From positions 4,295 through 68,294 of the forward strand of contig DATINP010000044.1 of NCBI GenBank assembly GCA_035474135.1: a stretch of 64,000 nucleotides of DNA, given 5' to 3'. Position 1 is the stretch's first letter. The number at the start of each line of letters is the position of its first letter. Of this stretch, positions 1 through 64,000 are shown one piece after another. The notes beneath the pieces were generated by a model that did not search any database, was not told the DNA's origin, and worked only from the letters and a program-made list of their open reading frames with translations. Both the position numbers and the translations under genes were made by a program. The stretch is from Chloroflexia bacterium. GTDB lineage: Bacteria > Chloroflexota > Chloroflexia > QHBQ01 > JADMIH01.

Positions 1-87
1 CCTGAGAGGCACAGAGTCTCTAAGAACGGTAGGGGACAATAATTCGTAGCTGAAGACAAAGAAGTATCAGCATAAATTCTCGGACAT

Positions 88-103
88 TTTTGTCGTGACA
101 AAA
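88..103. repeat. TTTTGTCGYGACAAAA palindrome (copy 1, CGTG centre) in aroF leader
   Basis: Near-perfect 16-bp palindrome about 20 nt upstream of aroF ATG. Confidence 0.8.
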
Positions 104-122
104 AAGAAAGGACGTACAAACC

Positions 123-1169
123 ATGATCATAGTAATGCGAATGGGGGCAGAGGCTCACGAAGTGGGCGGGGTCATACAGCGGATACAGGGGCTTGGGTAT
201 CGCCCGCACGTCTCCAGCGGGTCAGAGAGAGTAATCGTGGGCGTGATCGGCAACGTCAGGCCCCTCGACCCCGAGGACTTCCTGTCGCTGAGCGGTGTCG
301 AGAAGGTGATACCTATCCTCCAGCCCTACAAGCTGGCGAGCCGCGACTTTAAGCCCAGCGACACTGTCATCCGGGTGAACGACGCGCTGATCGGAGGAGA
401 TAACGTCACCTTTATGGCGGGGCCGTGCTCGGTGGAAAGCCGGGAACAAACGTTCGAGGTGGCGCGGCAGTTACGCGATATGGGCGTGAAGATCATGCGC
501 GGCGGTGCCTTCAAGCCTCGTACCTCGCCCTACAGCTTCCAGGGCATGGGCGAAGAGGGCCTCCAGATTCTGGCCGACGTACGTGACCAACTAGGCATGT
601 CGATAATCACCGAGGTCATGGCGCCCGACGAGGTGGGGCTCGTGGCACGCTACGCCGACATACTGCAGATCGGCACCCGCAATATGCAAAACTACAGGCT
701 CCTTGAAGAGGCCGGCAGGCAAAGCAAGCCGGTATTGCTGAAGCGGGGGATGAGTTCCACTATAGAGGAATTGTTGCTTGCCGCCGAATATATACTGGCG
801 CAAGGCAACACACAGGTGATGTTGTGCGAGCGTGGCATACGCACCTTCGAGAAGGCCACGCGCTCCACCTTCGACATTAACGCTATCCCTGTCCTCAAAG
901 GGCTGACCCATCTACCCGTGATAGCCGACCCCAGCCACGGTACTGGGCGCTGGGATCTCGTAACGCCCGTATCGCTGGCGGCGGTAGCAGCGGGCGCCGA
1001 CGGCATAATCATCGAGGTGCACAGCCACCCCGAACTGGCGATGTCGGATGGGGGACAATCACTGCGCCCTGAAAGATGCAACGTCTTGATAGAAGACATA
1101 CGCAGGGTTGCGCAGGCTATCGGACGTGGGCTTGATGTGGCCCACGGGGCTGGAGTGTATGCGGCTTAG
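123..1169 (+). CDS. aroF: DAHP synthase (3-deoxy-7-phosphoheptulonate synthase), type I-beta with N-terminal ferredoxin-like regulatory domain
   Basis: 348 aa, collinear with Thermotoga-type DAHPS (MIVV N-terminus, [40 protein letters not shown] motifs); AAGGA RBS upstream. Confidence 0.9.
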
Positions 1170-2016
1170 CGAGACCACTATCGCTATTGTGGGCCTGGGG
1201 CTGATGGGCGGCTCGCTTGCCATGTCGCTGCGCGGGCATTGTGCGCGGCTGGTGGGCGTAGCACGCGACTCTGCGGTGGGCCAGTGGGCATTAGAGCAGG
1301 GAGTGGTGGACGTTGTATGCGAGCTAGAGCAGGCGGCGAGCGAGGCCGATATAGTAGTGCTGGCAACACCTGTGCGCCACATCATCGCGACCATACCAGG
1401 CACGGCAGCACTGATGCATCCGGGCGCACTTCTGCTCGACCTGGGCAGCACGAAGGCAGAAGTGGTCGAGATGATGAACGCTATCCCGCATGAGTTGGGA
1501 GTGGCGGCCATAGGCGGGCATCCTATGTGCGGCAAAGAGGTGGGTGGTCTTGGCAGCGCGGATGCTACCCTCTACAATGGGGCGACCTTTGTGCTCACCC
1601 CCACGCTACGCACCACGCATGAAGCCCTGGTGCTGGCACGCGAGCTTGTGAGCGCGGTAGGAGCGCGAGCCGTAGTGCTGGAGGCTGAACAGCACGACAG
1701 GGCAGTGGCGGTTATCAGCCACCTCCCATATCTGTTGGCAAGCATGCTGGTGCAGGCCGAGGCAGAGGCAAGCATCAAGGACCCCGTTACGGGCACACTG
1801 GCGGCGAGCGGCTTCCGCGATACGAGCCGCCTTGCAGCCAGCCAGACCGGGATGATGTTGGACATACTACGCACCAACGGGCCGAGCGTGGAGGCAGCGC
1901 TTGACCTGTTTGAGGCGCAGTTGAGGCAGGTAAGGGCGCTATTGGGGAACGAAGACGAAGCAGGGCTGAAAGAGTGGATGGTAAAGGCCAGGAAGCGGCG
2001 AAGGGAGATGTTCTGA
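1159..2016 (+). CDS. tyrA: prephenate dehydrogenase
   Basis: Rossmann motif [12 protein letters not shown] and conserved HLPYLLA core; ORF opens at 1108 but ATG at 1159 overlaps aroF stop, so the shorter start is preferred. Confidence 0.8.
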
Positions 2017-3326
2017 TGGGCGCAACAGGAACGTCAAAGACGATGGTGATACAGGGCGGGAGAGAAAACCTTGTGGGAAGAGTCGAGGTGCCAGGCGACA
2101 AGTCAATCTCGCACCGGGCGACGATGCTGGGGGCGCTGGGCGAGGGTACAACGCGCATACGGAACTTCCTGCCCGCCAGCGACTGCCTGAGCACACTGGA
2201 AGTAGTGCGCGGGTTGGGAGTCGAAGTGGTGTATAGCCAGGACGAGGTGCTGGTGCGTGGGCTAGGGCTGAAGGGCTGGCGCCAACCCACGAGGTCGCTG
2301 GAGTGCGGCGGGTCGGGCACGACTATGCGTCTCATGGCGGGCCTACTGGCGGGATTGCCGTTGTACAGCATACTGGCTGGCAATACCCAATTGAGCCGTA
2401 GACCGATGGATAGGGTAGCTGTGCCCCTGCGGCAGATGGGCGCAACCATCCTCGGCGATGATGACGGCAAGTACCCGCCGTTGTCCATTCTCGGAGGCGA
2501 CCTGAGAGCGATCCGGTACGAGATGCCCATCGCCAGTGCGCAGGTGAAGTCTGCTGTTCTGCTGGCAGGACTGTTCGCGCAGGGGGTCACTTCGGTGGTA
2601 GAAGCGGCTGTCACGCGCGACCACACCGAGAGGATGCTGACCGCAATGGGCGTGCGAGTAGAGAGTGAGGCCGGCATGGTTCAGGTGCACCCGTCGCCGC
2701 ATTTGGAACCTCTGGACCTGCGCGTACCGGCGGACATGTCGTCGGCGGCGTTTCTGCTGGCAATAGCAGCAGTGGTGCCCGGTTCGCGTGTGATGGTGCC
2801 GGGCGTGGGCATTAACCCGGGCCGGGTGGGCATCTTGCACGTTCTGCGGAAGATGGGAGCCGAGGTGTGCCTTCACAACCAGCGTGTCGATGCAGGCGAA
2901 CCTGTGGCCGATATCGAGGTGAGGTATGGCACTCTCAGGGGCATTTCGATAGGGGCGGAGGACGTGCCCACAATGATAGACGAGTTGCCCGTGTTGGCGG
3001 TGATTGCGACCCAGGCCGAAGGGGTGACCGAGGTGCGGGGGGCAGCCGAATTGCGGGTAAAGGAGACCGACAGGATAGCTACCACGGTATCCGAACTGAG
3101 GCGCATGGGAGCGCGTATCGAAGCTCTGGAAGATGGGTTCGTGGTGGAAGGGCCAACGAGACTACACGGGGCACACGTCGAGAGTCACGACGACCACCGG
3201 CTTGCTATGTCGCTGGCGGTGGCGGCACTGGCGGCGAGCGGTGAAACGACGATAGAGGGCGCAGCTTGCCTTAGCGACAGCTTCCCGGGCTTTGAAGAGC
3301 AAGTTGCACAACTCATCGGTTATTGA
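2016..3326 (+). CDS. aroA: 3-phosphoshikimate 1-carboxyvinyltransferase (EPSP synthase)
   Basis: KSISHR, LGALGEGTT, GNTQLSRRPMDR, LAVIATQAEG motifs; ATG overlaps tyrA TGA (ATGA coupling); ORF-track start at 1974 is upstream of the likely start. Confidence 0.9.
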   Translation: MGATGTSKTMVIQGGRENLVGRVEVPGDKSISHRATMLGALGEGTTRIRNFLPASDCLSTLEVVRGLGVEVVYSQDEVLVRGLGLKGWRQPTRSLECGGSGTTMRLMAGLLAGLPLYSILAGNTQLSRRPMDRVAVPLRQMGATILGDDDGKYPPLSILGGDLRAIRYEMPIASAQVKSAVLLAGLFAQGVTSVVEAAVTRDHTERMLTAMGVRVESEAGMVQVHPSPHLEPLDLRVPADMSSAAFLLAIAAVVPGSRVMVPGVGINPGRVGILHVLRKMGAEVCLHNQRVDAGEPVADIEVRYGTLRGISIGAEDVPTMIDELPVLAVIATQAEGVTEVRGAAELRVKETDRIATTVSELRRMGARIEALEDGFVVEGPTRLHGAHVESHDDHRLAMSLAVAALAASGETTIEGAACLSDSFPGFEEQVAQLIGY

Positions 3327-3375
3327 GACGTGAAACGCAAAGATCGCAGAGAGCGCAAAGTTTTAAGAGGTCGGG

Positions 3376-3393
3376 TTTTTGTCGCGACAAAAA
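3376..3393. repeat. TTTTTGTCGCGACAAAAA perfect palindrome (copy 2)
   Basis: 18-bp perfect palindrome between aroA and aroE. Confidence 0.85.
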
Positions 3394-3394
3394 A

Positions 3395-3438
3395 GACGTA
3401 TGACGCATGACGCATGACGCATGACGCATGACGTATGA
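3395..3438. repeat. (GACGYAT)6 tandem heptamer array
   Basis: gacgtat gacgcat x4 gacgtat read directly. Confidence 0.9.
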
Positions 3439-3444
3439 GATACC

Positions 3445-4314
3445 ATGGCACCTGACGACCACCAAGACACATCAACTGTCACACATCACGTCGGCCTCAT
3501 CGGCTACCCCGTGGAGCACAGCCTGTCGCCCGCAATGCACAACGCAGCATTCACGCATTTGGGGTTGGAATACCGATATGTGCTATTGCCTACACCTCCT
3601 AGCGAGTTGGAGAGGCGCGTGAGAGAGTGCGTGGAGCGAGGGTTCGCGGGGTGGAACGTGACGGTACCCCACAAGGAGGGGATGGCACGAATGCTTGACG
3701 AGATGAGCGACGAGGTGAAGGCAACCGGCGCGTGCAACACTGTGCTGGTGGAGGGTGGCAAACTGCAGGGCTTCAATACTGACACAATAGGGTTTATACG
3801 AGGGCTAGAGGAAGCGGGCGGTATCTCGGCAGGCTCGAAGGCGGTCGTGCTGGGCGCAGGCGGGGCGGCGCGCGGCGTGGCGTGGGCATTGAGGCAAGCC
3901 GGGCACCGGGTGATTATTTTGTCGCGGAAGCCGGAGCAAGCGCGAGAGGTCGCCGAGGCTATAGGGGTAGAAGCCGGTCTGCTTGATGCGGAAACGCTAG
4001 AGGGCGAACTTGAAGTGGCGCAGCTACTCGTGAACTGCACGCCCGCGGGTATGTGGCCTCATGTGGAGGAGAGTCCTGTGCCGGACGGTGCGCGGATACC
4101 GGCAAACATGCTGGTGTACGACCTGGTGTACAGGCCAAGGCCGACATTGATGCTGCGGAAGGCGGCGGAGGCGGGCTGCCGTACGCAGAATGGGCTGGCG
4201 ATGCTGGTGTACCAGGGAGCAGCAGCGTTCGAAATATGGACGGGCCGTCCTGCCCCAATAGAGATGATGAGAAGGGCGTGCGTCAGGGGCGAGGGATTAG
4301 GGGTTAGGGGTTAG
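3445..4314 (+). CDS. aroE: shikimate dehydrogenase
   Basis: GLIGYPVEHSLSP, NVTVPHK, NTDTIGF, GAGGAARG motifs; C-terminal residues GLGVRG are encoded by the GGGGTTA heptamer repeat. Confidence 0.85.
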   Translation: MAPDDHQDTSTVTHHVGLIGYPVEHSLSPAMHNAAFTHLGLEYRYVLLPTPPSELERRVRECVERGFAGWNVTVPHKEGMARMLDEMSDEVKATGACNTVLVEGGKLQGFNTDTIGFIRGLEEAGGISAGSKAVVLGAGGAARGVAWALRQAGHRVIILSRKPEQAREVAEAIGVEAGLLDAETLEGELEVAQLLVNCTPAGMWPHVEESPVPDGARIPANMLVYDLVYRPRPTLMLRKAAEAGCRTQNGLAMLVYQGAAAFEIWTGRPAPIEMMRRACVRGEGLGVRG

Positions 4315-4368
4315 TAAGACGTCGTAAAACGCATAACTTCTAACACCTGACCCCTCACCCCTAACACC
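4287..4368. repeat. GGGGTTA-based composite inverted repeat
   Basis: ggggcgagggattaggggttaggggttag ... ctaacacctgacccctcacccctaacacc; left arm encodes the AroE C-terminus. Confidence 0.75.
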
Positions 4369-4389
4369 TACAGGAAGGATAACGCAACA

Positions 4390-5529
4390 ATGATACACAG
4401 GTTTCTTACGGGCGGAGAGTCACACGGGCCGGGGCTAACCACGATAGTGGAGGGGTTCCCGGCGGGGCTGGCATTGGACGTGGAGGCGATCAACCACGAG
4501 TTGACCCGTCGCCAAGGGGGCTATGGACGCAGCGGGCGCCAGCATATCGAGCGTGACGAGGTGCAGTTCTGGGGCGGAGTGGAGAATGGCGTCACCACAG
4601 GCGGGCCAATCGTCATGCAGATCGCCAACCGCGACTACGCCAACTTCATCAAGAAGGAGCACCCACGCCTCACCGCGCCACGGCCAGGCCACGCAGATCT
4701 CGTGGGGGCCATCAAGTATGGCTACAGCGACATGAGGACGGCGCTTGAACGCTCAAGCGCGCGGGAGACGGCGGCTCGAACAGCGACGGGCGCCCTCGCC
4801 AAGCAGTTGCTGGGGCAGTTCGGGGTGAAGGTGGGCAGTGTCGTCACAGAGATCGGGGGCGAACAGGCCGACGTGGACCTGTCGTCCCCGGAGTCGCTCC
4901 TGGAGGCCACAGAAGCCTCGCCCGTGCGGTGTCCTGATACGGAGGCCACGGAGCGAATGAAAGCGCGCATAGACTACGCCAGGCGCACCGGTGACACGTT
5001 GGGTGGGGTGTTCGTGGTGTGGGCGACAGGGCTTCCAATAGGGTTGGGAAGCTATGTGCACTGGGACCGCCGCCTCGACGGTCTGCTCGCGTGGGCGGTG
5101 ATGAGTATCCAGGCGATCAAGGGGGTGGAGATCGGCGAAGGCTTCGAGAACGCCCGCATGAACGGGCGGGACGTGCACGACCAGATTTATGTCGGCGAGC
5201 GGGGGTTGGAGAGGCACACGAACCGTGCGGGTGGGCTGGAAGGCGGCGTGACTAATGGGCAGCCGCTGATCGTGCGTGCCGCGATGAAGCCGATCTCTAC
5301 TACGATCAACCCGTTGCAGACGGTGGACGTGGCAACGGGCGAGGCGGCCAGCACGCAGTACCAGCGCTCGGACTTCTGCGCCGTGCCCGCAGCGGGCGTA
5401 GTGGGCGAGGCAATGGTGGCGTGGATACTGGCCGACGTGCTGCACGAGAAGCTGGGCGGCGACAGCCTGAGTGAGATGCGCGCACGGACGACGGACGACG
5501 GACGACCGACGACGGGCAGTGCCCGGTGA
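4390..5529 (+). CDS. aroC: chorismate synthase
   Basis: GESHGPGL, RRQGGYGRSGRQ, RPGHADL, SARETAART signatures; C-terminal TTDDGRPTTG is encoded by the left arm of a GGACGAC hairpin element. Confidence 0.9.
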   Translation: MIHRFLTGGESHGPGLTTIVEGFPAGLALDVEAINHELTRRQGGYGRSGRQHIERDEVQFWGGVENGVTTGGPIVMQIANRDYANFIKKEHPRLTAPRPGHADLVGAIKYGYSDMRTALERSSARETAARTATGALAKQLLGQFGVKVGSVVTEIGGEQADVDLSSPESLLEATEASPVRCPDTEATERMKARIDYARRTGDTLGGVFVVWATGLPIGLGSYVHWDRRLDGLLAWAVMSIQAIKGVEIGEGFENARMNGRDVHDQIYVGERGLERHTNRAGGLEGGVTNGQPLIVRAAMKPISTTINPLQTVDVATGEAASTQYQRSDFCAVPAAGVVGEAMVAWILADVLHEKLGGDSLSEMRARTTDDGRPTTGSAR

Positions 5530-5559
5530 CCAGCAGGCGTCGTCCGTCGTCCGTCGTCC
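5484..5559. repeat. (GGACGAC)n / (GTCGTCC)n hairpin element spanning the aroC-aroK junction
   Basis: Left arm acggacgacggacgacggacgaccgacgacgg, 22-nt loop, right arm cgtcgtccgtcgtccgtcgtcc. Confidence 0.85.
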
Positions 5560-6086
5560 GTCGTCCTACCAGGAATCTGGTGCTGGTAGGATTTATGGGC
5601 ACTGGCAAGACTACTGTGGGCGCGCTTGTGGCCGAGCGGCTGGGGTGGTCGTTCGTGGATACGGACGCACTGGTCAAGGTAGCGACGGGGATGTCCGTAG
5701 CCGAGATCTTCGCGACGCAAGGAGAGGTCGCGTTCCGAGCGCTGGAGAGAGAGGCGTGCCGGGAGGCAAGCGCACGCCAACACGTCGTTATAAGCGTGGG
5801 AGGCGGAGCCGTGATGGACCCGGAGAACAGGCGTGCGCTTGAAGCGAGCGGGATGCTTGTGCTGTTGACGTGCGAGCGCGACAGGCTGATCGAGCGATTG
5901 GAGGAGTCTGTGCGCCGAGGCGAGCGGCCCCTGCTTACCGGCGACATTGGGAAACGTATAGACACACTCGCCGCGAGCCGGGCGCAGGTGTATGGGTCAA
6001 TCGCGATGAAGGTGGACACTACGAGGCTGACGCCGGAAGAGGTTGTAGAGATTTTGGTCAGGGATTGTAACCCTTTACTCTCGTAA
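5526..6086 (+). CDS. aroK: shikimate kinase
   Basis: Walker A GFMGTGKTT and shikimate-kinase core; GTG start overlaps aroC stop; N-terminal [11 protein letters not shown] is encoded by the right arm of the hairpin element, so the true start is uncertain. Confidence 0.8.
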   Translation: MTSRRRPSSVVRRPTRNLVLVGFMGTGKTTVGALVAERLGWSFVDTDALVKVATGMSVAEIFATQGEVAFRALEREACREASARQHVVISVGGGAVMDPENRRALEASGMLVLLTCERDRLIERLEESVRRGERPLLTGDIGKRIDTLAASRAQVYGSIAMKVDTTRLTPEEVVEILVRDCNPLLS

Positions 6087-6097
6087 AAGGAAGCATT

Positions 6098-7234
6098 ATG
6101 CAGGACATACAAGCCGACACTATTCGAGTGCAGACGCTCGATGGAGGGTACGATATCGTGCTGGGGAACGGATTGCTTGAAAGTGTGGGAAGGCTGGCGA
6201 GCAAGTTGGGGCTGGGCCGGAGGGTGGTGGTCGCCAGCGACACAAATGTGGCTCCTCTGTATGCCGAGCGAGCTATCCAGCCGCTGAAAGGCGCTGGTTT
6301 CGACGCTACACTGGCGGTTATGCCTGCTGGCGAGAAGCATAAGCGGTGGCCGTCGGTCGAGATGTTCGTGGAGTCCTTTCTGGACGCTGGCCTCGACCGG
6401 GGAGGTTGGGTGGCGGCGCTGGGCGGGGGCGTGGTGGGCGACACTGCCGGGTTCGCCGCATCTGTCTACATGCGCGGGGTGGACTTTGTACAACTGCCAA
6501 CCAGCCTGCTGGCTATGGCCGATTCGAGCATCGGGGGCAAAGTGGGCGTGGACCACGAGCGTGGCAAGAACCTGCTTGGCGCGTTCAAACAGCCCCGACT
6601 GGTGGTGGCCGACCTGGACGTGCTGGCGACCCTGCCACAGAAAGAGGTCGCGTGCGGCATGGCCGAGGTGATCAAGGCAGAGGTGATAGGGGGAATTGAC
6701 GACGGACGACGGACGACAGACGACAGCAATCGACTAACGTCCTCGGTCGTCCGTCGTCCGTCGTCCGTCGTCTCTCCTACGATCTACGACTCGCTGCGCC
6801 GGGCTATCGAAGTGAAGCGAGGGATCGTGGAGCGCGACCCGCACGAGGCGGGGGAGAGGGCGCTGCTGAACCTGGGTCATACGTTCGGGCACGCTTTCGA
6901 GAAATGCACAGGGTATAATAGGCCTCACGGCTACGCGGTGGCGCAGGGGATGGTAGTGGCGTGCAGGCTGGCGGCGGCGCTCGGTATGTGCGACGAGGGG
7001 TTGGCTGAGAGCGTTGAGCGCGCGCTCGCAGCGTGGGACCTGCCCATCAGGTGGGGTGCGCCCGATCTTGAGGACGAGGGTGCTGTGGAGCGCGTGTGGG
7101 AGGCGATGAGGCTGGACAAGAAGCGCGTGGACGGGAGATTACGCTTGGTTTTGCCGGAGGCAATTGGCAGGGTGTGCATTGTTGACGATGCGCCCGAAGT
7201 TGTTATCAAGAGGGTATTGAGGGAGACGAAGTGA
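6098..7234 (+). CDS. aroB: 3-dehydroquinate synthase (carries an in-frame palindromic-repeat insertion)
   Basis: DHQS motifs [27 protein letters not shown]; residues DDGRRTTDD...[11 protein letters not shown] (nt 6698-6772) are encoded by a perfect heptamer hairpin element. Confidence 0.85.
6698..6772. repeat. (GGACGAC)n / (GTCGTCC)n perfect hairpin element inside aroB
   Basis: gacgacggacgacggacgacagacgac - 21-nt loop - gtcgtccgtcgtccgtcgtccgtcgtc; 75 nt, a multiple of 3. Confidence 0.9.
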
Positions 7235-7235
7235 A

Positions 7236-7703
7236 ATGGAGCTGAAGGACGACCGGAACGGGCGCACGAGGCTGCTGGTGCTGCACGGGCCGAACCTCAA
7301 TCTACTCGGGCTACGCGAACCGCACATCTACGGCACGCTGAGCCTGCCCGAAATAAACAGCGCGCTGAAGGAACAGGCAGCAGAAAATAAAGTGGAATTG
7401 CGGATTGTGCAGTCGAACCACGAGGGCGCGCTGATTGACGAGATACACTCGGCCAGAGATTGGGCAGCGGGGATATTGATCAACGCGGGCGCGTACACGC
7501 ACACCAGCTATGCCCTGCGCGATGCGATCTCGGCGGTGGGCCTACCCACGGTGGAGGTGCACCTGTCGAACATTTACGCGCGTGAGGAGTTCCGGCATCA
7601 CTCAGTGCTGGCAGCGGTGTGCAATGGGCAGATTTCGGGCTTCGGACAGGACAGCTACCTGCTGGGGTTGCAGGCGTTGTTAGGTGTAATTGACAGGCAA
7701 TAG
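7236..7703 (+). CDS. aroQ: 3-dehydroquinate dehydratase, type II
   Basis: [20 protein letters not shown] and [14 protein letters not shown] signatures. Confidence 0.9.
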
Positions 7704-7715
7704 GAGCTTCCCCGC

Positions 7716-8552
7716 TCAGAACGAGGTACGCACAGCGCGAATGAGGTTTATTGGAGAGGCGTGGGGTGTCGCTATCAGGTGAGCAAGTGCGCCGGCGTGC
7801 TCATCAATGCGGCGCATCACATCCGCTTCATCGTCTTCGCACGTACAGCCGACCAGGTCGAGACAGTGAGCCCAGGCAGATTCGCGCGCTCTGTCCACCA
7901 TCAAGCAGGAGAACTCCTCATCCCACTGACCGAAAATCTCGTCGAGAAATCGGAGGGCGGGAGAATAGAGGCGCTCCACATGCTCCTGTAGTGTGTTGGC
8001 AGTACGCTTGAGCACCTCGTTTACGCCTGTATGGTCGTCGTAGCGCATGGGACGATCCGGATCAATCCCGGAGCGCATGAGAGCGATTGCCAGGTCGTGG
8101 TTGATATGAGCATTGACGCCGAGCAGGAGATGTTGTATTGCCAGCCCCTCACCATTCGCGCTTAACTCAAATGCAACCCGCCAGGCAGTCGGCACGTGCT
8201 CCAGGTCTCCCCGCTCGAAGGCTCGGAAAGCCTCCATATAGAGTTGTGCAAAATTCACAAGATAGCTTTGCACCCATGGGCCGTCCCTGAACTCACCTGC
8301 CTCTATAGCCTCGTCCATAGCCGACGTGATCGTCAGATAAGCCCCAACAAATATTGCCCGCCGGTCATTCGCGGCTCGGAGTTCCTCTTCAAGAGCAGTA
8401 AAACCGGCTCGTGCCGCAGCCGGTGTGGAGTAGTCGCCGTCCATGTGGAAGGTGATACGCACCGTGCCGTCGGCGCCTGAAAGCAGGGGCTGATCCATAT
8501 CACCCATAGTGCTACTGTCGTCCTCGATTGGGAACTCAACAGAGTGGTTCAT
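7716..8552 (-). CDS. hypothetical protein (possibly DUF5995-like)
   Basis: 278-aa ORF convergent with aroQ; conserved-looking LLGVNAHINHDL stretch; function unknown. Confidence 0.4.
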   Translation of the reverse strand: MNHSVEFPIEDDSSTMGDMDQPLLSGADGTVRITFHMDGDYSTPAAARAGFTALEEELRAANDRRAIFVGAYLTITSAMDEAIEAGEFRDGPWVQSYLVNFAQLYMEAFRAFERGDLEHVPTAWRVAFELSANGEGLAIQHLLLGVNAHINHDLAIALMRSGIDPDRPMRYDDHTGVNEVLKRTANTLQEHVERLYSPALRFLDEIFGQWDEEFSCLMVDRARESAWAHCLDLVGCTCEDDEADVMRRIDEHAGALAHLIATPHASPINLIRAVRTSF

Positions 8553-8810
8553 CTAGGCTTCCTGCAGGAATACCGGCTCGTAAGCTCACCCGGGTATTGT
8601 AATGTTCGCTAAGAGTAGGCTGAACGGTGTCACTGAGTCGGCGGTCTAGCAACACTGTCTAAAGCAGACGGAAATACTATGTGTAATGGACGGCTGCACA
8701 TTCGCACAGCCTTATAGGTGGGCAAATTATACTGCCTGACCAACGCGTAAGTCAATGGTAGATTTCAGGGTAAGCGTTTGCATACCGCTGAGGATAATTG
8801 GGCGTGATGC

Positions 8811-8832
8811 CTTTTTTGCCGCGACAGAAATC
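8811..8832. repeat. degenerate copy of the TTTGTCGCGACAAA palindrome
   Basis: cttttttgccgcgacagaaatc downstream of cydB. Confidence 0.5.
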
Positions 8833-8986
8833 CACCGTCAGTTCTGATCAAGCCCGACCTCTTTACGCAGTTCGTCTGCGGTTTTGGGTTCGACCACGCC
8901 GTGCTCCGAACCTCCAGAGCCGGACGCAATCGGGCGGTTGGTAATGGGCGGAACATAGGTTCCGAGCGTCCGCATCCATCTGCGTT

Positions 8987-10018
8987 TTAGGCTTTGCCGT
9001 TCAAGTCCGCGGCTTCGGGGTTGTGCCCTTTGAACACAGTAAAAAGCAGCCACAACGATGGTATCAGCAGCAAAGCGCCTACCGGAGCGGTCGCCAGTAG
9101 GAAGCCGAGCGTGGCGTCGGGCGCAGCCGAGGCATCGATAGTTAGATCCGGGTAGATGAGATAAGGCCATTGCGCCAGCGCCCATCCCCAGAGTAGCATC
9201 ACCACCTCGGCCACGGCTGTGACGCGCGCCACTGCGAAGCGCCTGTTCAGCACAGCCCACAGCGATAAGAGCGCAAATACAACGCCGAGAGCGAGCACGG
9301 GCAACGCCCTCAAGCTCAACAGGTTCTCGGCCAACCTCGGAGCCTGCCACACAAGCAGGGGAATCAACAGCACCGAAATGGCCACCACCACGCCGCCCGA
9401 CACCAGTGTGCGCCGCCGGAAGTCCTCGCGCAAGTCACCTTCCGTTTCTAACGTAAGGTAGACCGCGGCGAGATAGGCGAACAGAGCCAGTGCCAGGGCG
9501 CCGCAGGCCCACGACAGTGGGGTGAGCCAGGCTGTAAAGTAGTTCACTTGTACGGTACCGCCCGCCGCAACCTTGATTTCGCCTGCGGACACTGCGCCGA
9601 GGCACATGCCAAGCAAGACAGGCGTAATAACACTCGCGCTCCCGAATGCACGCGCCCACACACGCTGCGGGCCAACTTCCTCCGATCCGTGTGCCCTGAA
9701 CACAAACGCCGCCCCGCGCAGAATGATCCCCAGCAACAATAAGTGGAACGGGATAAAGAAAGCCTCGCTCAAGGCCGAAAAGGCAATAGGAAAGGCCGTG
9801 AACAGAATCACAAGTAGAAAGATCAGCCAGACGTGGTTCGATTCCCAGACAGGCCCCATCGCATCGGAAATGGCGCGTCTTTGAGCGTTAGCTCGTGGGC
9901 CTCTCGCGAAGAAATCCCACACACCGCCACCAAAATCGGCTCCGGCGAGCACCGTATAGGCGGTGAGGGCGAGCAACGCCAGCCCTGCCGCCAGGGTACT
10001 AAGCGACAGCGACACCAC
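8987..10018 (-). CDS. cydB: cytochrome bd ubiquinol oxidase subunit II
   Basis: Multi-TM protein with CydB N-terminus (ADFGGGVWDFF...) immediately downstream of cydA. Confidence 0.85.
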   Translation of the reverse strand: MVSLSLSTLAAGLALLALTAYTVLAGADFGGGVWDFFARGPRANAQRRAISDAMGPVWESNHVWLIFLLVILFTAFPIAFSALSEAFFIPFHLLLLGIILRGAAFVFRAHGSEEVGPQRVWARAFGSASVITPVLLGMCLGAVSAGEIKVAAGGTVQVNYFTAWLTPLSWACGALALALFAYLAAVYLTLETEGDLREDFRRRTLVSGGVVVAISVLLIPLLVWQAPRLAENLLSLRALPVLALGVVFALLSLWAVLNRRFAVARVTAVAEVVMLLWGWALAQWPYLIYPDLTIDASAAPDATLGFLLATAPVGALLLIPSLWLLFTVFKGHNPEAADLNGKA

Positions 10019-11351
10019 CTACCTCCTTCCCGCCGCTCGCGGATGTTTTCTGGTCCTCGTCGTCAACAGGACGGCCCGTAGCAAGCCTGAGCAAAAGCCA
10101 TACCAGTGTTACAGCCAGTACGATATACAGCCCGATGAACCCGGCGAAAGTATACCAGACGCCAGGTGCCGGCGTCACCGCATCTGCCGTACGCATCACG
10201 TTGTAAATGATCCAGGGTTGGCGGCCCACCTCGGTAACGATCCATCCCGCTTCCAGCGCCGCCACGCCCAGGACGCCGCTCAGCACCAGGGCACGAAGGA
10301 TCCATTTCCCGTGCTCTCGCTTCCGCCACCGCACGAACCAGTAAATCAGAGCGAACAAAAGTATGGCGAGTCCGCTACCAACCATTACCTGGAACGATAT
10401 ATGCACCAGCCCAACCACAGGCCAATCGGTTCTCGGCACCGCATCCAGACCCTGTATCTCGGCATTCGGGTCGTGGGTCGCCAGGAAACTCAGACCATAA
10501 GGTATTTCTAAGGAGAAAGGCACAGTCTCGTTGTTGATGTCAGGTATGCCCCCGATCCGGAGAGGTGCGCCCTTTTCAGTTTTGAACTGCGACTCCATCG
10601 CTGCGAGCTTGACGGGCTGCGTCTGCGCCACCAGCCTTGCCGCAGCATCGCCACTAATTGGCTGTGCGACAGCGGTTATCGTGCCCAGTATCATCGCGAG
10701 CGCCAGCCCCACCTTGTGATAGGTGTCGCGCCTGCCCTTCAGCAGACCCCAGGCATACACGCCGGCCACCATAAACGCGGTTGCCATATAAGAGGCAAGA
10801 GTAAGGTGCACCGCCAGCACGGCCCAGGAGGGATTAATTAGCGCCTTCACGGGGTCAATGTTGGTGGCCTGTCCGTTTACGAGGTCGAAGCCGGTGGGAT
10901 CCTGCATCCAGGAGTTGGCCGACATGACCAGCACCCCTGACATCGCTCCGCTCACCGCCACGGGTATGCCGCAAAGCCAGTGGGCCGTGGGCTTTAGGCG
11001 CTTCCAGCCGTAGAGGTAGAGCCCCAGGAATATGGCCTCTATGAAGAAAGCGTATCCCTCAAGGGCGAAGGCCGGACCAATCAAAGGACCTGCGAGTTTC
11101 ATGAATGGCGGCCAGAGCAGGCCCAGTTCGAACGACAGAGCGGTGCCGCTGACAGCACCAATAGCGAACAGGATGCCCGTAGCTTTGGCCCACTTGTGTG
11201 CCAGATCGAGATAAACCGCCTTCTTCGTGCGCAGCCCTAGCCCCTCAGCCACCAGCATCAAGAGCGGCATGCCAATACCAAGCGCCGCAAAGACCATGTG
11301 AAATCCCAGAGAAATCGCCATCTGTAGTCGCGCAGCTATCAGATTTTCCAT
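9999..11351 (-). CDS. cydA: cytochrome bd ubiquinol oxidase subunit I
   Basis: CydA N-terminus and Q-loop region (GFHMVFAALGIGMP, WAKATGILFAIGAVSG, EGYAFFIEAIFLGLYLYGW). Confidence 0.9.
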   Translation of the reverse strand: MENLIAARLQMAISLGFHMVFAALGIGMPLLMLVAEGLGLRTKKAVYLDLAHKWAKATGILFAIGAVSGTALSFELGLLWPPFMKLAGPLIGPAFALEGYAFFIEAIFLGLYLYGWKRLKPTAHWLCGIPVAVSGAMSGVLVMSANSWMQDPTGFDLVNGQATNIDPVKALINPSWAVLAVHLTLASYMATAFMVAGVYAWGLLKGRRDTYHKVGLALAMILGTITAVAQPISGDAAARLVAQTQPVKLAAMESQFKTEKGAPLRIGGIPDINNETVPFSLEIPYGLSFLATHDPNAEIQGLDAVPRTDWPVVGLVHISFQVMVGSGLAILLFALIYWFVRWRKREHGKWILRALVLSGVLGVAALEAGWIVTEVGRQPWIIYNVMRTADAVTPAPGVWYTFAGFIGLYIVLAVTLVWLLLRLATGRPVDDEDQKTSASGGKEVGGVAVA

Positions 11352-11491
11352 CCAGTCACCCGACCTTTTCGGTTATGTCCTCGCCTATTTCCCGTATGGC
11401 AGTAAAATCTGTTCCCCTTTAATAGTACTCCTTGACCCATGTAAAGTGTAGAGGAATGTGATTAATTTCACATATATATTTGCCCTGTGCG

Positions 11492-12577
11492 TTAATCTCC
11501 AAGATCCTTTTCCACGCCGAACATGACGTATAGCTTACGGGCGATCACGCAAATGGTTGCAAGGTCAAGGCGCTCTTCGAGGGAGAGGTTGGCGTCGGCG
11601 TCCACGCTGTCGGCGAAGCTTTGCATCATAGCGGAAATGCGAGCCAACTTGGAGCGCCGCGCCCGACGGTTGGCACGCGCCATCAGCATCAGGCGGTGCA
11701 TCTGGCCTGCGGGAGTATCCTCTTTAGCCAAACGCTCAAGGTCGCGCTTCAGCTTGCGGTCGATCTGTACCTCTACGCCGTCCACCAGCACCGTCTCCAT
11801 GGTTGAGGTCGAAGAAGTGTCGCCTTCATCCTCGCCGACGAAGTCGGATTCGCCGCGCTTCTCTTTTAGCTGGCGGATGTACGTGGGGAGGTCGTCGGTG
11901 GTGATCTCGCCCGCGAGAAGCTGGCGGATCATATCTGCACGGTCGTCTGCGTCCGCCACTTTAATCAGGTTGGCGACAGCACGCAGGCTGTCGGGCTTGG
12001 CCTCGATCAGGGCCTGTATATCAGCGGGCGCTCTGGCGGCGCGTACCCTGTTGTAAACGTAGCCAAGCTTCTTGCCCACCTCGCGTGCGATCTGCTCCAG
12101 TGTGAAGCCCATCTCGGCGCTCATCAGCAGATAAATACGGCCTTCTTCGAGAGGCGAGAGGTCTTCGCGCTGGATATTCTCGGTGATGGCGAGAGTGACC
12201 ATCTCCTCGTCTGTGAGTTCCTTGACGATGACGGGCAGGGTAGAAAGACCGATCATGCGTGAGGCCTCACGCCTGCGGTGGCCGGCGGTAAGCTGGTAGT
12301 GGCCCTTGAGCTCGGGGTGAGGACGAGCGGTAAGGACGCCCTGAAAGCCCTGGGCGCGTATTACGGAGGCTAGTTCTTCGAGAGCCACACCACCTGTGCT
12401 GCTGCGAGGCTGGTAGGGGTTGTCGTGCAGGCGGTCGAGGGGCAACATGGTTGTACGGCGCTCGCCGTGTTGGCCCGAAGAGTCGGGCGAGAGGCTGGAC
12501 GCGAACAGCCGCGACATATCTTTGCCCGGCTCATCCAGGTCCAGTTCAACAGGTTTGAGAGTTCGTTTGCCGCTCAT
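11492..12577 (-). CDS. parB: ParB/Spo0J-family partition protein
   Basis: ParB N-terminal domain with LTAGHRRREAS (box II GHRR) and LPVIV motif; start chosen at MSGKRTL (ORF track extends to 12691). Confidence 0.8.
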   Translation of the reverse strand: MSGKRTLKPVELDLDEPGKDMSRLFASSLSPDSSGQHGERRTTMLPLDRLHDNPYQPRSSTGGVALEELASVIRAQGFQGVLTARPHPELKGHYQLTAGHRRREASRMIGLSTLPVIVKELTDEEMVTLAITENIQREDLSPLEEGRIYLLMSAEMGFTLEQIAREVGKKLGYVYNRVRAARAPADIQALIEAKPDSLRAVANLIKVADADDRADMIRQLLAGEITTDDLPTYIRQLKEKRGESDFVGEDEGDTSSTSTMETVLVDGVEVQIDRKLKRDLERLAKEDTPAGQMHRLMLMARANRRARRSKLARISAMMQSFADSVDADANLSLEERLDLATICVIARKLYVMFGVEKDLGD

Positions 12578-12861
12578 GTGTGCTCCGATCCGTTGATAGG
12601 TGTGAGAATTCGTCCTATGGTTGCCGGTGCCAATGCCGATTTTGGAAATGCTTGTGGGTGATAGTATAGCCCCACGTTGTTGCGGAGGCAAATCGTGCGG
12701 GTGTATTTTACTTCATAGCAAAGTCGCGCTGATTTTGCTTGCCGGGGGACCGATCTTCATGTGGAAGCGGACACCAGGTCTAACAAAATGGGCTAAAATG
12801 AATTACGTGTCGCCGATGAGCGCCGGCACTTTAGGGACTGAGCCGGAAAGGGGTAGCCAGG

Positions 12862-13773
12862 ATGAACGAGAAAGATATTAGCCTGCCTGTTGATGGAGGA
12901 GCACAGCGCCCCTCGCCTTTTGAGCAAATACGCCGTGAAACGGACGACGGCAGCGAGTTTTGGTCTGCCCGGGAACTGGCGAAGATACTTGGGTACACCG
13001 AGTTCGGCAAGTTCCGCAATGCACTTCAGAAGGCAGAGGTAGCCTGCGAGAACAGCGGACAGGAGATAGAGGATCATTTCGCCCATGTGAGCGATATGAT
13101 CACCATAGGCAAAGGCGGCAAGCGCAAGGTCGAGGATGTGAGGATGTCGCGCTATGCCTGCTATCTGGTCGTGCAAAACGCCGACCCTTCCAAAGAGATA
13201 GTAGCCATCGGGCAGACCTATTTCGCCGTACAGACCCGCAGGCAAGAACGCTCGGACGAGCTGGCGAGCCTCACCGCCGAGCAACGCCGTTTGTACCTGC
13301 GCGGCGAACTATCGAGCCATAACCGCAGGCTGGCCGAGGCCGCGAACCAGGCGGGCGTAGTAGAGCCGGTAGATTTTGCGGTATTTACCGACCACGGCTA
13401 CCAGGGTCTTTACGGAGGGCTGAAGCACCGCGACATCCACAAGCGCAAGGGTCTGAAGAAGTCACAGCACATACTCGATTACATGGATGGAGAAGAACTG
13501 GGCGCGAATATATTTCGCGTAACCCAGACAGAGGCCAAGCTAAGGCGCGAAGGCGTGCAGGGTAAGCAACAGGCCAACAAGGCTCACTTCGACGTGGGTA
13601 GGGAAGTTCGCGACACGATCGAACGGTTGGGAGGCACGATGCCAGAAGAACTTCCGACGCCCCAAGAGAGCGTGCAACAATTGCGCCGGAAGGAAGAGAA
13701 ACGCCTTGCGCAAGGGCCTCAGCTTTCGCTTATTGAAGGCGATACGGATGGAGACGATGACAGCGGCGAGTAG
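12862..13773 (+). CDS. dinD: DNA-damage-inducible protein D (DinD-like)
   Basis: Strong collinearity with E. coli DinD as recalled (EFWSARELA, RYACYLVVQNADP, QTYFAVQTRRQE). Confidence 0.75.
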   Translation: MNEKDISLPVDGGAQRPSPFEQIRRETDDGSEFWSARELAKILGYTEFGKFRNALQKAEVACENSGQEIEDHFAHVSDMITIGKGGKRKVEDVRMSRYACYLVVQNADPSKEIVAIGQTYFAVQTRRQERSDELASLTAEQRRLYLRGELSSHNRRLAEAANQAGVVEPVDFAVFTDHGYQGLYGGLKHRDIHKRKGLKKSQHILDYMDGEELGANIFRVTQTEAKLRREGVQGKQQANKAHFDVGREVRDTIERLGGTMPEELPTPQESVQQLRRKEEKRLAQGPQLSLIEGDTDGDDDSGE

Positions 13774-13814
13774 GCCTGGCGCTTAGCACAACATACGATA
13801 GAAAGAGATATAAC

Positions 13815-14273
13815 TTGGCTAACAAGAACGAAGAGATCATCGACAGCCCAACAGGGTGGGTCGCAAAGCATATTCGCACCTACGTCGAGAGCGGGGGCAC
13901 GGAAGGACAAAAGTACGCCGGCAGAGATTTACTGCTGCTGACTACGAGGGGTCGTAAGAGCGGCAAGCTTCGCCGTACCGCGCTCTACTATGGTGTTGAT
14001 AACGGACGCTACATACTCATAGCTTCAAATGGCGGCAGTCCGAAGCATCCGCTATGGTACCTGAACTTGCAAGAAGAGCCGAAAGTGGAGGTGCAGGTCG
14101 GCCCCGAAGTTTTCAGCGCGGTCGCACGTCCCGCAACGGAGAAGGAGAAGCCGCGCTTATGGGAGATGATGGTCAGTATATTCCCTAACTATGCAGCATA
14201 TCAAAAGAAAGCAACCAGAGATATCCCGGTGGTTGTCGTAGAGCGGAGTAACAAGCCGGGTTCGACTGAATAA
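13815..14273 (+). CDS. deazaflavin (F420)-dependent nitroreductase-family oxidoreductase (Ddn/DUF385-like)
   Basis: TTRGRKSGKLRRTAL and HPLWYLNL motifs typical of the Ddn family. Confidence 0.75.
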   Translation: MANKNEEIIDSPTGWVAKHIRTYVESGGTEGQKYAGRDLLLLTTRGRKSGKLRRTALYYGVDNGRYILIASNGGSPKHPLWYLNLQEEPKVEVQVGPEVFSAVARPATEKEKPRLWEMMVSIFPNYAAYQKKATRDIPVVVVERSNKPGSTE

Positions 14274-14346
14274 CCGGTGATCCCCTGTTTGGACACGAGG
14301 GATGGTTAAGAATCATTTCCCCCACGCCGGGGAAATGATCGTCTTG

Positions 14347-15015
14347 CTAGCTTTCTTCCGGCTCCATGAAGTTGCGAGCTACTCCGCAGGTGGTCGTCCA
14401 TACGATGGCGGCGAACCAACCCGCAAGCACATCTGTGGGATAATGCACCTCCAGGTACACACGACTTGCTCCTATGAGCGCGCAGAATGGCAGCACGGGC
14501 ACCCATACCAGCCGTGCGATCGGGTGCCCTGTCAGGTTACCCCGGCGGCTGACAATGTAGGCCAGGGTGCCGTAGGTAGCAAGCGTGGTCATCGCGTGAC
14601 CGCTGGGAAAGCTATAGCCTGTGGCGTGGGCACGGCGGAGCTTTAGAGCAGGACGCGCCCTGTGAAACCTGCGTTTCAGAAGTTCATTGAGAATTCCGCC
14701 CCCGATCAAACCGGACGCCCAGGTTACCAGGTCAGCCTTGCGGTCATGTGCCAGCAACGCCAGACCGACAAGCACTCCGGATGTGCCCAGAAACCAGGGC
14801 TCACCGAGAGCAGTAGCTGCCGACATGATCCTGTCGAGGGCAGGGCTGCGCATCTCGCGAGCCTCTTCAACCAGGCGTGTGTCGATGGCCATGGATTCGT
14901 TCTCAAGAATCTCGTCGGCAAGCTTACCGAACAGGAAGACGCTGCCCAGACTGACGCCAATGCCAGCGACCAGTACTGCCGGCACGGGCAGAACCTGCCC
15001 CCGCTTTCTACCCAT
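14347..15015 (-). CDS. PAP2-family phosphatase
   Basis: YSFPSGHAM and SRVYLEVHYPTDVLAG acid-phosphatase motifs; N-terminal TM helix. Confidence 0.85.
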   Translation of the reverse strand: MGRKRGQVLPVPAVLVAGIGVSLGSVFLFGKLADEILENESMAIDTRLVEEAREMRSPALDRIMSAATALGEPWFLGTSGVLVGLALLAHDRKADLVTWASGLIGGGILNELLKRRFHRARPALKLRRAHATGYSFPSGHAMTTLATYGTLAYIVSRRGNLTGHPIARLVWVPVLPFCALIGASRVYLEVHYPTDVLAGWFAAIVWTTTCGVARNFMEPEES

Positions 15016-15250
15016 AAATCCGCACCTCCCTGTTCACAATTGCGTTTTGCCCGCTGCGCTGACAAGGAAATGCTTACTCGCAAAATGCGTGCCAGGATCC
15101 GGCAGGGTAGGATAAATGTAGACACAGATCACGCCTCTATGATGGCATCGGACTCTGTGGAAGCGTATTATCGGAGGCGGACACGATGCATCCGCCAGGA
15201 CATAGCTGGACCGGTCTTGCGCCCGTCAGGTGACATACAGGAGTCCGTAG

Positions 15251-16336
15251 CTAATCGTCGCCGGTTGCTTCGGAGATTGGCACATTACTCCCAGCGTGAG
15301 GTGTGTTTGGTACAAGTTTTGAAATGCGGTCGAGGGCAGGCCCGCCTATTACGCGTAGAAGTTCTGCCAGCAGATTGCGGTAGGCCTGGGTGTGCTCGCT
15401 ACGGGGGTGGAGGGTGACCATCACCTGCCGCAGCATGGAGGCTTCGCCATATTTGGTGCTGCGCTTAATAGTGGTCTTGAAGGCGCGTATATTGCGCTTT
15501 TGGAGGGCTTGCCGCAGGCTCTCTTCCATTGCCCGGGCCACGTTGGTGCTGGACTGCACCATCATCGCCACCGCGCCAGCCACCTGCAAGCGCGGGTTGA
15601 AGTCTTTGCGCGTTTCGTCTACGCGCTTCAAGAGCAGTTGCAGACCCTTGAGGGAGAGCATCTCGAGTTCCGTAGGGATCACCAGGTAATCGGCAGCGTA
15701 CAGGGCGTTGATGGTGAGGGAGCTAAGGTTGGGGCCGGGATCGAGCAGGATGTAGTCGTAGCGACCGCGTATCCCGCGCATGGCGTTGGACAACCGGCTC
15801 CCCCAGTTGGGTTTGCCGCGCAGGTAGTCCTCGGCTTCACTGCTGACAATGTTGTTGGGCACGAGGTCGGGGCCGAAGGCGGTGTGCAGGATGACATCCT
15901 CTAGCTCACAATCGCCGATCATAGCGTCATAGACCGTGGCCTGGAGGCCCTCAGGGTTGTGACCCAGCGACCATGTGAGATGGCCCTGCGGGTCGAGGTC
16001 GACCGCCAGCACTCGCACCCCCAGCCCTGAGAGCAACACCGCAAGGTTGGCGGTGGCGGTGGTTTTGCCCACCCCTCCCTTCTGGTTGACGAGCGCGATC
16101 ACCACAGCGCCGTGGTTGCGGTCGAGCGACATGCCCGCGAGAAAGGCGTCCACATCGGCCTCGTAGACTCGGTAATGGCCGCCGGAGGTGGAGTTGGCAG
16201 GCAGGAGGCCTTCGCGGATGTACTGGGCCACAGTGCCTGTATGCACACCCAGGCGCTCGGCTACCTCGGAGGTTCGGAGCAGGCGGCTATGTTCCCTGGC
16301 GTCGCGGTTGTCGCGCGTATCGCGTGCGTCTCTCAT
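15251..16336 (-). CDS. parA: ParA/Soj-family ATPase with N-terminal MerR/excisionase-type HTH
   Basis: Deviant Walker A NQKGGVGKTT plus N-terminal HTH (LLRTSEVAERLGVHTGTVAQYIREG); N-terminus carries an (RDx) tripeptide repeat. Confidence 0.8.
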   Translation of the reverse strand: MRDARDTRDNRDAREHSRLLRTSEVAERLGVHTGTVAQYIREGLLPANSTSGGHYRVYEADVDAFLAGMSLDRNHGAVVIALVNQKGGVGKTTATANLAVLLSGLGVRVLAVDLDPQGHLTWSLGHNPEGLQATVYDAMIGDCELEDVILHTAFGPDLVPNNIVSSEAEDYLRGKPNWGSRLSNAMRGIRGRYDYILLDPGPNLSSLTINALYAADYLVIPTELEMLSLKGLQLLLKRVDETRKDFNPRLQVAGAVAMMVQSSTNVARAMEESLRQALQKRNIRAFKTTIKRSTKYGEASMLRQVMVTLHPRSEHTQAYRNLLAELLRVIGGPALDRISKLVPNTPHAGSNVPISEATGDD

Positions 16337-16631
16337 CGTCGTCCTTTCAGTTGGAGAGCAGCCCAGATGTCCCCTTGTAGTACAGTGGTGGAAGACCCTT
16401 CTCCTGCACCATTCATACTCTACGTGCGTTACGACCGATTATTGCGTTTCGTGCGTTAGATGGGTAATATATCATGAAATCGTGTAAGTGCGAAGTTTAT
16501 CCACAATCGAAACCAGGATGACTTCCTGGTGAAACGTAACACAAACAGCGATTGATACGTATGATCTGGTAGACTGGATGGTGTAGTCCGGTATCACAGC
16601 CTGGGAGTTTACAGGCAAAGGCGATAAAGCA

Positions 16632-17048
16632 ATGTTAATAGCGTTACATCCACCTGCGTTCTTGTGGTTTTTCAGCGGGTTCCGTGGGAACTGGACCTTC
16701 ATTATAGGGTTCATCGTTATCATGCTGGTGTTGCGGGTTGCATTACGCAGCTTCTTCCCTAGAGGGGGCATGAGGCGCGGCGGGGGGCCTCGTTATAACA
16801 AGTACAACCAACCGCAACCACCGAAACCTGATCAAGGCCAAATCACCGACAAACCCTACTACGGAGCGCCGGGAACCAATAGCGAAGGACAGGGTACGGG
16901 AGCAGAAACTGTGCGCACCGGCGGGGTCGACACGCGCCGCGTGGATAACTGGAGCAGTGAAACGCCCTCGGCCTACGGCGAGCCTACCCGCCCGCTGGAG
17001 AGCAAATCTGAGATGCCGAGAGAAGATACCGACCAGACCTCTTCTTAA
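16632..17048 (+). CDS. hypothetical small membrane protein with disordered C-terminus
   Basis: 138-aa ORF with two predicted TM helices then a G/P/Q-rich tail; sits in an AT-richer intergenic block. Confidence 0.35.
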   Translation: MLIALHPPAFLWFFSGFRGNWTFIIGFIVIMLVLRVALRSFFPRGGMRRGGGPRYNKYNQPQPPKPDQGQITDKPYYGAPGTNSEGQGTGAETVRTGGVDTRRVDNWSSETPSAYGEPTRPLESKSEMPREDTDQTSS

Positions 17049-17058
17049 TCTCGGGCAA

Positions 17059-18762
17059 CTATGTGATCTTCGGTACTGAGCGGCGCAGACACGCGAAGAA
17101 GTAGGCCATTTTATTCGTCAGGCCTATCGCGCCGTGCTTGCCCTGTCCTTCGCGCGTGGTACGCTTCGCAGTGTACATGAGGTCCACGAACGCCTCGGCT
17201 TGCAGCCCCGACGTGCGCCATAACCGCATTGCTTGGCCTACATTTTCCAGCACGTGATCAGCATCTCCCAGTTCGTATGAGAAGTCTGCAACTACCCTCG
17301 AGATAAAGGGCGAATAGGCCGGGTCGCGAGCTTCTCCGGGTTCGTTCCCAGAAGCCTTTTTGACCAAGTTATGACTCGAGTCAGCCTTCATAATTTGTTC
17401 TGGATGATCTGCTTCTATTTCGTGTTCACCGCGCGTCACCGGGGGCTGTGCACTGCCTGTCATGGGACGCGGTGTCTTCCGCTTTACAGGGGCTAGCAAC
17501 TGCGCGTCACCTGGGCGTGCATACTGTACGTCGTTGGGGCCTGTCAACTGTGCGTCACTACCCACCTTATACTGTACGTCACTGGTGGCAATAAACTGGG
17601 TGTCACCGGGAAGAGGATACTGTATGTCACCAGGGGGTGTATACTGCGCGTCACCGGGATGCGCATACCCGCCGTCACGACCCATTGTATGTATCTGTGC
17701 GCCTGCACGGTCGCGTCGAGCCTGTGCCGCGAGGCTGCCGCGACGGGCTTTCTTGACTGGAAGGGTCGTGCTTGCTTCCTGCAAAGCTCCTGCTGTAGCG
17801 TCGGCTTCTGTGTCGTCTCCGGTTGGGGTTTGTCCGTTCTTCCCCGGTTTGAGCAGGTTGCGGATCTCGTCCAAGAGGGGGCTGAAGTCGTAGGCGTTCG
17901 AGTCTTGCCCGCCGTCGCTCTTGGTGCGGCGTACCAGCCGAAGCGAGCCGCGCTCGACCAGTCCCGTCTTGATGCGGTGCAGATAGGCGGCTGTGTAACC
18001 CGTCTGCAAGGCCATACGCACTATGCTGGGATAGGGCAGGGATGTGTCCCACTGGTATGAGAAAATGTAGGCCACGAACCACACCTGCTGTGGGGTCATG
18101 TCCAGTTCTTTACTGTATGTAAACAGGGCGCGTGGCACCGCTGCCACTCCGTAGCGGGTCAGTACCCTGCCGTAGCGGGCCACAAAGCTTGGGTCGTGCT
18201 GGGCGCGCTCGATCTCTTCGATGCCGCGCTCGTACCCGTTCTCATGCCCGTTGCGTTGGGGGAAATCTGGGACGCGTGTGGGGTCGTAAATCGAGCTTAT
18301 GGGATTGCTGTTGATCCTGCTTTTGACGTGCTCGGTAATGCACGATTCGAGCCTCTCGAACAGGGCGGCGAAGTCGTAGTAGTTCGACTCTTGCCCGCGC
18401 TCCTGCGACCTCCTGGGCAGGACCAGCAGGTAGCCCATGCCCTGTAGCTCGTCGCTGTATCGTTGTAACTGCCTCTTGCTCATGCCCGATGCGCGGGACA
18501 TCACGCCCAGGCTGGGGTAGGGGAGGTCTTCGTCCCATTTATGTGACAGGATGTAGGAGATGAACCATACATGCTGGGCGTAGAGGTCGAGCTTACCACC
18601 GAAGTGGTACAGCGCCGACGGCAGGGCCGCGATCCCGTGTTGCAGGATCACTCTGCCGAAACGCGCCGCGAAGCTATTGCCTGTCCCGGCAAAGGTGCCC
18701 GGGTTGACCTCTATATCGCCGTTTTGTCCTACCCTGCCCCTCTGTTCTATATTTTTGGGCAT
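17059..18762 (-). CDS. putative replication-initiator-like DNA-binding protein with tandem winged-helix domains and an octapeptide repeat
   Basis: Two roughly 110-aa paralogous domains (ARFGRVILQHGIAALP... and ARYGRVLTRYGVAAVP..., each ending SN.YDF); 8 x (xGDxQYxx) repeat; GGAGG RBS 8 nt upstream of ATG at 18762. Confidence 0.45.
   Translation of the reverse strand: MPKNIEQRGRVGQNGDIEVNPGTFAGTGNSFAARFGRVILQHGIAALPSALYHFGGKLDLYAQHVWFISYILSHKWDEDLPYPSLGVMSRASGMSKRQLQRYSDELQGMGYLLVLPRRSQERGQESNYYDFAALFERLESCITEHVKSRINSNPISSIYDPTRVPDFPQRNGHENGYERGIEEIERAQHDPSFVARYGRVLTRYGVAAVPRALFTYSKELDMTPQQVWFVAYIFSYQWDTSLPYPSIVRMALQTGYTAAYLHRIKTGLVERGSLRLVRRTKSDGGQDSNAYDFSPLLDEIRNLLKPGKNGQTPTGDDTEADATAGALQEASTTLPVKKARRGSLAAQARRDRAGAQIHTMGRDGGYAHPGDAQYTPPGDIQYPLPGDTQFIATSDVQYKVGSDAQLTGPNDVQYARPGDAQLLAPVKRKTPRPMTGSAQPPVTRGEHEIEADHPEQIMKADSSHNLVKKASGNEPGEARDPAYSPFISRVVADFSYELGDADHVLENVGQAMRLWRTSGLQAEAFVDLMYTAKRTTREGQGKHGAIGLTNKMAYFFACLRRSVPKIT
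17487..17680. repeat. 8 x 24-bp tandem repeat inside the Rep-like gene (iteron-like; encodes xGDxQYxx)
   Basis: Each unit ends ACTG(Y)(R)(Y)GTCAC with exact 24-bp period (GTCAC ends at 17510, 17534, ... 17678). Confidence 0.8.
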
Positions 18763-18781
18763 AGAAAACCTCCTGTACCCC

Positions 18782-18810
18782 TTGACAGGAGGATGGCCCG
18801 GTGCTACAAT
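18782..18810 (+). promoter_or_regulatory. consensus sigma70-type promoter (TTGACA-17-TACAAT)
   Basis: TTGACA 18782-18787, 17-nt spacer, TACAAT 18805-18810; points away from the Rep-like gene. Confidence 0.55.
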
Positions 18811-18816
18811 GCTTTT

Positions 18817-18909
18817 GAGCATACATTGTGCCGGTGATCCTCCTCCCAAGAGGGCCACACCGACGGAATCTTCAAAGCCTGACTGTTACCAGCAGTCGGG
18901 TTTTTATTT
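18817..18909 (+). ncRNA. putative small RNA of about 90 nt (promoter plus terminator defined), divergent from the Rep-like gene
   Basis: Consensus promoter at 18782-18810 and an 8-bp-stem hairpin followed by TTTTTATTT at 18878-18909; no ORF in between. Confidence 0.4.
18878..18909 (+). terminator. rho-independent terminator
   Basis: CCTGACTG/CAGTCGGG stem (one G-U pair), 7-nt loop, then TTTTTATTT. Confidence 0.6.
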
Positions 18910-19131
18910 GTCCGTCGTAAGTTCACCTGTGATGTGGAAGCCATTGAACCGGGCTGCCTTGTGTGCCTCGTGGGCTGAGCTGTCGCGTTCCCAGGCGCTC
19001 TTGCTCGTTCCCCGCACACCTCCCGATCTCTGTACTTCCATCATTGTCTGATTGCTAGGTCATCGTGTTATTCCTCCCGCGTAACCCGAAAAAACGGCTC
19101 GAAAAAAGGATACAAAAATGCTCCATGCCTA

Positions 19132-19160
19132 TTGACAGGGAGTTGGTAGTCTGGTATATT
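19132..19160 (+). promoter_or_regulatory. consensus sigma70-type promoter (TTGACA-17-TATATT) with upstream A-tracts
   Basis: TTGACA 19132-19137, 17-nt spacer, TATATT 19155-19160; preceded by GAAAAAACGGCTCGAAAAAAGG A-tracts. Confidence 0.45.
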
Positions 19161-19428
19161 GAGGTTACGCAATCGAATATACAGCTACAACACCCCTGCA
19201 AGGGTCCTTGTGGCGGAACCTGAAGCCTCTTAGACTGCAATCTTCGAGGTTTCGATATTTAAGCCGCCCCTTTGTATTTATGTCGGAGCAAGTTCGCTCC
19301 CGGTTGTTGGTTTATTAGTGCGGTCTGTTTTCTCCCTGTTGCATGTGGCTCATGGTTGCTCTTTGGCCTGTATCATGGCGTGGGTCGCTGCGTCTCCACG
19401 GTCTGCAAACCAGGAGACACATCATACC

Positions 19429-19674
19429 CTAGCCCTCTGTACCCGTGCGCTGTTGCGCCGGCACCTGGATGGTGTCGCGGCCTCTTTGCAACTGCTCAAG
19501 CTGTTCGAGGCGCTCGACGATATCGTCGTAGCTGTCGGCGTCCAACACCACGAACCTCTGCCTCCCCTTGACCACCAGCACAGGCCGCCCATTGGACGCC
19601 TGTTCCAGCTGTGGGCCGGGATTCATCCTGAAGCTCTTGTAGTCCACCACATCTCTCAACTGTATCTTCGCCAT
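19429..19674 (-). CDS. Phd/YefM-family type II antitoxin (orphan)
   Basis: MAKIQLRDVVDYKSF...VVLDADSYDDIVERLEQLEQLQ matches the Phd/YefM fold; GGAGG RBS; no toxin ORF detected downstream. Confidence 0.6.
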   Translation of the reverse strand: MAKIQLRDVVDYKSFRMNPGPQLEQASNGRPVLVVKGRQRFVVLDADSYDDIVERLEQLEQLQRGRDTIQVPAQQRTGTEG

Positions 19675-20045
19675 GAGCGACCTCCGTTCGTCTGAGCTTT
19701 CCAGTATCTGGCTTGAGATGCTATGCTGTATCTGCAATATTACTACTTAACGTATGCGCGAAGCACATATCTACGTAGAAATCTCCAACTTTCTTACGCA
19801 CAGAATCTCCAACCTACCGGATGATAGCGGATGTTGCGCCGGATAGCAATAGGTTTTTACACATCCTTTGGTTTCTCGGCCCGTCTCTTGCTTACATTCT
19901 AGTATGCCAGGGATCCTTGTCGCGAGAAAAAAATGGACATAGGACTCGGGGACGGAACACGGATCACGAAGATAACCAGGAAGCCTATGAGAGCGAGTAA
20001 GAGAACTCCAAGATATTCAAGGATCAAGCGTTTGAACTACGACTT

Positions 20046-21494
20046 ATGACTTACGATCCACGACTCCCCATGACTATCGTGGGCGCGGGGCCGAACGGGC
20101 TGGCTGCCGCCATCACGCTGGCTCGCGCCGGGCGGCAGGTGCTGGTGGTCGAGGCCAACCATGACATTGGTGGTGGCGTACGCTCGTCTGAACTGACCTT
20201 GCCCGGATTCGTGCACGACGTATGCTCGGCCATCCATCCTCTCGGCGTGGCCTCTCCCTTCTTCCGCGCCCAGCCTCTACAGAACTTCGGCTTGGAGTGG
20301 ATACAGCCTCCCGCCTGTATGGCGCACCCCCTGGACGACGGCACCGCAGTCATGCTCTACCGCTCGATAGGCAAGACGGCCAGGGGACTGGGGGGTGACG
20401 GCACGGCCTACCGCAGGCTGATATCGCCCATCGTGCGCAACTGGCGAGGGATCGAGCGATACGTGCTGGGTCCCTTCCGTCTACCGTTGCGTCTGGACCG
20501 GCTACTGGCGCTCGCGTGGTTCGGTGTGTGCGCGTTGCCGCCCACCCGCCTGGTGGCCTCTATTGCCTTCAGGGGCGAGAAGGCACGTGCGCTATGGGCG
20601 GGCTGTGCCGCGCACTCGATGCTGCCTCCCGACCGCCTCGCCAGTTCAGCCGCCGCTACTCTGCTCACCACTCTGGCTCATGTCGCGGGGTGGCCTATGG
20701 CGCGGGGAGGGTCGCAGCAGATCGCCAACTCGATGTCGGCCTACCTGCGTAGTATGGGGGGCGAGATTCGGACCGATACGCGCATTGACAGTATGAGCGA
20801 CTTGCCCGCGTCGGAGGCTGTGCTGTTCGATGTTAGTCCGCAGCAGTTATTAGGAATAGCGGGCGATGCCCTGCCGGATCGCTACAGGCGGCAGTTGAAG
20901 AAGTATCGGTATGGACCGGGCGTGTTCAAGATAGACTACGCGCTGAACGGCCCGGTGCCCTGGCGCGCCGAGGAGTGCAAGCAGGCGGGTACGCTCCACC
21001 TGGGGGGCACGTTCGAGGAGATCGCGCACAGCGAGAGCCAGGTGGGTAGAGGTATTCCCGCCGACCGCCCCTTCGTGCTGGCCGCGCAACAGAGCCTGTT
21101 CGACCCCACGCGCGCCCCGGCAGGCAAGCATACCTTCTGGGCCTACTGCCACGTGCCCAACGGCTCGACATTCGACATGACCGAGCGCATCGAGGCCCAG
21201 ATCGAGCGGTTCGCGCCCGGCTTCCGCGAGCGTGTGCTGGCCCGACACATTACCACGCCCGCCCAATTCGAGGCGCATGACGCGAACTACATCGGCGGCG
21301 ACATCAACGGCGGCATACAGGACATCCGCCAGCTTTTCACGCGTCCCGTGCCGTCGCTGAACCCTTACAGGACGCCCGCGCCCGGCATCTATATTTGCTC
21401 GGCGTCCACCCCTCCCGGCGGCGGCGTACATGGCATGTGCGGCCTCCACGCGGCTCGCGTGGCGCTACGCGAGCATAGATCTACGACTCGCTGA
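20046..21494 (+). CDS. NAD(P)/FAD-dependent oxidoreductase, phytoene-desaturase (CrtI)-like amine-oxidase family
   Basis: N-terminal dinucleotide-binding motif IVGAGPNGLAAAITLARAG and CrtI-like length and architecture. Confidence 0.65.
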   Translation: MTYDPRLPMTIVGAGPNGLAAAITLARAGRQVLVVEANHDIGGGVRSSELTLPGFVHDVCSAIHPLGVASPFFRAQPLQNFGLEWIQPPACMAHPLDDGTAVMLYRSIGKTARGLGGDGTAYRRLISPIVRNWRGIERYVLGPFRLPLRLDRLLALAWFGVCALPPTRLVASIAFRGEKARALWAGCAAHSMLPPDRLASSAAATLLTTLAHVAGWPMARGGSQQIANSMSAYLRSMGGEIRTDTRIDSMSDLPASEAVLFDVSPQQLLGIAGDALPDRYRRQLKKYRYGPGVFKIDYALNGPVPWRAEECKQAGTLHLGGTFEEIAHSESQVGRGIPADRPFVLAAQQSLFDPTRAPAGKHTFWAYCHVPNGSTFDMTERIEAQIERFAPGFRERVLARHITTPAQFEAHDANYIGGDINGGIQDIRQLFTRPVPSLNPYRTPAPGIYICSASTPPGGGVHGMCGLHAARVALREHRSTTR

Positions 21495-22401
21495 GGCTGA
21501 TCACACCACGCGAGGAGAGCCGCCACAGCAGTAGGTGGTAATAGAGCATCCCACGCCAGGGTCCAAGCGCCTCCAGGATCGCGGCCCCTTCCGAGTCGGG
21601 GCCGGCGGCTTCTGTGCCGAACAGCCCCCTCATGTTGCGCTGCGCACCACTATCCCCTGCGGGAAACACTTCAAGCCTGCCCAGCCCCCGCAACATCACC
21701 ACGGCTGCCGTCCAGGGTCCGATCCCACGCAGCCGGGTAAGCACGGCCATTGCGTCTGCTGTGGGCAGAGCGTCCAATTCCGCCTCGGTCAGCCGCTCCT
21801 CCAATATTGCGCGGGCGGCCTCCTGTAGCGTTCTTACCTTCGCGGCGCTCAGCCCCAGCGAACGCAGGGTATCAGGATCAGCTTCCAGTACTTGCTCTGC
21901 CGAGGGGAAAGGGTAGAGCGTGACCTCGCCGAACGCGAGCGGCGTGCCGAAGTGGGCGATCACTCTTCTAATGATGGACATGGCCGACTCCAGGCTCACC
22001 TGCTGGAAAGTGACCGCCATGCATAGGGCCTCCCACATGGAGGCGTGCCGTGGAGGCTTTACCCCACGTGCCCGCGCCACCAGCGCCCCCATCTCGGGCA
22101 CTTTCTCGGCGGCGGCGTAAAAGCCCCCAAGCTCCACTCGCGCGCCCAGCATCAGGGGGATTCGCGTAGTGAGCTTTGCATCCGTCCTCTCGTTCTGCTT
22201 ACTGTCCACCGGGCGGTAGAGCGCGACCTCCAGCGTGTCTGTGCCTGCAGGCTGGCGGGCCACGCACACTCTTATATCTTCCCCATTAACAAAGGCCCTC
22301 ATATAGAGGCCGTCCTGAGTGAGCAGGTCTACCAGGTTGCTGGGGATGCGCCGCAATACAGTGGCGGTCAGGTCGAGCCGGTAGGGCGGGGCGCATTGCA
22401 C
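21481..22401 (-). CDS. alkA: DNA-3-methyladenine glycosylase II (AlkA-like, HhH-GPD)
   Basis: AlkA N-terminal domain plus HhH-GPD segment (LRGIGPWTAAVVMLRGLG, catalytic-Asp region). Confidence 0.7.
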   Translation of the reverse strand: MQCAPPYRLDLTATVLRRIPSNLVDLLTQDGLYMRAFVNGEDIRVCVARQPAGTDTLEVALYRPVDSKQNERTDAKLTTRIPLMLGARVELGGFYAAAEKVPEMGALVARARGVKPPRHASMWEALCMAVTFQQVSLESAMSIIRRVIAHFGTPLAFGEVTLYPFPSAEQVLEADPDTLRSLGLSAAKVRTLQEAARAILEERLTEAELDALPTADAMAVLTRLRGIGPWTAAVVMLRGLGRLEVFPAGDSGAQRNMRGLFGTEAAGPDSEGAAILEALGPWRGMLYYHLLLWRLSSRGVISLSES

Positions 22402-22469
22402 GACGAAGCGCTCGATTTGTATCCAGCCGGGCGGCGTGGCAATTGACGCTACAGGCTTTATGATCTTGC

Positions 22470-22952
22470 CTACCCTTCCTGCGATGCGACGCTCAACTGT
22501 GCGGCCATGTCGAGCAGGGCCGCTTCGGGCACGGCGCTCTCTATCAGTGGGAAGACCACGTCCTCCTCGTAGCGGATGTGCGCCCGGAATAGCTCGGCCA
22601 GAGCCTGCATGGTATCAACTGACGGCCCGTCACCCCTGGCCTGACGGCTCAGGTCGTCCACCATGCGGCGAATCTGCACGTGCTCCATTAGCATACGTAT
22701 AATGGGTTCCGCCGAGGGGTCGCCGTAGCGCGAGAAGGCGGGCAGCATGATCTCCTCCTCCTCGCGAAAGTGGCGCACGGTGTGTTCCGCCCAGAAGGCG
22801 AGGAACTCGGTCACTATTTGCTCGGTGTTGATGGACTTTGCACCTTCCCCACCGCCCAGGGTTTCGGCGCCCTGCTTCAGGTGGCGGGCGTGCACCAACC
22901 CCTGGTGGTGGTCGGAAGAGAGGTCGCGCAGGGCGGGGTGGCGCTTGACCAT
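22470..22952 (-). CDS. hemerythrin HHE cation-binding domain protein
   Basis: HH..G, H..EE and FP.IE spacing typical of hemerythrin-like domains. Confidence 0.55.
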   Translation of the reverse strand: MVKRHPALRDLSSDHHQGLVHARHLKQGAETLGGGEGAKSINTEQIVTEFLAFWAEHTVRHFREEEEIMLPAFSRYGDPSAEPIIRMLMEHVQIRRMVDDLSRQARGDGPSVDTMQALAELFRAHIRYEEDVVFPLIESAVPEAALLDMAAQLSVASQEG

Positions 22953-23281
22953 TAGCGCCCCCCCGTTTCAGCCAGCCCCTTTTGGCTCATTACGAGGTCG
23001 CGTCCTGAGGGCGTGATGCGGTAGATGGGCAGGTTCGCCAGGTTGGGTATCTGCACGATCAGGGGCTTGTCAAACGGTTTGTTGTGGGCTACCGGGTCGA
23101 GCAGGCTTATTACAGCAGCGCGTATCTGCTCCTCGGTATGCTCCACAGCCAGGTAGCGCAGTTCGCTGAAGCTAAGCGTCATCTTGCGCAGTTGGTCCAA
23201 TGCGTCGTACAGGAGATAAAGTACCTCCCACTCTGCCGCTGTGAGGCCGCCTACAGATTGTGCCGAGTAGTATCTGTCCAT
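22952..23281 (-). CDS. hypothetical protein
   Basis: 109-aa ORF translationally coupled to the hemerythrin gene. Confidence 0.4.
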   Translation of the reverse strand: MDRYYSAQSVGGLTAAEWEVLYLLYDALDQLRKMTLSFSELRYLAVEHTEEQIRAAVISLLDPVAHNKPFDKPLIVQIPNLANLPIYRITPSGRDLVMSQKGLAETGGR

Positions 23282-23295
23282 GGTGGGGTCCTTGG

Positions 23296-23350
23296 GAGTT
23301 CTGAGTTCTGAGTTCTAGGGTAAACTTCTTTGTCGCTACAGAAATCGCGT
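23296..23350. repeat. (GAGTTCT)3 array plus degenerate TTTGTCGCTACAGAAA palindrome
   Basis: gagttctgagttctgagttct aggg taaacttctttgtcgctacagaaatcgcg. Confidence 0.75.
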
Positions 23351-23596
23351 TTATGGCTTATCTGGTGGCGGGGTTGTTCCGCGGCTCTTGACGAATGCGA
23401 ACGCTATCACGCCTGCGGCGATCAGCAGGCAGACGAACGATATACCCACGTAGAGCCAAGTTTGATCGAACTCAAGCGAGAGGGTGCTGTTGATGGTGGC
23501 TTGCAGGAGCACCAGTTGTATGCCGTTGAGCACCATTAGCCCTATGATCAGCCAGCGCATGACGCCATGTGGTACCCTGGGTACACGTCCCAACAT
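23351..23596 (-). CDS. hypothetical small membrane protein
   Basis: 81 aa with two TM helices; 1-nt overlap with the Rieske gene. Confidence 0.4.
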   Translation of the reverse strand: MLGRVPRVPHGVMRWLIIGLMVLNGIQLVLLQATINSTLSLEFDQTWLYVGISFVCLLIAAGVIAFAFVKSRGTTPPPDKP

Positions 23597-24168
23597 CAGG
23601 CTTCCCTCCCCACGGCGAAGATCTCGGTGCCGCGTATCTCAAGCTTGATCTTGTTGAGGGGGCGCGGTGGCGGACCTGCCAGCCGTTCGCCGGTGGCCGG
23701 CTCGAACACGCCGTCGTGGCAGGGACAGTAGATGCGCCCCTTGTCGCCCTGGTAGAGCACGGGGCATAGCAGATGGGTACAGCGCTGTTCGTAGGCCACG
23801 AAGTCGCCGCCGGGCAAATGGATCAGGATGGCAGGATAGTCGCCCTCCGGATAGTGGAAATTGAGGGACTGCCCCTCGGCCACGTCGCCCACCGAGGCGA
23901 CCCGCATTTCGGGCAGGTCTACCGTGCGTTGTTGCTCGTAGGCCCCCTTGAGTGCCACGCCCAGCGTGCCCGTGAAGAAGGCGAGCGAGGTCAGCCCCAG
24001 GAACTTGAGGAACTGCCGCCTGCTGTTGTCCATTTCCTCTGACCTGTTGATCGGGAAGTCCTGCTGCCATAGGGGGTCGCCGTCCTTGGGCGGGATCTTG
24101 ATTGCTTCGCCCGCCTGGCTGGCCGTGATCGCGTCTTTCTCACTTGATCTGCTATCGCTCTGAGTCAT
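23596..24168 (-). CDS. Rieske [2Fe-2S] protein with Tat signal
   Basis: RRQFLKF twin-arginine motif; CTHLLC and CPCH Rieske boxes. Confidence 0.85.
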   Translation of the reverse strand: MTQSDSRSSEKDAITASQAGEAIKIPPKDGDPLWQQDFPINRSEEMDNSRRQFLKFLGLTSLAFFTGTLGVALKGAYEQQRTVDLPEMRVASVGDVAEGQSLNFHYPEGDYPAILIHLPGGDFVAYEQRCTHLLCPVLYQGDKGRIYCPCHDGVFEPATGERLAGPPPRPLNKIKLEIRGTEIFAVGREA

Positions 24169-24203
24169 GTATGGCCTCCGTACTTGCCGTGTCTACCTGG
24201 CTC

Positions 24204-24912
24204 CTACTTGGCTCCATTGTAGCCCTCCAGGGCGCTCCAACCTTCCCAATCGCGGTTCTCCCAGCCTTCCCACACGTCCTCTGCGCTCTCGCCCTTGATT
24301 TCCTCTTGGCCGCCAGCCAGCCCAGCATCGGACGAGTAGCCCGCTTCTTCGCGGTAGTTGAACAGGTGCAGGACCTCGAACTTGGGGGTCTGGGGAGGGG
24401 CGAACACGTGCACGTTGGTCTCAAGCACCTGGTCACCGAACTGCCACTGGTTGATCGCCTGGCCGGGGTGGCGTTGGATCACCTCGTCGTACTCGCCGTA
24501 GTCGAGTGCGCCCGTGGGGCAGGCGGTCACGCACCACGGCTTCTTACCCTGGCTGGTGCGGTCGTAGCACTGGTCGCACTTGATCATAAGTGCCTGCTTG
24601 GCCTGGTATTTGGGGATGCCGAAGGGGCAGGCGTAGAGGCAATTGCGGCAGTAGATGCACCTGTCGGCGAGTGCCATCAGCACAATTCCCTCGACGGTCA
24701 GCTTGATGGCGTCGGCGGGGCAAACATTGGCGCAAGGCGGATTGACACAGTGCATGCACACGGTGGGGCTGGTTTGGGGCGACCAGAATGTATCAAGCGT
24801 ATCTATGTAGATCATTGACACTCCCCGGTGGGTGTCGCACTCCTGACAGGCCGCCACGCAGGCGCGACAGCCGATGCATCTCTGTGGGTCCATGAAGTAT
24901 TTTCGTGCCACT
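24204..24912 (-). CDS. 4Fe-4S dicluster ferredoxin-type subunit (CISM beta-subunit-like)
   Basis: Four Cys clusters (CIGCRACVAAC, CMHCVNPPC, CIYCRNCLYACP, CDQC...CVTACP); GTG start at 24912 preceded by GGAGG. Confidence 0.75.
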
Positions 24913-24983
24913 ATTTGCCTCCTTTTAGCAGTGCCTACATCCGGCCAAGGCACTCCCGCGCGCCCCATCCGCATATGCCGGTT

Positions 24984-25391
24984 CTATCGGTGCTCCGCGC
25001 TGTTAATCAGGCACACGGTCAGCAGCATCGCGCTCTTCTTTGCAGCTTCTACGCTGTGCCTCACGTTGGGTGCCAGCATTACCATCATGTCGGCGTCAAG
25101 CTTGTACTCCTGCGCATCGGTGCGCACAACCAATTCGCCTTCTATGGCATGGATGGTCACGACACCGTCGGCTTTGTGGTCCTTGAGGGCGCCGCCCTCG
25201 TCGAATGCGAACAGCACCACGGTAACAGGCCCGTACTGGTCGAGCGTGATCTGCTTGTGGCCTGCCCGCTCAGGCGAGTCCTCGTGCCGCAGCTTGCGCA
25301 GCGCGTCCTTCATATCGAACATGTTCTCGGCTGCTCCGAACCGCATTTTGGGGCTTTCGCGAAGTCGTTCTTCTTCCGGCCTGTTGTTCAT
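24984..25391 (-). CDS. cupin-domain protein
   Basis: Cupin beta-barrel signature (HKADGVVTIHAIEGE...); GGAGG RBS. Confidence 0.55.
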   Translation of the reverse strand: MNNRPEEERLRESPKMRFGAAENMFDMKDALRKLRHEDSPERAGHKQITLDQYGPVTVVLFAFDEGGALKDHKADGVVTIHAIEGELVVRTDAQEYKLDADMMVMLAPNVRHSVEAAKKSAMLLTVCLINSAEHR

Positions 25392-25401
25392 GTGTACCTC
25401 C

Positions 25402-25495
25402 GGAGTTCTGAGTTTTGAGTTCTGAGGGATTAGGGGTTAGTGATTCGTTATGCGTGGTCGGTCGTCGGTCGTCGGTCGTCCTCCTAACCCCTACG
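25402..25495. repeat. composite heptamer element: (GAGTTCT)3 + (GGGGTTA)2 + (GGTCGTC)3-4 + CCTAACCCCTAC
   Basis: Read directly between the cupin and Mo-subunit genes. Confidence 0.8.
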
Positions 25496-27733
25496 TCACG
25501 TGAGTTGTTCCCCTGAAGTGGCCCTGGGGAGGGGCATCTCGCGCATCACGTCCAGGGTGAGGGGAGTGCCTTCGGGGGCTAGCTCTACCTGTACTGCGCA
25601 CACCTTGTATTCCGGTATACGGCTCAGTGGGTCGAATGCGCGGATCGTTAGCTGGTTGGCTGACTGCTTGCCGCCCCAGTGATAGGGGATGAAGACGGTG
25701 TCGGGGCGAATGGCGCGGGTGATCTTGCCCGGCACCACTATCTCGCCACGGCGGCTGCGCACGCGCACGGGGTCGCCGGCCTTGATGCCGAGCTTCTTCG
25801 CCGTCAGAGGGTGAAGCTCCACGTACGGCTCAGGCGCGTTCTCTACCAGCGTACCGATGCGCCGCGTCTGGTTGCCGCTCAGGTAGTGGAAGATCAGGCG
25901 TCCGGTCGTGTAGAAGAAGGGGTACTCCTCGTCGGGCACCTCGGCGGGGGGCTTGTAGGGCAGGGCGTGGAAGACAGCTTTGCCGTCGGGGTGGTAGAAG
26001 CGGTCCTCGAACAGGCGCGGGGTGCCTTTGCTCTCCAGTGTAGGGCAAGGCCAGAATACGCCGTCCTGCTCGTCTATCTTCTCGTAGGTAATGCCGTAGT
26101 AATCAGCCTTGCCCCCCTTTGAGGCCAACCGAAGCTCGTCCCAGATATCGCGGGCCGACTTGTAGGGGAACTGCTCGGCGTGGCCCAGGCGAGCCGCCAA
26201 GTCGCAGATGATCTCCCAGTCTACTCGCGCCTCGCCGGGAGGATCGGAGGCCTTATTGATCTTGATCACGCGCCCCTCGACGTTGGTGGTTGTGCCTTCA
26301 TCCTCGGCCCACACGCTGCCCGGCAGTACGATGTCGGCCAACTGCGCGCTCTCCGACATAAAGAAGTCGATCACAGCATACATATCGAGCGACAACAGTG
26401 CCTTCTTGATCGTGCCGATGTCGGGCAGAGACACCATGGGGTTACTGCAGATCTGCAACATGGCGCGGATCTCGCCCTTAAGGATAATGCCTATCTGGTC
26501 GGTGATGGCGTAGCCTGCCGGGGGGAAGTCTTCGGGCTTGAGACCCCAGATGCCGCCCACGTACTCACGCGCTTCGGGGTCGTCGTACTTGCGCTGGCCG
26601 GGCAGTTGGTCGGCCTTCTGGCCGTGTTCGCGTCCTCCCTGCCCGTTGCCCTGTCCCGTGAGCGTGCCGTAGCCGCAACCCGGCCTGCCGATGCGCCCAC
26701 TCGCGAGCACCATGTTGATATAGGAGAGGACGTTGTTCACTCCGTTGGTCGAGTGCTCAATGCCACGGGCGTGCATAAGGAAGCTGGTTTTGGCAGTGCC
26801 CCAAAGCTCAGCGGCCTCCTCGATACGCGCCGCCGGGATGCCGCACAGCACGGCCACCTTCGCGGGGGTGTACGCGCTCACCAGCGCGGCTAGTTCGTCG
26901 AAGCCGTTGGTGCGCGTGTTGATAAAGTCGTGGTCCAGCCAGTCGTGCTTCACCATCTCGTGTACGATGGCGTTGCCGAGGGCCGTGTCGGTGCCGGGCC
27001 TGATCTGGAGGTGTATGTCGGCTGTGCGGGCCGCGGGGGTCACTCGCGGGTCTACCATGATCAGTTTGCCGCCGCGGTCACGCGCTTCCCAGATGTAGGG
27101 CATGGTGAGTGGGTGGCACTCTGCCGTGTTGGTGCCCGCGGCGAAGATCACCTCGGCCAGCGCAATGTCGCTCCAGGGGTTGGCGGCGCGGTCCACACCG
27201 AAAGCCTTGTTGTTACCATAGGCTGCGCTCACCATGCACAGCCGCCCATTATAGTCCACGTTGCCCGTTCCCACCGCCACGCGAGCAAACTTGCCCATCA
27301 GGTAGGTCTTCTCGGTGGTAAGCGAGCTTCCTGAGTAGATGCTCACCGCGTTCTGGCCATACTTGGCGCGGGTCTCGCGGAAACTGCGTGCTATGGCGTC
27401 CAGAGCCTCGTCCCAGGTACAGCGTTCGAGTGGACTGTTCTTACCGCCCTTGCGCATCATGGGGTAGGTGAGGCGCTGAGGGTGGTTGACCTGCTGGTAA
27501 GCGGTGACCCCTTTGGGACACATCCGTCCCTTGTTTACCGGGAAGTCGCGCGCCTCAACCCCGAACACCTTTCCTTCGGCATCCACCTTCAGGTACATGC
27601 CACATTGCATCCCGCAGTAGGAACAATGGGTGGGCACCAACCTGATGCTTTCCGTGGTGCTCCACTCGGCAGTAGGCGCGTCGTACACCGACGTCAATTC
27701 GCCTTCGTCGGTTCTCTTCATAACGTCAGTCAT
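25496..27733 (-). CDS. molybdopterin (Mo-bisPGD) oxidoreductase catalytic subunit, cytoplasmic NasA/NarB/Fdh-like
   Basis: N-terminal C-x2-C-x3-C-x27-C FeS motif (CSYCGMQCG...CPKG), MGD-binding domains, no Tat signal. Confidence 0.7.
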
Positions 27734-27744
27734 GTCAATACCTC

Positions 27745-27840
27745 AATTCTGAGTGCTGAGTGACCAGTGCGTCATACGTTGTCAGTCGTCGGTCGTCCCG
27801 ACTTACGATCTAAGATCTATGATCTAAGATCTTAGACTCC
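27745..27840. repeat. composite element: GAGTGCT/GAGTGAC, GTCGTCG units and (GATCTAA)-type palindromic array
   Basis: ctgagtgctgagtgaccagtgcgtcatacgttgtcagtcgtcggtcgtcccgacttacgatctaagatctatgatctaagatcttagac. Confidence 0.75.
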
Positions 27841-28994
27841 CCCTCGTCAGCCTCGGGCACAGGGGATGTGGGACGGGCGAAGGGGCTTTGGCTGACATGG
27901 TTGGGGCCGGGATTCACCCAGTCGCGGCCTGCCAGCGCTACGTAGGCCTCTGCCCGGATTACGCGTTTACAGCGGGCGCAGTAGTCCTGCCAGTGGTGAC
28001 CTTCTCTGGGCAGCCAGAAGTTGTAGCCCACTCCGTTCAGCGCACTCTTCACGTCCTCTACATGCAGTTGCATACCGAAGGGACGGCCACAGCGCGCGCA
28101 GTTCTTCATTCCCTGCTCGGTGCCTACGGCGTAATAAAGTTCTACACCCAGGCTGGCGGGACGCTCGATGATGTGGAACAGCTTGCCGAAGGGCAGATAC
28201 AGGATCAGCATGATCACCACGAACTGGTGCGTCAGCGTGATCGGCCAGTGCTGCCACCCCTCGAAGAAGACGTCCACTATAGTCAACATGATGCCCGTGA
28301 TCGAGACGGCCATCAGCAAGTGGAGGGGGAGCATATCGAACAGCACGCGCTGGATGGGCTTCACGGCTCTGTCATTTAGGCGCCGCCAGTATGCGATGCT
28401 GACGCCTATGATCACCAGGACGGCCGTGTAGTCGAGCGCGTGGAAGGTGTTGAAGCCGATAGGGCCGAGGGCGTCGAACTCGGCTACGGGGAAGCCAAAG
28501 AAGTAGGCTCGGTAGTGGTTAGCGGCGAGAGCATCAAAGTAGATCCAGCCGAAGGTGAGGGGGAGGGTAATAGCGAAGCTGAGGATGACACCCCAGAAGA
28601 GGCATTGGTGCATGACCCAGCGCAGAGTAGAGCGCTGGCGGATAAAAGTCTGGAAGAGCAGGTTGCGCACGAACGTAACCGGGATCACCCAGAAGTAGCG
28701 CTTGAAGTTCTTCCAGGAGAGGAAGAATTGCCAGCTCCGCCGCCACATAATGCGCGTGCTGGGCCGCATGAGCCAGGTGCCGTAGTGGAAGCCGATGGCA
28801 AACGCCGAGAAGAGGGTGGCGATGGCATAGCCCGTGAGCGCGGGGTCGAAGTGCGCCAACATCCGCGACCCGATCATGATGAGGAGCGCCAACCCGACCA
28901 TACACGCCAGCCCTATCAATGATGAGCGTAGAGCAGTGCTTCGTCGCGAGTAGACAGTGGTAATGGGTCGAGTGTGTATGTTGGTACTTTGCAT
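27810..28994 (-). CDS. NarI/DsrM-like membrane cytochrome b subunit with C-terminal Cys-rich domain
   Basis: Multi-TM with LYLPFGKLFHII (NarI-like) and a C-terminal CARCGRPF...CARCKR cluster. Confidence 0.5.
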   Translation of the reverse strand: MQSTNIHTRPITTVYSRRSTALRSSLIGLACMVGLALLIMIGSRMLAHFDPALTGYAIATLFSAFAIGFHYGTWLMRPSTRIMWRRSWQFFLSWKNFKRYFWVIPVTFVRNLLFQTFIRQRSTLRWVMHQCLFWGVILSFAITLPLTFGWIYFDALAANHYRAYFFGFPVAEFDALGPIGFNTFHALDYTAVLVIIGVSIAYWRRLNDRAVKPIQRVLFDMLPLHLLMAVSITGIMLTIVDVFFEGWQHWPITLTHQFVVIMLILYLPFGKLFHIIERPASLGVELYYAVGTEQGMKNCARCGRPFGMQLHVEDVKSALNGVGYNFWLPREGHHWQDYCARCKRVIRAEAYVALAGRDWVNPGPNHVSQSPFARPTSPVPEADEGESKILDHRS

Positions 28995-29032
28995 ACTGCC
29001 CCCTTTTGACCGGCGGTCATGCGTGATAGGTC

Positions 29033-29100
29033 AAGCGCTGTCGCGACAATAAAGTGATTGTCAGCCGACCAGTTGGTCACGTATCACCTGTGACCCATTG
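29033..29100. repeat. GCTGTCGCGACAATAAAG palindrome copy plus GGTCAC-N9-GTGACC inverted repeat in divergent promoter region
   Basis: tgtcgcgaca core at 29036-29045; ggtcacgtatcacctgtgacc at about 29076-29096. Confidence 0.6.
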
Positions 29101-29368
29101 CGTGCGCGTTCCGCGTCTGGCCACAGGCCGCTAACCAGCGTACGATGGCCCTATTATACTTAGCTAAGGGTGAATTACAAGGTAAAACCAGGTGAACAAG
29201 CATTAATATAAGCGCTATTTGTGTGTGAACGCGCCTGTGTGTCGAGTTTTCACCTTTCTTTTACCTACTGCAACGCTCCCGTTGACAACTCTCCTGTAGA
29301 CTGGCATAGTGCTTGCAATTCTTACCGCGACCTGTCTGCTTCTATGACCATGGCGTTCCTTCCATCCT

Positions 29369-30511
29369 ATGCTCAGTGATATTCTCATTTCGCCGATAAC
29401 CCAGTTACTGCTCTTGTTGACCGTCTCATTGTTGGTGCGCCGGCTGTGGCTTCAGCCTGCCGAGCCTCCCACCGCAGCAGGCGCGCCCGTCATGGCTGTG
29501 GGCATCTTTGCGCTTGCCGCCCTTCAGAAGTTACCGGGGCCTGTCGAGCCGGTTACCCGTCTGCTGTGCCTCGAACTGGTACTGGTCTGGCTCTATATAG
29601 GCGGTGGCCTGCTGGCATCGTATCGTCGCGGCACTTTTCACGTTCACACCGATGACCCGGTCGGCCTCTTCGCTATAGGCACATGGGTGGCCGCCACATC
29701 GACTCTGGGCACCCTCGTGGGCATGGCCTTCCCCGAGTGGGACGTGCTTGTGGCGTTCATGGGCGTGCTCATGGTGGCAATGTGGGTCTGGTATATCACG
29801 TTGATCATGCCCGCGTTTCGACAGTTGTTCACCCCTGGCGGCAATCGCCCTGTTACCGGGCGTATCCTCCTCGCCACTGTCGCCACGCAGTCTCTGATTG
29901 TGCTGTGGGCGGCGGTCTATCCTCATACGGTTATAACGTGGCTGGCGCAAGGCGTAATAGCTCTAGGCATCCTGTTCTATCTGCTCGGCTTCGTGCTGCT
30001 CGTCCGGCGGTATGTTGGCATGCGCGGCTGGAGCCTGGCCACCGACTGGGATAACACCAACTGCATCATCCACGGCGCGATGTCTATCACGGGCAATGCG
30101 GCACTCCGCAGTGGTGTCCTCCCACCCGAGATCGTGATCGCCATCTGGCTGTGGACCGCTCTCATGTTCGTGCTGGTGGAGGGGGTAGAGATTGTGCGGC
30201 TGGTCGTGCGCGTGAGACAGTATGGGTGGGGGCAGGGCGTGTTCAGCTACAACGTCTCCCAGTGGGCGCGCAACTTCACCTTCGGTATGTTCTATATTTT
30301 CACTCTCCTTTTGCAGTCGCACCTGGGCGCACACGAGGTGGGCCTGCCTTTGCTCGTAGCGATACAGGACGTCATAGTAGCCTGGGGCCAGTATGTGGTG
30401 CTATTCATGCTGGCAGTAGAGGTATTCATCTTTCTACTCCGTAGCGCTGGTCTGAGGCTCCAGGCGAGGGCGTCCAGCAACAGACAACGAACCGTGGCGC
30501 CGACCGTCTAG
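29369..30511 (+). CDS. polytopic membrane protein (TDT/TehA-like transporter?)
   Basis: 380 aa, about 10 TM helices; weak resemblance only. Confidence 0.35.
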   Translation: MLSDILISPITQLLLLLTVSLLVRRLWLQPAEPPTAAGAPVMAVGIFALAALQKLPGPVEPVTRLLCLELVLVWLYIGGGLLASYRRGTFHVHTDDPVGLFAIGTWVAATSTLGTLVGMAFPEWDVLVAFMGVLMVAMWVWYITLIMPAFRQLFTPGGNRPVTGRILLATVATQSLIVLWAAVYPHTVITWLAQGVIALGILFYLLGFVLLVRRYVGMRGWSLATDWDNTNCIIHGAMSITGNAALRSGVLPPEIVIAIWLWTALMFVLVEGVEIVRLVVRVRQYGWGQGVFSYNVSQWARNFTFGMFYIFTLLLQSHLGAHEVGLPLLVAIQDVIVAWGQYVVLFMLAVEVFIFLLRSAGLRLQARASSNRQRTVAPTV

Positions 30512-31698
30512 CTTTGAGCGTCGCCTGTTTGGCTGGTTTCGTGCGCGATGAAAGTTTGCTTGCGGCCGGTGGCGGCGCGTGCGCCCGACAGTACGGCGAG
30601 GCCCGTGTTGCCCATGAACAACAACAGGGCGAACACACTCAAGAGGCCGCCCCACTGTCTGCCGTCCACCCAACCCAGCAAGTCGCTTGCCACGCGCAAG
30701 GCTAGAGCGGTATGCAGAAGCGCGAGGTGCGCGTAGAAGGCTTGTCTGTAAGGGACGCTCAGCCCGGTCACTGCGGGCAATATAATGGGAGCGTGAGCGA
30801 AGATCATAGACATTACGAAGCCCAGGAAGATCGAGTGCAGGAGGGCATCGTAGCGCGGACCTGCCGTGACCGCGCCGAACGCCAGAGCCAGCCCTCCCGC
30901 CACCAGCATCCAGGCGTAGCCCGCCAGCAGTCCTGTCGCGATGTAGCGGGTGAGGCCCTGGCCGCGCACGGTGCGGCGCGCGATATCGTAGCGCCCCAGC
31001 CACAGCGCCAGCGCCACCAACCCTACGCTCATAAGCCGGGTGCCCGCGTCCTGCCAGGGTACAGAGGTCGCCAATCCCCCTAAGAACACCGCTATTGCGG
31101 CCATGAACAGGGGACTGCTCGCGAGCGACCGTGGCAGCATCCGCGTCAGTTCCAGCCGCTCGCCTGCTATCGTTAGGATCAGGAAGCCCGCCCACCAGAG
31201 CGAGGTCTGGTAGATGGGCAGCCACACCAGCCACAGGATGTTACCGCACGCCCACACTACCGCGCCCAGAGCCATGGTCGCGATAAAGAGGGTGGGCTGT
31301 ACACGCAGCACCGACACATAAAGGACCACCAGCGTGATACTGCTCAGAGTAAGCAGCACAGGTCCGACGATCCCCAGTGGGTAAGGCATACCGAGCAGAA
31401 CCAGGAGCGCCACCACGCCTAGAGCACTCAACGCCGGTGCGACATATCCCCAGCCCTTACGCAGGGCCACAGCCCTCTCAAGGCCGATCACAGTGCCGAG
31501 AAAGCCGCCCACCATGAGCGCGCCATGCGCCCCGGGCAGAGTCGGGTTCAGCATGGGCAGGCTAAAGCCGAGCCGCATCAACCCGGCCCACATGGCCGCT
31601 ACCAGGGCGATCATGCCAAGTCCCATGAGTGGGAACCGCAAATGTGAAACGGTCATTGAAGTCCTTCTGGGGGAGAGGGGCGAGACATGATGCGTCAT
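30508..31698 (-). CDS. nnrS: NnrS-family membrane protein (NO-response)
   Basis: About 390 aa and 12 TM with conserved His; positioned directly downstream of nirK as in many denitrifiers. Confidence 0.5.
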   Translation of the reverse strand: MTHHVSPLSPRRTSMTVSHLRFPLMGLGMIALVAAMWAGLMRLGFSLPMLNPTLPGAHGALMVGGFLGTVIGLERAVALRKGWGYVAPALSALGVVALLVLLGMPYPLGIVGPVLLTLSSITLVVLYVSVLRVQPTLFIATMALGAVVWACGNILWLVWLPIYQTSLWWAGFLILTIAGERLELTRMLPRSLASSPLFMAAIAVFLGGLATSVPWQDAGTRLMSVGLVALALWLGRYDIARRTVRGQGLTRYIATGLLAGYAWMLVAGGLALAFGAVTAGPRYDALLHSIFLGFVMSMIFAHAPIILPAVTGLSVPYRQAFYAHLALLHTALALRVASDLLGWVDGRQWGGLLSVFALLLFMGNTGLAVLSGARAATGRKQTFIAHETSQTGDAQS

Positions 31699-31735
31699 GC
31701 GCTATGCGTCATGCGTCGTCTTAGTAACCCCTCGC
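31684..31735. repeat. (ATGCGTC)n array (reverse orientation of the GACGCAT family) plus TAACCCC unit
   Basis: gacatgatgcgtcatgcgctatgcgtcatgcgtcgtcttagtaacccctcgcc. Confidence 0.75.
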
Positions 31736-31747
31736 CTTCTCCTCTAC

Positions 31748-33208
31748 TTAAGGCTGAAACAGGTCTGGTCTCGGGCCGCCCTCTACGATAAGGTAGCCAG
31801 ACAGACCTCGGTCGGCTCGCGAGAGAGAGTGATCTACCAGCATGTACTTGCCCGGCACCTCGACCTTCATTTCGACCACAGTCGAGCCGCCCGCGGGCAC
31901 GAGCGTGGTTTGCACATCGGTCAGCGGAGGCGAGGTGAGTGACCCCTGGTTATACACCCTATCGAAGATCTCGCCGATCATGTGGAAGGACGACGTGAAG
32001 TTGGGGCCTCCCACCCCGAAGAAGATGCGTACTGTTTGCCCTGCCGTCGCCTGCAGCGGGTGCTCGTTGGTCAGCGCGCCCACAGCGCCGTTGAACACGA
32101 AGTACTCAGGCTTTTCGTCGAACAGCTTTTCGTCGCTGGGCGCGAGCAGGCCCGTGGAACCGAACGGTTGTTGGGTATACACCTCGCCCTGCATCACGTA
32201 GAACTCGCGGTCCACAGGAGGTAGGCCGCCCTCAGGTTCAACCAGGATCATGCCATACATACCGCTGGCTATATGCTGGGCGATCAGAGGCGTGGCGCAA
32301 TGATACACGAACAGGCCCGGACTAAGCGCCTTGAAAGTGAAGCTCTTCTCTTCGCCCGGCGCTACCTGCGTCACGGTCGCGCCCCCGCCAGGCCCGGTCA
32401 CGGCGTGCAGGTCAATCGAGTGGGTCATGGCGCTATCTGCGCGGTTTTTGAGCGTGACCTGTACGGTGTCGCCCACCCGCACCCGGATGAAGGGGCCGGG
32501 CACCGTGCCGTTAAAGGTCATGTACTTATAAGTCGCGCCGTCGGCCAGCCGTCCCTCTACCTCCACGGCCTCGAGGCTGATCTTCATAAGCTGGGGCGGA
32601 CGATTGCCTATGGGCGGTGGCAGATCGTCGGGCGCGTGCACGATACTCACTCCCTGTGCGGTCGGTGTTCCCGACGCGGCGGTTGTGGCTGTGTCGCCCA
32701 CGACGACTATACCCTCCATGCCCGCCATGCGATGCCCCGATATGGTGCAGTAGTAGGGGAACTGGCCGCTCTTGGTGGCGATGAACTGCACCATTGTCTG
32801 CGACCCAAGACCGCGCAGGTGGTCGGAATGCGCGTCGAAGTCGGGGAAGGTGATGTCGTGCTCGGACGGCTCCTCATTTACGAGCTTCACTACTACCAGG
32901 TCGCCCACTGCCGCGTGTAGCGAAGGATTGACTTGTCCGTCTATGTCCCCGCCCACGCCCACGAAGTCGAGGCCGCCATTCCGCGCCACGGTACGGAGAT
33001 CGTACGTCACGGTCGCCCCGTGGTCAGACATAGCCATGCCCGCATGATGCTCGTGGGGGTTGGTGGTTTGGCCCGTTTGGACAGAGACCATATCGGCGCA
33101 GCCCACGAGCAACAGCAGGCACAGCACTACAGGCAGTGCAGAGGTGCAGGTACGTATACCGATAGTGATGCGCCTGCTGTTGCTCGCGGTTCGACGCTCC
33201 CGGTTCAC
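31748..33208 (-). CDS. nirK: copper-containing nitrite reductase with N-terminal cupredoxin extension (three-domain NirK), lipoprotein signal
   Basis: HSIDLHAV, VYHCATP type-1/type-2 Cu ligands; extra N-terminal cupredoxin (YYCTISGHRMAGM); LLVGC lipobox. Confidence 0.85.
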   Translation of the reverse strand: MNRERRTASNSRRITIGIRTCTSALPVVLCLLLLVGCADMVSVQTGQTTNPHEHHAGMAMSDHGATVTYDLRTVARNGGLDFVGVGGDIDGQVNPSLHAAVGDLVVVKLVNEEPSEHDITFPDFDAHSDHLRGLGSQTMVQFIATKSGQFPYYCTISGHRMAGMEGIVVVGDTATTAASGTPTAQGVSIVHAPDDLPPPIGNRPPQLMKISLEAVEVEGRLADGATYKYMTFNGTVPGPFIRVRVGDTVQVTLKNRADSAMTHSIDLHAVTGPGGGATVTQVAPGEEKSFTFKALSPGLFVYHCATPLIAQHIASGMYGMILVEPEGGLPPVDREFYVMQGEVYTQQPFGSTGLLAPSDEKLFDEKPEYFVFNGAVGALTNEHPLQATAGQTVRIFFGVGGPNFTSSFHMIGEIFDRVYNQGSLTSPPLTDVQTTLVPAGGSTVVEMKVEVPGKYMLVDHSLSRADRGLSGYLIVEGGPRPDLFQP

Positions 33209-33939
33209 AGTGACGGGGTCTCCCGCCGGCCGATCTTCACCCTCCAGGTTGCCGGACCTTTTTCAAGGTAGTCCCAGGTGAACTCGCCGGGGTGTTCGGC
33301 GCTGAACTGGTAGTAAAGGGGCTTGGGGTCGTGGTCGTTGACCAGTACGAAGGTTTCGCCCGTTCCCAGCGCGGCGTAAGTATCGAAGATCAATTCGTGC
33401 CGTTCCCGAGGAGCTATCACACGTACGTCAAGCTGTAGCTCTGACGTTTCGTCATATGCATCGTGCATGCCGTTGAGGATGCGCTCCTGCTCGCTGGCGA
33501 GCATATACTTCTCGAGCAGAGGAATGTACACGCGCTCCTCTTTATCGAGATGGGGCACCAGCACGGCCTCCAGTTGCAGGCAGAGTCGCTGCAAAGTGGC
33601 CTGCAGGGCTGGTTTTTCTTCCGCGTTCGCCGCGCTCAGTGTCCTAACGACCCTCTCGATTTCCTCTATGTATCTGGTTATGTATTCGTGGTCTATTACC
33701 ATCGTTGCGGTGGCACTGCCGTGCTTTTTCACGAGGTGGTCAATCGCCGGATAGAGGTGTGCTTCTTCGCCCTGAGCGTGGGGCAGCAGGTCACCCTTGA
33801 GGAAGGTGACTAGGCCGGTGGGATCAGCCTGTGTGCCGGCTACTATTGCATTCACGTATCCGGCAAATGTGTCCAGGATCTCCTGATGGTGGCTGTGGAT
33901 CGCTTCGGCCACGTTGGTGTGTTCCATAGTATCTTCCAT
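33205..33939 (-). CDS. hemerythrin-like domain / DUF2249 fusion protein
   Basis: N-terminal HHE-type helices; C-terminal FVLVNDHDPKPLYYQF...WRV matches DUF2249; 4-nt overlap with nirK. Confidence 0.6.
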   Translation of the reverse strand: MEDTMEHTNVAEAIHSHHQEILDTFAGYVNAIVAGTQADPTGLVTFLKGDLLPHAQGEEAHLYPAIDHLVKKHGSATATMVIDHEYITRYIEEIERVVRTLSAANAEEKPALQATLQRLCLQLEAVLVPHLDKEERVYIPLLEKYMLASEQERILNGMHDAYDETSELQLDVRVIAPRERHELIFDTYAALGTGETFVLVNDHDPKPLYYQFSAEHPGEFTWDYLEKGPATWRVKIGRRETPSL

Positions 33940-33984
33940 GTTGTTTGTCCCTCCATTGTCTTTGCTTGCTTCTTTACCTGTGTG

Positions 33985-34332
33985 TCACCAGCCTAGTTGG
34001 TACTTGGCCCGGCCCGACATCATATCGGGGTTCCAGGGGGGTTTGAATGTCAGGTCTACCTCGACATCGCGTATAGCGGGCATGGCCTCACGGATGGCAT
34101 CCGTAACGCCGGTGGTCATGTAGGTGTGCAGGGGGCAGGCGGGCGTGGTCATCGTCATCTCGACCCTTGCTACATCGCCCTCTATGTCGAGACTGTACAC
34201 CAGGCCGAGGTCCACTATGTTCACGCCCAACTCGGGATCTATGACCGAGTAGAGACATTCCAGCGCCTGCAAATGGTCGTCGCTGGCCTCGCCCATGTCC
34301 ATCGGGTCGAGCAATGCGTTGCTGATTTTCAC
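33985..34332 (-). CDS. DUF59 (MIP18/SufT-like) Fe-S cluster assembly-associated protein
   Basis: VIDPELGVNIVDLGLVY...MTTPACPL signature. Confidence 0.75.
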   Translation of the reverse strand: MKISNALLDPMDMGEASDDHLQALECLYSVIDPELGVNIVDLGLVYSLDIEGDVARVEMTMTTPACPLHTYMTTGVTDAIREAMPAIRDVEVDLTFKPPWNPDMMSGRAKYQLGW

Positions 34333-34586
34333 CCTGTGACGTTCCTGTTTGTATGCTTGTTGGTGGCCGCATATGGAACATCGCCATCCTGGGCAGTTTC
34401 GATTGACCGGCGCAGCTTTTGTAGGAAGCCGTCTGGGTCAAGCCCGTAGCTGGACACCACCTCAGAGATGCTCTCAAAGCGGGAAAGAGGGCAGCCGATA
34501 CATGCTAACCGGTAGCTCAGGAAGACCGAGGCTGTGCTGGGCCATCGAGATAGGACGTCGCCTACGGTCCGGTCGATGATAGCCAT
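34329..34586 (-). CDS. DUF1858 domain protein (hybrid-cluster-protein-associated redox disulfide)
   Basis: LACIGC motif; roughly 85 aa from internal Met; 4-nt overlap with the DUF59 gene. Confidence 0.55.
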   Translation of the reverse strand: MAIIDRTVGDVLSRWPSTASVFLSYRLACIGCPLSRFESISEVVSSYGLDPDGFLQKLRRSIETAQDGDVPYAATNKHTNRNVTG

Positions 34587-34729
34587 TGTCGCTTGCTCGG
34601 TTTGTAGTATCAACTGCCCCAAGACTTTCCCTCCTTCACTATCAAATGTACAGCAGACGGCGAGGGGGAAGTGTGCGCAACCGCAACTTGTGGGGGATTC
34701 GTTACTTATACAATGGTGATAGGTGGCGA

Positions 34730-35473
34730 CTAGACTGATCCGGCAGGGGGAAGGTCTTCCGCAATCACCACCAGGTCGTGGGGCTGCTTGATCAGCACGC
34801 GTCCCCGGCCTGCCTTGACGAGGCCGCGCTGTTCCCACTCGCTCAACATGCGGCTGATCGTGTAGCGGGTGGTGCCGGTCATCTCGGCGAGATCCTGCTG
34901 GGTGAGCGCGACGTCGATCAATATGCCGTCTGCCGACCTGCGTCCGACCTGGTTCGCCAGCCTCAGCATGGCGCGGGCCACTCTGCGCTCGACGCGCTCG
35001 GTCGCGAGTTCGCGATAGCGGTCCTGGAACTCGATTACGTGGGCCGACACGACGCGCAGCATGTTGAGCGCCAGATGGGGGAAGCGCAGCATGAGTGCAA
35101 GCATTGAGTCGCTATCCCACGCCAGTAACCGGCATTCGTCCGCCGCCTGTGCCGTGGCGGGGTAGAGTGCCTTATCCACGACAGCGATAGCCCCGATGGT
35201 CTCGCCGGGACTGGCCACGCGCAGGAGCACCTGATGGCCTTCGGGCGTGATCTGTGTCATCTTGATCTGCCCTGCGACCAGTACGTAGAGGGTGGTGGCG
35301 GGGGCGCCCTGTCGGAAGAGGTAGGCGTTGGGCTTCAATCGCCGCGTGCGCCCCGCCCGCGCTACGCCCTCCAATTCGCTCGGCTCAAGTCCCTTGAACA
35401 GGTCGTTGCTCTCCAAATAGCCGACGTCTTGCAATCCGGGCCGAGTAGGGTTCATACTTGAATTGTACACCAA
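34730..35473 (-). CDS. Crp/Fnr-family transcriptional regulator (NnrR/Dnr-like by context)
   Basis: cNMP-binding beta-roll and C-terminal HTH (QQDLAEMTGTTRYTISRML); heads the NO-metabolism cluster. Confidence 0.8.
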   Translation of the reverse strand: MVYNSSMNPTRPGLQDVGYLESNDLFKGLEPSELEGVARAGRTRRLKPNAYLFRQGAPATTLYVLVAGQIKMTQITPEGHQVLLRVASPGETIGAIAVVDKALYPATAQAADECRLLAWDSDSMLALMLRFPHLALNMLRVVSAHVIEFQDRYRELATERVERRVARAMLRLANQVGRRSADGILIDVALTQQDLAEMTGTTRYTISRMLSEWEQRGLVKAGRGRVLIKQPHDLVVIAEDLPPAGSV

Positions 35474-35493
35474 AGAGGAGGAGGTTATCTCGC

Positions 35494-36039
35494 ATGGAAC
35501 AGGGTACGCTGTTCAACCAGCGGCTGGCCGAGGCGATTGCCTGGTGCAACATCCATGCTTCCATCGATAAGCCCGCCACGAGTTTGCGCTCGCCTGAATT
35601 GAATCCTATCGCTCCGGGGAGCGAGGTCGAGGTGGGCGCCAAGTGGGAGGGTGAGCAGGGGCCGGTCGAAACACTGGTTGCCCTGAGAAGCCGCCGCCTT
35701 CGTGAGATGGAGATATATCCTACTCTGCCCGCAGCACCACTAAATGATGGCCGTCTGCTGGTGTATTTCCCCTATGCAAATCTGACGGATGGGACCGCCG
35801 CCGATGTCAGCATGGGTTTCCTGGATGGTCTGGACGCGCCTCCATGGGATACCTGGGTCTGGTTTGGCTATGACCCTGGCCGGGTGGAACCTAGCGGCGA
35901 TTATTCCGACGCATACTATCTGGTGGCCTGGATACCGCAAATGTTCGTTGCGCTCGTTGATGCAGGCATCCGAGTCAGCTTGTACGATCTATTCTGGCTA
36001 TCCGATATGCCGGATCTGGCCCTGCCCATTCCCCATTAG
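35494..36039 (+). CDS. hypothetical protein
   Basis: ORF with AGGAGGAGG RBS 9 nt upstream of ATG 35494. Confidence 0.45.
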   Translation: MEQGTLFNQRLAEAIAWCNIHASIDKPATSLRSPELNPIAPGSEVEVGAKWEGEQGPVETLVALRSRRLREMEIYPTLPAAPLNDGRLLVYFPYANLTDGTAADVSMGFLDGLDAPPWDTWVWFGYDPGRVEPSGDYSDAYYLVAWIPQMFVALVDAGIRVSLYDLFWLSDMPDLALPIPH

Positions 36040-36167
36040 GCCGGTTGCTGTCTATCCGTTCCCCTCCCCTCGCGTACTCGTTGTCGGTCACGAGCCGTAT
36101 ACGGTACCATTAATGGAGTAGTAGTGAGCTTTCCGATGCTCAGGACTTTGAAGGAAATTCATACGCA

Positions 36168-37052
36168 ATGCTGAAAACTGACGCCACACCGCAGGCGGCA
36201 CGACGGGACGACCGGCTATACCTGGGTGCGCCACCAATACCCGACGATCATGGTGCCTACGCCATGCTTCTCCTGCCCATGGTGATAGGCTTCATACTGG
36301 GCATCGTGCGCGGCGTCGCGCCTTCAGCCGGAGCGTTGGAAGTGGCCATGGCCTGCGTGCTGTTCGCGGTGGCGCTGGTGGCGCTCTTCTTCGCCAGTGA
36401 GCCTCTTAGCGTGGCGTTCAAGCCAAAGGCGAGCACGGGTGCCCGACGTAGGGCCGCGCGCTGGCTGGCGATCTACCTCGCGGTAGCAGCGTGTGCGGGC
36501 GCACCTCTGCTGTTCGTGTGGGGGTTGTGGGGGTTGCGCTGGTTCCTGGTGGTGGCGGGCGTATTGATGCTGGCGTTCCTGGTTGCCGTGAAGATGCGGA
36601 AACAGCGCAGTATGGCCCTGCGCCTGCCCGGCATCCTCTGCCTGACGTTAAGCGGTCCCGCCGCCTATTACGTCACGACGGGCAGGCTCGACGCCCAGGC
36701 ATGGGGGCTGGGAGTGGCGTGCGCGGTGTACTTCGTGGGCACGATCTTCAACGTGCGCGCCTGGTTTGAGATCAACCGCCAGAAGAAAAGTGGCATATCG
36801 CCCACACGTCTACCTGGCTGGCTCGTCACTGCGATCTGGCTGTACCTCGCGGGCGGAGCGCTTGCGGTCGCACTCACCGTATTGGCGGACGCGCTCCCGT
36901 GGGCCGCTTACATCGCGCTGGTGCCCTCGCTGCTCCGCGCCATCTGGACTCTATGGAGCACCCCCGCCCACATCCCTATCAAGCGCATCGGCCTGATAGA
37001 GTTCGCACAGAGCTTTGCCTTTGCCATTCTGCTGGTGGCTGTGATGGCTTAG
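36168..37052 (+). CDS. hypothetical membrane protein (YwiC-like?)
   Basis: 294 aa, about 8 TM helices. Confidence 0.4.
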   Translation: MLKTDATPQAARRDDRLYLGAPPIPDDHGAYAMLLLPMVIGFILGIVRGVAPSAGALEVAMACVLFAVALVALFFASEPLSVAFKPKASTGARRRAARWLAIYLAVAACAGAPLLFVWGLWGLRWFLVVAGVLMLAFLVAVKMRKQRSMALRLPGILCLTLSGPAAYYVTTGRLDAQAWGLGVACAVYFVGTIFNVRAWFEINRQKKSGISPTRLPGWLVTAIWLYLAGGALAVALTVLADALPWAAYIALVPSLLRAIWTLWSTPAHIPIKRIGLIEFAQSFAFAILLVAVMA

Positions 37053-37075
37053 GGATCTTAGATCTTAGATCGTAA
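37050..37075. repeat. (GATCTTA)n palindromic array
   Basis: agggatcttagatcttagatcgtaag. Confidence 0.7.
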
Positions 37076-37088
37076 GTTGTGGTAAGAA

Positions 37089-38945
37089 TTAGCGGTTCGG
37101 GAGGCGCAGCACCTTCAGATGCAGCACTCTCTCTCGTGTGCGCTCCTCCGCGAGGTTGCGCTCCCTGGCCTTGAGCAGGTCGTTTAGCGACACCATGCCC
37201 TCCAACCTGGGGTCGCTGCCTCTGCTCACAACGGGGAAGCGGGTGAGGCCGCTCTCGGCCATCCTATATACGACCGCGCGTAGTGGCTCGTCGGGGTAGG
37301 CCACTACGGGGTCGTGCTTCACCACGTCGGCCAGCGTTTGCGCCTTGCCTTCCGTGTTAATATGCTTACCCGCCAGCCTCAATAAGTCCTGTCGCGTTAC
37401 GACACCCTGCAAAATACCTTGCTCGTCCACAATAGGGTAGAGGTGTTGCCCGCGTGAGATGCGCGCTCCGTCGGCGCCCATGATCTCCTCCTGCGTAAGA
37501 CGGGGCAGGGGCAGTCCGGCGGGCAGAGCTATCACGTTGGTGCGCATCACCTCGCGCACCGCCAGAATCTCCAGCGGGTCCACCGCGTACTCGCGGCTCA
37601 GGTGGAAGCCACGGCGGCTCACCTTCTCGGTCAGGATCGAGCGGCGCAGGGTCAGCACCGTGAAGCTGTGAGCAATGAACACCGCCACCACCAGGGGTAG
37701 CAGCATATTCACATCATGGGTGAGTTCGAGCGCGAATAACACCCCCGTGAAAGGCGAGCGCATCGTGCCGCCCAGGATCGCGCCCATACTCACGAGAGGC
37801 CAGAAACCTGCACCCTCGTTGGGTAGGAACGTGGCCTCCAGCCCGCCGAGCGCCCCGCCTATCATTAGCAGAGGCGCGAGCACGCCGCCCGACGTGCCCG
37901 AACCGAGGGACACGGCCCAGATTATGGACTTCACCAGCAGAATGCCCAGGATCATTTGGCTGGGCACCGCACCCTGCAACAGGTCGCCGATGGTGTCGTA
38001 GCCCACGCCCAGGGCCTGCGGGAAGATCAGGCCGCCGATGCCAATCACCAACCCACCAATGGCGGGCCACCACATCCAGTGGATGGGCAATTTGTGGAAC
38101 GCGTCTTCGGACAGATACACCATCTGGGTCAGCACAATGGAGAGCGCGCCCGCCAGCAAACCCACCAGCACGCAGCTAAGCACGCCTGCGAAGCCAATGT
38201 AGGCGGGGTGGGGCGGGGTCGGGAAGAGGGGGCCAAGACCCAGGATGTTGTTGCGCACGACCGTGGCAGCCACACTAGCCATCGCTACGGGCACCACGCT
38301 GCGCGGCCTCCACTCAAAAAGCAGTAGCTCGACCGCGAGCAGGATCGCCGCCACAGGTGTGGCAAAAGTAGCCGCCATGCCGCCCGCCGCGCCCGCCACG
38401 AGCAGGGTCTTGCGTTCGTTGCTGGTAAGGTGGAAGAACTGGGCGATCATAGAGCCGAATGCGCCGCCCGTCATGATAATAGGGCCTTCCGCTCCGAAAG
38501 GCCCGCCCGTACCTATAGAGATCGCCGATGCGAGCGGTTTCAGGAATGCTACGCGGGGCTGCACTTTGCTGCCGTTGATCAGGATGGCCTCGATGGCTTC
38601 GGGTATGCCGTGGCCTCGTATGCGCTCTGAGCCGTAGCGCGCCATCAGACCGATGATTATGCCGCCGATTATGGGTACGATCAGCAGAAAGGGGCCGAGT
38701 TGGTTGTTGGCGGGCGACACCAGCGTCAGGTCGATACGCTGGTAAAAGAAGAGGTTGGTGAAGAAGCCGATCATCCTGAGCAGTATTAGCGCCACGAATG
38801 CGCTTAGCACGCCCACCACTACCGCCAGTAGCGAGATCACTATGACCCTGGGGTTGGATATGAAGTCGCCCAGCTTGTTTGTGGCTCCCGGGTTCGACCC
38901 ACTATCCAGCGCGTTCACGACGCGCGAACCAATGCCTGCCCTCAT
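37089..38945 (-). CDS. ClC-family voltage-gated chloride channel with C-terminal CBS pair
   Basis: GSERIRGHGIPE, GTGGPFGAEGP, GGAFG ClC selectivity motifs; two CBS domains. Confidence 0.85.
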   Translation of the reverse strand: MRAGIGSRVVNALDSGSNPGATNKLGDFISNPRVIVISLLAVVVGVLSAFVALILLRMIGFFTNLFFYQRIDLTLVSPANNQLGPFLLIVPIIGGIIIGLMARYGSERIRGHGIPEAIEAILINGSKVQPRVAFLKPLASAISIGTGGPFGAEGPIIMTGGAFGSMIAQFFHLTSNERKTLLVAGAAGGMAATFATPVAAILLAVELLLFEWRPRSVVPVAMASVAATVVRNNILGLGPLFPTPPHPAYIGFAGVLSCVLVGLLAGALSIVLTQMVYLSEDAFHKLPIHWMWWPAIGGLVIGIGGLIFPQALGVGYDTIGDLLQGAVPSQMILGILLVKSIIWAVSLGSGTSGGVLAPLLMIGGALGGLEATFLPNEGAGFWPLVSMGAILGGTMRSPFTGVLFALELTHDVNMLLPLVVAVFIAHSFTVLTLRRSILTEKVSRRGFHLSREYAVDPLEILAVREVMRTNVIALPAGLPLPRLTQEEIMGADGARISRGQHLYPIVDEQGILQGVVTRQDLLRLAGKHINTEGKAQTLADVVKHDPVVAYPDEPLRAVVYRMAESGLTRFPVVSRGSDPRLEGMVSLNDLLKARERNLAEERTRERVLHLKVLRLPNR

Positions 38946-38998
38946 TCTCGGATTCCTCCTGGTTTTCGATGTTGCCTGGATGTTATCGGTGTTGTGAC

Positions 38999-39451
38999 TT
39001 AGCGTTGTTCGAGGTCCTGGCTCTCATTCTCTCGACGTACCTGAAACAGCTTGGTCAATGAGCGCACCAGCGCCGGGCCGTTCGACCTCAACTCCTCAAG
39101 GTGGTGTATCGAAAGCTCGCGCAACACTTTTTCGCCCCGCTCTGTCAGGCGCACATACACATGCCTGCGGTCGTCCTCTGCGCGTGCGCGCTCCACCAGC
39201 CCGCTGGCTTCAGCGCGGTTGACAAGCTCCCCGGCGCTGTGGTGGCGGACCTTCAGCCTCTTGGCCAGTTCGCCTATAGTTAGTCTTCCATCGTGGCCGA
39301 AGCCCTCGACGATCAGCAGTAATTGGTGCTGCTGCGGCTCTAGCCCGATAGCGTGTGCGCTCTGCTCGCTGAACGAGAGAAAGGCACGAATCCGGTAGCG
39401 GAACTCGGCCAAAGCCTGGTAATCGTTCTTGTCTAGCTTGTGCGATTGCAT
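38999..39451 (-). CDS. MarR-family transcriptional regulator
   Basis: Winged-helix MarR core (LTIGELAKRLKVRHHSAGELVNRAEASGLVER). Confidence 0.8.
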   Translation of the reverse strand: MQSHKLDKNDYQALAEFRYRIRAFLSFSEQSAHAIGLEPQQHQLLLIVEGFGHDGRLTIGELAKRLKVRHHSAGELVNRAEASGLVERARAEDDRRHVYVRLTERGEKVLRELSIHHLEELRSNGPALVRSLTKLFQVRRENESQDLEQR

Positions 39452-39725
39452 ATGTTCTCTTGCCCTTCTTTATATCGTAGCACGATATTCCTTCAATAGC
39501 ATACAGGACGAATACCTGCCTTGTCAACGTGGCCGGGATGGTTCGTAGCATGTAAGTCACCAGTCGTGCCTCACCTTAGGCATCGCCGCCGGTCGCCCGA
39601 AACTGTGCCCGAAAGGACTACACAAAATATGTCCCGTTTTGCCTACCATACGTCATTAAGATAGTAGAACACTTATCAAGCACGACGTATGACGTATTAC
39701 GTCCCGCCCCTGTTATAATGTCCCC

Positions 39726-40268
39726 ATGAAACGCATGATCGCTTTTCTGCGCGCCATCAATGTTGGCGGGCACACCGTCAAGATGGACCGCCTGCGAGCA
39801 CTTTTCGAGGAAATGGGGTTTTCTAATGTGGAGACCTTCATCGCGAGTGGTAACGTTATTTTCGAGGCTCCCTCGGGGGATGCACGTACGCTTGAAGAGA
39901 GGATCGAGAAGCACCTGAACGAGGCGCTGGGATACAAGGTGGCGACTTTCCTGCGCACCTCAACCGAACTGGTCGCCGTCGCAGACCATCATCCCTTCCC
40001 CGACGAGGATGCTTCGCAAGAGGGTACGATCTACGTGGCGTTTCTACCGAGCGCACCCAACAAAGAGGCCCAAGAAAAGCTGATGGCCTTACGGACACCT
40101 GCCGACGACTTCCACGTCCACGAGCGCGAGATCTACTGGCTGTGTCGCACGAGGATGAGCGAGTCGGCGTTCTCGGGTGGCCTGCTCGAAAAGACTATAG
40201 GTCTGCCCGCGACTATGCGCAACATCAGCACAGTCAGCAAGTTGGCCGCGAAGTATGGTGAGGGGTAG
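39726..40268 (+). CDS. DUF1697-domain protein
   Basis: MIAFLRAINVGGHTVKM N-terminus typical of DUF1697. Confidence 0.7.
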   Translation: MKRMIAFLRAINVGGHTVKMDRLRALFEEMGFSNVETFIASGNVIFEAPSGDARTLEERIEKHLNEALGYKVATFLRTSTELVAVADHHPFPDEDASQEGTIYVAFLPSAPNKEAQEKLMALRTPADDFHVHEREIYWLCRTRMSESAFSGGLLEKTIGLPATMRNISTVSKLAAKYGEG

Positions 40269-40294
40269 GCGCATTCGCAAAGGAGGGAGACTAG

Positions 40295-40630
40295 ATGGGA
40301 GTGAGCCAGGCATATCGAGAGCGCGTTATGGAACAGTTAGCCCCAGTGGGTACAATTCGCGCACGGAGTTTGTTCGGGGAGGTAGCGCTGTATGCCGATG
40401 ACCAGCTTTTTGGCATGATCGTGGACGATGGAGTCTACTTCAAGGTAGATGACACGAACCGGGCGACCTACGAGGCCGAGGGCATTGGGCCTTTTGTCGC
40501 GCCCTGGACGGGCAAGCCCACGTCGTACTACGGTGTACCCGAAGCTGTGCTTGCGGACCCTGCGCGGCTGGGAGAGTGGGTTGAGCAGGCAGTGGCCGTA
40601 GCGGAACGCAAGCCGAAGAAAAAGAAGTAG
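40295..40630 (+). CDS. TfoX/Sxy N-terminal-domain protein
   Basis: LFGEVALYADDQLFGMIVDDGVYFKVDD signature. Confidence 0.65.
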   Translation: MGVSQAYRERVMEQLAPVGTIRARSLFGEVALYADDQLFGMIVDDGVYFKVDDTNRATYEAEGIGPFVAPWTGKPTSYYGVPEAVLADPARLGEWVEQAVAVAERKPKKKK

Positions 40631-40646
40631 CAGGGGACGTAATCTT

Positions 40647-41240
40647 ATGGCAACAGACCAACCAAAGCCCGACAACCCCTGGCTCGCGAGGGCGGGTGTC
40701 TCGGGTGATGATTACGACAAGACCTATGAGACAAGGGCTGAGGCAGGTGAGAATGTGCATGGCGAGGCCGACTTCGTAGAGGCTTTTGCTCCCGCTTCAG
40801 TGCTGGACGCGGGCTGTGGCACGGGACGCATAGCTATTGAGCTTGCGCGGCGCGGTATGGACGTGGCGGGCGTTGACCTCGATACGAGACTGTTGGACAG
40901 GGCACGCTTCAAAGCCCCGCACCTGGCGTGGTATCTGGACGACCTGGCGACGGTGGATCTGGGCCGGCAGTTCGACGTGGTGCTGATGGCAGGCAACGTG
41001 ATGATATTCCTCACACCCGGCACGTAAGGCGCTGTGTTGAAGAATATGGCCCACCACCTGGCACCGGATGGGCATCTTGTGGCTGGCTTCCAACTGGGTG
41101 CGGACCGTCTCTCTCTTAGCGAATACGACCGTCTGGCCTCGGAGGCCGGGCTGAAGCTTGATACGCGCTATGCCACCTGGGAGCGCGACCCCTGGTACGC
41201 GGAGAGTGGCTACGCAGTATCTGTGCATAGCCACTCCTGA
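40647..41240 (+). pseudogene. class I SAM-dependent methyltransferase interrupted by a single in-frame TAA (41025-41027)
   Basis: ORFs 40647-41027 and 41034-41240 are in the same frame; TAA sits where MTase post-motif Glu (GAA) is expected (FLTPGT*GAVLKNMAHHLAPDGHLV). Confidence 0.6.
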
Positions 41241-41256
41241 CCTTAGCAAACGGTAA

Positions 41257-42270
41257 CTATGGCTTGCCGGGCGCAGATGGGGGATCCGGGGTTGGAGTTT
41301 GTTCTTCGACCAGGACCGCCCCCTCCGGCAACTTGAAGGTGAAGAAGTCCGCCGGGAAATTGCTCCTTGGGAGCAGTTCGTCCAGCGCGATCTTGTTCAC
41401 AACCGTATCTTTAAGCCCATCTTGCGTGCCACCTATCGTCGTAGTTTCTGCCGAATATTTAAGTAGCTGGTTGGCTTCGTGGTCTATCCAGTAGGTGACG
41501 ACAACGTGCTTGTATGATGTGAGGTCCTTTGGCGTTGGGCTGGGGGTGACATCGTTTTCCGTCGTAATGACCACGACAGGGCGGCCATCAAGCGTGTCAT
41601 TGCCGACGAGATGGGCGTTTTCCAGCCGCAGCGTCCTGGTGATTATGTTGGGGTCGGGAAGAAGGCTTACAACTAATCGCGGATCATATTCAGATCGGTT
41701 GATCATGTTGCCGTTCGCAGGGTCGTACTCGTAGTAGCCGCTGTCGTCCAGCCAGTTTGTCATGCTGACCGGCACGGTGACAACATCCTTCATCAGTGGG
41801 TGGTTCTGGCCTTGCGTGAGCCAGAACTCCTCGTTGTGCTCTTCTGTGGTCGTAACAGGCCCGCCGAGGGCAGTGCCGTCGGTTGTAAGACTGCCCGTGA
41901 GCACCATATGGCGTACCATGCCTGCCGGCAGGAATTCTCTGCCTGTTGGCGTTGGTACTCCCATCATGGGTAGAGGGTCGGCGATGGGTCGGTTCATGAC
42001 GACTAATGAGATAGTTAGTCCGGCGAGCACCACCAACGCGACCAGGGCCATCGCGGCATTGACCCTGAACTTGCGTGCACCCGGTTGGATGCGTGCCTGT
42101 GGCGGCTTCGCGATCATACTCTCGGCGGTGCGCCCGAGCGTGGGCGTCGTTGCGTGCTCCGCGCTACCTTCCGGCAGCATTGCCCTGATTATGGGCCAGG
42201 GGTCTTTCTTGTCGGGCATATCGCCCTCTATATATTCCTTCAATACGCTTCGCACAACGTCATCTTTCAT
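41257..42270 (-). CDS. putative anti-sigma factor (membrane-anchored, extracytoplasmic beta-rich domain)
   Basis: Downstream of the ECF sigma gene; N-terminal cytoplasmic helix, one TM, extracellular domain. Confidence 0.5.
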   Translation of the reverse strand: MKDDVVRSVLKEYIEGDMPDKKDPWPIIRAMLPEGSAEHATTPTLGRTAESMIAKPPQARIQPGARKFRVNAAMALVALVVLAGLTISLVVMNRPIADPLPMMGVPTPTGREFLPAGMVRHMVLTGSLTTDGTALGGPVTTTEEHNEEFWLTQGQNHPLMKDVVTVPVSMTNWLDDSGYYEYDPANGNMINRSEYDPRLVVSLLPDPNIITRTLRLENAHLVGNDTLDGRPVVVITTENDVTPSPTPKDLTSYKHVVVTYWIDHEANQLLKYSAETTTIGGTQDGLKDTVVNKIALDELLPRSNFPADFFTFKLPEGAVLVEEQTPTPDPPSAPGKP

Positions 42271-42353
42271 GATTGTTCTCCTTTTCGGGCTGGCCTTTCC
42301 AGCCGTTGGGTCGTGCTCTGGTGGGCACGTTTATGGCTTTACAAGGGGGCGGG

Positions 42354-42902
42354 CTATTCGGAGCCTCCGGTGGGCAGAAGCTTTCTCAGCCGCTCGCGGG
42401 CATCGTGCAGACGCCGTCTGACTGTGCCGGGCGGCACCTCTAGCCGCCTCGACGCCTCGGCATCGCTGATGTCCAGGTAATACTTCATGAACACGGCTGC
42501 ACGCTGGGCGGGCGACAGTTTGTGGAGGGCGGCCAGCACTTCTTCCCTGGTTTCTGCGGCTTCCAGCGCCGCGACCACGTCCAGTTCGGGTCCGGCGATC
42601 TCAGAGTGGGCCACGCCGTCCTGTGTATCGAGAGATAGGTCGTGTCTGCCTGCGGCCACCTTGAGCGCGCTGTTTATCACGCTGCGCAGAAACCAGGGGC
42701 CAAAGGGTCGCGAGCTATCGAAGCCGCCTATTCGCTCGTAAGCGTTCAGGAAAGCCGACTGGGCCACGTCCTCGGCCAGCGACCAATCGTCCAGTACGAG
42801 GTAGGCCGACTTCGCCGCCTGCGTGTAATAGCGATGCACGAGCGCTTCCAGCCCGCTTATGTCCTTTGCCTTGAGCCGTGCGATGGCTTCCTGCTCGGTC
42901 AT
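42354..42902 (-). CDS. ECF-subfamily RNA polymerase sigma-70 factor
   Basis: Region 2 (FLNAYERIGGFD) and region 4 (LSPAQRAAVFMKYYLDISDAEASRRLEVPPGTVRRRL). Confidence 0.9.
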   Translation of the reverse strand: MTEQEAIARLKAKDISGLEALVHRYYTQAAKSAYLVLDDWSLAEDVAQSAFLNAYERIGGFDSSRPFGPWFLRSVINSALKVAAGRHDLSLDTQDGVAHSEIAGPELDVVAALEAAETREEVLAALHKLSPAQRAAVFMKYYLDISDAEASRRLEVPPGTVRRRLHDARERLRKLLPTGGSE

Positions 42903-43026
42903 GTTTCCTCCGCGTGTTTGTGTGATTGCCGGGTGAAGGTCCCTTCGCTATACAATATCCGCAAGCAGGCGATTCTGTTCGGGTTAAGCCGGTCCAAGAC
43001 CACGATTGTGGTAGAATTAAAGCTCA

Positions 43027-43308
43027 ATGAAGGAGCACACCATGATCCCTGACGAAATTAGAGAACGGCTGGACGAGAACGAACTCGAGTTCCTTGAGGC
43101 TGCGCTTGAACTCTATGGCGAGCAGGCAGACCACAGCCAACCCCTCCTTGCCGGGGGCATTGCACGTTCGCTGCGCTGGCGCATGTCACCAGCCGAGCTG
43201 AACAAATTTGTACGCAGGCTCTACAGCCGGTCTTTTGTCCTCAGCCCCAAGAACGTAAGTGGCGGCCCCGCATTCTATCTCGTCCCGCAAATAACAGGCG
43301 AGGAGTAA
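43027..43308 (+). CDS. hypothetical protein
   Basis: 93-aa ORF with no recognisable motifs. Confidence 0.35.
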   Translation: MKEHTMIPDEIRERLDENELEFLEAALELYGEQADHSQPLLAGGIARSLRWRMSPAELNKFVRRLYSRSFVLSPKNVSGGPAFYLVPQITGEE

Positions 43309-43352
43309 CCATCGCCTGTAGGCTTAGTAGTGACCTTCCTCTGGGGTTGAGA

Positions 43353-43673
43353 CTAATCCAGGTTCAGCAACGGTACACCGGGAATACCCAATCCATCCGA
43401 GCCTGGCAATTCGTTGCTCGGACCGTACACAATTGCCCAACGTTTCCCGAAATCTCGCTGCGTAGTCTGATATGCGCCCCCGGACACCACATAGGTCATC
43501 CGCTCGTGAACTAACTGCCGTACTCGAGCATGCAGAATCTCCAGATTTGGCTGCTCCTGCCTCAGTGCCATGGTAATGTCGTAGGCGGTAAAGTCCGCTT
43601 CGGCGAGGATGTGGGCCTCCAATTGCTTTTCCACCAGTGCCGTTAGCAGTTCTTCGGTGATTGGGATACGCAT
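43353..43673 (-). CDS. hypothetical protein (co-operonic with the PARP-like gene)
   Basis: 106-aa ORF 42 nt downstream of the PARP-like gene on the same strand. Confidence 0.4.
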   Translation of the reverse strand: MRIPITEELLTALVEKQLEAHILAEADFTAYDITMALRQEQPNLEILHARVRQLVHERMTYVVSGGAYQTTQRDFGKRWAIVYGPSNELPGSDGLGIPGVPLLNLD

Positions 43674-43715
43674 GAGTTTCTCCTTTTGCTATGAGGTACG
43701 CTGGAAGCCTGGGCG

Positions 43716-44942
43716 CTAGCGGTCAAACGTCACAAGGTATCGAATAGTCTGCTGCGCGGGCGAGTAAATTACGAATTCATCGTTTAGAAGTGTCTGCTGC
43801 GCCTGCGCTGCAAGCCGGGTGTGTCCAGCCTTGCCCCACACCGAATCATATCCTCGCGGCGGCTCCTTCACTTGCGCTGTGGGCGCTTCGTATCGCTTGC
43901 CCAGGGCGGCCTCCACGACCAGCAGCATTTTCGGCACGTCCCGCTTGCTTGACGAGCAGTAGTTGGTGCTCTTGGTAGATTTGTTGGCTAGATAGATACC
44001 ATTGCCCAGCATGCGCCCGTTAGAAGGGGCTTTGGGGCAGATCAGCCCTGAGCGCAGGATATGGCGCACGTTGCGCGTATGTGTGCCGTGAAAGAGTAAC
44101 TCGCGGTGGGATGTGCCGCGCTTGTTCGCCTCGTAAGCGCTGCGCTCGGCCGGTATCTCCACCTCGAACACGTCGCGCACTTTTATTTCGTAGCCGTGGG
44201 CCTGTGTGCGCTTGATGTAGTCGAGGAGGGATACGCGCACCTCATCCTCTGCACTGAGCACGGCCAGCCGCGCCCCCAGCATCTGGTAGCGAGTGTGGTT
44301 GGGGTGCAGGCGCTTCTCCTTCAAGGTAGAGATAGCGGCCTCCAACTGGTTGAGGCGCTCTTCCTGCTCGGAGAACTCGTTGCAGAAGCGCTTCACGACC
44401 TCCTCGCGGTCAATACGCGCGGGAAGGCGCGTGGGTATCGAATTATAGTAGGCCTGGATGGTGGCGGACAATGACTCCAGATTCTGTTCGCGCCTGAACG
44501 GGTTGATGCGATAGTGGAGGAGTTGGTTCTGCGCCTGCGCGAGCAACCTTCTCCCTTCAGCCACTTGCGCCTGGCTGAGCGCGTCGACAGGCACCGCCAG
44601 GTATGATTGGATGTGCTCACCCGCTTCCGAGAACACCCATTCCACCAACTGTGAAATAGTAGGGTGGATCTGTGGGACGTTCGCGTCCGGCTGGCTTCCC
44701 GCCGTGCTATCGGAGTCTGCCGCAGGTTCGTGTAGCTCTACCCGGCGATAGCCCTTGCGCACCTTCTCGCCGATTTGCCGCTCTACCTCGCGCCTTGTAG
44801 CCGACTTTTCCTTAACCTGCGGTTTGGTGCCCACCCGGCCCCACGTGGCACGAAAGAGTACACTGCCGTCCTGTTGTGGCCAAAGCTCGACCATGTAGAA
44901 CTTGTTGTGGTTGTCCGTAAGGTCCGTTAGCTGGTACATCAT
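43716..44942 (-). CDS. bacterial poly(ADP-ribose) polymerase homolog (WGR domain plus PARP catalytic domain)
   Basis: WGR signature NKFYMVELW...ATWGRVGT; catalytic H-Y-E positions (LLFHGTHTRNV, GNGIYLANKSTKSTNYC, LNDEFVIYSPAQQTIRYL) align with PARP1; ORF track extends to 45068, MMYQL start preferred. Confidence 0.75.
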   Translation of the reverse strand: MMYQLTDLTDNHNKFYMVELWPQQDGSVLFRATWGRVGTKPQVKEKSATRREVERQIGEKVRKGYRRVELHEPAADSDSTAGSQPDANVPQIHPTISQLVEWVFSEAGEHIQSYLAVPVDALSQAQVAEGRRLLAQAQNQLLHYRINPFRREQNLESLSATIQAYYNSIPTRLPARIDREEVVKRFCNEFSEQEERLNQLEAAISTLKEKRLHPNHTRYQMLGARLAVLSAEDEVRVSLLDYIKRTQAHGYEIKVRDVFEVEIPAERSAYEANKRGTSHRELLFHGTHTRNVRHILRSGLICPKAPSNGRMLGNGIYLANKSTKSTNYCSSSKRDVPKMLLVVEAALGKRYEAPTAQVKEPPRGYDSVWGKAGHTRLAAQAQQTLLNDEFVIYSPAQQTIRYLVTFDR

Positions 44943-45198
44943 ACGCTCGGCGGGCGCGTCGGTATTCGGCGAGGTAGAGATCGCGTCGGGTTGGGTGGGA
45001 TCACTGCCCGTCTGTTGCGTGGTCACAAGGCCTCCTTTGTGGCGATTGCTTGGTGGCGGATGTGGCACAGGGTTCTGCTGATTACCTCTATATTTTACTC
45101 GATTTTTTGATTGACGGGGCGAACCGCGCGTGCTACGATATTGTTGTGTGAAGCATCAATAGCGTGGGTGCGCGTTCATCCAGCAGCCCAGGAGAGAC

Positions 45199-46038
45199 AT
45201 GGTAACTATCATTAAAGAGCAGACAGAGCTTCGGCAGAGAGTGATACCGGTGGGGGTTGTAGAGCAACTCAACAGGTATCCGGTCAAGTCGATGCTGGCG
45301 GAGCCGCTGACCGAGGCCGATGTCAACCTGCACGGGGTGGTGGGCGACCGCCGTTTCGCCTTCATACAGAGCGGCAATCACACCCGGTTCCCCTGGCTGA
45401 CCGCGCGCGAGGTTCCGCGTATGATGCTGTACAGGGCCGAACATGTTGACCCCTCCGACCCAGACATTTCCGGGGTACTCGTGACGACGCCCGAAGGCAG
45501 GCAGTTGGACCTGTTCAGCGCCGAGCTACTCGATGAACTGCGGGAGCAGTTGAAGCCGAGATTGCGCAAACACCCGATCTTCCCTGTGCACTTGAGCAGT
45601 GCGTTTGACTCGGCTCACATTTCGATCTTGACCCCACACGCTGTGCAGAAGCTATCAGACCTGATGGGCGGTGACGTCGAGCCGCGGCGCTTCCGGTCCA
45701 ACCTCTACGTCAATACAGACGGCAGCGAACAGCCCGATGAGCAGACATGGATCGGCAGCCAGGTAGTGATAGGCGATGGCGATCAGGCAACGGTGGTGGC
45801 GATCACCAAGGGTATTCCGCGCTGTATGATGCCCAATCTGCACCCCGATACCGCCGTGCAAGACCCCCGCATCCTGCGCACTATCGCCCGTAAGCAGGAT
45901 AATTTGATGGGCATATACGGCACCGTGGTAAAGCGAGGCAGGATCCATGTGGGCGACACAGTGCGCCTGTTGGTCGACGAAGGGCGGCAGGTAATCGACG
46001 ACCAACCGCACGTGAAGAGTGTGATGCGGTTGAAGTAA
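45199..46038 (+). CDS. MOSC-domain protein (YcbX-like) with N-terminal beta-barrel
   Basis: MOSC core (RFRSNLYV, IPRCMMPNL) and N-terminal MOSC_N region. Confidence 0.7.
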   Translation: MVTIIKEQTELRQRVIPVGVVEQLNRYPVKSMLAEPLTEADVNLHGVVGDRRFAFIQSGNHTRFPWLTAREVPRMMLYRAEHVDPSDPDISGVLVTTPEGRQLDLFSAELLDELREQLKPRLRKHPIFPVHLSSAFDSAHISILTPHAVQKLSDLMGGDVEPRRFRSNLYVNTDGSEQPDEQTWIGSQVVIGDGDQATVVAITKGIPRCMMPNLHPDTAVQDPRILRTIARKQDNLMGIYGTVVKRGRIHVGDTVRLLVDEGRQVIDDQPHVKSVMRLK

Positions 46039-46157
46039 GGCTACGTCATGCGTGGTAGATCTCTCTACTGATGGCTGCATCTCAGATGTTGTCTGGGTGA
46101 AGTCGGCGCTCCGGCTACAACTTGCATCGCTAAACGCAGAGTGATACAGGTATTACC

Positions 46158-46832
46158 ATGAGCAGAACTTACACTTATATTGCGGCACTCATTGGCGTGG
46201 TATGCGCCTATTTCATCATCCGCTCATTCATCTTTGGCAACTTCTTTGACAACACGAGAACGGTGCCTAGTGACGTGGTGCAGGGCATTCTCATCGGCTT
46301 CGGACTGGCGTTTGTCACGGCCCAGGTTTACGCGAGGATCAAGGCCACGAGGGTCAACGGGTGGATCACTATGTTTGGATTGGGCGAGCCTGGCAACGGC
46401 ATGTTGCTGCGCGCCGCGCACGCCCAATTATTTCCCGGCCCGGTGAACGTTCCGCAAGAGGCCATGTATTGGTGGACGAACGCGGATGGCGCAGGCCATA
46501 CGCTCTCCGGAGATAGCGACTATATCATGCACTTTCCGCCAGGTGGGCTTCCGCCGAACAATGCATTCTGGTCGCTAACTATGGGTACTTCGAAGAATCA
46601 TTTTGTGCCAAATCCGATCAATCGCTACAGCGTCAGCGATCGTTCCGGCCTCGCGCAAAACCCGGACGGTTCGGTCGACATTTACCTTCAGCACGCTGCC
46701 CCGGCCGGTCACGAGTCCAACTGGCTGCCGGCCTCTTCGGACAATTTCATACTCTGGCTGCGCGTGTACATACCCGGCGAGGCCATTCTCCGTGGCGAGT
46801 ACAAAGTGCCGCCGGTTGCCAAAGTGAGATGA
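46158..46832 (+). CDS. DUF1214-domain membrane-anchored protein
   Basis: FWSLTMG...NPINRYS...NWLP...LRVYIP pattern; N-terminal TM. Confidence 0.55.
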   Translation: MSRTYTYIAALIGVVCAYFIIRSFIFGNFFDNTRTVPSDVVQGILIGFGLAFVTAQVYARIKATRVNGWITMFGLGEPGNGMLLRAAHAQLFPGPVNVPQEAMYWWTNADGAGHTLSGDSDYIMHFPPGGLPPNNAFWSLTMGTSKNHFVPNPINRYSVSDRSGLAQNPDGSVDIYLQHAAPAGHESNWLPASSDNFILWLRVYIPGEAILRGEYKVPPVAKVR

Positions 46833-46836
46833 TGTA

Positions 46837-47415
46837 ATGAACTACGAACATTTGCTTATCTTCGGTGGGCTTTGTGTCGCGACATGGTGCCTTGTTATCT
46901 ACTTTTGGCCACGCATGCTTCTGTTCGTGTACAAGAGGGCGATCCTCGTTAAAGGGTTCGGTGACGGCCCTATCCCGGTCAATACGCTCTATACAGAGCC
47001 CCAGAAGCTCTTTGCAGAACCTCTCGCTTCGCAAACCGTCTCGAGCTCGAATTTAATGACTGTTGGCGTGAACCACGACACGCTCCCTACGGTCGGCTGG
47101 CTTGATCTCTCCAACGGACCGCAGGTCCTGCACGTCCCGGATATGTCAAATCGCTACTACAGCGTGCAATTTACGAATCCGTCGAAAAACACTACGTTTG
47201 CCTACGTCGGCACACGCACCACGGGAACCGCGGCCGGCGACTACCTCGTGAGCGGCCCCGGCTGGAAAGGAGTCATGCCGCAGGGAATGGCCCAGATCTC
47301 CGCACCGAATAATTCCGTGCTCGTCCTCGGCCGCGTGCTCGTGTACAACGACCAGGATCTCCCGACCGCCTATGGTCTCGCAAAGCAGATACAGCTGAGT
47401 AAGTTTGCTGCATGA
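46837..47415 (+). CDS. DUF1254-domain membrane-anchored protein
   Basis: NRYYSVQF...YVGTRTTG...SGPGWKG pattern; N-terminal TM; 4 nt after the preceding gene. Confidence 0.55.
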   Translation: MNYEHLLIFGGLCVATWCLVIYFWPRMLLFVYKRAILVKGFGDGPIPVNTLYTEPQKLFAEPLASQTVSSSNLMTVGVNHDTLPTVGWLDLSNGPQVLHVPDMSNRYYSVQFTNPSKNTTFAYVGTRTTGTAAGDYLVSGPGWKGVMPQGMAQISAPNNSVLVLGRVLVYNDQDLPTAYGLAKQIQLSKFAA

Positions 47416-47629
47416 GCAACATGACTAGCCTCTCCAAGCCGCCGGCGCGTCTGCGGCATAAGTACTACGCACACCAAGACTGCCTCGCTCAGTGTGCATG
47501 AGAACACTACCAACCATCTATGCAGCACCCAGTAACTTAATGACGTAAGCAGACCAAAATTGGACAGCTTTTGTGTAGTCCATTCGGGTATATTTGGGGA
47601 GCACACGGATGCCCCCTACTAACCAACCA

Positions 47630-47715
47630 ATCCTTCTGCTTCCTTCGTGTGCTTCGTGCCCTTCGTGATCCTCGTGTCCCATATTCACTTGCCACGCGTG
47701 ACGCATGACGTAAGA
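47630..47715. repeat. (CTTCGTG)4 array plus GACGCAT units
   Basis: ccttcgtgtgcttcgtgcccttcgtgatcctcgtg ... cacgcgtgacgcatgacgtaag. Confidence 0.75.
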
Positions 47716-47729
47716 GATCGTGAGGCTAT

Positions 47730-48362
47730 ATGACCTACCTGGTAATCGAGGGCGTGATAGGCGTAGGGAAGACGGCCCTGACCCGCTTGCTGGGTGAGCA
47801 GTTTGGTGTGCCCACGCTGTTCGAGCAGTTCGAGGAGAATCCGTTTCTCGGGAAGTTCTACGCCGACCGCGAACAGTATGCGTTCCAGACCGAGGTGTTC
47901 TTCCTGCTAAACCGCTACCGCCAGCAGGAGGCAGTAGTTAAGCATGCTCTCGCCGGGGGCGATGGGCACTCTCTTGTGGGCGATTATTTGTTTGCCAAGA
48001 CGCGTCTGTTCGCGGGGTTGAATCTGCGGGGAGCCGAACTGGCGCTGTTCGACGAGATATACGAGGCGTTGTCGCGGCAGGTGGCCGTCCCCGACCTCGT
48101 GGTCTACCTGACCGCGTCGGTAGATACTCTCATGTCGCGCATCTACCAGCGCGATCGATCGATCGAGCGCGCCATGCAGCGCGAATATATAGCAGACCTG
48201 GCGCGCCTGTACGACTCGTTCTTCGATGGGTACCAAGACACGCCCCTGGCCAAGATCGACACTGACAGCCTCGACTTTATGCGTAGTACTGCGGCTTTGC
48301 AGGAAGTTGTCAGAACGATCTTGCAGGCGGCGGGGGTCGGTAGTTTACGGTCAAAGAGATAG
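47730..48362 (+). CDS. deoxynucleoside kinase (dCK/dGK family)
   Basis: P-loop IEGVIGVGKT, ERS-like and LID motifs of dNK family. Confidence 0.8.
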   Translation: MTYLVIEGVIGVGKTALTRLLGEQFGVPTLFEQFEENPFLGKFYADREQYAFQTEVFFLLNRYRQQEAVVKHALAGGDGHSLVGDYLFAKTRLFAGLNLRGAELALFDEIYEALSRQVAVPDLVVYLTASVDTLMSRIYQRDRSIERAMQREYIADLARLYDSFFDGYQDTPLAKIDTDSLDFMRSTAALQEVVRTILQAAGVGSLRSKR

Positions 48363-48370
48363 GGTGGAAA

Positions 48371-48804
48371 TGAATTTGGGTAAGACGGTGAGAGACAAAA
48401 TATCGCGCGATGGAGATATAATCACACTAGGAGATATACAAGTTCTAGTCCAAGAAATTTGGTATGTGGAGGTGGTTTTTCGTCCTCCAAGGGGCTTCAT
48501 TGTCCTTAGTACTATCGCAGTAATATTATTTGCTGTAGTGCTGCTAGCCATGATCGTGGGAGCAGTAGGCAGTATTTTCTACTGGGACGCTAATTCTCCG
48601 GTTGTCGGACGGATAATAGGCATTATATTCGCAGTGGGAATGGTTGGTTGCTTTGGTACGTTCGCGTTCGCAATGATTGCCTATCGCGTGGAGTGGCAAG
48701 TAGAGATTGCCACTCCCTCCGGGACACATGTTGTTCACAGCGAACCAAGCAGAATGGGTGCGAATATCTATGCCAAGCGTTTGAGGCGTGTAATAGGTAT
48801 ATAG
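48371..48804 (+). CDS. hypothetical membrane protein on an AT-rich islet
   Basis: 144 aa with 2-3 TM; visibly AT-richer (roughly mid-40s % GC by eye) than the surrounding >60% GC. Confidence 0.45.
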
Positions 48805-48869
48805 CCGCGAGAGCTTCAACAGAATTGAGTTTCTAACAGTTAGCCTACTAAAACTCATATACCAACGAA

Positions 48870-49589
48870 CTAAGCGCCATTCCTCCGCGCCGCTCTGCCA
48901 GGACGCTTGGGGCTGATCTCTATCCCAAACTGCTGTAGCCACGACAGGTCGAGTGTCCACTCGTGCTGGGAGCGGCGCGACCACTGCTCGAACTCGGCTT
49001 CGAGGTATAGCTCGACGCTGTCCATGCTCCAGCCGTTGATATGGGCGAGGTGGGTGCGGGCCTGGCTCGACCTGCCCGTGCTCGTTGCGTAGCCGATGTG
49101 CTTGCTTTCGTGGCAGGCAGGGCACAGAGCGACGAGCCCCGCCAGTCGCTGCACGTGGTGAACGTCGTCGTATTCCCACACCTCGTGGCACTCGACAGGG
49201 TGCGCGCTCCCTCTTTGGCCGCACACCTCACAGCGTTGGCCTGCGCGCTCGTAGGTGGCATGCCTGAGGCGATCCCAGTCCTGCTGGCTCAGTTCGGAGC
49301 GCAGGTTGGAGAACCAGCAGGTGCTTGGCACAAGTTCAACCGTGAGCCGTGTGCGGGGCAGGAGGATCTCGCCGTCCTCGCCGATCTCCATTTCGTGAAT
49401 GGCACGAGGGGATGCGTCAAGGCTGGGTGCTTCGCCTACCAGCCCGGCCAGTTGAAGTTCTTGCAGTTCGTTGGCGAGGCCTTTTTCGCGACAGAGGTGG
49501 TAGAGCCAGCCTTCGCGGTAGCCGCGCTTGCGCCGCAGGTTCTCCAGCGAGAGCACCTGGCGGTGACGGGCGGTCAATTCGATGTCCAT
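48870..49589 (-). CDS. HNH-type nuclease domain protein
   Basis: C-x2-C ... ECHEVWEYDD ... LCPACHESKH fits the HNH (C-x2-C/H-H/N/C-x2-C-H) layout. Confidence 0.5.
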   Translation of the reverse strand: MDIELTARHRQVLSLENLRRKRGYREGWLYHLCREKGLANELQELQLAGLVGEAPSLDASPRAIHEMEIGEDGEILLPRTRLTVELVPSTCWFSNLRSELSQQDWDRLRHATYERAGQRCEVCGQRGSAHPVECHEVWEYDDVHHVQRLAGLVALCPACHESKHIGYATSTGRSSQARTHLAHINGWSMDSVELYLEAEFEQWSRRSQHEWTLDLSWLQQFGIEISPKRPGRAARRNGA

Positions 49590-49602
49590 GCCTAATTATA
49601 GC

Positions 49603-49950
49603 TTAGATACGCCCCTCCAGGTACTCCTTCAGGGCGAGGGCGGCGTTGTGCTCGGTGTCGTGGGCACTGTAGAGGAGAGTGACCGTGCCCTTGCGGGCGG
49701 CATCGAGGATAGGCTGCCAGGCGTCGGGGTGGGAGTCCAGTTCGGCGTGATAGCGTTGCTGGAACTCGGCCCATTTCGCGGGGTCGTGCGCGAACCATTT
49801 ACGGAGGTCCGTGCTGGGAGCTACGTCCTTCAGCCAGCCGTCAAGCACCAGCGTCTCTTTGCGCATCCCTCTCGGCCACAGCCTCTCCACCAGGAATCGG
49901 GTGCCGTCCGAGGGGTCGGCGGGTTCGTATGCGCGCTTGGTTGTGATCAT
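49603..49950 (-). CDS. DUF488-family protein
   Basis: YEPADPSDGTRFLVERLWPRG...TLLYSAHD pattern. Confidence 0.65.
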   Translation of the reverse strand: MITTKRAYEPADPSDGTRFLVERLWPRGMRKETLVLDGWLKDVAPSTDLRKWFAHDPAKWAEFQQRYHAELDSHPDAWQPILDAARKGTVTLLYSAHDTEHNAALALKEYLEGRI

Positions 49951-49969
49951 GTCGTTGCCTCCGAGTGAC

Positions 49970-50059
49970 GAGGGGCGAGGGGTTAGGGGTTAGCAGAGAT
50001 ATGATGCGTCATACGCGTTTCGTCGGTCGTCGTACTAACCCCCAACCTCTCGCCCCTCG
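49970..50059. repeat. large composite palindrome: GGGGTTA arms enclosing GACGCAT and GTCGTCG units
   Basis: gaggggcgaggggttaggggttag ... atgatgcgtcatacgcgtttcgtcggtcgtcgtac taacccccaacctctcgcccctc. Confidence 0.8.
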
Positions 50060-50346
50060 TTAGCGAAGCGCCACCATCTCTCGAAGCGGGCTTGGTCCCA
50101 GGGGTCGAACACGATGGCTTGCATGTGGTATACGAGCGTGGGGGTGATCTGATAGCCGCCCGTCACGAACTCGACACCCTGTGCTGCCGCTTCGTCCTGC
50201 TCGATGTCCACCTCTTCGTATTCTATCTGCTCGGCCTTGAAATAGGCCACTGCCGCATCGCTGTCCTCGCACCATGAGCGCCTGTAAATTACTATCGGTC
50301 CCGACTGCATTTCTTCTCCCTGGTTGGTCGTGATTAGTGACGACAC
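50035..50346 (-). CDS. glutaredoxin-like (monothiol C-x2-S) protein
   Basis: IVIYRRSWCEDSDAAVAYF thioredoxin-fold N-terminus. Confidence 0.5.
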   Translation of the reverse strand: MSSLITTNQGEEMQSGPIVIYRRSWCEDSDAAVAYFKAEQIEYEEVDIEQDEAAAQGVEFVTGGYQITPTLVYHMQAIVFDPWDQARFERWWRFANEGREVGG

Positions 50347-50429
50347 GCGTCATGCGTCATCGCCTCGTAATCCCACGTGAACTTCATGATCCATCTTCGT
50401 TCGCCATGCATGACCCGTCACGCCGTCCA

Positions 50430-51902
50430 TCAAACGCTGACCACCGGCTCGAAGTTCTGGATGTCTTCTCGCGATCCGCCCTGTCCCTCGCCGTAGTGGG
50501 CATAGCTCTCTATGAAGTCAATGGATTGCAGCCATTTTACCATCTTGAAGCCTACCTGCGTCTCCACGCGCAGACGTAAAGGCGCGCCGTGGGGAACGGA
50601 TAGCGGCTCGTAGTTCATCTCGTAGGCCAGAATAGTCTGAGGCAGCCGCGCCATCTCAATGGGGAGCGACTCGTGGAAGGGACGGCCACGCGCGTCGAGG
50701 CCGATGGACACGAACATCATGTAGCGCGCGCCCGCCTTTGGGTGACAGCGGTTAAGGATGTCGCTCAACGCCACGCCTCCCCACTGGGCTGTACCTGTCC
50801 AGCCCTGAATGCAGTGGTGCTTGGTTATCTGTGTATGCTTGGTCATGGCTTGCAGGTCGGCCAGGGTCAGGTGCAGGGGCTTGTCCACGAGGCCCTTTAC
50901 TTCAAGTGCCCAGTCCTTGTATTCACTGTCTACCAACTGTTGGTACTGGGCGGTCTCGGGTGGGTAGCCGTTGAGGATCAAGGTAGGCGAGATTTCGTCG
51001 GGGCGGTAGGTCTGGCGCGAACGCATGCGAAGCGACAGCAACCGCAGGCCAGGCCTGATAATCCAGCCCAGGATGTGCTGTACGGTGCGAGGGGATTTGC
51101 GCGAGTACCAGGTCGTGATGCCCCAGATAACAATGCCTGCGGCGATGATTCCCAGGCCGATAGCGATAGCCAGACCCTGATCGTGGTCATGTTGGCCCAG
51201 CACGATGTTGCCCATGTTGTTGCCGAACCCCGTCAGCACGACCAGTGTGACGTGGATGGCGATAAAGACCAGGAAGGCCACCAGTCCAATGAAGTGGAGG
51301 CTGCGCGCGGTTTGCCTGCCGCCGAACAACCGGGCATACCAGGGGAATTGCGCCTCGACCGCGGGCGACTGGGCCGCGCCTGTCAATATCAGGAAGGGCG
51401 CGAGGATGAATATCACCCCGGCGTAGGCCAATTGCTGGAGCGGGTCGAAGGGCTGGAACGCATCGGGAGGCGGTACGCGGAAGCTCACGTAGCCCACGAG
51501 GGTGTCCCACGCCTCGGGGATGACCGACCACGAGGTGGGGATCAGGCGCGTCCAGCCGCCAGTAGCGAAAAGGAGGACGACGTAAATCAACCCGTTGAGC
51601 ACCCAGAAACCGAGCGCCGCGAAGTGCCAATGGCGACCCAACCCCAGGCTATTGCCAGGCTGGGCGATCAGGGGCGACCAGTCCTCCTCCTGTTCGCGAG
51701 CGATCCATGGTCGTTCAGGGTGGATCACTTTCTTAGTGAACTTGGCCCACTCTGTGCCAGGTATGCAGTGGTCATTCCAGTAGAGGCGGGGGTAGGCCGC
51801 CAATATCTGTATGCCCGCCCTGATGACGAAGCCTATCAGCAGAAAGTTCACCCAGTGGGCCATGCGTATCCATAGTGGGAAACCTTGTGCTGCATCGTTC
51901 AT
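50430..51902 (-). CDS. fusion of membrane cytochrome b-type domain (MsrQ/YedZ-like) with sulfite-oxidase-family molybdopterin oxidoreductase (MsrP/YedY-like)
   Basis: N-terminal 5-6 TM with conserved His; C-terminal HHCIQGWTG and NYEPLSVPHGAPLRLRV Moco-binding signatures. Confidence 0.7.
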   Translation of the reverse strand: MNDAAQGFPLWIRMAHWVNFLLIGFVIRAGIQILAAYPRLYWNDHCIPGTEWAKFTKKVIHPERPWIAREQEEDWSPLIAQPGNSLGLGRHWHFAALGFWVLNGLIYVVLLFATGGWTRLIPTSWSVIPEAWDTLVGYVSFRVPPPDAFQPFDPLQQLAYAGVIFILAPFLILTGAAQSPAVEAQFPWYARLFGGRQTARSLHFIGLVAFLVFIAIHVTLVVLTGFGNNMGNIVLGQHDHDQGLAIAIGLGIIAAGIVIWGITTWYSRKSPRTVQHILGWIIRPGLRLLSLRMRSRQTYRPDEISPTLILNGYPPETAQYQQLVDSEYKDWALEVKGLVDKPLHLTLADLQAMTKHTQITKHHCIQGWTGTAQWGGVALSDILNRCHPKAGARYMMFVSIGLDARGRPFHESLPIEMARLPQTILAYEMNYEPLSVPHGAPLRLRVETQVGFKMVKWLQSIDFIESYAHYGEGQGGSREDIQNFEPVVSV

Positions 51903-51920
51903 GTTTGTATCTCCAGGAGT

Positions 51921-52043
51921 GGGTGATCGGTGACCGGTGAGCGGTGACCAGGGACCAGTGACCAGTGACCAGTGACCAGGGTTAGTAGGACAACAGATGA
52001 CGTATCACGTATCACTACTGGCCACTGGTCACTGGTCACTCAC
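51921..52043. repeat. (GTGACCR)n / (TGGTCAC)n long hairpin element
   Basis: About 8 GTGACC-type heptamers at 51921-51979, 40-nt centre, (CTGGTCA)3 at 52019-52043. Confidence 0.85.
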
Positions 52044-53722
52044 ATCTCCCCCAGCCTCATATTCTCGGCGTTGTCTATCGGCACCTCGATCAGGGTGGGT
52101 TCGTCCATGTCGAGGGCGCGGCGGAGCAGGGGTGCGAAGTCCTCTGCCTGTTCCACTCGCCAGGCGGGGATGCCGAACGAGCTTGCATATTGCACCAGAT
52201 CGGGGTTGGTGAAGTCTACACCAAAGGTGCGTCCGAAGCGGCGCTTCTGGTTTAGCTCGATCACGCCGTAATGTCCGTCGGTCCACACCACGTTCACGTA
52301 GGGCAGGCGGAGGCGGTGGGCCGTCTCCAACTCCTGAGAGTTCATCATGAAGCCGCCGTCGCCGCTCACCGCCACCACCTTGCGGTCCGGCAGAGCGAGT
52401 TTCGCCGCCAACCCACCAGGCACCGCGATGCCCATCGTGGCGAAGCCGTTGGAGATGATCACGGTGTTGGGGCGGGCGGCGGGGTAGAGGAGGGACAGCC
52501 ATAACTTGTGCGCGCCCACGTCGCTTACCAGGATGTCATCGTCGCCGAGCGCCTGCCTGATCTCCCACACCACTCTTTGCGGCTTCACGGGCATACTGCT
52601 GTCCGTTGCGTAGCTTTGCAGGCCGGATAGTGCGCTCTCTTCGCCCTGCTCGGGCTGACTGTTGGCCCCTTTCCACCACGAATGTGCGCGTTCCCGGCAC
52701 AGGCCGGCCAGGGCTTGCAGAGCATGAGCGATCTCGCCCACTACTTCCAGCGCGGGCAGGTAATGGCCATCGATCTCGGCAGGGGTGCTGTCAACGTGGA
52801 TGATTTCTTTGTCGCGGTGCGGGTTCCATAGCACGGGTGACCACTCCACAAGGTCGTACCCTACGGTCATCACGAGGTCGGCTTCGGCCAGTTGGGGAAC
52901 GGCGGCCAGGTCAGCGCCGGGTCTTTGCAGACCTACGGTGGCGAGGGAGTGGGGGTCGCGGTAGTCGATGCACCCCTTGCCCATGTAGGTATGGGCTACG
53001 GGCAAATCGAGCGCGTGGATCATGGCGACGAGGGCGTCGGCGGCCCCATGCCCGCTGGCCTGCCTGCGCACGACCCCGTTGCCCACCAGCACAAGGGGGC
53101 GTTTTGCACGACATAGGAGTTCCGCCGCCTTTTCCAACACGGCAGGCCCCGCCTGCGGGTAGGTAGTGCGGCGTATGGGCATTGGCTCGGTATCGGGTGG
53201 GACTGGAGTGGAGGCCACGTCCTCGGGCAGTTCGAGGTGGGTGGCGCCCGGCTTTTCGAGCCGCGCCAGCCGGAAGGCCTTGCGCACCATCTCGGGTACG
53301 GCTTCAGGTTGTTCTATGCGGGCGTTCCACTTGGTGATGGGCCGGAGCATCTGCACCACGTCAATGTACTGGTGCGACTCTTTATACACGCGCTCGAGGC
53401 CCGCCTGCCCTGTGATCGCCACGAGGGGGGCGCGGTCGAGGTTGGCGTCTGCTATGCCCGTAATGAGGTTGGTCGCGCCCGGGCCGAGAGTCGCCAGGCA
53501 CACGCCGGGGTAGGTGGTAAGGCGTCCGTACACATCGGCCATGAATGCGGCACCCTGCTCGTGGCGGGTGGTAATGAACTTGATACTTTTGCTGTGCGAA
53601 AGGGCGTCGAGCAGGTCGAGAATTTCCTCGCCCGGCACGCCGAAGACGTACTTGACGCCTTCGTTTTCAAGGCAGCGCACCAAAAGTTCGGCGGCGTTGG
53701 TAGGATCTTTCATAAGGGTCAT
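52040..53722 (-). CDS. alsS: acetolactate synthase-type thiamine-diphosphate enzyme
   Basis: TPP-enzyme N-terminal (YVFGVPGEEILDLLDAL), central and C-terminal TPP-binding (GDGGFMMN) domains; start at MTLMKDP. Confidence 0.65.
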   Translation of the reverse strand: MTLMKDPTNAAELLVRCLENEGVKYVFGVPGEEILDLLDALSHSKSIKFITTRHEQGAAFMADVYGRLTTYPGVCLATLGPGATNLITGIADANLDRAPLVAITGQAGLERVYKESHQYIDVVQMLRPITKWNARIEQPEAVPEMVRKAFRLARLEKPGATHLELPEDVASTPVPPDTEPMPIRRTTYPQAGPAVLEKAAELLCRAKRPLVLVGNGVVRRQASGHGAADALVAMIHALDLPVAHTYMGKGCIDYRDPHSLATVGLQRPGADLAAVPQLAEADLVMTVGYDLVEWSPVLWNPHRDKEIIHVDSTPAEIDGHYLPALEVVGEIAHALQALAGLCRERAHSWWKGANSQPEQGEESALSGLQSYATDSSMPVKPQRVVWEIRQALGDDDILVSDVGAHKLWLSLLYPAARPNTVIISNGFATMGIAVPGGLAAKLALPDRKVVAVSGDGGFMMNSQELETAHRLRLPYVNVVWTDGHYGVIELNQKRRFGRTFGVDFTNPDLVQYASSFGIPAWRVEQAEDFAPLLRRALDMDEPTLIEVPIDNAENMRLGEM

Positions 53723-53988
53723 AGATCTTAGGTCTAAGTCATGAGCTATGCATGACTTGTCCTGTATTGAAGGTTGGGTAGTTGATACTAACAGTATACA
53801 TCCGTTGGGGATGGCGAACGAGGAAGGGGAGGTCAGAGACCCGGCTATACGTTGACGTGACCACATCGTCTGGTGTGAAGTGGGCCTTTCTGTTATGATT
53901 TTGCTGACTAGTGGATCACTTGTGGCGTATGACGCATGACATACGAGCTGCGGCTTCTATTTTCTCCCAGAAAGACAGGTACAACTAC

Positions 53989-56019
53989 ATGGCTGACAAT
54001 GTGACTACCAAGATTATCAAGTCCCACTTGATGGGGGGCGATCTCGTGCCGGGACAAGAGATAGCATTGAGGGTAGATCAGACCCTGCTGCAGGACGCCA
54101 CGGGCACGATGGCCTCTTTACAGTTCGAAGAGCTGGGGATCCAGCGCGTATCGGTACCGCTCGCGGTGCAATACGTGGATCACAACATGATCGCGCTCGA
54201 CTTCAAGAACCCCGACGATCATCGCTTCTTGCAGTCCTTTGCGGCCAGATACGGTCTGCACTTTTCGCACCCCGGCAACGGCATCTCGCACTATGTCCAC
54301 CTGGAGCGTTTCGGCAAGCCGGGAGCCGTGATGGTCGGAGCCGACAGCCACACCACCACCGCGGGCGCTCTCGCTATGATCGCTATCGGGGCGGGGGGTC
54401 TCGATGTGGCCGTGTGCATGTCGGGCCAGGCCTTCGAGTTCGAGAGCCCCCTTATCGTGGGGGTCGAGTTGCGCGGCCACCTGTCGCCGTGGGTGCAGGC
54501 CAAGGACGTGATCCTCGAACTGCTGAGGCGGCGCGGGGTGCGTAACGGCCTGGGCCGCATATTCGAGTTCTATGGCGAGGGCGTCGCCACTCTGAACGTG
54601 ACCCAGCGCGGCACGATCTGCAATATGATTGTCGAGATGGGCGCGACCACAGGCCTGTTCCCCTCGGACGAGCAAACCCGCGAATGGCTCGAGTTCCAGC
54701 AGAGGCCCGGCGACTGGACAGAGCTCGTGGCCGACGAAGGCGCCACCTACGACGAGTACGAGTTGATAGAATTGGACAAACTGGAACCCCTGATCGCCAA
54801 ACCTTCCAGCCCCGGCAACGTGGTGCCCGTACGTGAAGTGGCCGGAATCCCGGCGGCGCAGGTGTGCGTCGGCTCGTCGGTCAATTCGGGTTACCAGGAC
54901 CTGGCGATAGTGGCGGCGGTGTTGCGTGACAAGTCGGTGGCCGAAAGTGTGGTGATGACGGTTACTCCCGGCTCGCGCCAGATCCTCTCTACGTTGACCC
55001 GGAGCGGCATTTACAACGACCTGATGGTGGCGGGCGGACGTATGCTCGAGCCGGCGTGCGGGCCGTGCGTAGGCATGGGGCAGGCGCCGCCCTCGGGTGC
55101 TGCTTCGGTGCGCACCTTCAACCGCAATTTCCCGGGACGCAGCGGCACACAGAACGACCAGGTTTACCTGTGCAGTCCGGCTACCGCGGCGGCCACTGCC
55201 CTCTATGGCGTGATTACCGACCCTCGCGACCTGGGAGTGGAGGAGCCTACATTCCCACCGCCGGTGTTCGACCCCGCAGCGGGCGCACGCCAGATCACCC
55301 CGCCCATACCGGCGGAAGAGGCTCGGTCTATCGTGATCTCGCGCGGGCCGAACATCAAGCCACCCCCGGCGGAGACTCCCCTATCCGAATCGCTGGAAGG
55401 GTGCGTACTGATCGTCGTTGGCGATGATATATCAACTGGCGACCTGTCGCCCGATGGGGCTGAGGTGATGGCCTTCAGGTCGAACGTGGCCGCTATGTCG
55501 AAGTTCGTATTCCGCCGTATTGACCCAGATTTCGCGTCGCGGGCGCAAGAGTGGGGAGGCGGATTTATCGTGGGAGGGCACAATTACGGGCAAGGGTCTT
55601 CACGCGAGCATGCAGCGCTGGCTCCCAAGCAGTTGGGGGTGCGGGCCGTGATAGCCCGGAGCTTTGCGCGCATCCATCGCCGTAACCTGATAGCCCAGGG
55701 CATACCACCACTCAGCTTTGTTGACGACGCCGGCTATGATCTGGCGTGTCAGGGCGACAGGTGGGAGATCCCGGGCATCCGAGAGGCACTGGCAAATGGG
55801 CGTGAGGAGATCACTGTTCGGATTGCCGAACGAGGGGTGGAATTCAAGCTACAACTTCACTTCTCGCCGCGAGAGCGCGAGGTGCTGCTGAGCGGGGGCT
55901 TGCTGGCGCACATCCGCGAGGGTGGCGGCAATCTCAGTGCAGGCCAGGCGGTCAGCGCCGCCGTAGATCAGGGCTCGCCCTTCAATAATCCCCTGCCGCA
56001 AGAGCCTCCTGTGGCTTAA
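53989..56019 (+). CDS. aconitase-family hydratase/dehydratase
   Basis: GADSHTTTAGA, CGPCVGMGQ, SGTQND and swivel-domain GHNYGQGSSREHAAL motifs; start at MADNVTT. Confidence 0.65.
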   Translation: MADNVTTKIIKSHLMGGDLVPGQEIALRVDQTLLQDATGTMASLQFEELGIQRVSVPLAVQYVDHNMIALDFKNPDDHRFLQSFAARYGLHFSHPGNGISHYVHLERFGKPGAVMVGADSHTTTAGALAMIAIGAGGLDVAVCMSGQAFEFESPLIVGVELRGHLSPWVQAKDVILELLRRRGVRNGLGRIFEFYGEGVATLNVTQRGTICNMIVEMGATTGLFPSDEQTREWLEFQQRPGDWTELVADEGATYDEYELIELDKLEPLIAKPSSPGNVVPVREVAGIPAAQVCVGSSVNSGYQDLAIVAAVLRDKSVAESVVMTVTPGSRQILSTLTRSGIYNDLMVAGGRMLEPACGPCVGMGQAPPSGAASVRTFNRNFPGRSGTQNDQVYLCSPATAAATALYGVITDPRDLGVEEPTFPPPVFDPAAGARQITPPIPAEEARSIVISRGPNIKPPPAETPLSESLEGCVLIVVGDDISTGDLSPDGAEVMAFRSNVAAMSKFVFRRIDPDFASRAQEWGGGFIVGGHNYGQGSSREHAALAPKQLGVRAVIARSFARIHRRNLIAQGIPPLSFVDDAGYDLACQGDRWEIPGIREALANGREEITVRIAERGVEFKLQLHFSPREREVLLSGGLLAHIREGGGNLSAGQAVSAAVDQGSPFNNPLPQEPPVA

Positions 56020-56025
56020 TACAGT

Positions 56026-57220
56026 CTAGAGCGTGTTATGAACTATGAGCAATGAAATGGGCGAGTTGAACGAAACGAGCAGCCGTCAGAATAGCGAAGG
56101 CAACCAAATCAACCCTGCCAGCGTTTCGGGCAACCGCTCGTAGTCACGCTCCAGCCGCCGAAAGCGTGCCGCCCACGCGAAACTGCGCTCTGCCACCCAC
56201 CTACGGGGCAGCAGCACGAACCCTCTCTTTGCCCCGCCGGCTATCCGGCCCCGGCCAGGTGCTCCAGCCGGGAAACCATCATGTGATCGAGATCCGTCGG
56301 GTAGACCACGCCGTGGGCCTGGGCTAGCTCAGACGCCAATTCCCGGTAGAAGTCGACGATGAGACCGGCTGCCTTAAGCATGGCGCTTCGTTCCAACGGA
56401 CACAAGGTCGATGCCAACGGCGCCAGTTGACTGACGGGAAGTGCGTATTCCACCTTTTCATAACCATCGAGCGCCGCCGCGGGGTTGTGACGCAGGCGAG
56501 CCAGATCCACACAGGTGCGCCGCATTTCATCCAGATATCCGTAGGCGCCCCATAGTTCGCCGCGGGCCAACGGTGTGATGAAATGGTGGGACAGGTCATG
56601 CCAGAACCAGTAGATCTGGCGGTGTACCGTCGCGCGCTGCGCCGCGGGGTCCACGGTGGGCTCGGGGAACACGGCGCTCGCCAGTATACCCTGCTTGTCC
56701 AGCAGGACCCGATACGGGCCGGTATGGATATGCGCGAAGTGGCTCTCCTGGCCCAGCGCAAGCTCGCCCTCAACCCCATCGGGAAAGATGAAGAAAAGCA
56801 CATCGGCGCCGGAACCGTTCCAGTCTTCCAGGAACAGTGGGACGCCCAGCACGCGGATAAAAGCCTCGCGCTCGGCGAAGAAGTCGGCATAGGCCGCGTC
56901 GGTGGTGATCAGGCCGAGATCCAGGTCTGAGTAGGCGTCGGCCGTGCCCCGCGCATAGGAGCCACCAAGAAAGGCCGCCACCACTCGCGCATCGGCCCGG
57001 CACGCGGCGACAAAGCGATTCAGGACCTCCTGGTAGTTCGGCGGCAGGGCTGCTTCGGGTGCATCCATGATATGGGTTCTCCTCTGGCTATTCTTTAGTC
57101 GCCGTGCCGCCGGCAAAGGCATCTCGCTCCGTGGCTATGCTTTCGACACTTTCATTGTAATGGCTGGGCGTTTCGTTCAACTTGCTCGCCTACTTGCCGA
57201 ATGTTCATAACACGCTCTAG
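56026..57220. mobile_element. inverted-repeat-flanked cassette (non-autonomous) carrying a nucleotidyltransferase gene
   Basis: Perfect 18-bp terminal inverted repeats CTAGAGCGTGTTATGAAC (56026-56043) and GTTCATAACACGCTCTAG (57203-57220), extended imperfectly to about 50 bp (shared GGCGAG..TTGAACGAAACG); no transposase inside. Confidence 0.45.
56241..57068 (-). CDS. nucleotidyltransferase (Pol-beta superfamily; ANT/Lnu-like)
   Basis: [21 protein letters not shown] nucleotidyltransferase motif; start at MDAPEAAL. Confidence 0.6.
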
Positions 57221-58770
57221 GGCTCGTTGTCCTTGGGTTGCACGAACGTGCCGTCTTTGTAGATCAGCCTGTGCCGGGATGTCGGGTGAGCACGCTGTTG
57301 TTCGGCGTGTCGTTCGCGCTGGGCGCGGCTGCTGCGGAGCAGTTGCTTGATGAAGCGCTGCGCCCAGGGGGTCACGTCGTATTCCCTCAGCCTGTTCTGC
57401 ATCGACCTGTTGCGGCGAATCTGCTCACTGGTGGGCGTTTCCAGCGCGGTAAGCAGGGCTTCGGCGATTTCCTCTTTGCTGTTGGGGTTGATCTGCACTG
57501 CCTCGGTTAATTCGTTAGCCGCGCCCGCGAAGATGCTAAGGACGAGCACACCCGTGCTGTCGGTACGGCAGGCGAGATACTCTTTCGAGATCAGGTTCAT
57601 GCCGTCGCGCAGGGGAGTGACCAGCGCCACGTCGCCCATGCTGTACAGGGTCACAAGAGGCACGAGCGGGATGAAGGCGTACTGGTATCGTATGGGTACC
57701 CAGCCGATGTTGCCGAATTCGCCGTTGATCTGGCCCACCATAGTCTCGATCTGCGTCTTAGTCTCAGAATAGTGTTGCACACCTACTCTGGAAGGGGTCA
57801 CCACCAGCGCAAGCACTACCTTCTCATGCCAGTTGGGGTTCTGCTCCAGAAACAACTCGTACCCGCGCAGACGGTTGACTATGCCCTTGGTGTAATCGAG
57901 CCTGTCTATGGAGAGGACGAGCCTGCAGCCTTGCAGGGTGCTCTTGAGGTCGGCCTTGGCCCGCTGCACTTCGTCGCTAACGGCGGCCTGGGCGTACTTC
58001 TCGTAGTCGATGCCCATCGGGTAGGTGCCCGCGCTCACGATGCGGTCGCCCACGCTGATACCCGCTTCTGAGTGCTTGTATCCGAGCATGCGCGTCACGG
58101 TATCGATGAAGTGGTCGGTGTAGTCTTTCGAGTGGAAACCGACCACGTCCGATCCCAGCAGGCCGTTGAGTATCTGTTGTCCCCAGGTGCGGGGCATCAT
58201 CCTGAAAAGCTCGTAGCCGGGGAAGGGGATGTGGAGGAAGAAGCCGATGGGCGTATCGGGTAGTTGCTCACGCAGGAGGCCGGGCAACAGCATCAGGTGG
58301 TAATCGTGCACCCACACGATGTCGCCCGGCTTTACGACCTTCATGACCGCGTCGCAGAACTGGCGGTTCACCTCTTTGTAGACAGACCAATACTCCTCGT
58401 CGTAGGCCACATAGGCCTGAAAATAGTGGAATAGAGGCCAGATGGTCCTGTTGCAAAAGCCCTGGTAGAACTGGTTCATCTCCTCGTCAGTGAGGTAGAC
58501 GGGGTGGGCGTTAAAGCGCGTCTCTGCAACGCTTTCCAGTTCCCCCCGCAACTCGGACGGCACCGAAATGCCGGGCCACCCGATCCAGGCATAGCTGTAT
58601 GTGCGGCGCGATCCGAGCGTGGCGAGCCAGGCACTTAATCCCGAAACCAATCCGCCCCCGCTCTGCTCGAAACTGAGCACATCACCATCTCTGCTTACCG
58701 TGAAAGGCAGCCTGTTGGACACTATGATGACCCGTTGTTCGGCGGGTTGTTGCTCGGGTTGAGCAGGCAT
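57217..58770 (-). CDS. otsA: alpha,alpha-trehalose-phosphate synthase
   Basis: GT20 OtsA signatures (VVSNRLP, IWPLFHY, VWVHDYHLMLLP, GFFLHIPFP). Confidence 0.9.
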   Translation of the reverse strand: MPAQPEQQPAEQRVIIVSNRLPFTVSRDGDVLSFEQSGGGLVSGLSAWLATLGSRRTYSYAWIGWPGISVPSELRGELESVAETRFNAHPVYLTDEEMNQFYQGFCNRTIWPLFHYFQAYVAYDEEYWSVYKEVNRQFCDAVMKVVKPGDIVWVHDYHLMLLPGLLREQLPDTPIGFFLHIPFPGYELFRMMPRTWGQQILNGLLGSDVVGFHSKDYTDHFIDTVTRMLGYKHSEAGISVGDRIVSAGTYPMGIDYEKYAQAAVSDEVQRAKADLKSTLQGCRLVLSIDRLDYTKGIVNRLRGYELFLEQNPNWHEKVVLALVVTPSRVGVQHYSETKTQIETMVGQINGEFGNIGWVPIRYQYAFIPLVPLVTLYSMGDVALVTPLRDGMNLISKEYLACRTDSTGVLVLSIFAGAANELTEAVQINPNSKEEIAEALLTALETPTSEQIRRNRSMQNRLREYDVTPWAQRFIKQLLRSSRAQRERHAEQQRAHPTSRHRLIYKDGTFVQPKDNEP

Positions 58771-58789
58771 TTGGTTGCTCCGAGGGGCG

Positions 58790-58880
58790 TAGGTCGTGCG
58801 TCATGAGTAATTCTCTTTTGTCGCGACAAAAGAGCGCCTAGCTTATACAGAACAAGTTCTCATGACATATGACGTATGGC
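58790..58880. repeat. composite: GACGCAT-type units flanking a perfect 22-bp palindrome CTCTTTTGTCGCGACAAAAGAG
   Basis: Palindrome at 58813-58834; flanks cgtcatgag ... ctcatgacatatgacgtatg. Confidence 0.85.
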
Positions 58881-58887
58881 CGCGCAC

Positions 58888-61392
58888 TCACGGCCCGTAA
58901 ATCTGCCGGTATAGCTGTGTACCTAGAAGGCCGAGTTGTACCTCGAAGGGGGTGCCTGCCTGCTCCGGGTGTAGCTCAAAGCGATTGCGCTCGAAGTATT
59001 GCACGGTGTAGTCTTTGCCGTCTATGGGGTTGGTCTCGGTGCGTTCCTCGGTTATGGGGTAGCCGAACACCGGCAGGCCGCCGGTGGCGTTCCAGTATGC
59101 GAGGAAGGTGGGTGACACGTTATGTCCGGTCTCGGTGAAGAAGGTGTAGCCCTCTTTCTGCTGGGCCGGCGGCTCAGGTTCCTGCACGAGCGCGCCCAGC
59201 CTACCCAGCACCACCTGGTTGCCTGTTGATGGGTGCTGCTCGAAACGCGCCCGCTCGAAGTACTGGGCGGTATATGTCTCGCCTGTGTCCTTGTTTGTCT
59301 CCTGCACGAGGTCAGAGATAGGGTAACCAAACAAGCCCAACGCGCCGTTATCCTGCCAGTACTTCAGGAAGGGCTGGCTCACGAAGTAACCCGTTTCGGG
59401 AAAGTAGACGTGGTCAGCATCGGGCGCTATGGCCGAGAAGGTCCACTGCGACGAATGTGTGCTCGAGTCAGCCCTCACGAGGTCGAGGCGCAGGGTATGT
59501 GGTCCGGCAGCGACGGCGGGCGATGTGGCGCTGGCCCTGAACCTGTTCTCGGCATCGCTCACGGGCGCTATCTGTGTGTCCAGCGCCTTGCCGTCGAGCA
59601 TGATGGTGGCGCTAAGGGGAGATTGCGTGTCGGTAATGTCCACGCTCACCGCGACCTCACCCGCACCGGCCTGCACCAGGCCACCGGGAGAGGGGCGCAT
59701 GCGGGCGGTGTCCACGGGCGCGGCGGGTGGTGGCTGTGAGGTGGGTTGTGCGCCTGCCACAAGGGTGGGAGTGGGCGCAACAGCACGCGAATCGACGTTG
59801 AACCTCCACTGGGTACTCTTACGATCGCCGCTTTCTGTGACCGCGTTGATGCGGGCGGTGTGCGCGCCCAACGTCAGCCCGGTTACGTTCGCGGTGGCGG
59901 TCTGGGTCATGGGCGATGCACCGCTCAGTGTGGTTTCGAGCACGTTGCCGTCGAGGGTAATAGTGGCGCTGACGACGGGGCTGTTGGATGCGATCTGCAC
60001 GCTGATCGTCTGTGCGCCCAGCCCAATTATGTCTCCGTCGGCTGGGGTGAAGTTGTTGAAGGTGATAACCGCCTCGGGCGCGGTGGGTGGCTCCTGTAGG
60101 TCTACGGGGTCGGTGTGCAGAGCGATATTGCCCAGAATTGCCATACCGGCCAGCACAAGCACGACGGGTATGAGCGACGCCAACCAGCCGACCCAGCTTG
60201 CTCGTTTCTCGCCGGAGGCGGGGCCAAGCGCCTCCTCTACCTGGAACTGGCGGCCCGTATCCTCGAATAGCTGGAGTCGGGTGGGATTTATACTGCCCAC
60301 GAGGGTCTTATCATCTATCACCGCGATGTTCGGTACGTCGCCGGACGGCAGAGCGCTGCTCGCCATGTGCTTTTGTGCAACAGCCAGCACGTCCACCAGC
60401 GGTGTGTTGGGGCCAACCGAGTCGAGCGCATTGACAGGGGTGGTTATTGAGCGAACGGGAGTAGTGGGCCAGTTGCCTTGCAAGAGGGCATCGGTGGCGG
60501 CCAGTGTGGTAACGCCGTTGAGGTTCCCCTTGGTGTCCACAACAGCGAGGGGAGTATTGGGTGGGAAGCGTGGGTGGGCCTTGACCATCTGGGCTACAGT
60601 TTGCGACTCGTCGACAATATCGTCGGGCCTGCTGGTTTCCATCAGGTCGGTGGCTTTCAGTTGTAAGAATAGTTCGCGGAGGGCTTTGCGCTGGGTGCCG
60701 GCGGTGGCGGCTTCATTGGCGGCCCACGCTGCCACCACGAGGGCCAAGGCTTGCAGCCACACGTTGCTGGTGAGGCCGCGCCATGCCCCTGCAAGCACGA
60801 GCAGGAGAGTAGCGATCCTGCCTATAGACTGAGCGGCGCTCAACGCGGCTTCGCGGTCGTTCGAGAAGAAGTAGAGGGCCGCAGACAACGCCATGCCGCC
60901 ATCGAAGGGGCTGCCAGGTATGAGGTTGATCAGGCCCACCCAGATGTTGAGCCAGCCCAGTGGCACAAGCACGGCGGCCAGCCAGGCAAGCGCGTTGCCG
61001 GGACTCATGAGGGCGTTGCCCCCCAGCACGAGTATTCCACCCAATGCAAGGTTGAATATGGGCGCGGCCAGGGCCGCTACGATGGCGCGTACCAGCGTTA
61101 TGTCTTGCATCCTGAAGGAGGGTGCCGCGCCGAAGGGGAAGAAGGTTACATGGTGGGGAGATGTAGGGGCTATCAGTTCGTGTATAAACTCATGCGCGAT
61201 GACGCAGACCACGTAGAGCAAGACCACGATCACGGCAACCAGCCAGTAGAAATTGGATGCCCAACTGGGGAAGTTTTCGGGCAGCCAGAGCAGCGCCACC
61301 CACCATAGCACCAGTATGGAAGCAAAAATCCAGGTGTAGTGCAGACTGATTGTTAACGGTCCGATTCGTCCTAGCCTTAGCCCCGGTCGCAT
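58888..61392 (-). CDS. site-2 protease (M50) family metalloprotease with CBS pair and C-terminal Ig-like / LGFP-type repeats
   Basis: HEFIHEL HExxH in TM3, second zinc site PFDGG, CBS region, repeated GYP...QYFER LGFP-like units. Confidence 0.7.
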   Translation of the reverse strand: MRPGLRLGRIGPLTISLHYTWIFASILVLWWVALLWLPENFPSWASNFYWLVAVIVVLLYVVCVIAHEFIHELIAPTSPHHVTFFPFGAAPSFRMQDITLVRAIVAALAAPIFNLALGGILVLGGNALMSPGNALAWLAAVLVPLGWLNIWVGLINLIPGSPFDGGMALSAALYFFSNDREAALSAAQSIGRIATLLLVLAGAWRGLTSNVWLQALALVVAAWAANEAATAGTQRKALRELFLQLKATDLMETSRPDDIVDESQTVAQMVKAHPRFPPNTPLAVVDTKGNLNGVTTLAATDALLQGNWPTTPVRSITTPVNALDSVGPNTPLVDVLAVAQKHMASSALPSGDVPNIAVIDDKTLVGSINPTRLQLFEDTGRQFQVEEALGPASGEKRASWVGWLASLIPVVLVLAGMAILGNIALHTDPVDLQEPPTAPEAVITFNNFTPADGDIIGLGAQTISVQIASNSPVVSATITLDGNVLETTLSGASPMTQTATANVTGLTLGAHTARINAVTESGDRKSTQWRFNVDSRAVAPTPTLVAGAQPTSQPPPAAPVDTARMRPSPGGLVQAGAGEVAVSVDITDTQSPLSATIMLDGKALDTQIAPVSDAENRFRASATSPAVAAGPHTLRLDLVRADSSTHSSQWTFSAIAPDADHVYFPETGYFVSQPFLKYWQDNGALGLFGYPISDLVQETNKDTGETYTAQYFERARFEQHPSTGNQVVLGRLGALVQEPEPPAQQKEGYTFFTETGHNVSPTFLAYWNATGGLPVFGYPITEERTETNPIDGKDYTVQYFERNRFELHPEQAGTPFEVQLGLLGTQLYRQIYGP

Positions 61393-61406
61393 TTGTTAGT
61401 CCTCCC

Positions 61407-61475
61407 GTGTGAGTGAGTCGTAGATCTTCGATCGCAGATCGTAAGTCATGAGTGATGAGTGGCGAGTGATACGCC
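61407..61475. repeat. composite: GAGTGAT-type units plus GATCT palindromic stretch
   Basis: gtgtgagtgagtcgtagatcttcgatcgcagatcgtaagtcatgagtgatgagtggcgagtgatacgcc. Confidence 0.65.
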
Positions 61476-61689
61476 ATTCAATGAAGCGCTTCCGCTGTAT
61501 AGCGCCTTGCACGTTGCGTGCCAGTCAGTGGTACCATTATAACCGTAACGGGGATTATGACCAGAAAAGTAGGCGGGCTTCTATATGTGTCGTGCGACGA
61601 TTGGGACCATTTAGTCTTGATGAAAAAGCTATAACTGATACCTGGTTGGCATATTACTTACTAATCAGAACACCGAAGAGAGGGTAACG

Positions 61690-62175
61690 ATGATGTCTAT
61701 TCGTATTGGGAAGCCAAAACGCGCCCTGAGGTTCGCGCTGCGATTGCCTATTTCCCTGTATCACGCGGGGTTGGGCTTTCTACTTGACCACCGCTTTTTG
61801 CTCTTGACGCACCGGGGGCGCAAGTCGGGGAAACTTTATGAGACCGTACTAGAGGTGGTTGTGTACGACCGCGCCACGAACACCGGCTACGTGGTATCCG
61901 GTTGGGGGAACAAGGCCGACTGGTATCGTAATCTTGAGGTTGAGTCTGCGGTTCGGGTTCAGATGGGGCGGCAGGACTACGCGCCTGTACACCACTTCCT
62001 CACGCAGGAGGAGGCTGTGAGGGTGTGGACATCATTCCGCCACAAGCACCCCGTCGAGGAGCGCCTGGCGCTACGTCTCTTTTCACGCCCCGGCAGGACG
62101 TACAAGAACGCGGCCGATCGCCGCAAGGAGTTCCTGAGCGACGTGCTGATGGTGTCGTTCCGGCCCAAGGGGTGA
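61690..62175 (+). CDS. deazaflavin (F420)-dependent nitroreductase-family oxidoreductase (second paralog)
   Basis: THRGRKSGKLYETVL and ADWYRNL motifs of the Ddn/DUF385 family. Confidence 0.7.
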   Translation: MMSIRIGKPKRALRFALRLPISLYHAGLGFLLDHRFLLLTHRGRKSGKLYETVLEVVVYDRATNTGYVVSGWGNKADWYRNLEVESAVRVQMGRQDYAPVHHFLTQEEAVRVWTSFRHKHPVEERLALRLFSRPGRTYKNAADRRKEFLSDVLMVSFRPKG

Positions 62176-62243
62176 GCGGCATATTATTGCGTGCTGGTAG
62201 TGCCCCGACCCTTGGACAGAGGAGATCCTCTGTCAACCAATCC

Positions 62244-62280
62244 TAATACGCAAAAAAAGAACCCTGCTCAATAGCGGGGT
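62244..62280 (-). terminator. rho-independent terminator for csbD (bidirectional with upstream gene)
   Basis: Minus strand reads AGAACCCCGC-loop-AGGGTTCTTTTTTT; a 9-bp palindrome GACAGAGGAGATCCTCTGTC lies just upstream at 62210-62233. Confidence 0.55.
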
Positions 62281-62310
62281 TCTTCTCAAGTGTGTAGAAT
62301 TGGAGTAATT

Positions 62311-62532
62311 CTAGTTTGTTGCGTCGTCAATCGCGTTCTCGACGTTCCTCTTGGCATGGCCGAGTGCGCCCTCAACGTTGCCTTTGGCCTCGTTGAAATG
62401 CCCTGCTGCTTGCTTGCCCTCGCCTCTGGCCTCCTGGTCAACGTCGCCTGTTGCGCGGCCCACTTCTTCCTCGGCCTTACCGGCTGCCTGCTGAGCCTTG
62501 CCCTTCAGCTTGTCACCTAATCCGTCGGTCAT
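62311..62532 (-). CDS. CsbD-family general stress protein
   Basis: Lys/Gly/Ala/Glu-rich CsbD repeats (KGKAQQAAGKAEE...). Confidence 0.7.
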   Translation of the reverse strand: MTDGLGDKLKGKAQQAAGKAEEEVGRATGDVDQEARGEGKQAAGHFNEAKGNVEGALGHAKRNVENAIDDATN

Positions 62533-62863
62533 TGTTTTTCTCCTTTTGGTGATATGTCAGGCTAATACGTTAATCGCCGATCGACGGCTGTCGATCTGAA
62601 CTACGATACGGACAGGAAGCAACTTCCGTGCCTCGGCTTTGTGCGCGGCAAGCAATTCCTGCGTGTGGGACTATTGTCAACCCCCACAATAGGCCAAATG
62701 GGTCTATTCAAATGCGCCTGCCTGGGAGTATTATGCCTGCAAGGTGTCATAGTGACCCCTCTTTGATGCGTGTCATATACAGCGTGACCCATGTCTATGA
62801 CAACCGGATGTGTGCAAAGTTTCTAAACATTATACGTTCGAGCCTTCTTTGCGAATGTTTCAG

Positions 62864-64000
62864 ATGACTCTACAAAAGAAAACGCTACTTATTATCGCCC
62901 TAACCCTCGGCGTTCCGATCCTGGTCCTCTATTTTACTTCCCAGGCAATCGTGTTAGGGCGCTTTTCGAGCATCGAAAACGACGAGGCCGTCCAGAACAT
63001 CCAGCGCGTGCAAAGCGCCCTGGACGATGACCTGACCGCGTTGGAGAGCACTACCCGCGATTGGTCGATGTGGGATGACACTTTCCAGTTCATTGCCGAC
63101 CGCAACCAGGACTACATCGAGTCGAACCTTACTGGCTCCCTCGCAATGGACAATAATCGTCTGGACGTCATGCTCTTCTACGACGCACAGGGTAACGAGG
63201 TCTTTGCGAAAGCATCGGATTACCAGGGTGGGTCACAGACGCCTCAACCCACAAGCCTGCTGAGTCGGATTGGGCCGGACAGCCCCCTCTTGCAGCACAC
63301 GTCAGCCGCCAGTAGCATCAAAGGCCTGATTTCTCTGCCCGAAGGTGCTATGCTGCTTGCCTCGGAGCCGATCATGCACAGTTCGGGCGAGGGCGAAATA
63401 GGCGGCACACTTATCTTCGGGCGCTTTCTAAATACAGATGCCATCGAGCATCTGGCCAAGACCACCCTGATTGGTCTGTCACTTACGCCCCTCTCCTCTC
63501 TGTCAGCGAGCGAGGACCCTGAGGGTCCTGTACCCCAGCTGTCTGTGGAAGCGCCTATGCAACTCATAGCAAGAAGTGATGATAAGCTGGACGGCTACTA
63601 TTTACTCACCGACGTGTTAGGGAATCCGGCACTGGTACTTGAGGCCGAAATGCCTCGAGTGGTCTATAACAAGGGCGTGCAAAATCTGTACTCGTACTTG
63701 CTGATCCTGCTGACTGTAGGGATCTTGCTGGGAGTGGTCATGACGCTCCTTATGAAGCGGCTGGTGCTGTCCAGACTGGCGCTGCTCAGGCACGAAATGG
63801 GCAAAATCAGCCTCAGCAGCGACATATCCCACAGGGTCAACATGCCGGGCAAGGACGAGTTTTCCGACCTGTCTATATCAATCAACGATATGCTGGCGGC
63901 ACTGCATCGCTCGCGCGAGGAACAGTGGGAGAGCGAACAGCGCTACAAGGCAGTGGTCGAACAAACGCGAGAGGCAATCTTCCTCGTTGACGCGGTAACA
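62864..64000 (+). CDS. sensor signalling protein, N-terminal CHASE4-like periplasmic domain plus HAMP/PAS (3'-truncated by window end)
   Basis: TM1, periplasmic domain (DWSMWDDTFQFI...), TM2, HAMP-like linker, start of PAS (EQRYKAVVEQTREAIFLVD); open to end of window. Confidence 0.6.
   Translation, partial: MTLQKKTLLIIALTLGVPILVLYFTSQAIVLGRFSSIENDEAVQNIQRVQSALDDDLTALESTTRDWSMWDDTFQFIADRNQDYIESNLTGSLAMDNNRLDVMLFYDAQGNEVFAKASDYQGGSQTPQPTSLLSRIGPDSPLLQHTSAASSIKGLISLPEGAMLLASEPIMHSSGEGEIGGTLIFGRFLNTDAIEHLAKTTLIGLSLTPLSSLSASEDPEGPVPQLSVEAPMQLIARSDDKLDGYYLLTDVLGNPALVLEAEMPRVVYNKGVQNLYSYLLILLTVGILLGVVMTLLMKRLVLSRLALLRHEMGKISLSSDISHRVNMPGKDEFSDLSISINDMLAALHRSREEQWESEQRYKAVVEQTREAIFLVDAVT

Follow-up and report, generated by a model that had tools for sequence, protein, structure and literature searches.

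In phage lambda, the origin of replication is embedded in the gene of the initiator O. Iterons followed by an AT-rich region occupy the part of the gene that codes for the linker between the DNA-binding and the recruiting domains. In plasmid pSK41, Rep binds Rep boxes in the centre of its own gene, where the origin encodes a linker, and the N- and C-terminal domains of the protein are both DnaD-like (PMC5703833). Control in the pSK41 family involves an antisense RNA and ON and OFF folds of the leader, the OFF fold hiding the ribosome-binding site (PMC8129170). The repABC replicons maintain megaplasmids, chromids and second chromosomes (PMC3155836). O-like replication proteins of phages are assigned folds of the HTH_36 kind (PMC8951638).

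The locus described here belongs to a Chloroflexia bacterium and lies in a 64,000-nt stretch (the window) of a 68-kb MAG contig; the NCBI record with an identical ParB measures 68,410 bp. It appears to hold a replication origin inside the initiator gene rep, under antisense-RNA control. Its features, within the segment 11352-19950, are the following.

11492-12577, minus strand: parB, 361 aa (Pfam ParB_N 8e-20, HTH_ParB 2e-10)
12862-13773, plus strand: Bro-N/antirepressor-like gene that travels with parA-parB (Pfam Bro-N 1e-9)
13815-14273, plus strand: Ddn-like F420H2-dependent quinone reductase (Pfam F420H2_quin_red)
14347-15015, minus strand: PAP2 phosphatase (Pfam)
15251-16336, minus strand: parA with an N-terminal HTH of MerR/HTH_17 type (Pfam AAA_31 2e-47, CbiA, HTH_17 2e-11)
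16424-16505, minus strand: probable parA promoter and operator (promoter scan)
16632-17048, plus strand: small membrane-type ORF of 138 aa, convergent with rep
17059-18762, minus strand: rep, initiator, 567 aa
17340-17430, no strand assigned: AT-rich stretch beside the repeats, GC 0.38-0.42, putative DNA-unwinding element
17431-17680, minus strand: about 10 repeats spaced 24 nt in rep, core GGTGACRYRCAGTWK, putative iterons (TRF and repeat finding)
18769-18792, minus strand: attenuator-like rep-leader hairpin, CCUCCUGU/ACAGGAGG followed by UUUUCU and AUG (terminator scan, folds)
18782-18908, plus strand: antisense (counter-transcript) RNA gene facing the rep 5' end (promoter and terminator scan, fold z -3.4)
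19132-19316, plus strand: second small RNA gene
19429-19674, minus strand: small Phd/YefM-like protein of 81 aa, upstream of rep (Pfam PhdYeFM 8e-5)
19849-19821, minus strand: probable phd-rep promoter, TTGCTA-17-TATCAT (promoter scan)

The RepA_N plasmids of Firmicutes (pSK41, pSK1, pSA564, pAD1) resemble this locus in an initiator whose DNA-binding N-terminal domain and helical C-terminal domain are both DnaD-like, in an origin (Rep boxes) placed centrally in rep within DNA for a dispensable linker, and in copy control by an antisense RNA against the rep leader, which has alternative ON and OFF folds, the OFF fold being terminator-like (PMC8129170). They differ in having one winged helix, whereas Rep here has two in tandem and no sequence match to Pfam RepA_N, and in having four Rep boxes against about ten 24-nt repeats. 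Their hosts are Firmicutes rather than Chloroflexia; the present module sits on very large contigs with type Ia-like parAB, and some paralogues of its Rep carry DnaA domain I. Lambda shares the iterons and AT-rich region in the linker-coding part of the initiator gene, but the locus here lacks a phage context, includes partition genes and antisense-RNA control, and encodes an initiator with another C-terminal domain. The repABC replicons of Alphaproteobacteria likewise unite ParA, ParB and the initiator in one cassette, with the origin in the initiator gene and a counter-transcript RNA controlling it. RepC, however, is unrelated to the DnaD-like tandem winged-helix initiator, the gene order differs, rep here does not share an operon with parAB, and the host phylum is another. 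The iteron plasmid initiators (RepE of F, Pi of R6K, RepA of pPS10) are similar in their two winged-helix domains per protomer and in direct repeats about two helical turns apart with an adjacent AT-rich region. A plasmid of the same class as the host, the circular 375-kb plasmid of Ca. Chlorohelix allophototropha (NZ_CP128401.1), carries a ParA-ParB-Bro-N trio in which HTH-ParA is 62% and ParB 61% identical, with Bro-N adjacent, but no Rep homologue of the window's family was found there.

Rep begins with two winged helices that resemble the DnaD N-terminal domain (aa 30-152 and aa 190-305); a linker predicted as disordered (aa 308-479) joins them to a C-terminal domain of helices (aa 480-565). 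The tandem units score 24 bits for HTH_36 and 22 bits for DnaD_N, both just under the Pfam cut-offs, and Pfam RepA_N gave no match. The top match in the PDB profile search is the DnaD NTD, with DnaD NTD matches well separated from those to generic winged helices; RepE and Pi are weak structural matches. In two paralogues, P0044 (E 4e-16) and P0068 (E 1e-12), a DnaA_N domain lies at the C-terminus, and relatives with a single winged helix are found in L008 and L009. Identity to the Rep of the window is 74% in the related locus L001, about 71% in L015 and 58% in L013, while a search of 2.9 million viral contigs turned up no relative. Since dN/dS is 0.07 in the winged-helix domains and 0.06 in the C-terminal domain, which denotes strong purifying selection, Rep is not a decaying remnant.

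The repeats within rep encode a recognisable peptide motif, P-G-D-x-Q-Y. They could be a mere flexible peptide linker, Rep a DnaD-like accessory factor or transcription factor, and ParA and ParB a device for positioning something else, so that no replicon would be present. The scores of Rep below the Pfam thresholds and the JGI labelling of homologues as 'AraC-like' or 'GntR family' regulators agree with this explanation, which is nevertheless improbable, because the repeats are also constrained as DNA. The 13-mer CCCGGTGACGCGC occurs in frame at 17646-17658, where it is read P-G-D-A, and frame-shifted at 17431-17443, where it is read P-V-T-R. In L004, TATGAAGCAGAG recurs out of frame with a 12/12 match, and in L008 and L009 GTGAC is read as V-T instead of G-D. 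Codon choice in the array is fixed, the glycine of G-D being the rare GGT in 4/4 (P 3e-4) and the tyrosine of Q-Y being TAT in 4/4 (P 6e-3). The lowest dS of the gene lies here (0.50 vs 0.92-2.26 for the flanking domains), with a dN/dS of 0.64-1.14. Of six lags compared, 24 gave the highest self-similarity in each of the 10 rep genes examined, and the 8-residue period was strongest in 111 of 116 homologous proteins, at relative position 0.63.

In relatives, too, the array is followed by AT-rich DNA with a palindrome, which also argues against a simple linker. The lowest-GC 60-nt window lies 160-240 nt past the start of the strongest 24-nt-periodic stretch in 8/10 rep genes. The palindrome TGACTCGAGTCA at 17372-17383 falls within the AT-rich stretch, and its symmetry is kept through mirrored changes, with GATTCGAATC in L002-L005 and L014 and GACTCGAGTC in the window and L001. 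The DnaA_N fusions of the paralogues, the clear separation of DnaD NTD matches from generic ones and the conserved linkage to parAB and to the antisense RNA gene weigh in the same direction.

The non-coding DNA upstream of rep holds blocks near-identical to L001, and rep with its upstream region aligns at 79%. Two near-consensus sigma-70 promoters, claimed earlier, do exist here, at 18782-18810 and 19132-19160 of the plus strand; both match 11/12 and have an extended -10. The first, TTGACA-17-TACAAT, drives the antisense RNA gene, with a predicted transcript of about 90 nt ending at an intrinsic terminator (18874-18904) followed by a T run. This same promoter occurs just upstream of rep on the antisense strand in 12/12 loci (the window and 11 others checked). 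The terminator aligns in the 10 loci of alignment A3 (the window and nine others), with compensatory changes in the stem; Rfam gave no match. In the predicted fold, the rep-leader hairpin sequesters the ribosome-binding site, and GGGAGGAGGAU at 18837-18847 could serve as an alternative pairing partner. The second promoter, TTGACA-17-TATATT, opens the other small RNA gene, which ends in a hairpin with a T-rich tail (near 19285-19316) and is near-invariant from the promoter to about 115 nt of transcript in L001, L015, L016 and L013.

The Phd-like protein scores 22.7 bits, below the Pfam cut-off of 29.8, and no toxin partner was found for it. It always lies just upstream of rep, with 90-91% identity in L001, L015 and L016 and 78% in L013, and is a candidate repressor of the phd-rep transcript. 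Downstream of the phd-rep promoter, GTTGGAGAT occurs twice in direct orientation with a spacing of 24 nt (19781-19789, 19805-19813). This block (19781-19849) is conserved in L001, and no further promoter-like site of at least 9/12 occurs on the minus strand between it and rep.

ParA is 94-95% identical in L001, L015 and L016 and 87% in L013, and ParB is 100% identical to P0121, named 'MAG TPA: ParB/RepB/Spo0J [Chloroflexia bacterium]' at NCBI. The scan placed a promoter, TTCGCA-17-TATATT, at 16494-16466 before parA, with AACGCAC repeats at 16424-16430 and 16451-16457 in the probable operator and a perfect DnaA box, TTATCCACA, at 16497-16505. The block is conserved in L001, and L001, L015 and L016 have a DnaA box in the same place. 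A search for a parS site identified none. A Bro-N or P22_AR_N gene adjoins parA/parB in L001, L005, L013, L015, L016 and the Chlorohelix plasmid. Ddn and PAP2, present between parB and parA at the same position in L001, L015 and L016 and absent from the compact module of L013, are cargo genes lodged between the par genes. The 138-aa ORF, which has no Pfam match, is 48-50% identical in the same three loci, again at the same position.

The sequence-only reading of this DNA had recognised ParB, a Ddn-like enzyme, PAP2, a ParA with a fused HTH, a Rep with tandem winged helices and a small Phd-like protein, with a CrtI-like flavoprotein beyond them, and all are borne out; the gene it called DinD is also present, with Bro-N as its Pfam domain. 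Its lead interpretation was a more recent acquisition, in the form of an integrated plasmid or the remnant of an ICE. Plasmid-type genes do cluster within 8.5 kb, the segment has no heptamer arrays, and one Rep paralogue occurs in integrated or conjugative contexts. The heptamer-free character of 11352-19950 was correctly noted, but the supposed contrast with the rest of the window does not hold. The array-free stretch containing the segment runs from 6777 to 23295, and others span 39703-49961 and 52041-61447. Arrays occupy 0/8 intergenic gaps in the segment and 11/36 outside; with 0.69^8 = 0.05, hence P about 0.05, the absence is not significant. The modules of relatives do carry arrays (L016 13446-13472, L013 13922-13975, L002 2834-2862, and several in L008/L009). 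Nor does the composition of the intergenic DNA set the segment apart, with GC of 0.50 inside vs 0.52 outside, and coding GC is similarly close to that of the flanks (0.59 vs 0.61).

Conserved synteny in relatives had been taken in advance as evidence against recent arrival, and it was found. The order CrtI-Phd-Rep-orf138-ParA-PAP2-Ddn-Bro-ParB is retained in L001 and L015, and L016 retains ParB-cydA-cydB too (cydA lies at 9999-11351 in the window, by Pfam). Across L001, L015 and L016, the internal order and the two junctions (CrtI|Phd-Rep and ParB|cydAB) are conserved. The suggested att-like repeats did not materialise, as no direct repeat of at least 11 nt is common to the proposed boundaries. 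No integrase occurs among the window proteins scanned, as had been stated. Recent acquisition, against which the intact genes under purifying selection also speak, is rejected as highly improbable because the junctions are conserved, the composition equals that of the flanks, and att repeats and integrase were not found. The segment is long-resident and not a recent insertion.

A long residence might also follow from an old fusion, in which a plasmid or chromid of this Rep family joined a larger chromosome and the module has since been inherited vertically, being now silent, partly used (e.g., only parAB or the regulators) or an extra origin. This is possible, if rather unlikely. It is retained because GC skew and gene orientation around the locus show, in a local analysis, no origin-like switch: strand-corrected skew keeps a positive sign across rep (+0.08 to its left, +0.03 to its right), and genes converge on the locus, with 72% of coding bases pointing towards it on the right and 60% on the left. 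This orientation counts against an active replicon origin, because it is the opposite of a bidirectional origin with co-oriented genes. Rep family members do sit inside larger replicons, since one 1.15-Mb contig has two paralogues separated by 825 kb, of which one neighbours TraG and relaxase genes, and the contig also carries a Rep-ParAB module. HTH-ParA/ParB pairs of this type also lie well inside a contig of 7.28 Mb, in its middle, where the 8 kb read on each side contain no Rep homologue. The cargo genes and rearrangements accumulated in the module interior point the same way, as does the core metabolism at its flank; the complete shikimate operon abutting the segment fits a chromid and a chromosome equally. 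Against such a fusion, all replicon parts are intact and constrained, including the Rep domains and ParA, and the antisense RNA gene is near-identical to the L001 copy. Constraint of this degree would be hard to maintain in a silent origin, and an active second origin in a bacterial chromosome is expected to be disruptive. Moreover, integrase, att site and compositional seam were not found.

Rep adjoins ParA-ParB in most related loci (L001, L002, L004, L005, L008, L009, L013, L015 and L016), and the contigs that bear members of its family measure between 104 kb and 1.15 Mb. The basic replicon is conserved with all its parts present. In the mechanism that we infer, Rep would bind the iterons within its own gene, in DNA coding for the disordered linker, through its two winged helices. 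The adjacent AT-rich stretch would melt, and the helical C-terminal domain would recruit the host helicase/primase machinery, a task to which some paralogues may add DnaA domain I. Copy number would be set by the short antisense RNA, whose promoter faces away from the rep start and whose pairing with the leader would favour the hairpin burying the ribosome-binding site just before AUG. Additional control may come from the second, likewise conserved small RNA and from the Phd-like protein, whose gene probably shares a transcript with rep. ParA, with its presumably autoregulatory HTH, and ParB would segregate the replicon, the Bro-N protein travelling with both. Thus, of the earlier interpretation, the recent arrival falls away and the replication/partition locus of a secondary replicon stands as the best-supported reading. 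With a probability of roughly 0.55, this is a complete, functional plasmid-type basic replicon, long resident, which most likely maintains the large secondary replicon, adapted to its host as a chromid or megaplasmid, that the contig belongs to, and would fire as the origin of that replicon.

The segment between cydA and the CrtI-like gene (11352-19950) carries replication and partition genes, and Pfam recovers the same genes that had been read from the bare sequence, the supposed DinD being a Bro-N domain protein.

Genes within the segment and at its edges, in window coordinates
9999-11351, cydA (Pfam)
11492-12577, ParB with ParB_N and HTH_ParB domains (Pfam)
12862-13773, Bro-N domain protein (Pfam)
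Within the segment, Ddn-like F420H2-dependent quinone reductase (Pfam)
Within the segment, PAP2 phosphatase (Pfam)
15251-16336, ParA with an N-terminal HTH_17/MerR domain (Pfam)
17059-18762, minus strand, Rep, 567 aa, with two tandem winged-helix units (HTH_36 and DnaD_N just below Pfam cut-offs)
19429-19674, minus strand, small Phd/YefM-like ORF upstream of rep (Pfam, below threshold)
Segment edge, CrtI-like flavoprotein

By their Pfam domains, AAA_31/CbiA together with HTH_17/MerR in ParA and ParB_N with HTH_ParB in ParB, both partition proteins are type Ia-like. ParA is 94-95% identical in three of the related loci that carry Rep homologues (L001, L015 and L016). The region upstream of parA contains a conserved promoter (16494-16466) and AACGCAC repeats, and a perfect DnaA box, TTATCCACA (16497-16505), is located directly upstream of the parA -35 element, where L001, L015 and L016 have it too. 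A second DnaA box occurs upstream of parB in L001 and L015. The window as a whole has no excess of DnaA boxes (7, with 7.3 expected), and it is the one conserved perfect box that stands out. The motif CGTGCGTTAS showed no enrichment. Neither a canonical parS with up to 3 mismatches nor, by de novo search, a recurrent 16-nt palindrome was detected in the module, where a non-canonical parS site may be present. In most loci parA and parB are accompanied by a Bro-N or P22_AR_N protein. The same holds for a closed plasmid of 375 kb from Ca. Chlorohelix allophototropha, which encodes a ParA with 62% and a ParB with 61% identity to the window's proteins.

In the AlphaFold model of Rep, built on a 55-sequence alignment, aa 30-152 and aa 190-305 each fold with confidence as a winged-helix domain, aa 308-479 form a disordered linker, and the C-terminal domain consists of four helices. 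DnaD ranks first for Rep in both Foldseek and a PDB profile search, and the N-terminal DNA-binding and C-terminal domains have the DnaD-like fold of RepA_N initiators. Rep itself scores slightly below the Pfam gathering cut-offs for HTH_36 (PF13730; 23.5-24.1 bits against 25) and DnaD_N (PF21984; 18-22 bits against 27), the latter being exceeded by its paralogues P0044 and P0068 (29.0 and 28.4 bits). Both domains are present in most homologues according to precomputed annotation, and several paralogues have DnaA domain I at the C-terminus (PF11638, E 4e-16 and 1e-12). The folded domains of Rep are under strong purifying selection, with dN/dS of 0.07 and 0.06 relative to L001. At 50% identity the family amounts to about 200 clusters at E<=1e-30 and 1000 clusters at E<=1e-10; its members are DnaD-like initiators whose annotation goes no further than 'helix-turn-helix' or 'AraC-like' protein. 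When genomes were scanned with Rep, relatives turned up solely in Chloroflexia/Chloroflexota MAGs, and so far the family has been seen only in these and in metagenome contigs. The segment had no megablast match among 72,556 plasmids, tblastn of Rep against plasmids gave solely weak single-domain matches (29-34% identity) to proteobacterial 'HTH domain' proteins, and no relatives of Rep were found in viral contigs.

The DNA that encodes the linker has sequence features of a candidate replication origin. It contains approximately ten units at an exact spacing of 24 nt (17431-17680) with the core GGTGACRYRCAGTWK, adjoined by the stretch of lowest GC in rep (17340-17430, GC 0.38-0.42), and the palindrome TGACTCGAGTCA follows the array at 17372-17383. 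A lag of 24 gave the highest self-similarity among six lags tested in 10/10 rep genes (36-74% identity), eight of these genes have the AT-rich minimum after the array, and a period of 8 residues is the strongest in 111/116 homologues, at relative position 0.63. In the last two units the DNA motif persists although its reading frame has shifted: the 13-mer CCCGGTGACGCGC encodes P-G-D-A at 17646-17658 and P-V-T-R at 17431-17443. Likewise, the copies of TATGAAGCAGAG in L004, identical at 12/12 positions, encode first Y-E-A-E and later M-K-Q-S, and GTGAC encodes V-T throughout in L008 and L009. The motif also fixes GGT (4/4) and TAT (4/4), which account for 13% of Gly and 28% of Tyr codons window-wide. 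With a dS of 0.50, the array has the lowest synonymous divergence (flanking domains, 0.92-2.26) and a dN/dS of 0.64-1.14, and the symmetry of the palindrome is kept by mirrored substitutions, GATTCGAATC in one group and GACTCGAGTC in the other. Taken together, the frame-shifted motif, the fixed rare codons, the low dS and the mirrored changes indicate that the target of selection in the array is the DNA and not the peptide.

L008 and L009 encode shorter relatives of Rep (ORFs of ~360 aa) with a single winged helix, and in their 24-nt units GTGAC occurs twice, at a distance of about 12 nt and in some cases inverted. This 12-nt sub-repeat would fit a putative single binding site per winged helix. 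Outside rep, a lone copy of the putative iteron core with 1 mismatch, GGTGACATACAGGAG, is found just downstream of the parA stop codon (15229-15243, plus strand), and may be due to chance.

The two sigma-70 promoters noticed in the sequence-only reading were also recovered, as near-consensus sites (18782-18810 and 19132-19160, each 11/12 with an extended -10). Both are on the plus strand and thus face away from rep. The former is predicted to start transcription ~55 nt ahead of the rep start codon, in the direction leading away from it, giving a putative antisense transcript of ~90 nt that ends at an intrinsic terminator with a T run (18874-18904; fold z -3.4). An antisense promoter of the form TTGACA-17/18-TACAAT faces the 5' end of rep in 11/11 other loci (L001-L005, L008, L009 and L013-L016), with the variant TTGACT in the paralogue locus L014, and the terminator aligns in the 9 of these loci included in one alignment (A3), with compensatory changes in the stem. 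On the rep strand, a hairpin formed by CCUCCUGU and ACAGGAGG and followed by UUUUCU (18769-18792) is predicted to bury the ribosome-binding site before the AUG; alternatively, CCUCC could pair with the upstream GGAGGAGG, which is inside the region covered by the antisense RNA.

All rep-strand promoter-like sites of at least 9/12 upstream of rep are also upstream of the Phd-like gene, and phd and rep are therefore probably cotranscribed. The nearer of these sites (19849-19821) precedes two GTTGGAGAT repeats spaced by 24 nt. The phd-rep spacer of 666 nt contains long blocks nearly identical to L001 and holds the second promoter together with a putative second small RNA gene (19132-19316, plus strand), which is near-invariant from the promoter through ~115 nt of the predicted transcript in four relatives; one of these, L013, has a Rep of just 58% identity. 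Neither putative RNA had a match in Rfam at E<=1 (11000-20500). At 22.7 bits the Phd-like protein stays below the cut-off for Phd/YefM antitoxins (29.8 bits), and its gene has no toxin ORF next to it but is always paired with rep.

The closest functional match to this locus is the RepA_N family of Firmicutes plasmids. Its initiators have DnaD-like N- and C-terminal domains with Rep boxes central in rep, the linker is encoded by the origin, and control is exerted by an antisense RNA with ON/OFF folds of the leader (PMC5703833). A central origin would fit the sequence signatures of rep, namely the 24-nt array kept at the DNA level, the AT-rich tract and the palindrome, and the predicted arrangement of antisense promoter, terminator and leader hairpin matches the layout published for RepA_N plasmids (PMC8129170). 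By sequence, Rep does not belong to this family, since PF06970 was absent when the whole protein was searched at E<=0.01 and each winged helix alone at E<=1. The locus also differs in its tandem winged helix, its array of ~10 24-nt units, its Chloroflexia host and the family's paralogues that bear DnaA_N. An origin inside the initiator gene, putative in the case of rep, is common to lambda O/ori-lambda and repABC as well.

The sequence-only reading had offered two accounts of the segment, a recently acquired plasmid or ICE remnant and the replication and partition locus of a secondary replicon. The locus proved to be real and more informative than supposed; recent acquisition and the argument from heptamer arrays do not hold. 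In L001 and L015, where Rep is 74% and ~71% identical to that of the window, the order is CrtI-Phd-Rep-orf138-DUF5995-ParA-(Kelch/SLH protein)-PAP2-Ddn-Bro-ParB, and in L016, with ParB 90% and cydA 93% identical, it is DUF1214-DUF1254-CrtI-Phd-Rep-orf138-DUF5995-ParA-PAP2-Ddn-Bro-ParB-cydA-cydB. By these gene orders both proposed boundaries are conserved, and the differences are local rearrangements only: the window has its DUF5995 gene at 7716-8552, and the Kelch gene is inserted in L001 and L015. With both junctions and the internal order kept in relatives and GC equal to that of the flanks, a recent insertion is very improbable, despite the plasmid-type genes. The marks of an integrated ICE, plasmid or prophage were likewise missing: no integrase was present among the scanned window proteins, as already reported, the boundaries share no direct repeat of at least 11 nt, and there is no compositional seam. 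No tRNA genes were found in the window.

The AT-rich intergenic character ascribed to the segment was not recovered, intergenic GC being 0.50 inside and 0.52 outside, with coding GC of 0.59 and 0.61 and ~60% GC for the window. Heptamer arrays are indeed missing from the segment, but the contrast with the rest of the window fails, at 0/8 intergenic gaps with an array inside and 11/36 outside (P ~0.05). The array-free stretch is wider than the segment (6777-23295), others occur at 39703-49961 and 52041-61447, and the equivalent modules of relatives do contain arrays. In L008 and L009 long arrays, e.g., (GCGTGAG)x12.9, are located directly downstream of rep. Within the window, arrays occur as inverted pairs capable of long hairpins (5484-5566 and 6698-6772); an (ACGGACG)n/(CGTCGTC)n pair is found at the chorismate synthase/shikimate kinase junction, and a (GACGACG)n/(CGTCGTC)n pair is inside the 3-dehydroquinate synthase ORF and translated in frame, thus forming an insertion in a conserved enzyme domain. 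The minus strand encodes at 43716-45068 a bacterial homologue of poly(ADP-ribose) polymerase that also has a WGR domain (PARP 7e-33, WGR 1e-10).

The second account, that the Rep locus is the origin of a secondary replicon, is favored somewhat above even odds (approximately 0.55). In its favor, the basic replicon lacks no part and evolves under constraint, nine loci have Rep linked to parAB, the contigs that carry family members measure 0.1-1.15 Mb, and the partition genes are of plasmid type; with Rep, parAB and the putative antisense RNA, the locus has the plasmid-type replication and partition of chromids. A 2026 study of Ktedonobacteria described chromid-like replicons of Chloroflexota in which no canonical Rep was found (PMC13289182). 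That the locus is not a replicon at all is quite unlikely. Against a secondary replicon, strand-corrected GC skew is positive both left and right of rep and the majority of genes on both flanks are oriented towards it. At the scale of the window, skew and gene orientation are negative or uninformative as evidence of an origin. Two paralogues on one 1.15-Mb contig, one of them beside TraG and relaxase genes, also count against a secondary replicon, because family members can evidently sit inside larger replicons. An old co-integrate is the less likely second reading. A plasmid-type origin still active inside a DnaA-replicated chromosome and conserved across genera is unlikely, although compatible with the complete shikimate operon that flanks the segment on the left, the lack of a skew switch and the intactness of all replicon parts. 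If true, this would be a natural bacterial chromosome with an extra origin whose initiator is not DnaA.

The paralogue of L014 (ENA ERZ25039533 contig_28112, 59.7-81.3 kb) has an internal 24-nt array and an antisense promoter, and its neighbors, TraG/TrwB-like and Replic_Relax proteins, large helicases and an MmeI-like methyltransferase, are those of a conjugative element. The contig measures 1.15 Mb, and 825 kb away from the paralogue it carries a Rep-ParA-AntA-ParB module (885-907 kb). On a 7.28-Mb contig with related ParAB, no Rep homologue is found within 8 kb on either side. The Rep family was also considered as the initiator of the Ktedonobacteria chromids and rejected: the 605-aa protein adjoining parAB on the 2.28-Mb second contig of Ktedonobacter sp. 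SOSP1-85 (BNJI01000002.1) has no similarity to Rep, and the family thus does not account for them. Three promoter-like gaps of the window contain a 16-nt palindrome, TTTTGTCGCGACAAAA (88-103, 3377-3392 and 58816-58831), and two of these gaps are upstream of shikimate-pathway genes. A degenerate copy in the gap from the CrtI-like gene to phd (19916-19927) has a perfect counterpart in L001. The palindrome probably serves as a regulator site.

Secondary replicons are increasingly recognized in Chloroflexota, and the locus defines a candidate initiator family, with a candidate origin and a putative copy-control RNA that can be read straight from the sequence. The family could serve as a marker for plasmids and chromids in Chloroflexia MAGs, and the locus offers a candidate minimal replicon from which vectors might be built for a phylum that has hardly any genetic tools. 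It would also provide an independent, putative case of a linker-coding origin in an initiator gene, beyond Firmicutes, lambdoid phages and repABC.

Follow-up and report, generated by a model that had tools for sequence, protein, structure and literature searches.

A gene of unassigned function in a 64,000-nt stretch of DNA from a Chloroflexia bacterium (the window, meaning the whole stretch analysed) encodes a protein with two similar domains and carries a run of 24-bp repeats within its coding sequence, raising the question of what the protein does and whether the repeats matter as peptide, as DNA, or as both. This rep-like gene probably encodes a plasmid-type (theta) replicon initiator whose origin lies within its own linker-coding DNA, and the candidate origin layout is best read as iterons plus an unwinding element inside the initiator gene. 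The DNA-level constraints, domain architecture, synteny and conserved RNA gene described below are directly supported. The gene begins at an ATG at 18762, preceded by GGAGG, and stops at 17059, with its domains arranged as follows:

17059..18762, reverse strand: rep-like gene, 567 aa, with winged-helix domain 1, winged-helix domain 2, a disordered linker and a C-terminal helical bundle
18316..18672, reverse strand: winged-helix domain 1 (aa 31-149), from AlphaFold2 secondary structure, pLDDT 70-89
17851..18186, reverse strand: winged-helix domain 2 (aa 193-304), paralogue of domain 1
17065..17310, reverse strand: C-terminal four-helix bundle (aa 485-566), pLDDT about 90

The earlier note on this DNA had described two paralogous domains ending in QESNYYDF and QDSNAYDF, and the alignment of residues ~31-142 with 193-304 bears this out, with 39% identity over 112 aa (E = 7e-33). 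Its further suggestion of an initiator-like protein with tandem winged helices also gained support: the AlphaFold2 model of the window protein contains two winged-helix domains, each ordered helix-helix-helix-strand-strand, the DnaD N-terminal domain is matched, and homologues at 40-47% identity clear the Pfam thresholds for both DnaD_N and HTH_36, with DnaD_N matching both domains. The window protein itself scores just under the gathering thresholds, with 23.7 bits for HTH_36 (PF13730) on domain 1 (threshold 25; homologues up to 46.9) and 22.5 bits for DnaD_N (PF21984) on domain 2 (threshold 27; homologues up to 45.3), and these families are matched at E <= 0.1 in 24-25 of 25 family members. 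When the whole-chain model was compared with the PDB using Foldseek, the top matches included DnaD (9a5c_B) and the DnaD N-terminal domain (2v79; TM 0.63, E 0.03), all with probability 1.0, target-normalised TM of 0.63-0.64 and E-values of 0.02-0.05 that are weak because the query was the entire 567-aa model. As modelled, the winged helices thus find their best match in a fold resembling the DnaD N-terminal domain. Among phage protein families, PHROG profiles for 'replication initiation protein' (1.6e-8) and 'O-like' proteins (8.2e-7) were matched, the weak matches including phrog_391 at 8.2e-7 and phrog_345 at 0.0029, and an NCBIfam search of the window protein gave no match.

The linker that follows the winged helices is predicted to be disordered (AlphaFold2 pLDDT about 30), and the C-terminal bundle is the best-conserved part of the protein after the winged helices. 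Modelled alone (pLDDT 87), this C-terminal domain had no PDB fold match better than E = 3.9, which gives no support for a C-terminal domain of the DnaD or RepA type; PDB sequences searched by profile yielded nothing meaningful for the protein, including this domain, and no DnaB_2/DDBH2 C-terminal domain was detected in the window protein, the 25 members or the C-terminal model. In some family members a DnaA N-terminal domain (domain I) is fused at the C-terminus (58.8 bits).

The DNA that encodes residues ~360-470, within the predicted disordered region, contains the repeats, an isolated further copy and an AT-rich tract, a central placement like that of RepA_N genes:

17495..17678, reverse strand: array of eight in-frame 24-bp candidate iterons with core GTGAC-N3-CAGTAT
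17424..17439, reverse strand: isolated ninth iteron GTGACGCGCGGTGAAC, 71 nt after the last array unit, in another reading frame and encoding PVTRGE
17349..17424, no strand assigned: AT-rich segment and candidate DNA-unwinding element, GC 0.41 versus 0.59 for the gene
17372..17383, no strand assigned: perfect 12-bp palindrome TGACTCGAGTCA, containing two GANTC motifs and with no second match in the window

All eight array units keep an exact 24-nt phase, as the earlier note had claimed, with cores at 17495-17510, 17519-17534, 17543-17558, 17567-17582, 17591-17606, 17615-17630, 17639-17654 and 17663-17678. Six of the eight match GTGACNNNCAGT exactly, a pattern found nowhere else in the 64 kb, where 0.5 matches are expected by chance and none of 100 shuffles reached six; the remaining two units are degenerate (ACGACGTACAGT and GTGACGGCGGGT). 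Tandem Repeats Finder reported just 2.7-3.1 copies, an under-report because the units are ~60-70% alike outside the core. The PGDAQYTP-type octapeptides noticed earlier are indeed encoded by the units, in the form xPGDxQYx. Across the family, the 24-nt array is kept in 21 of 21 full-length homologues analysed and comprises 4-13 phased iterons, and the peptide it encodes varies among paralogues (PGDAQY, DSxQL, GNxxRI, RTGRGGQQ, GIEQGFTG and others) while the period is always 24 nt.

Several measures distinguish what is conserved in the array from what is conserved in the protein. Identity between units is equal at the three codon positions (0.562, 0.564 and 0.566 for positions 1, 2 and 3; 22 arrays), as against 0.347 expected at position 3 from the amino acids and the codon usage of the family (p <= 0.0015 in 15 arrays), and conserved columns span codon boundaries while the amino acid changes, for example GGT, AGT or CGT before GAC. 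For the strain-level comparison, the window gene was set against the 74% orthologue L001, leaving out the nearer 93% orthologue P0001. Winged-helix domain 1 shows identities of 0.94/0.99/0.74 by codon position and 99% at the amino-acid level, versus 0.70/0.67/0.69 and 50% in the array, where the core columns are better conserved than the rest (0.81 versus 0.59). In 19 of 22 loci an extra, out-of-frame copy of the locus's own motif lies exactly 47 or 71 nt past the last in-phase unit (p < 0.01 in 15 loci; Fisher's combined p 3.5e-32 over the 22), whereas no iteron copies were found in the promoter region. Judged from these sequence comparisons, the repeats are DNA elements selected as DNA, rather than a peptide repeat. 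Of the two possibilities raised in the earlier note, iteron-like DNA sites are favoured by the conservation at synonymous sites, the co-varying frame-shifted copy and the adjacent AT-rich element, while the predicted disorder of the region (pLDDT about 30) led to the rejection of a beta-solenoid-like protein repeat, and no codon-position pattern is seen between orthologues.

Directly after the repeats comes the AT-rich stretch of ~70 nt; the lowest-GC 72-nt stretch of the gene (17357-17428, GC 0.375) falls here, in a region among the lowest 0.5% of the 64-kb window. The dip occurs family-wide (GC 0.34 versus 0.58 for the gene), though it is shallower in the window (0.39-0.41) than in most paralogues (0.30-0.35). 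When the family is anchored on the amino-acid motif DSN, third positions in the segment are 73% A/T versus 33% expected (z = 18.7), rising to 94% at codons -12 to -7 relative to the anchor. The same succession is present in P0157, a relative with a single winged helix, which has three 24-nt units and then an AT-rich dip. DnaA boxes occur about as often as chance predicts, both in the window and in 21 loci, and the GC skew at 17-19 kb shows no origin-type inversion, being mostly positive on both sides. The ninth copy (17424-17439), the AT-rich segment (17349-17424) and the palindrome (17372-17383) had not appeared in the earlier note.

The palindrome within this segment has a near-invariant counterpart, TGATTCGAATCA, at the equivalent place in most paralogues, once per locus, from which the window version TGACTCGAGTCA differs by a symmetric double change. 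It is common to co-resident paralogues, and probably either a shared host factor binds there or its two GANTC motifs make it a methylation target. A role as parS was considered and judged unlikely, since co-resident paralogues share the identical palindrome although their ParB proteins have just 30-60% identity.

The surroundings of the gene add a divergent small RNA and a partition cassette:

18782..18912, forward strand: divergent promoter (TTGACA-17-TGCTACAAT) and small RNA of ~90 nt with an intrinsic terminator at its end, a predicted candidate counter-transcribed RNA
15251..16336, reverse strand: ParA ATPase with an N-terminal HTH_17/MerR-type helix-turn-helix (Pfam AAA_31 1.7e-47, HTH_17 2e-11)
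11492..12691, reverse strand: ParB (ParB_N plus HTH_ParB by Pfam), synteny conserved
19429..19737, reverse strand: small Phd/YefM-like protein, weak Pfam match (22.1 bits versus a cut-off of 29.8), upstream of the rep-like gene on the same strand

The predicted ~90-nt RNA, which in the window spans 18817-18908, is conserved, arises just upstream of the rep start codon and runs in the direction away from the rep-like gene; in 20 of the 21 loci its promoter is separated from the rep ATG by 18-22 nt, and its terminator stem covaries. No Rfam family was found at gathering thresholds across the window, with chance-level matches near the small RNA, and no complementarity between the RNA and the iterons is evident. 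The RNA probably controls initiator expression, and would do so by an antisense action. Most loci have genes for ParA and ParB beside the rep-like gene; the order is parA-parB-rep in eight (L002, L003, L004, L008, L011, L014, L019 and L024) and rep-parA...parB in the window. The Phd/YefM-like gene is found near the rep-like gene in eight independent loci (L001, L005, L007, L009, L020, L021, L029 and L043), either upstream on the same strand or heading the par operon. Housekeeping genes of the shikimate pathway and for cytochrome bd oxidase also lie in the window, and no tRNAs were found in its 64 kb.

All 148 homologues come from metagenome-assembled genomes (MAGs) of Chloroflexia/Chloroflexota, and by its sequences the family is one without annotation that is limited to uncultured Chloroflexia; some sources label homologues as 'AraC-like' or 'GntR-family' regulators. 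Among PLSDB plasmids no full-length homologue was found, only single-winged-helix proteins of ~130 aa at 23-31% identity, and a search of 2.9 million viral contigs gave no relatives. One PLSDB plasmid encoding such a single-winged-helix protein was of ColE1 type and uninformative. A genome has several divergent paralogous modules, and each of them comes with a repeat motif and parAB genes of its own. A single long-read contig of 1.15 Mb carries two such modules, separated by 826 kb, which would be strange for a replicon with only one origin and may point to integrated or silent copies. Long contigs from these genomes include CAWCNY010000003.1, with modules at 63-77 kb and 889-903 kb, CAWINE010000001.1 and CAWINE010000010.1.

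The mechanism that we infer from these features comprises protein binding, melting, recruitment, antisense control and origin activity. In each monomer the pair of winged-helix domains would read the two conserved blocks of the 24-bp iteron, here GTGAC and CAGTAT, so that an array of protein would load on the eight phased iterons and the isolated one beside the ~70-bp AT-rich segment, which would then melt. The C-terminal bundle, together with the fused DnaA domain I in some relatives, might recruit host helicase or primosome components, although the C-terminal domain matches nothing known and this recruitment step is consequently without support. The replicon would then be segregated by the adjacent ParA and ParB. 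A bolder extension is that megabase-scale DNA with housekeeping genes is run from several rep-ctRNA-parAB modules, each with its own iteron specificity and sometimes more than one per replicon, in a multi-origin chromosome or chromid for which the shared GANTC palindrome provides a coordinating cell-cycle or methylation input; we regard this as doubtful. Multiple initiator-specific origins on one chromosome are known from Sulfolobus and Haloarcula.

Other explanations of the locus take the same elements differently. Plasmid centromeres are frequently direct-repeat arrays, and the repeats could bind the encoded protein and yet serve partition or regulation, as a centromere-like array or in autoregulation, copy-number handcuffing or a transcription roadblock, with the protein as an adaptor or regulator of the par module. 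The company of parA and parB, the regulator names given to some homologues and the missing GC-skew inversion fit such a role, but a canonical ParB with its own HTH is already present, the promoter region is free of iterons, and neither partition nor repression needs synonymous sites pushed to A/T after the array; the winged helices moreover come from replication-associated families (DnaD_N, the PHROG initiators and, marginally, RepC), and some members carry DnaA domain I. We consider this explanation unlikely. It is very unlikely that the protein is instead a chromosomal DnaD-like primosome or helicase-loading adaptor whose intragenic DNA elements are unrelated to its job. The DnaD N-terminal domain does provide the best fold and Pfam matches, and shikimate and cytochrome bd genes share the window, yet a genome has several divergent paralogues, each with its own repeat motif and parAB, the DNA elements are kept in every paralogue analysed, and the DnaB_2/DDBH2 C-terminal domain was not detected.

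The two remaining explanations move the selected function from DNA to peptide or to message. A peptide repeat in a disordered linker, acting as short linear motifs or as a spacer, would account for units that stay in frame and give a recognisable octapeptide, in a region of predicted disorder where repeats are common, with the DNA likeness left by recent duplication or gene conversion. The frame-shifted copy, which 19 of 22 loci have at a fixed offset, already contradicts this explanation, which also sits poorly with three codon positions equally conserved far above the codon-usage expectation, columns conserved across codon boundaries while the amino acid varies, and orthologues that share 50% of amino acids in the array versus 99% in winged-helix domain 1; we give it almost no credence. 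Elements acting in the mRNA, where repeated sites for a protein or an sRNA, or folded structures, would govern how the rep message is translated or how stable it is, would explain why every element is on the transcribed strand in a single orientation and why a conserved small RNA gene adjoins. Against this, DnaD_N/HTH_36 winged helices bind double-stranded DNA in characterised relatives (PMC5703833), the 12-bp palindrome, being loopless, would form only a 4-bp hairpin, the small RNA has no evident complementarity to the iterons, and an A/T-driven segment beside direct repeats is the classic layout of an origin (PMC7466680, PMC3155836), making action in the message highly improbable.

Read as an initiator gene with an internal origin, the rep-like family resembles lambda O, RepA_N plasmids and the RepC of repABC replicons, and by sequence it is a member of none of them. 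With the repABC replicons of Alphaproteobacteria (RepC, RepE/ctRNA, RepA/RepB) it shares a parA-parB-rep module, with matching order in many loci, several compatible modules per genome, large replicons bearing housekeeping genes, an A+T-rich origin (a candidate here) inside the initiator gene with GANTC motifs, and a small RNA (predicted here) from the opposite strand just upstream of that gene. The oriV of those replicons lies in the A+T-rich part of repC, where silent mutations abolish replication, with the ctRNA upstream of repC and GANTC motifs in the origin (PMC3155836, PMC11514494). RepC origins are without iterons (PMC3155836), whereas 4-13 phased iterons are the most prominent feature here, and the phylum and the rep-parA...parB order of the window also differ. 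RP-C (PF03428) had no match in the window protein and was marginal in 8 of 25 members (best 24.5 bits versus a threshold of 24.4), and RP-C_C (PF11800) was never matched in the 25.

The RepA_N initiators of Firmicutes (pSK41 Rep, pAD1 RepA) likewise have a DnaD-like winged-helix N-terminal DNA-binding domain, central iterons ('Rep boxes') whose DNA encodes a linker, and a helical domain of its own at the C-terminus; an antisense RNA of ~83 nt targets their rep leader, comparable to the ~90-nt candidate here (PMC5703833, PMC7145576). In pSK41 the Rep boxes are central in rep, the linker between DnaD-like domains is encoded by the origin, and RNAI acts on the rep leader (PMC5703833). The C-terminal domain of RepA_N initiators is DnaD-like and binds the host DnaG primase. 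The present family differs in its tandem duplication of the winged helix, in iterons held in a strict 8-codon register rather than formed as A-tract semi-palindromes, and in a C-terminal domain without detectable similarity to those of DnaD or RepA; the RepA_N domain (PF06970) was not matched by the window protein at E <= 1 or by any of the 25 members at E <= 0.1. Lambda O has iterons plus an AT-rich tract mid-gene, the direct repeats there being bound by the N-terminal domain (candidate sites here), and in lambdoid O proteins extra iterons lengthen the linker (PMC7466680). Synonymous recoding has been applied to lambda O as well as to repC. Weak PHROG 'replication initiation O-like' matches point the same way, but the contexts here are non-phage, with linkage to parAB instead, and the Pfam O-protein family had no match in the window protein. 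In Rep_3 plasmids the origin lies outside the gene, iterons recur about every 22 bp and DnaA boxes are commonly present, whereas here the candidate origin is inside the gene, the period is 24 nt and DnaA boxes are not enriched. The Rep_3 domain (PF01051) had no match in the window protein or the 25 members. Rep_3 initiators (RepE, pi, TrfA, pPS10 RepA) are alike in that each monomer carries two winged-helix domains; their direct-repeat iterons likewise show two conserved blocks spaced by roughly one turn of the helix and adjoin an AT-rich unwinding element, a candidate one here (PMC4980987).

These likenesses to repABC, RepA_N and lambda O suggest, by analogy, that an origin placed within the initiator gene and bound by winged helices is either ancient or repeatedly convergent. 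The locus also offers an unusually clean natural case of dual coding, in which a protein linker and a candidate replication origin would occupy the same bases, its signs legible from sequence alone in the eight-codon register of the iterons, the one frame-shifted iteron and the A/T-driven synonymous sites. No papers on replicon biology in Chloroflexota were found, and the phylum therefore appears essentially unstudied in this respect. The gene apparently defines an undescribed replicon family there. If the reading is true, a whole clade of uncultured soil Chloroflexia would gain its first candidates for an origin, an initiator, a copy-control RNA and a partition cassette, and with them a starting point for shuttle vectors. 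That genomes carry several paralogous modules, with two sharing a contig in one case, raises the question of multi-origin or multipartite genomes in this lineage.

The rep-like gene encodes a protein with the following parts, whose boundaries were taken from an AlphaFold2 model built on 25 family members:

17059-18762, minus strand: rep-like gene, GGAGG ahead of the ATG, product of 567 aa
Residues 31-149: first winged-helix domain (wH1)
Residues 193-304: second winged-helix domain (wH2)
Residues 308-479: disordered stretch (pLDDT ~30)
Residues 485-566: four-helix bundle, predicted with confidence

The earlier note had proposed that this protein contains two paralogous domains and had named structure prediction as a check; the model bears the proposal out, and residues ~31-142 and 193-304 align with 39% identity over 112 aa (E = 7e-33). 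The window protein scores slightly below the Pfam thresholds for both HTH_36 and DnaD_N, while its homologues clearly exceed them, with DnaD_N matched by both of their domains. In the Foldseek ranking, DnaD and its N-terminal domain come first, ahead of SarS, which has two winged helices, and of MarR regulators; in PHROG the matched families are 'replication initiation protein' and 'O-like', and the RepC N-terminal domain is matched marginally in 8 of the 25 family members. No PDB relative of the C-terminal bundle was found, either by sequence or by fold. Several members of ~680 aa (P0015, P0044, P0068, and others) carry a C-terminally fused DnaA N-terminal domain (domain I; 58.8 bits). One such fusion gene (locus L043, 10001-12067) keeps the iterons, palindrome, and small RNA described below and is adjoined by a phd-like-parA-parB operon; the fusion of DnaA domain I in otherwise identical modules suggests a direct tie to the host helicase or DnaA machinery.

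The DNA encoding the disordered linker contains two kinds of repeat copy:

DNA for residues ~360-423, minus strand: eight 24-nt units in exact phase and in frame
17424-17439, minus strand: isolated iteron copy, encoding PVTRGE instead of PGDAQY

The eight exact-period 24-bp repeats reported previously are thus confirmed as in-frame units, six of which match GTGACNNNCAGT and two of which are degenerate; this motif has no further match anywhere in the 64 kb (0.5 expected). Four results from sequence comparison show that selection acts on the DNA and that the repeated element is one of DNA rather than of peptide. An array of 24-nt period sits in the linker of all 21 full-length homologues analysed (lag-24 identity of 0.51-0.70 in the linkers vs. 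~0.35 at other lags), while the encoded octapeptide varies widely from paralogue to paralogue. Synonymous positions show no relaxation, as unit-to-unit identity within arrays is 0.562, 0.564, and 0.566 at codon positions 1, 2, and 3, whereas 0.347 would be expected at position 3 given the encoded amino acids and the codon usage of the family. The conserved columns disregard codon boundaries: the codon preceding GAC in the window array is GGT, AGT, or CGT, so that the amino acid changes and the final T is kept. Comparison with the 74% orthologue (L001) reveals ordinary purifying selection in wH1 (identity of 0.94/0.99/0.74 by codon position, 99% of amino acids), whereas the array lacks any such codon-position pattern (0.70/0.67/0.69, with 50% amino-acid identity) and its core columns are better kept than the remainder (0.81 vs. 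0.59).

The strongest single result for DNA-level selection was obtained when each locus was searched with a matrix derived from its own repeat and the best match in the 110 nt downstream was taken. In 19 of 22 loci this match lies exactly 47 or 71 nt past the final unit of the in-phase array (p < 0.01 in 15 loci; combined p = 3.5e-32). These offsets equal two or three periods minus one base, which places the isolated copy in another reading frame. With a motif that co-varies with each paralogue in two frames, selection on the peptide cannot account for the pattern.

Directly past the isolated copy, a stretch of ~60-75 nt has a GC content of 0.34, whereas the gene averages 0.58. Because the first anchor, E/K-rich peptides, biases composition, the segment was re-anchored on the amino-acid motif DSN and only third codon positions were counted. 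Over the 22 codons around DSN these are 73% A/T, where the usage for the same amino acids in the rest of these genes predicts 33% (z = 18.7), and they reach 94% A/T at codons -12 to -7 relative to DSN. The segment in the window contains the following:

17357-17428: lowest-GC 72-nt stretch of the gene (GC 0.375)
17372-17383: perfect palindrome TGACTCGAGTCA, shared by window and orthologue

The GC content of this AT-rich region lies within the lowest 0.5% of the entire 64-kb window. Within the segment, GATGATTCGAATCA is near-invariant among paralogues with only ~40% protein identity, and the perfect 12-bp palindrome TGATTCGAATCA occurs in 18 loci, exactly once in each; TGACTCGAGTCA differs from it by a symmetric double change, and both versions contain two GANTC motifs. 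Co-resident paralogues share the palindrome despite having different iterons and ParB proteins, a pattern suggestive of a common host factor or a methylation input; candidates for its binder are a host factor, a methyltransferase, or the C-terminal domain, which is itself conserved.

The region around the gene holds further components:

18782-18912, plus strand: divergent promoter and small RNA (RNA ~18817-18908), in the same position in L001-L021, L029, and L043
19429-19737, minus strand (as rep): Phd/YefM-like small protein gene
16632-17048, plus strand: 138-aa ORF between rep and parA, with a hydrophobic N-terminus and low-complexity tail
16497-16505, plus strand: DnaA box TTATCCACA, parA-rep intergenic, 560 bp beyond the rep stop
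15251-16336, minus strand (as rep): HTH-ParA gene
11492-12691, minus strand (as rep): ParB gene

In 20 of 21 loci, the strand opposite rep carries a near-consensus promoter with an extended -10 (TTGACA, 17-18 nt spacer, TGCTACAAT) at a distance of 18-22 nt from the rep start codon. This promoter precedes a predicted 86-95-nt transcript ending in an intrinsic terminator, whose stem covaries (three pairs with five double compensatory changes each); no Rfam family matches this RNA. A long hairpin can form in the rep leader, with CCUCC and GGAGG elements in the surroundings of the ribosome-binding site taking part. In cases where transcription reads into rep from an upstream parB or phd-like gene, the small RNA would be antisense to this leader, and from its position we infer antisense control, making it a candidate copy-control counter-transcript. 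A second near-consensus sigma-70 promoter (19132-19160, plus strand; TTGACA-17-TATATT with a TG extension) sits in the stretch that separates the small RNA from the phd-like gene, pointing away from rep.

In most loci parA and parB adjoin the rep-like gene, often in the order parA-parB-rep. The Phd/YefM-like gene recurs beside the module in L001, L005, L007, L009, L020, L021, L029, and L043, either upstream of rep or first in a phd-like-parA-parB operon, and its product may be a module regulator rather than an antitoxin. The 138-aa ORF has no Pfam family; it is 48% identical in L001 and is also called in the contig of the 93% orthologue (P0001). The DnaA box is the sole perfect one in 64 kb, with a one-mismatch box at 16940-16948; such boxes are neither enriched nor conserved in other loci, and the GC skew of the window has no origin-type inversion. 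The flanks carry housekeeping genes, among them those for the shikimate pathway, cytochrome bd oxidase, and a molybdopterin oxidoreductase. Bro-N domain proteins recur near rep-parAB modules (window 12862-13773, plus strand; L013, L016, L035, L036, L037), and an IS200-type Y1 transposase adjoins rep in L043 and L044, which hints at mobile-element neighbourhoods.

A large protein database contains 148 homologues, mostly unannotated, and every named source is an uncultured Chloroflexia or Chloroflexota. A scan of 185,579 species genomes yielded 39 loci, all from uncultured Chloroflexia/Chloroflexota MAGs except one weak partial match, with multiple loci in each of several MAGs. When 1.84 billion cluster representatives were searched with a profile, 201 proteins reached E <= 1e-30 and 986 reached E <= 1e-10, among them ~40 full-length clusters along with shorter proteins that combine a single winged helix with the C-terminal domain. 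The gene for one of the latter (P0157, 369 aa; L045 1198-2307) carries three units of 24 nt and, after them, an AT-rich dip (GC 0.38 vs. ~0.65 in flanking windows) containing TTCGAA, and thus the intragenic origin layout seems to predate the domain duplication. PLSDB holds no full-length relative and IMG/VR no relative of any kind, so the family is tied to no sequenced plasmid or phage; no account of it, nor of replicon biology in Chloroflexota, was found in the literature.

The phased array, proximal iteron, and A/T-driven segment all lie in the linker-coding DNA of a tandem winged-helix gene. Flanked by parAB and a counter-transcribed RNA, this layout is that of a plasmid or chromid replication module with a putative origin inside the initiator gene. 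The same logic is found in three experimentally studied systems. [quoted passage not shown] In RepA_N plasmids such as pSK41, Rep boxes occupy the centre of rep, the origin encodes the linker of a protein with DnaD-like domains, and antisense RNAI targets the rep leader (PMC5703833). In repABC replicons, oriV lies in an A+T-rich part of repC, where silent mutations abolish replication, a ctRNA is located upstream of repC, and the origin contains GANTC motifs (PMC3155836, PMC11514494). By its sequence the Chloroflexia family belongs to none of these systems: no RepA_N, Rep_3, RP-C_C, or phage O domain was found in it, the RP-C match being marginal only. It further differs in its duplicated winged helix, its iterons in strict eight-codon register with one out of frame, the palindrome shared by paralogues, and its novel C-terminal domain.

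Two complete modules (L015 and L029) lie 826 kb apart on one 1.15-Mb long-read contig (CAWCNY010000003.1), and thus there may be integrated or silent copies, or the replicons may have more than one origin. The L026 contig of MAG JBBSAN has ~48x coverage, compared with ~10x for the other module contigs of that MAG. MAG JBDTQH harbours five co-resident paralogues, and co-resident paralogues carry different iteron cores, which is what replicon compatibility would require. The Chloroflexia family is rated as predicted iteron replicons whose origin lies within the initiator gene.

Follow-up and report, generated by a model that had tools for sequence, protein, structure and literature searches.

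The DNA immediately upstream of the replication-initiator-like gene (rep) in the window, by which we mean the whole 64,000-nt stretch of Chloroflexia DNA analysed here, contains a real and conserved small RNA gene, sRNA1, which lies head-to-head with rep and specifies an RNA of about 93 nt. This RNA is probably a constitutively transcribed counter-transcribed RNA (ctRNA) that exerts negative control over the adjacent initiator-like gene by attenuation, and it most likely represents a new family of counter-transcribed attenuator RNAs, like those of the repABC, pIP501 and pT181 systems. The coordinates of sRNA1, the rep leader and the neighbouring genes are given in Table 1.

Table 1. Positions of the sRNA genes, rep leader elements and neighbouring genes in the window
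Feature	Position	Strand	Description
sRNA1 promoter	18782-18810	+	TTGACA 18782-18787, 17-nt spacer, TACAAT 18805-18810
sRNA1 predicted transcript, ~93 nt	18817-18909	+	start placed at the 7th nt past the -10 box, +/- 2 nt; single-stranded 5' tail, composite hairpin, linker, intrinsic terminator, U-tract
sRNA1 composite hairpin	18832-18862	+	outer stem 18832-18836/18858-18862
sRNA1 inner stem	18838-18842/18850-18854	+	loop CUCCCAA 18843-18849
sRNA1 terminator	18874-18904	+	14 pairs; core CCTGACTG/CAGTCGGG, then T-rich tail to 18909
rep-like gene, 567 aa	17059-18762	-	ATG 18762; Shine-Dalgarno AGGAGG 18770-18775
Attenuator in rep leader	18763-18792	-	terminator-like by scan
Attenuator 5' arm	complement of 18785-18792	-	CCUCCUGU
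Attenuator loop		-	CAAGGGGU; includes complement of the sRNA -35 box
Attenuator 3' arm	complement of 18769-18776	-	ACAGGAGG; includes Shine-Dalgarno
UUUUCU	18768-18763	-	after attenuator hairpin, directly before AUG 18762-18760
Putative antiterminator element	18837-18853	-	5'-CCUCUUGGGAGGAGGAU-3'; complement of sRNA inner-stem 5' arm and loop
sRNA2, diverged second copy	19132-19262	+	same hairpin-plus-terminator layout as sRNA1
sRNA2 promoter	19132-19160	+	TTGACA-17-TGgTATATT; RNA ~19167-19262
Attenuator 2	19101-19142	-	hairpin CUCCCUGUCAAUAGGCAUGGAG (19142 down to 19121), then CAUUUUUGUAUCCUUUUUU
Phd/YefM-like small ORF, 81 aa	19429-19674	-	on the rep strand, upstream of sRNA1 and sRNA2
Weak promoter-like site	19821-19849	-	TTGCTA-17-TATCAT; upstream of Phd-like ORF
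99-aa ORF (orf99)	16472-16771		between rep and parA
ParA-type partition ATPase	15251-16336	-	N-terminal HTH; downstream of rep and the 99-aa ORF
ParB	11492-12691	-	4.4 kb away

The promoter elements read in the initial annotation (TTGACA, a 17-nt spacer and TACAAT) are all present, with the -35 box 6 nt from the rep Shine-Dalgarno sequence as described, and the -10 box is extended by a TG at 18802-18803 (TGcTACAAT, 18802-18810). A search for the extended pattern TTGACA-N14-TGNTAYAWT with one mismatch permitted returned two matches in the 64-kb window, at 18782 and 19132, and none in 100 dinucleotide shuffles. The terminator hairpin, which had been given as 8 bp, is present but has a longer stem. 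The 93-nt RNA folds with -33.6 kcal/mol (z = -3.67), and none of 200 shuffles was equally stable. A covariance model of the RNA matches the window at 18812-18913 (64.6 bits, E = 1e-16), with no other strong copy in the 64 kb. When the whole window was compared to Rfam at gathering thresholds, no family matched sRNA1. Relaxing the search to E <= 10 over 18600-19500 yielded only sar and ar14, on the terminator hairpin and the C/U-rich loop; both matches are sub-threshold and both identities were rejected.

Related loci provide the strongest evidence for the gene. Each of the 23 Chloroflexia loci whose upstream region is intact has the unit of promoter, ~93-nt RNA and terminator, down to approximately 40% protein identity, in every case close upstream of the rep homolog and on the strand opposite to it; per locus, the covariance model detects a single strong copy (43-100 bits). 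All four independent loci held outside model building also carry the unit (56-84 bits). The promoter, TTGACA-N17/18-TGCTAYNAT, recurs in 22 related loci and in the four further loci, and is near-consensus in every locus. Three divergent or partial homologs are without the sRNA (L020, L023 and L024), while in L014 the contig end cuts the locus exactly at the promoter. The discrete RNA of about 90 nt postulated in the initial annotation is strongly supported by its retention ahead of rep homologs with 40-93% protein identity, by the held-out loci, by covariation and by G-U pairs specific to its own strand.

With the internal helices specified by hand and the sequences realigned to the covariance model, a procedure that biases pair counts somewhat towards that structure, 85.8% of cells were paired among the 23 sequences and double changes were seen at 12 base pairs. 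The covariation score was 0.327 compared to 0.179 for shuffles (0 of 500 reached 0.327), and slid partners gave at most 0.15; RNAalifold on the raw MAFFT alignment recovered the terminator alone. The sRNA strand is rich in G-U pairs, one terminator pair being U-G in 16 of 21 sequences, and this assigns the structure to the RNA's own strand. The interval had been said to contain nothing coding; although mechanically called open reading frames do overlap it, what is conserved across the 27 loci is a covarying RNA and not a reading frame. The only sRNA loop conserved across loci is of the GCCAAG type. The CCUCCUCCC sequence is confined to the window clade, its counterparts elsewhere being GCCUCUGCC, CUCUCAGCC, CCCACCGCC and similar, and it is conserved only as a mimic of the attenuator 5' arm (described below), not as a general anti-Shine-Dalgarno motif. 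Co-resident sRNA copies share 42-68% identity and are in no case near-identical. A palindrome across the predicted start of the sRNA, which seemed by eye to covary, folds no better in individual loci than in shuffles (-2.4 versus -1.6 kcal/mol) and straddles the start with at least 4 pairs in only 6 of 25 loci.

On the rep strand, a hairpin that sequesters the Shine-Dalgarno sequence is found in 25 of 25 loci, despite differing Shine-Dalgarno and arm sequences, and a U-rich tract separates it from the rep start codon in all loci except L021 (24/25). The hairpin was judged by folding each sequence separately; MAFFT columns do not correspond here, the distance of the 5' arm to the -35 box varying by clade. 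On the rep strand it averages -15.7 kcal/mol versus -12.9 kcal/mol on the other strand (mean z = -2.6), and in 19 of the 25 loci the rep-strand version is the more stable. The arms change together with the Shine-Dalgarno context, and in L005, L006, L013 and L018 the 5' arm is displaced against the -35 box by some 8 nt. The design is compact, with one DNA segment constituting the antisense -35 box and spacer, the attenuator arm and loop, and the rep ribosome-binding site. The U-tract is at the same time the spacer between the Shine-Dalgarno sequence and the AUG, a stretch that tends to A/U richness anyway.

The attenuator 5' arm and loop (the complement of 18778-18794) can also pair with a second leader element, the putative antiterminator, which sits within the stretch that the sRNA would cover. 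The two segments form a 17-nt inverted repeat (I2, 18778-18794/18837-18853) with 82% complementarity. In the window, the antiterminator duplex has an energy of -36.4 kcal/mol compared to -21.5 +/- 3.7 kcal/mol for shuffles, none of 300 being as good, and across loci the mean z is -2.2; in L007, L010, L011 and L019 the duplex is no better than shuffles. Cognate pairs are more stable than non-cognate pairs (mean -25.0 versus -23.0 kcal/mol, permutation p = 0.0014). Much of this complementarity is carried by conserved sequence and not by covariation, and compensatory changes in the pairing are seen in L021, the most divergent sequence. Blocking the ctRNA target in silico reduced the unpaired probability of the Shine-Dalgarno sequence in the window from 0.67 to 0.12. 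The same treatment lowered this probability and re-formed the terminator in 13 of 23 loci, and in the remaining 10 of 23 the comparison of blocked and free leader folding gave no thermodynamic switch.

An overlap between the rep leader and the sRNA is indirectly supported by this complementarity itself, which makes sense only if the overlap exists. We infer that the overlapping transcript reaches sRNA1 from upstream genes, which can supply it: parA and parB precede rep in the same orientation in at least 8 loci (parA-parB-ctRNA-rep in L002-L004, L012, L021, L022, L025, L026 and L032), and the Phd-like gene does so in the window clade. Between these co-oriented genes and rep, no promoter-like or terminator-like site was found on that strand. 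From the sRNA terminator to the upstream gene there is no conserved sigma-70-type promoter on the rep strand, and weak sites lie about 1.07 kb upstream in the window clade only. The site at 19821-19849, which is within a conserved block and has equivalents in L001 and L007, is a candidate start of a long rep-strand transcript. It is conceivable that a weak or non-sigma-70-type rep promoter lies inside the sRNA gene, and this would shorten or abolish the overlap. The Phd-like ORF (TIGR01552, 20.9 bits against a cutoff of 20.8; PF02604, E = 1e-4) is a conserved coding block with a gene call in L027; it may be where the rep transcript has its first gene and, purely by analogy, its product is a candidate Cop-like repressor. 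Repeats of AATCTCCAAC are found at 19780-19813.

Antisense control of the rep leader, as put forward in the initial annotation, is supported by comparative inference, namely by the hairpin in 25 of 25 loci, the leader complementarity and the co-oriented upstream genes. Its assignment to the CopA/RNAI type, on the other hand, does not seem to fit: the pattern looks like that of attenuation combined with Shine-Dalgarno occlusion, as in the repABC ctRNA, pIP501 RNAIII, pT181 and pSK41 types. In the mechanism that we propose, rep would be read on the minus strand from a promoter further upstream, in the window probably as part of the Phd-like gene's transcript and in other loci as part of the parA-parB transcript, and the rep leader would therefore hold the exact complement of the ctRNA. 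In the free leader, CCUCUUGGGAGGAGGAU, the complement of the ctRNA central hairpin, would pair with the downstream AUCCUCCUGUCAAGGGG, leaving the Shine-Dalgarno sequence open and no terminator formed, so that rep would be on. Pairing of the ctRNA with the nascent leader would sequester the antiterminator segment, and the released downstream sequence together with the Shine-Dalgarno sequence would form the hairpin CCUCCUGU/ACAGGAGG, followed by UUUUCU right before the AUG. This hairpin would stop transcription and, in read-through transcripts, occlude the ribosome-binding site; whether through termination or translational block, the predicted effect on rep would be negative. The GCCAAG-type loop of the ctRNA would owe its conservation to its mimicry of UGUCAAG, which is complementary to the ctRNA gene's own -35 hexamer and forms the loop of the attenuator. 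Replicon copy number would be set by this circuit, since the dosage of the ctRNA tracks that of its gene. The RNA family and the host lineage are new; the mechanism is a familiar textbook one and the conceptual surprise is modest. To our knowledge, replication control in Chloroflexota is essentially unstudied, and literature searches combining Chloroflexi with antisense control of replication found no paper.

The inverted repeat around the -35 box could instead be a DNA operator for the Rep-like, Phd-like or ParB protein, which when bound would regulate the divergent sRNA and rep promoters, with the sRNA acting otherwise in trans. We consider this unlikely. The repeat is indeed a DNA palindrome bracketing the -35 hexamer, DNA-binding proteins are encoded alongside, no upstream rep promoter was found, so that an overlapping one is conceivable, and the single mismatch in L008, L010 and L011 would be a G-U pair on the plus and not on the rep strand. 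However, the Shine-Dalgarno sequence always makes up one of the arms, with the other arm following it through differing contexts, and the displacement of the 5' arm against the -35 box, by some 8 nt in L005, L006, L013 and L018, fits RNA pairing and not a fixed geometry. The U-tract after the hairpin and, in 19 of 25 loci, its greater stability when folded as rep-sense RNA also speak against an operator, which would leave unexplained why the central hairpin of the sRNA mimics the arm and loop. There is a slim chance that the strong constitutive promoter yields an origin-associated transcript, which would provide a primer RNA or activate a nearby origin through transcription, given that the unit always adjoins an initiator-like gene and that every locus has a near-consensus promoter. 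The intrinsic terminator, strong and conserved, would nevertheless give a short discrete RNA, no conserved AT-rich or iteron region lies downstream of the unit, and neither the Shine-Dalgarno hairpin nor the antiterminator complementarity would be accounted for.

A trans-acting anti-Shine-Dalgarno sRNA that represses many mRNAs through a CCUCCUCCC loop, like alphaproteobacterial ar14, is very improbable. The window RNA does show CCUCCUCCC in a hairpin, and Rfam ar14 (RF02344) gives a match of 19.1 bits, but the gathering score is 58.8 bits and the match fails; moreover, CCUCCUCCC occurs in the window clade only, the GCCAAG-type loop alone is conserved, and the sRNA gene is strictly linked to rep. 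A trans-acting anti-Shine-Dalgarno motif was rejected, CCUCCUCCC being unconserved among the homologs. Lastly, it is scarcely credible that promoter and terminator coincide by chance with no RNA made. The consensus scans are pattern matches only, but no match was expected by chance, and the unit is not a chance arrangement because it is conserved as a whole, with covariation, in 27 related loci; judged from these sequences, coincidence is effectively refuted by conservation.

Identification of the rep-like protein as a replication initiator is indirect. In the protein, two winged-helix domains of the DnaD_N/HTH_36-like kind stand in tandem, together with a disordered linker of repeats and a conserved helical domain at the C-terminus; its Pfam matches at E <= 0.01 are HTH_36 and DnaD_N only, both sub-threshold, and it has no RepC family or RepA_N match in Pfam and no hit in NCBIfam. 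A Foldseek search of PDB with its structure model gave the DnaD N-terminal domain 2v79 as the best local fold match, with only generic winged-helix and DnaD_N similarity at E >= 0.013 and no significant hit, and a profile search of PDB sequences found no significant relative. Similarly, no close relative was found in a plasmid database, either by megablast of the region or by tblastn of the protein. All homologs are from Chloroflexia/Chloroflexota, some of them with a DnaA_N domain. They form a lineage-specific initiator family with up to four copies per genome, for which the ctRNA is a marker. Tandem repeats of 24 nt lie inside rep (17427-17668), and the best NCBIfam match of the ParA protein is the plasmid partition protein RepA (TIGR03453), below cutoff. 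The replicon with the rep-like gene carries housekeeping operons, and the term 'plasmid copy number' may therefore not apply.

Several known systems resemble the one described here. The ctRNAs of repABC replicons (p42d ctRNA, Ti-plasmid RepE, inc-alpha) likewise have their own strong promoter and terminator on the opposite strand, immediately upstream of the initiator. The likeness extends to the order parA-parB-ctRNA-rep on one strand, seen in at least 8 related loci, and to the presence of several paralogous cassettes per genome, on replicons with housekeeping genes. The repABC ctRNA is, however, about 55 nt long compared to about 93 nt here, there is no sequence relationship and no Rfam ctRNA family was matched, the initiator is without a RepC Pfam match and has tandem DnaD_N/HTH_36-like domains instead, and the order in the window is Phd-like, ctRNA2, ctRNA1, rep, orf99, parA. 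In repABC, the free leader keeps the Shine-Dalgarno sequence open and binding of the ctRNA leads to an intrinsic terminator before the initiator gene (PMC3155836), which is how the leader behaves in silico here. While repABC replicons have been described as exclusive to alphaproteobacteria (PMC7610768), the host here belongs to Chloroflexia.

In pIP501 and pT181, a terminator-like structure ahead of rep is induced when the countertranscript binds to the leader (PMC5703833). The proposed attenuation and the two hairpins for loop contacts are shared with pIP501 (RNAIII and CopR), pT181 (RNAI/II) and pAMbeta1. A further shared feature is an upstream gene for a small DNA-binding protein, which is CopR or Cop in those systems and the Phd-like ORF in the window. 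No relationship exists between the Rep families, between the hosts or between the RNA sequences, and here the terminator hairpin additionally includes the Shine-Dalgarno sequence and has as its loop the complement of the antisense -35 box. RNAI of pSK41-type (RepA_N) plasmids controls rep at both the transcriptional and translational levels, and the initiator of these plasmids has a DnaD-like N-terminal winged-helix domain, with origin repeats inside the rep coding sequence. The best fold match to the DnaD N-terminal domain and the 24-nt tandem repeats inside rep, whose role as iterons is putative, are reminiscent of this arrangement; unlike the pSK41-type initiators, the rep-like protein has no RepA_N Pfam match and contains two tandem winged-helix domains. 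CopA-CopT of R1/IncFII and RNAI of ColE1 are also constitutive structured antisense RNAs made from the replicon that they control. CopA blocks translation of a leader peptide coupled to repA, and ColE1 RNAI blocks primer maturation without any need for a Rep protein. Neither has a terminator/antiterminator switch directly before the rep start codon, and, unlike in the CopA system, no conserved leader peptide was found in the intergenic region here. A YUNR motif, the role of which in recognition loops has been described (PMC4485353), is present in the target complement of at least one recognition loop in 17 of 23 sRNAs.

Paralogous cassettes in one cell all share a recognition core, namely loops of the GCCAA type; the complement of these loops pairs with UGUCAAG, which is invariant and derives from the -35 box. 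Through this core, ctRNAs of different replicons could partly contact each other's leaders. The occurrence of the initiator family on replicons with housekeeping operons suggests that these genomes are multipartite, with an organisation much like that of rhizobial repABC replicons. The fuller proposition, that the cassettes (ParA/ParB, tandem DnaD-like initiator and ctRNA attenuator) are a phylum-specific, independently arisen Chloroflexia counterpart of repABC that maintains multipartite genomes with essential operons, and that ctRNA cross-contacts couple the replicons, strikes us as doubtful; if it were true, these contacts would couple the replication of several replicons and not only insulate them. 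In practical terms, the region could serve vector construction, in a phylum without genetic tools, as a minimal replicon and an element for copy-number control, and the covariance model with its 27 examples is a ready-made resource for the new ctRNA family.

The window also contains a diverged second copy of the gene, sRNA2, which the covariance model matches over its full length but weakly (19162-19262, 17.1 bits). Equivalent full-length weak matches are found in L001 (18.7 bits) and L007 (20.4 bits), and sRNA2 is the best-conserved intergenic block among the window and these two loci; a second sRNA copy is also present in L033. If the cassettes were indeed the repABC counterpart outlined above, such recurrent tandem 'decoy' copies would add a second tier of attenuation. 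Attenuator 2 resembles the rep 5' end of other loci with the start codon lost (GUAUCC versus GUAUGCC). In silico, its leader adopts the antiterminator fold when free and the hairpin when the complement of sRNA2 is blocked.

The small RNA gene divergent from the rep-like gene (sRNA1, plus strand) carries the −35 box, 17-nt spacer and −10 box reported in the initial annotation, together with an extended −10 TG, and its −35 box indeed lies 6 nt from the rep Shine-Dalgarno sequence. A terminator-like hairpin with a T-rich tail is also present, the stem comprising 14 pairs rather than the 8 bp first described. Allowing at most one mismatch, the extended pattern occurs only twice in the 64-kb window, at the sRNA1 promoter and at 19132 on the same strand, and 0 of 100 dinucleotide shuffles gave a match. 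Between its predicted start and the U-tract the RNA (93 nt) folds at −33.6 kcal/mol (z = −3.67); the fold comprises a small hairpin near the 5′ end, a central hairpin of composite form and, last, the terminator. Given the promoter, the terminator, the rarity relative to shuffled sequence and the stable fold, we take the observation as confirmed. No Rfam family matched sRNA1, the scores for ar14 (19.1 bits) and sar (20.3 bits) being below the gathering scores of 58.8 and 43.

Features of the rep control region and its neighbours in the window
Feature	Position	Strand	Details and basis
99-aa ORF between rep and parA	16472-16771	minus	position suggests a partition adaptor or centromere-binding protein
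rep-like gene	17059-18762 (long ORF 17059-18858)	minus	best start ATG 18762, Shine-Dalgarno AGGAGG 18770-18775; ORF and Shine-Dalgarno
Attenuator	18763-18792	minus	
sRNA1 promoter	18782-18810	plus	−35 TTGACA 18782-18787, 17-nt spacer, −10 TACAAT 18805-18810, extended −10 TG before; sequence
sRNA1 (predicted)	18817-18909	plus	
Antiterminator	18837-18853	minus	putative; DNA-level repeat with 18778-18794, 17 nt, 82% complementary; repeat finder
sRNA1 terminator-like hairpin	18874-18904	plus	14 pairs, then T-rich tail; terminator scan
Attenuator 2	19101-19142	minus	hairpin CUCCCUGUCAAUAGGCAUGGAG, then CAUUUUUGUAUCCUUUUUU
sRNA2, diverged paralog	promoter 19132-19160, RNA ~19167-19262	plus	pattern match and weak covariance model match
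Phd/YefM-like ORF, upstream of rep	19429-19674	minus	81 aa; likewise in L001, L007, L005, L018
Weak promoter-like site before Phd-like ORF	19821-19849	minus	equivalents in L001, L007

Related Chloroflexia loci around homologs of the rep-like protein (named by L numbers) were compared, 26 of them gathered via the protein itself and four more later through exact-protein look-ups, outside model building. A TTGACA-N17/18-TGCTAYNAT promoter was found in 22 of the 26, on the opposite strand and a few nucleotides from the rep ribosome-binding site, although the loci are phylogenetically related and such counts do not represent independent events. Downstream of it lies an RNA of 85-99 nt with a strong terminator, even where the Rep proteins are only ~40% identical. 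A covariance model made from the conserved sRNA sequences gave exactly one strong match per locus (43-100 bits), always upstream of rep on the opposite strand, and in the 64-kb window its only match besides sRNA1 was weak and full-length, at 19162-19262. All four loci that were not in the model have the sRNA in the same place (56-84 bits). The exceptions are L020, L023 and L024, which are divergent or partial homologs, and in L014 the contig end falls exactly at the sRNA promoter. The sRNA gene is very probably real and functionally tied to rep.

The RNA fold is under selection on the sRNA strand. When 23 sequences were aligned under the covariance model, pairing held in 85.8% of cells and 12 of the 21 pairs showed double substitutions. 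The covariation score is 0.327, versus 0.179 for shuffles (0/500 reach 0.327) and at most 0.15 with slid partners. Since the alignment was fitted to a pre-specified structure the pair counts are somewhat inflated, but the slid-partner control still favours the structure. G-U pairs are frequent on the sRNA strand, one terminator pair being U-G in 16 of 21 sequences, and at these positions the opposite strand would have A-C mismatches. This points to the plus-strand RNA as the molecule that adopts the structure. The G-U pairs also make the terminator effectively one-directional; terminator scans of L032 and L004 flagged it on the sRNA strand only.

On the opposite strand, per-sequence folding placed a hairpin in the rep-sense RNA just ahead of the start codon in 25 of 25 loci. 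Its 3′ arm is the Shine-Dalgarno sequence, its 5′ arm an upstream complementary segment, and its loop holds UGUCAA, the complement of the sRNA −35 hexamer; a U run separates the hairpin from the AUG in all 25 except L021. The arms change with the local Shine-Dalgarno context (window, CCUCCUGU/ACAGGAGG; L006, GCCCUCCAC/GUGGAGGGC; L009, CUCCUUG/CAAGGAG; L016, AUGCACC.../...GGUGCAU), and the distance from the 5′ arm to the −35 box varies by clade. In 19 of 25 loci the rep-sense hairpin has a lower energy than its complement (means −15.7 versus −12.9 kcal/mol; mean z = −2.6), and in the window a separate terminator scan also flagged it as terminator-like. Such an attenuator would be useful only if the rep transcript already starts ahead of the sRNA promoter region.

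On the rep strand, no conserved sigma-70-type promoter lies in the stretch that separates the sRNA terminator from the next gene upstream. That next gene is always co-oriented with rep. Nine loci (L002-L004, L012, L021, L022, L025, L026 and L032) have the order parA-parB-[sRNA, opposite strand]-rep, and no terminator-like or promoter-like site was found on the rep strand of the parB-rep spacer in the loci so arranged. In L015, L016, L028 and L030 this gene encodes an IS200-type Y1 transposase, and in the window, L001, L007, L005 and L018 it is the small Phd/YefM-like gene. We infer that transcripts reading through from these upstream genes would render the sRNA antisense to the rep leader over its whole length. 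A candidate operator for the Phd-like or the Rep-like protein lies immediately before the Phd-like ORF, beside its weak promoter (19767-19813, kept in L001 and L007); it consists of the palindrome ATATCTACGTAGAAAT and of AATCTCCAAC, repeated exactly at a distance of 24 nt. Elsewhere, Phd/YefM-like small genes head parA-parB operons (L028 2439-2663, L033 977-1201) with no toxin gene called alongside, and the Phd fold here may be a regulator of maintenance genes rather than an antitoxin.

We folded the rep-sense leader, taken from the point opposite the sRNA 3′ end down to where rep begins, either free or with pairing of the sRNA-complementary stretch forbidden, which mimics bound sRNA. In many loci the free leader forms a long-range helix between the complement of the sRNA central hairpin and the attenuator 5′ arm and loop (in the window, CCUCUUGGGAGGAGGAU with AUCCUCCUGUCAAGGGG), and in the predicted fold this putative antiterminator leaves the Shine-Dalgarno sequence unpaired. 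In 13 of 23 loci, blocking the sRNA target lowered the predicted probability that the Shine-Dalgarno sequence is unpaired (window, 0.67 to 0.12; L006, 0.37 to 0.01; L017, 0.38 to 0.00). The remaining 10 showed no change, the hairpin already dominating the equilibrium fold, and co-transcriptional kinetics may be relevant there. The antiterminator duplex has a mean z of −2.2 relative to shuffled sequence; in 12 of 23 loci no more than 5 of 300 shuffles matched it, but in four it is no better than chance. Cognate pairs are favoured over non-cognate ones (−25.0 versus −23.0 kcal/mol; permutation p = 0.0014), only modestly because the antiterminator core is conserved in sequence. This core accounts for an otherwise puzzling feature, namely that the sRNA loop (GCCAAG type, with CCA invariant) is almost identical to the leader sequence UGUCAAG. 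The sRNA central hairpin thus mimics the attenuator 5′ arm together with its loop, and the leader segment complementary to that hairpin is the natural rival of the Shine-Dalgarno sequence for the 5′ arm.

In the model that we propose, a constitutive counter-transcribed RNA would bind the nascent rep leader, pairing likely being entered through the ~15-nt single-stranded 5′ tail and the two loops of the sRNA. YUNR motifs are described as general enhancers of antisense pairing (PMC4485353), and the complement of at least one loop has one in 17 of 23 sRNAs. Binding would take away the antiterminator, the hairpin containing the Shine-Dalgarno sequence and followed by the U-tract would form, and transcription would end just ahead of the AUG, with any read-through left untranslated. 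As a whole, this ctRNA attenuation model appears reasonably probable.

A second copy of the control module lies further upstream. sRNA2 gives full-length but weak model matches in the window, L001 and L007, and in these three loci no other part of the 1.3-kb intergenic region is as well conserved. The accompanying attenuator 2 resembles the rep 5′ end of other loci with the start codon lost, and free-versus-blocked folding gave the same behaviour as for the sRNA1 leader. A transcript coming from the Phd-like gene would meet two successive attenuators in the window. L033 has an independent second copy (3052-3407, 37 bits); after it come the same hairpin and a truncated ORF whose product begins with MPK, as Rep does. 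Tandem remnants of the module therefore recur.

The rep-like protein (567 aa) has at its N-terminus two winged-helix modules that resemble each other and match HTH_36 and DnaD_N below threshold. In the AlphaFold model an extended disordered linker follows, and then a helical C-terminal domain, which is conserved. Structure comparison gave no significant match, the best local one being the N-terminal domain of DnaD (2v79). Downstream on the same strand follow the 99-aa ORF, for which neither Pfam nor NCBIfam gave a family match, and the gene for a ParA ATPase that carries an HTH at its N-terminus and whose best NCBIfam match, plasmid-partition protein RepA, is under cutoff; a ParB gene lies 4.4 kb beyond. 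Domain content and par-gene synteny suggest that the protein is a replication initiator. Some homologs have a C-terminal DnaA_N domain (DnaA domain I): in this subgroup (proteins P0044 and P0068; L028-L031; E = 1e-12 to 4e-16) the next gene upstream on the rep strand encodes an IS200-type Y1 transposase, and the sRNA gene lies between the two. Inside rep, tandem 24-nt/48-nt direct repeats (17427-17668, minus-strand coding), in which a 23-nt unit of the type TACTGTAyGTCAC occurs six times, encode the PGDxQY-like repeats in the disordered stretch that joins the winged-helix domains to the C-terminal domain. The direct repeats could be iterons of an origin within the initiator gene, as reported for repABC (PMC3155836), or could equally be a low-complexity protein linker.

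The initial annotation had pointed to copy-number control of the CopA/RNAI type, but the mechanism proposed here is neither CopA-like nor RNAI-like. It would reproduce the one described for the repABC ctRNA, whose binding causes an intrinsic terminator to form in the leader ahead of the initiator gene (PMC3155836), and it also matches pIP501 and pT181 (PMC5703833); the system would belong functionally with the antisense attenuators of replicons. The parA-parB-ctRNA-rep order of many related loci closely parallels repABC; however, the initiator lacks a RepC signature, the sRNA matches no described ctRNA family, and the host belongs to the Chloroflexia, whereas repABC replicons are described as exclusive to alphaproteobacteria (PMC7610768). 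Initiator, RNA family and host thus exclude membership of the repABC family. We rate the sRNA as a new RNA family in a new lineage and the kind of system as well known; its sole distinctive design feature is that the −35 box and spacer of the antisense promoter overlap the attenuator arm and loop, while the other arm overlaps the rep ribosome-binding site. Among the ten top-ranked full-text matches on Chloroflexi, plasmids, replication initiators and antisense RNA, none mentioned Chloroflexi.

Homologs of the rep-like protein are numerous, and all genome-derived loci and all taxon-bearing source names are Chloroflexia/Chloroflexota; the plasmid collection contained no close relative of the protein or region. 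A genome may have up to four rep/sRNA cassettes (four in MAG JBDTQH, three in JBBRDO), and in CAWCNY two lie ~825 kb apart on a single 1.15-Mb contig, which suggests multipartite genomes or cointegrated replicons in these Chloroflexia. Co-resident copies are 42-68% identical and never near-identical, compatible with replicon-specific control. The window also contains core-metabolism genes, namely a shikimate-pathway operon (DAHP synthase, EPSP synthase, shikimate dehydrogenase, chorismate synthase and DHQ synthase), cytochrome bd oxidase and aconitase (123-7234, 8987-11351, 53911-56019). With such a gene content, the replicon is not a small plasmid but either a chromosome or a chromid. An ORF at 43716-45068 (minus) encodes a WGR domain and a poly(ADP-ribose) polymerase catalytic domain (PARP E = 7e-33), a kind of protein uncommon among bacteria.
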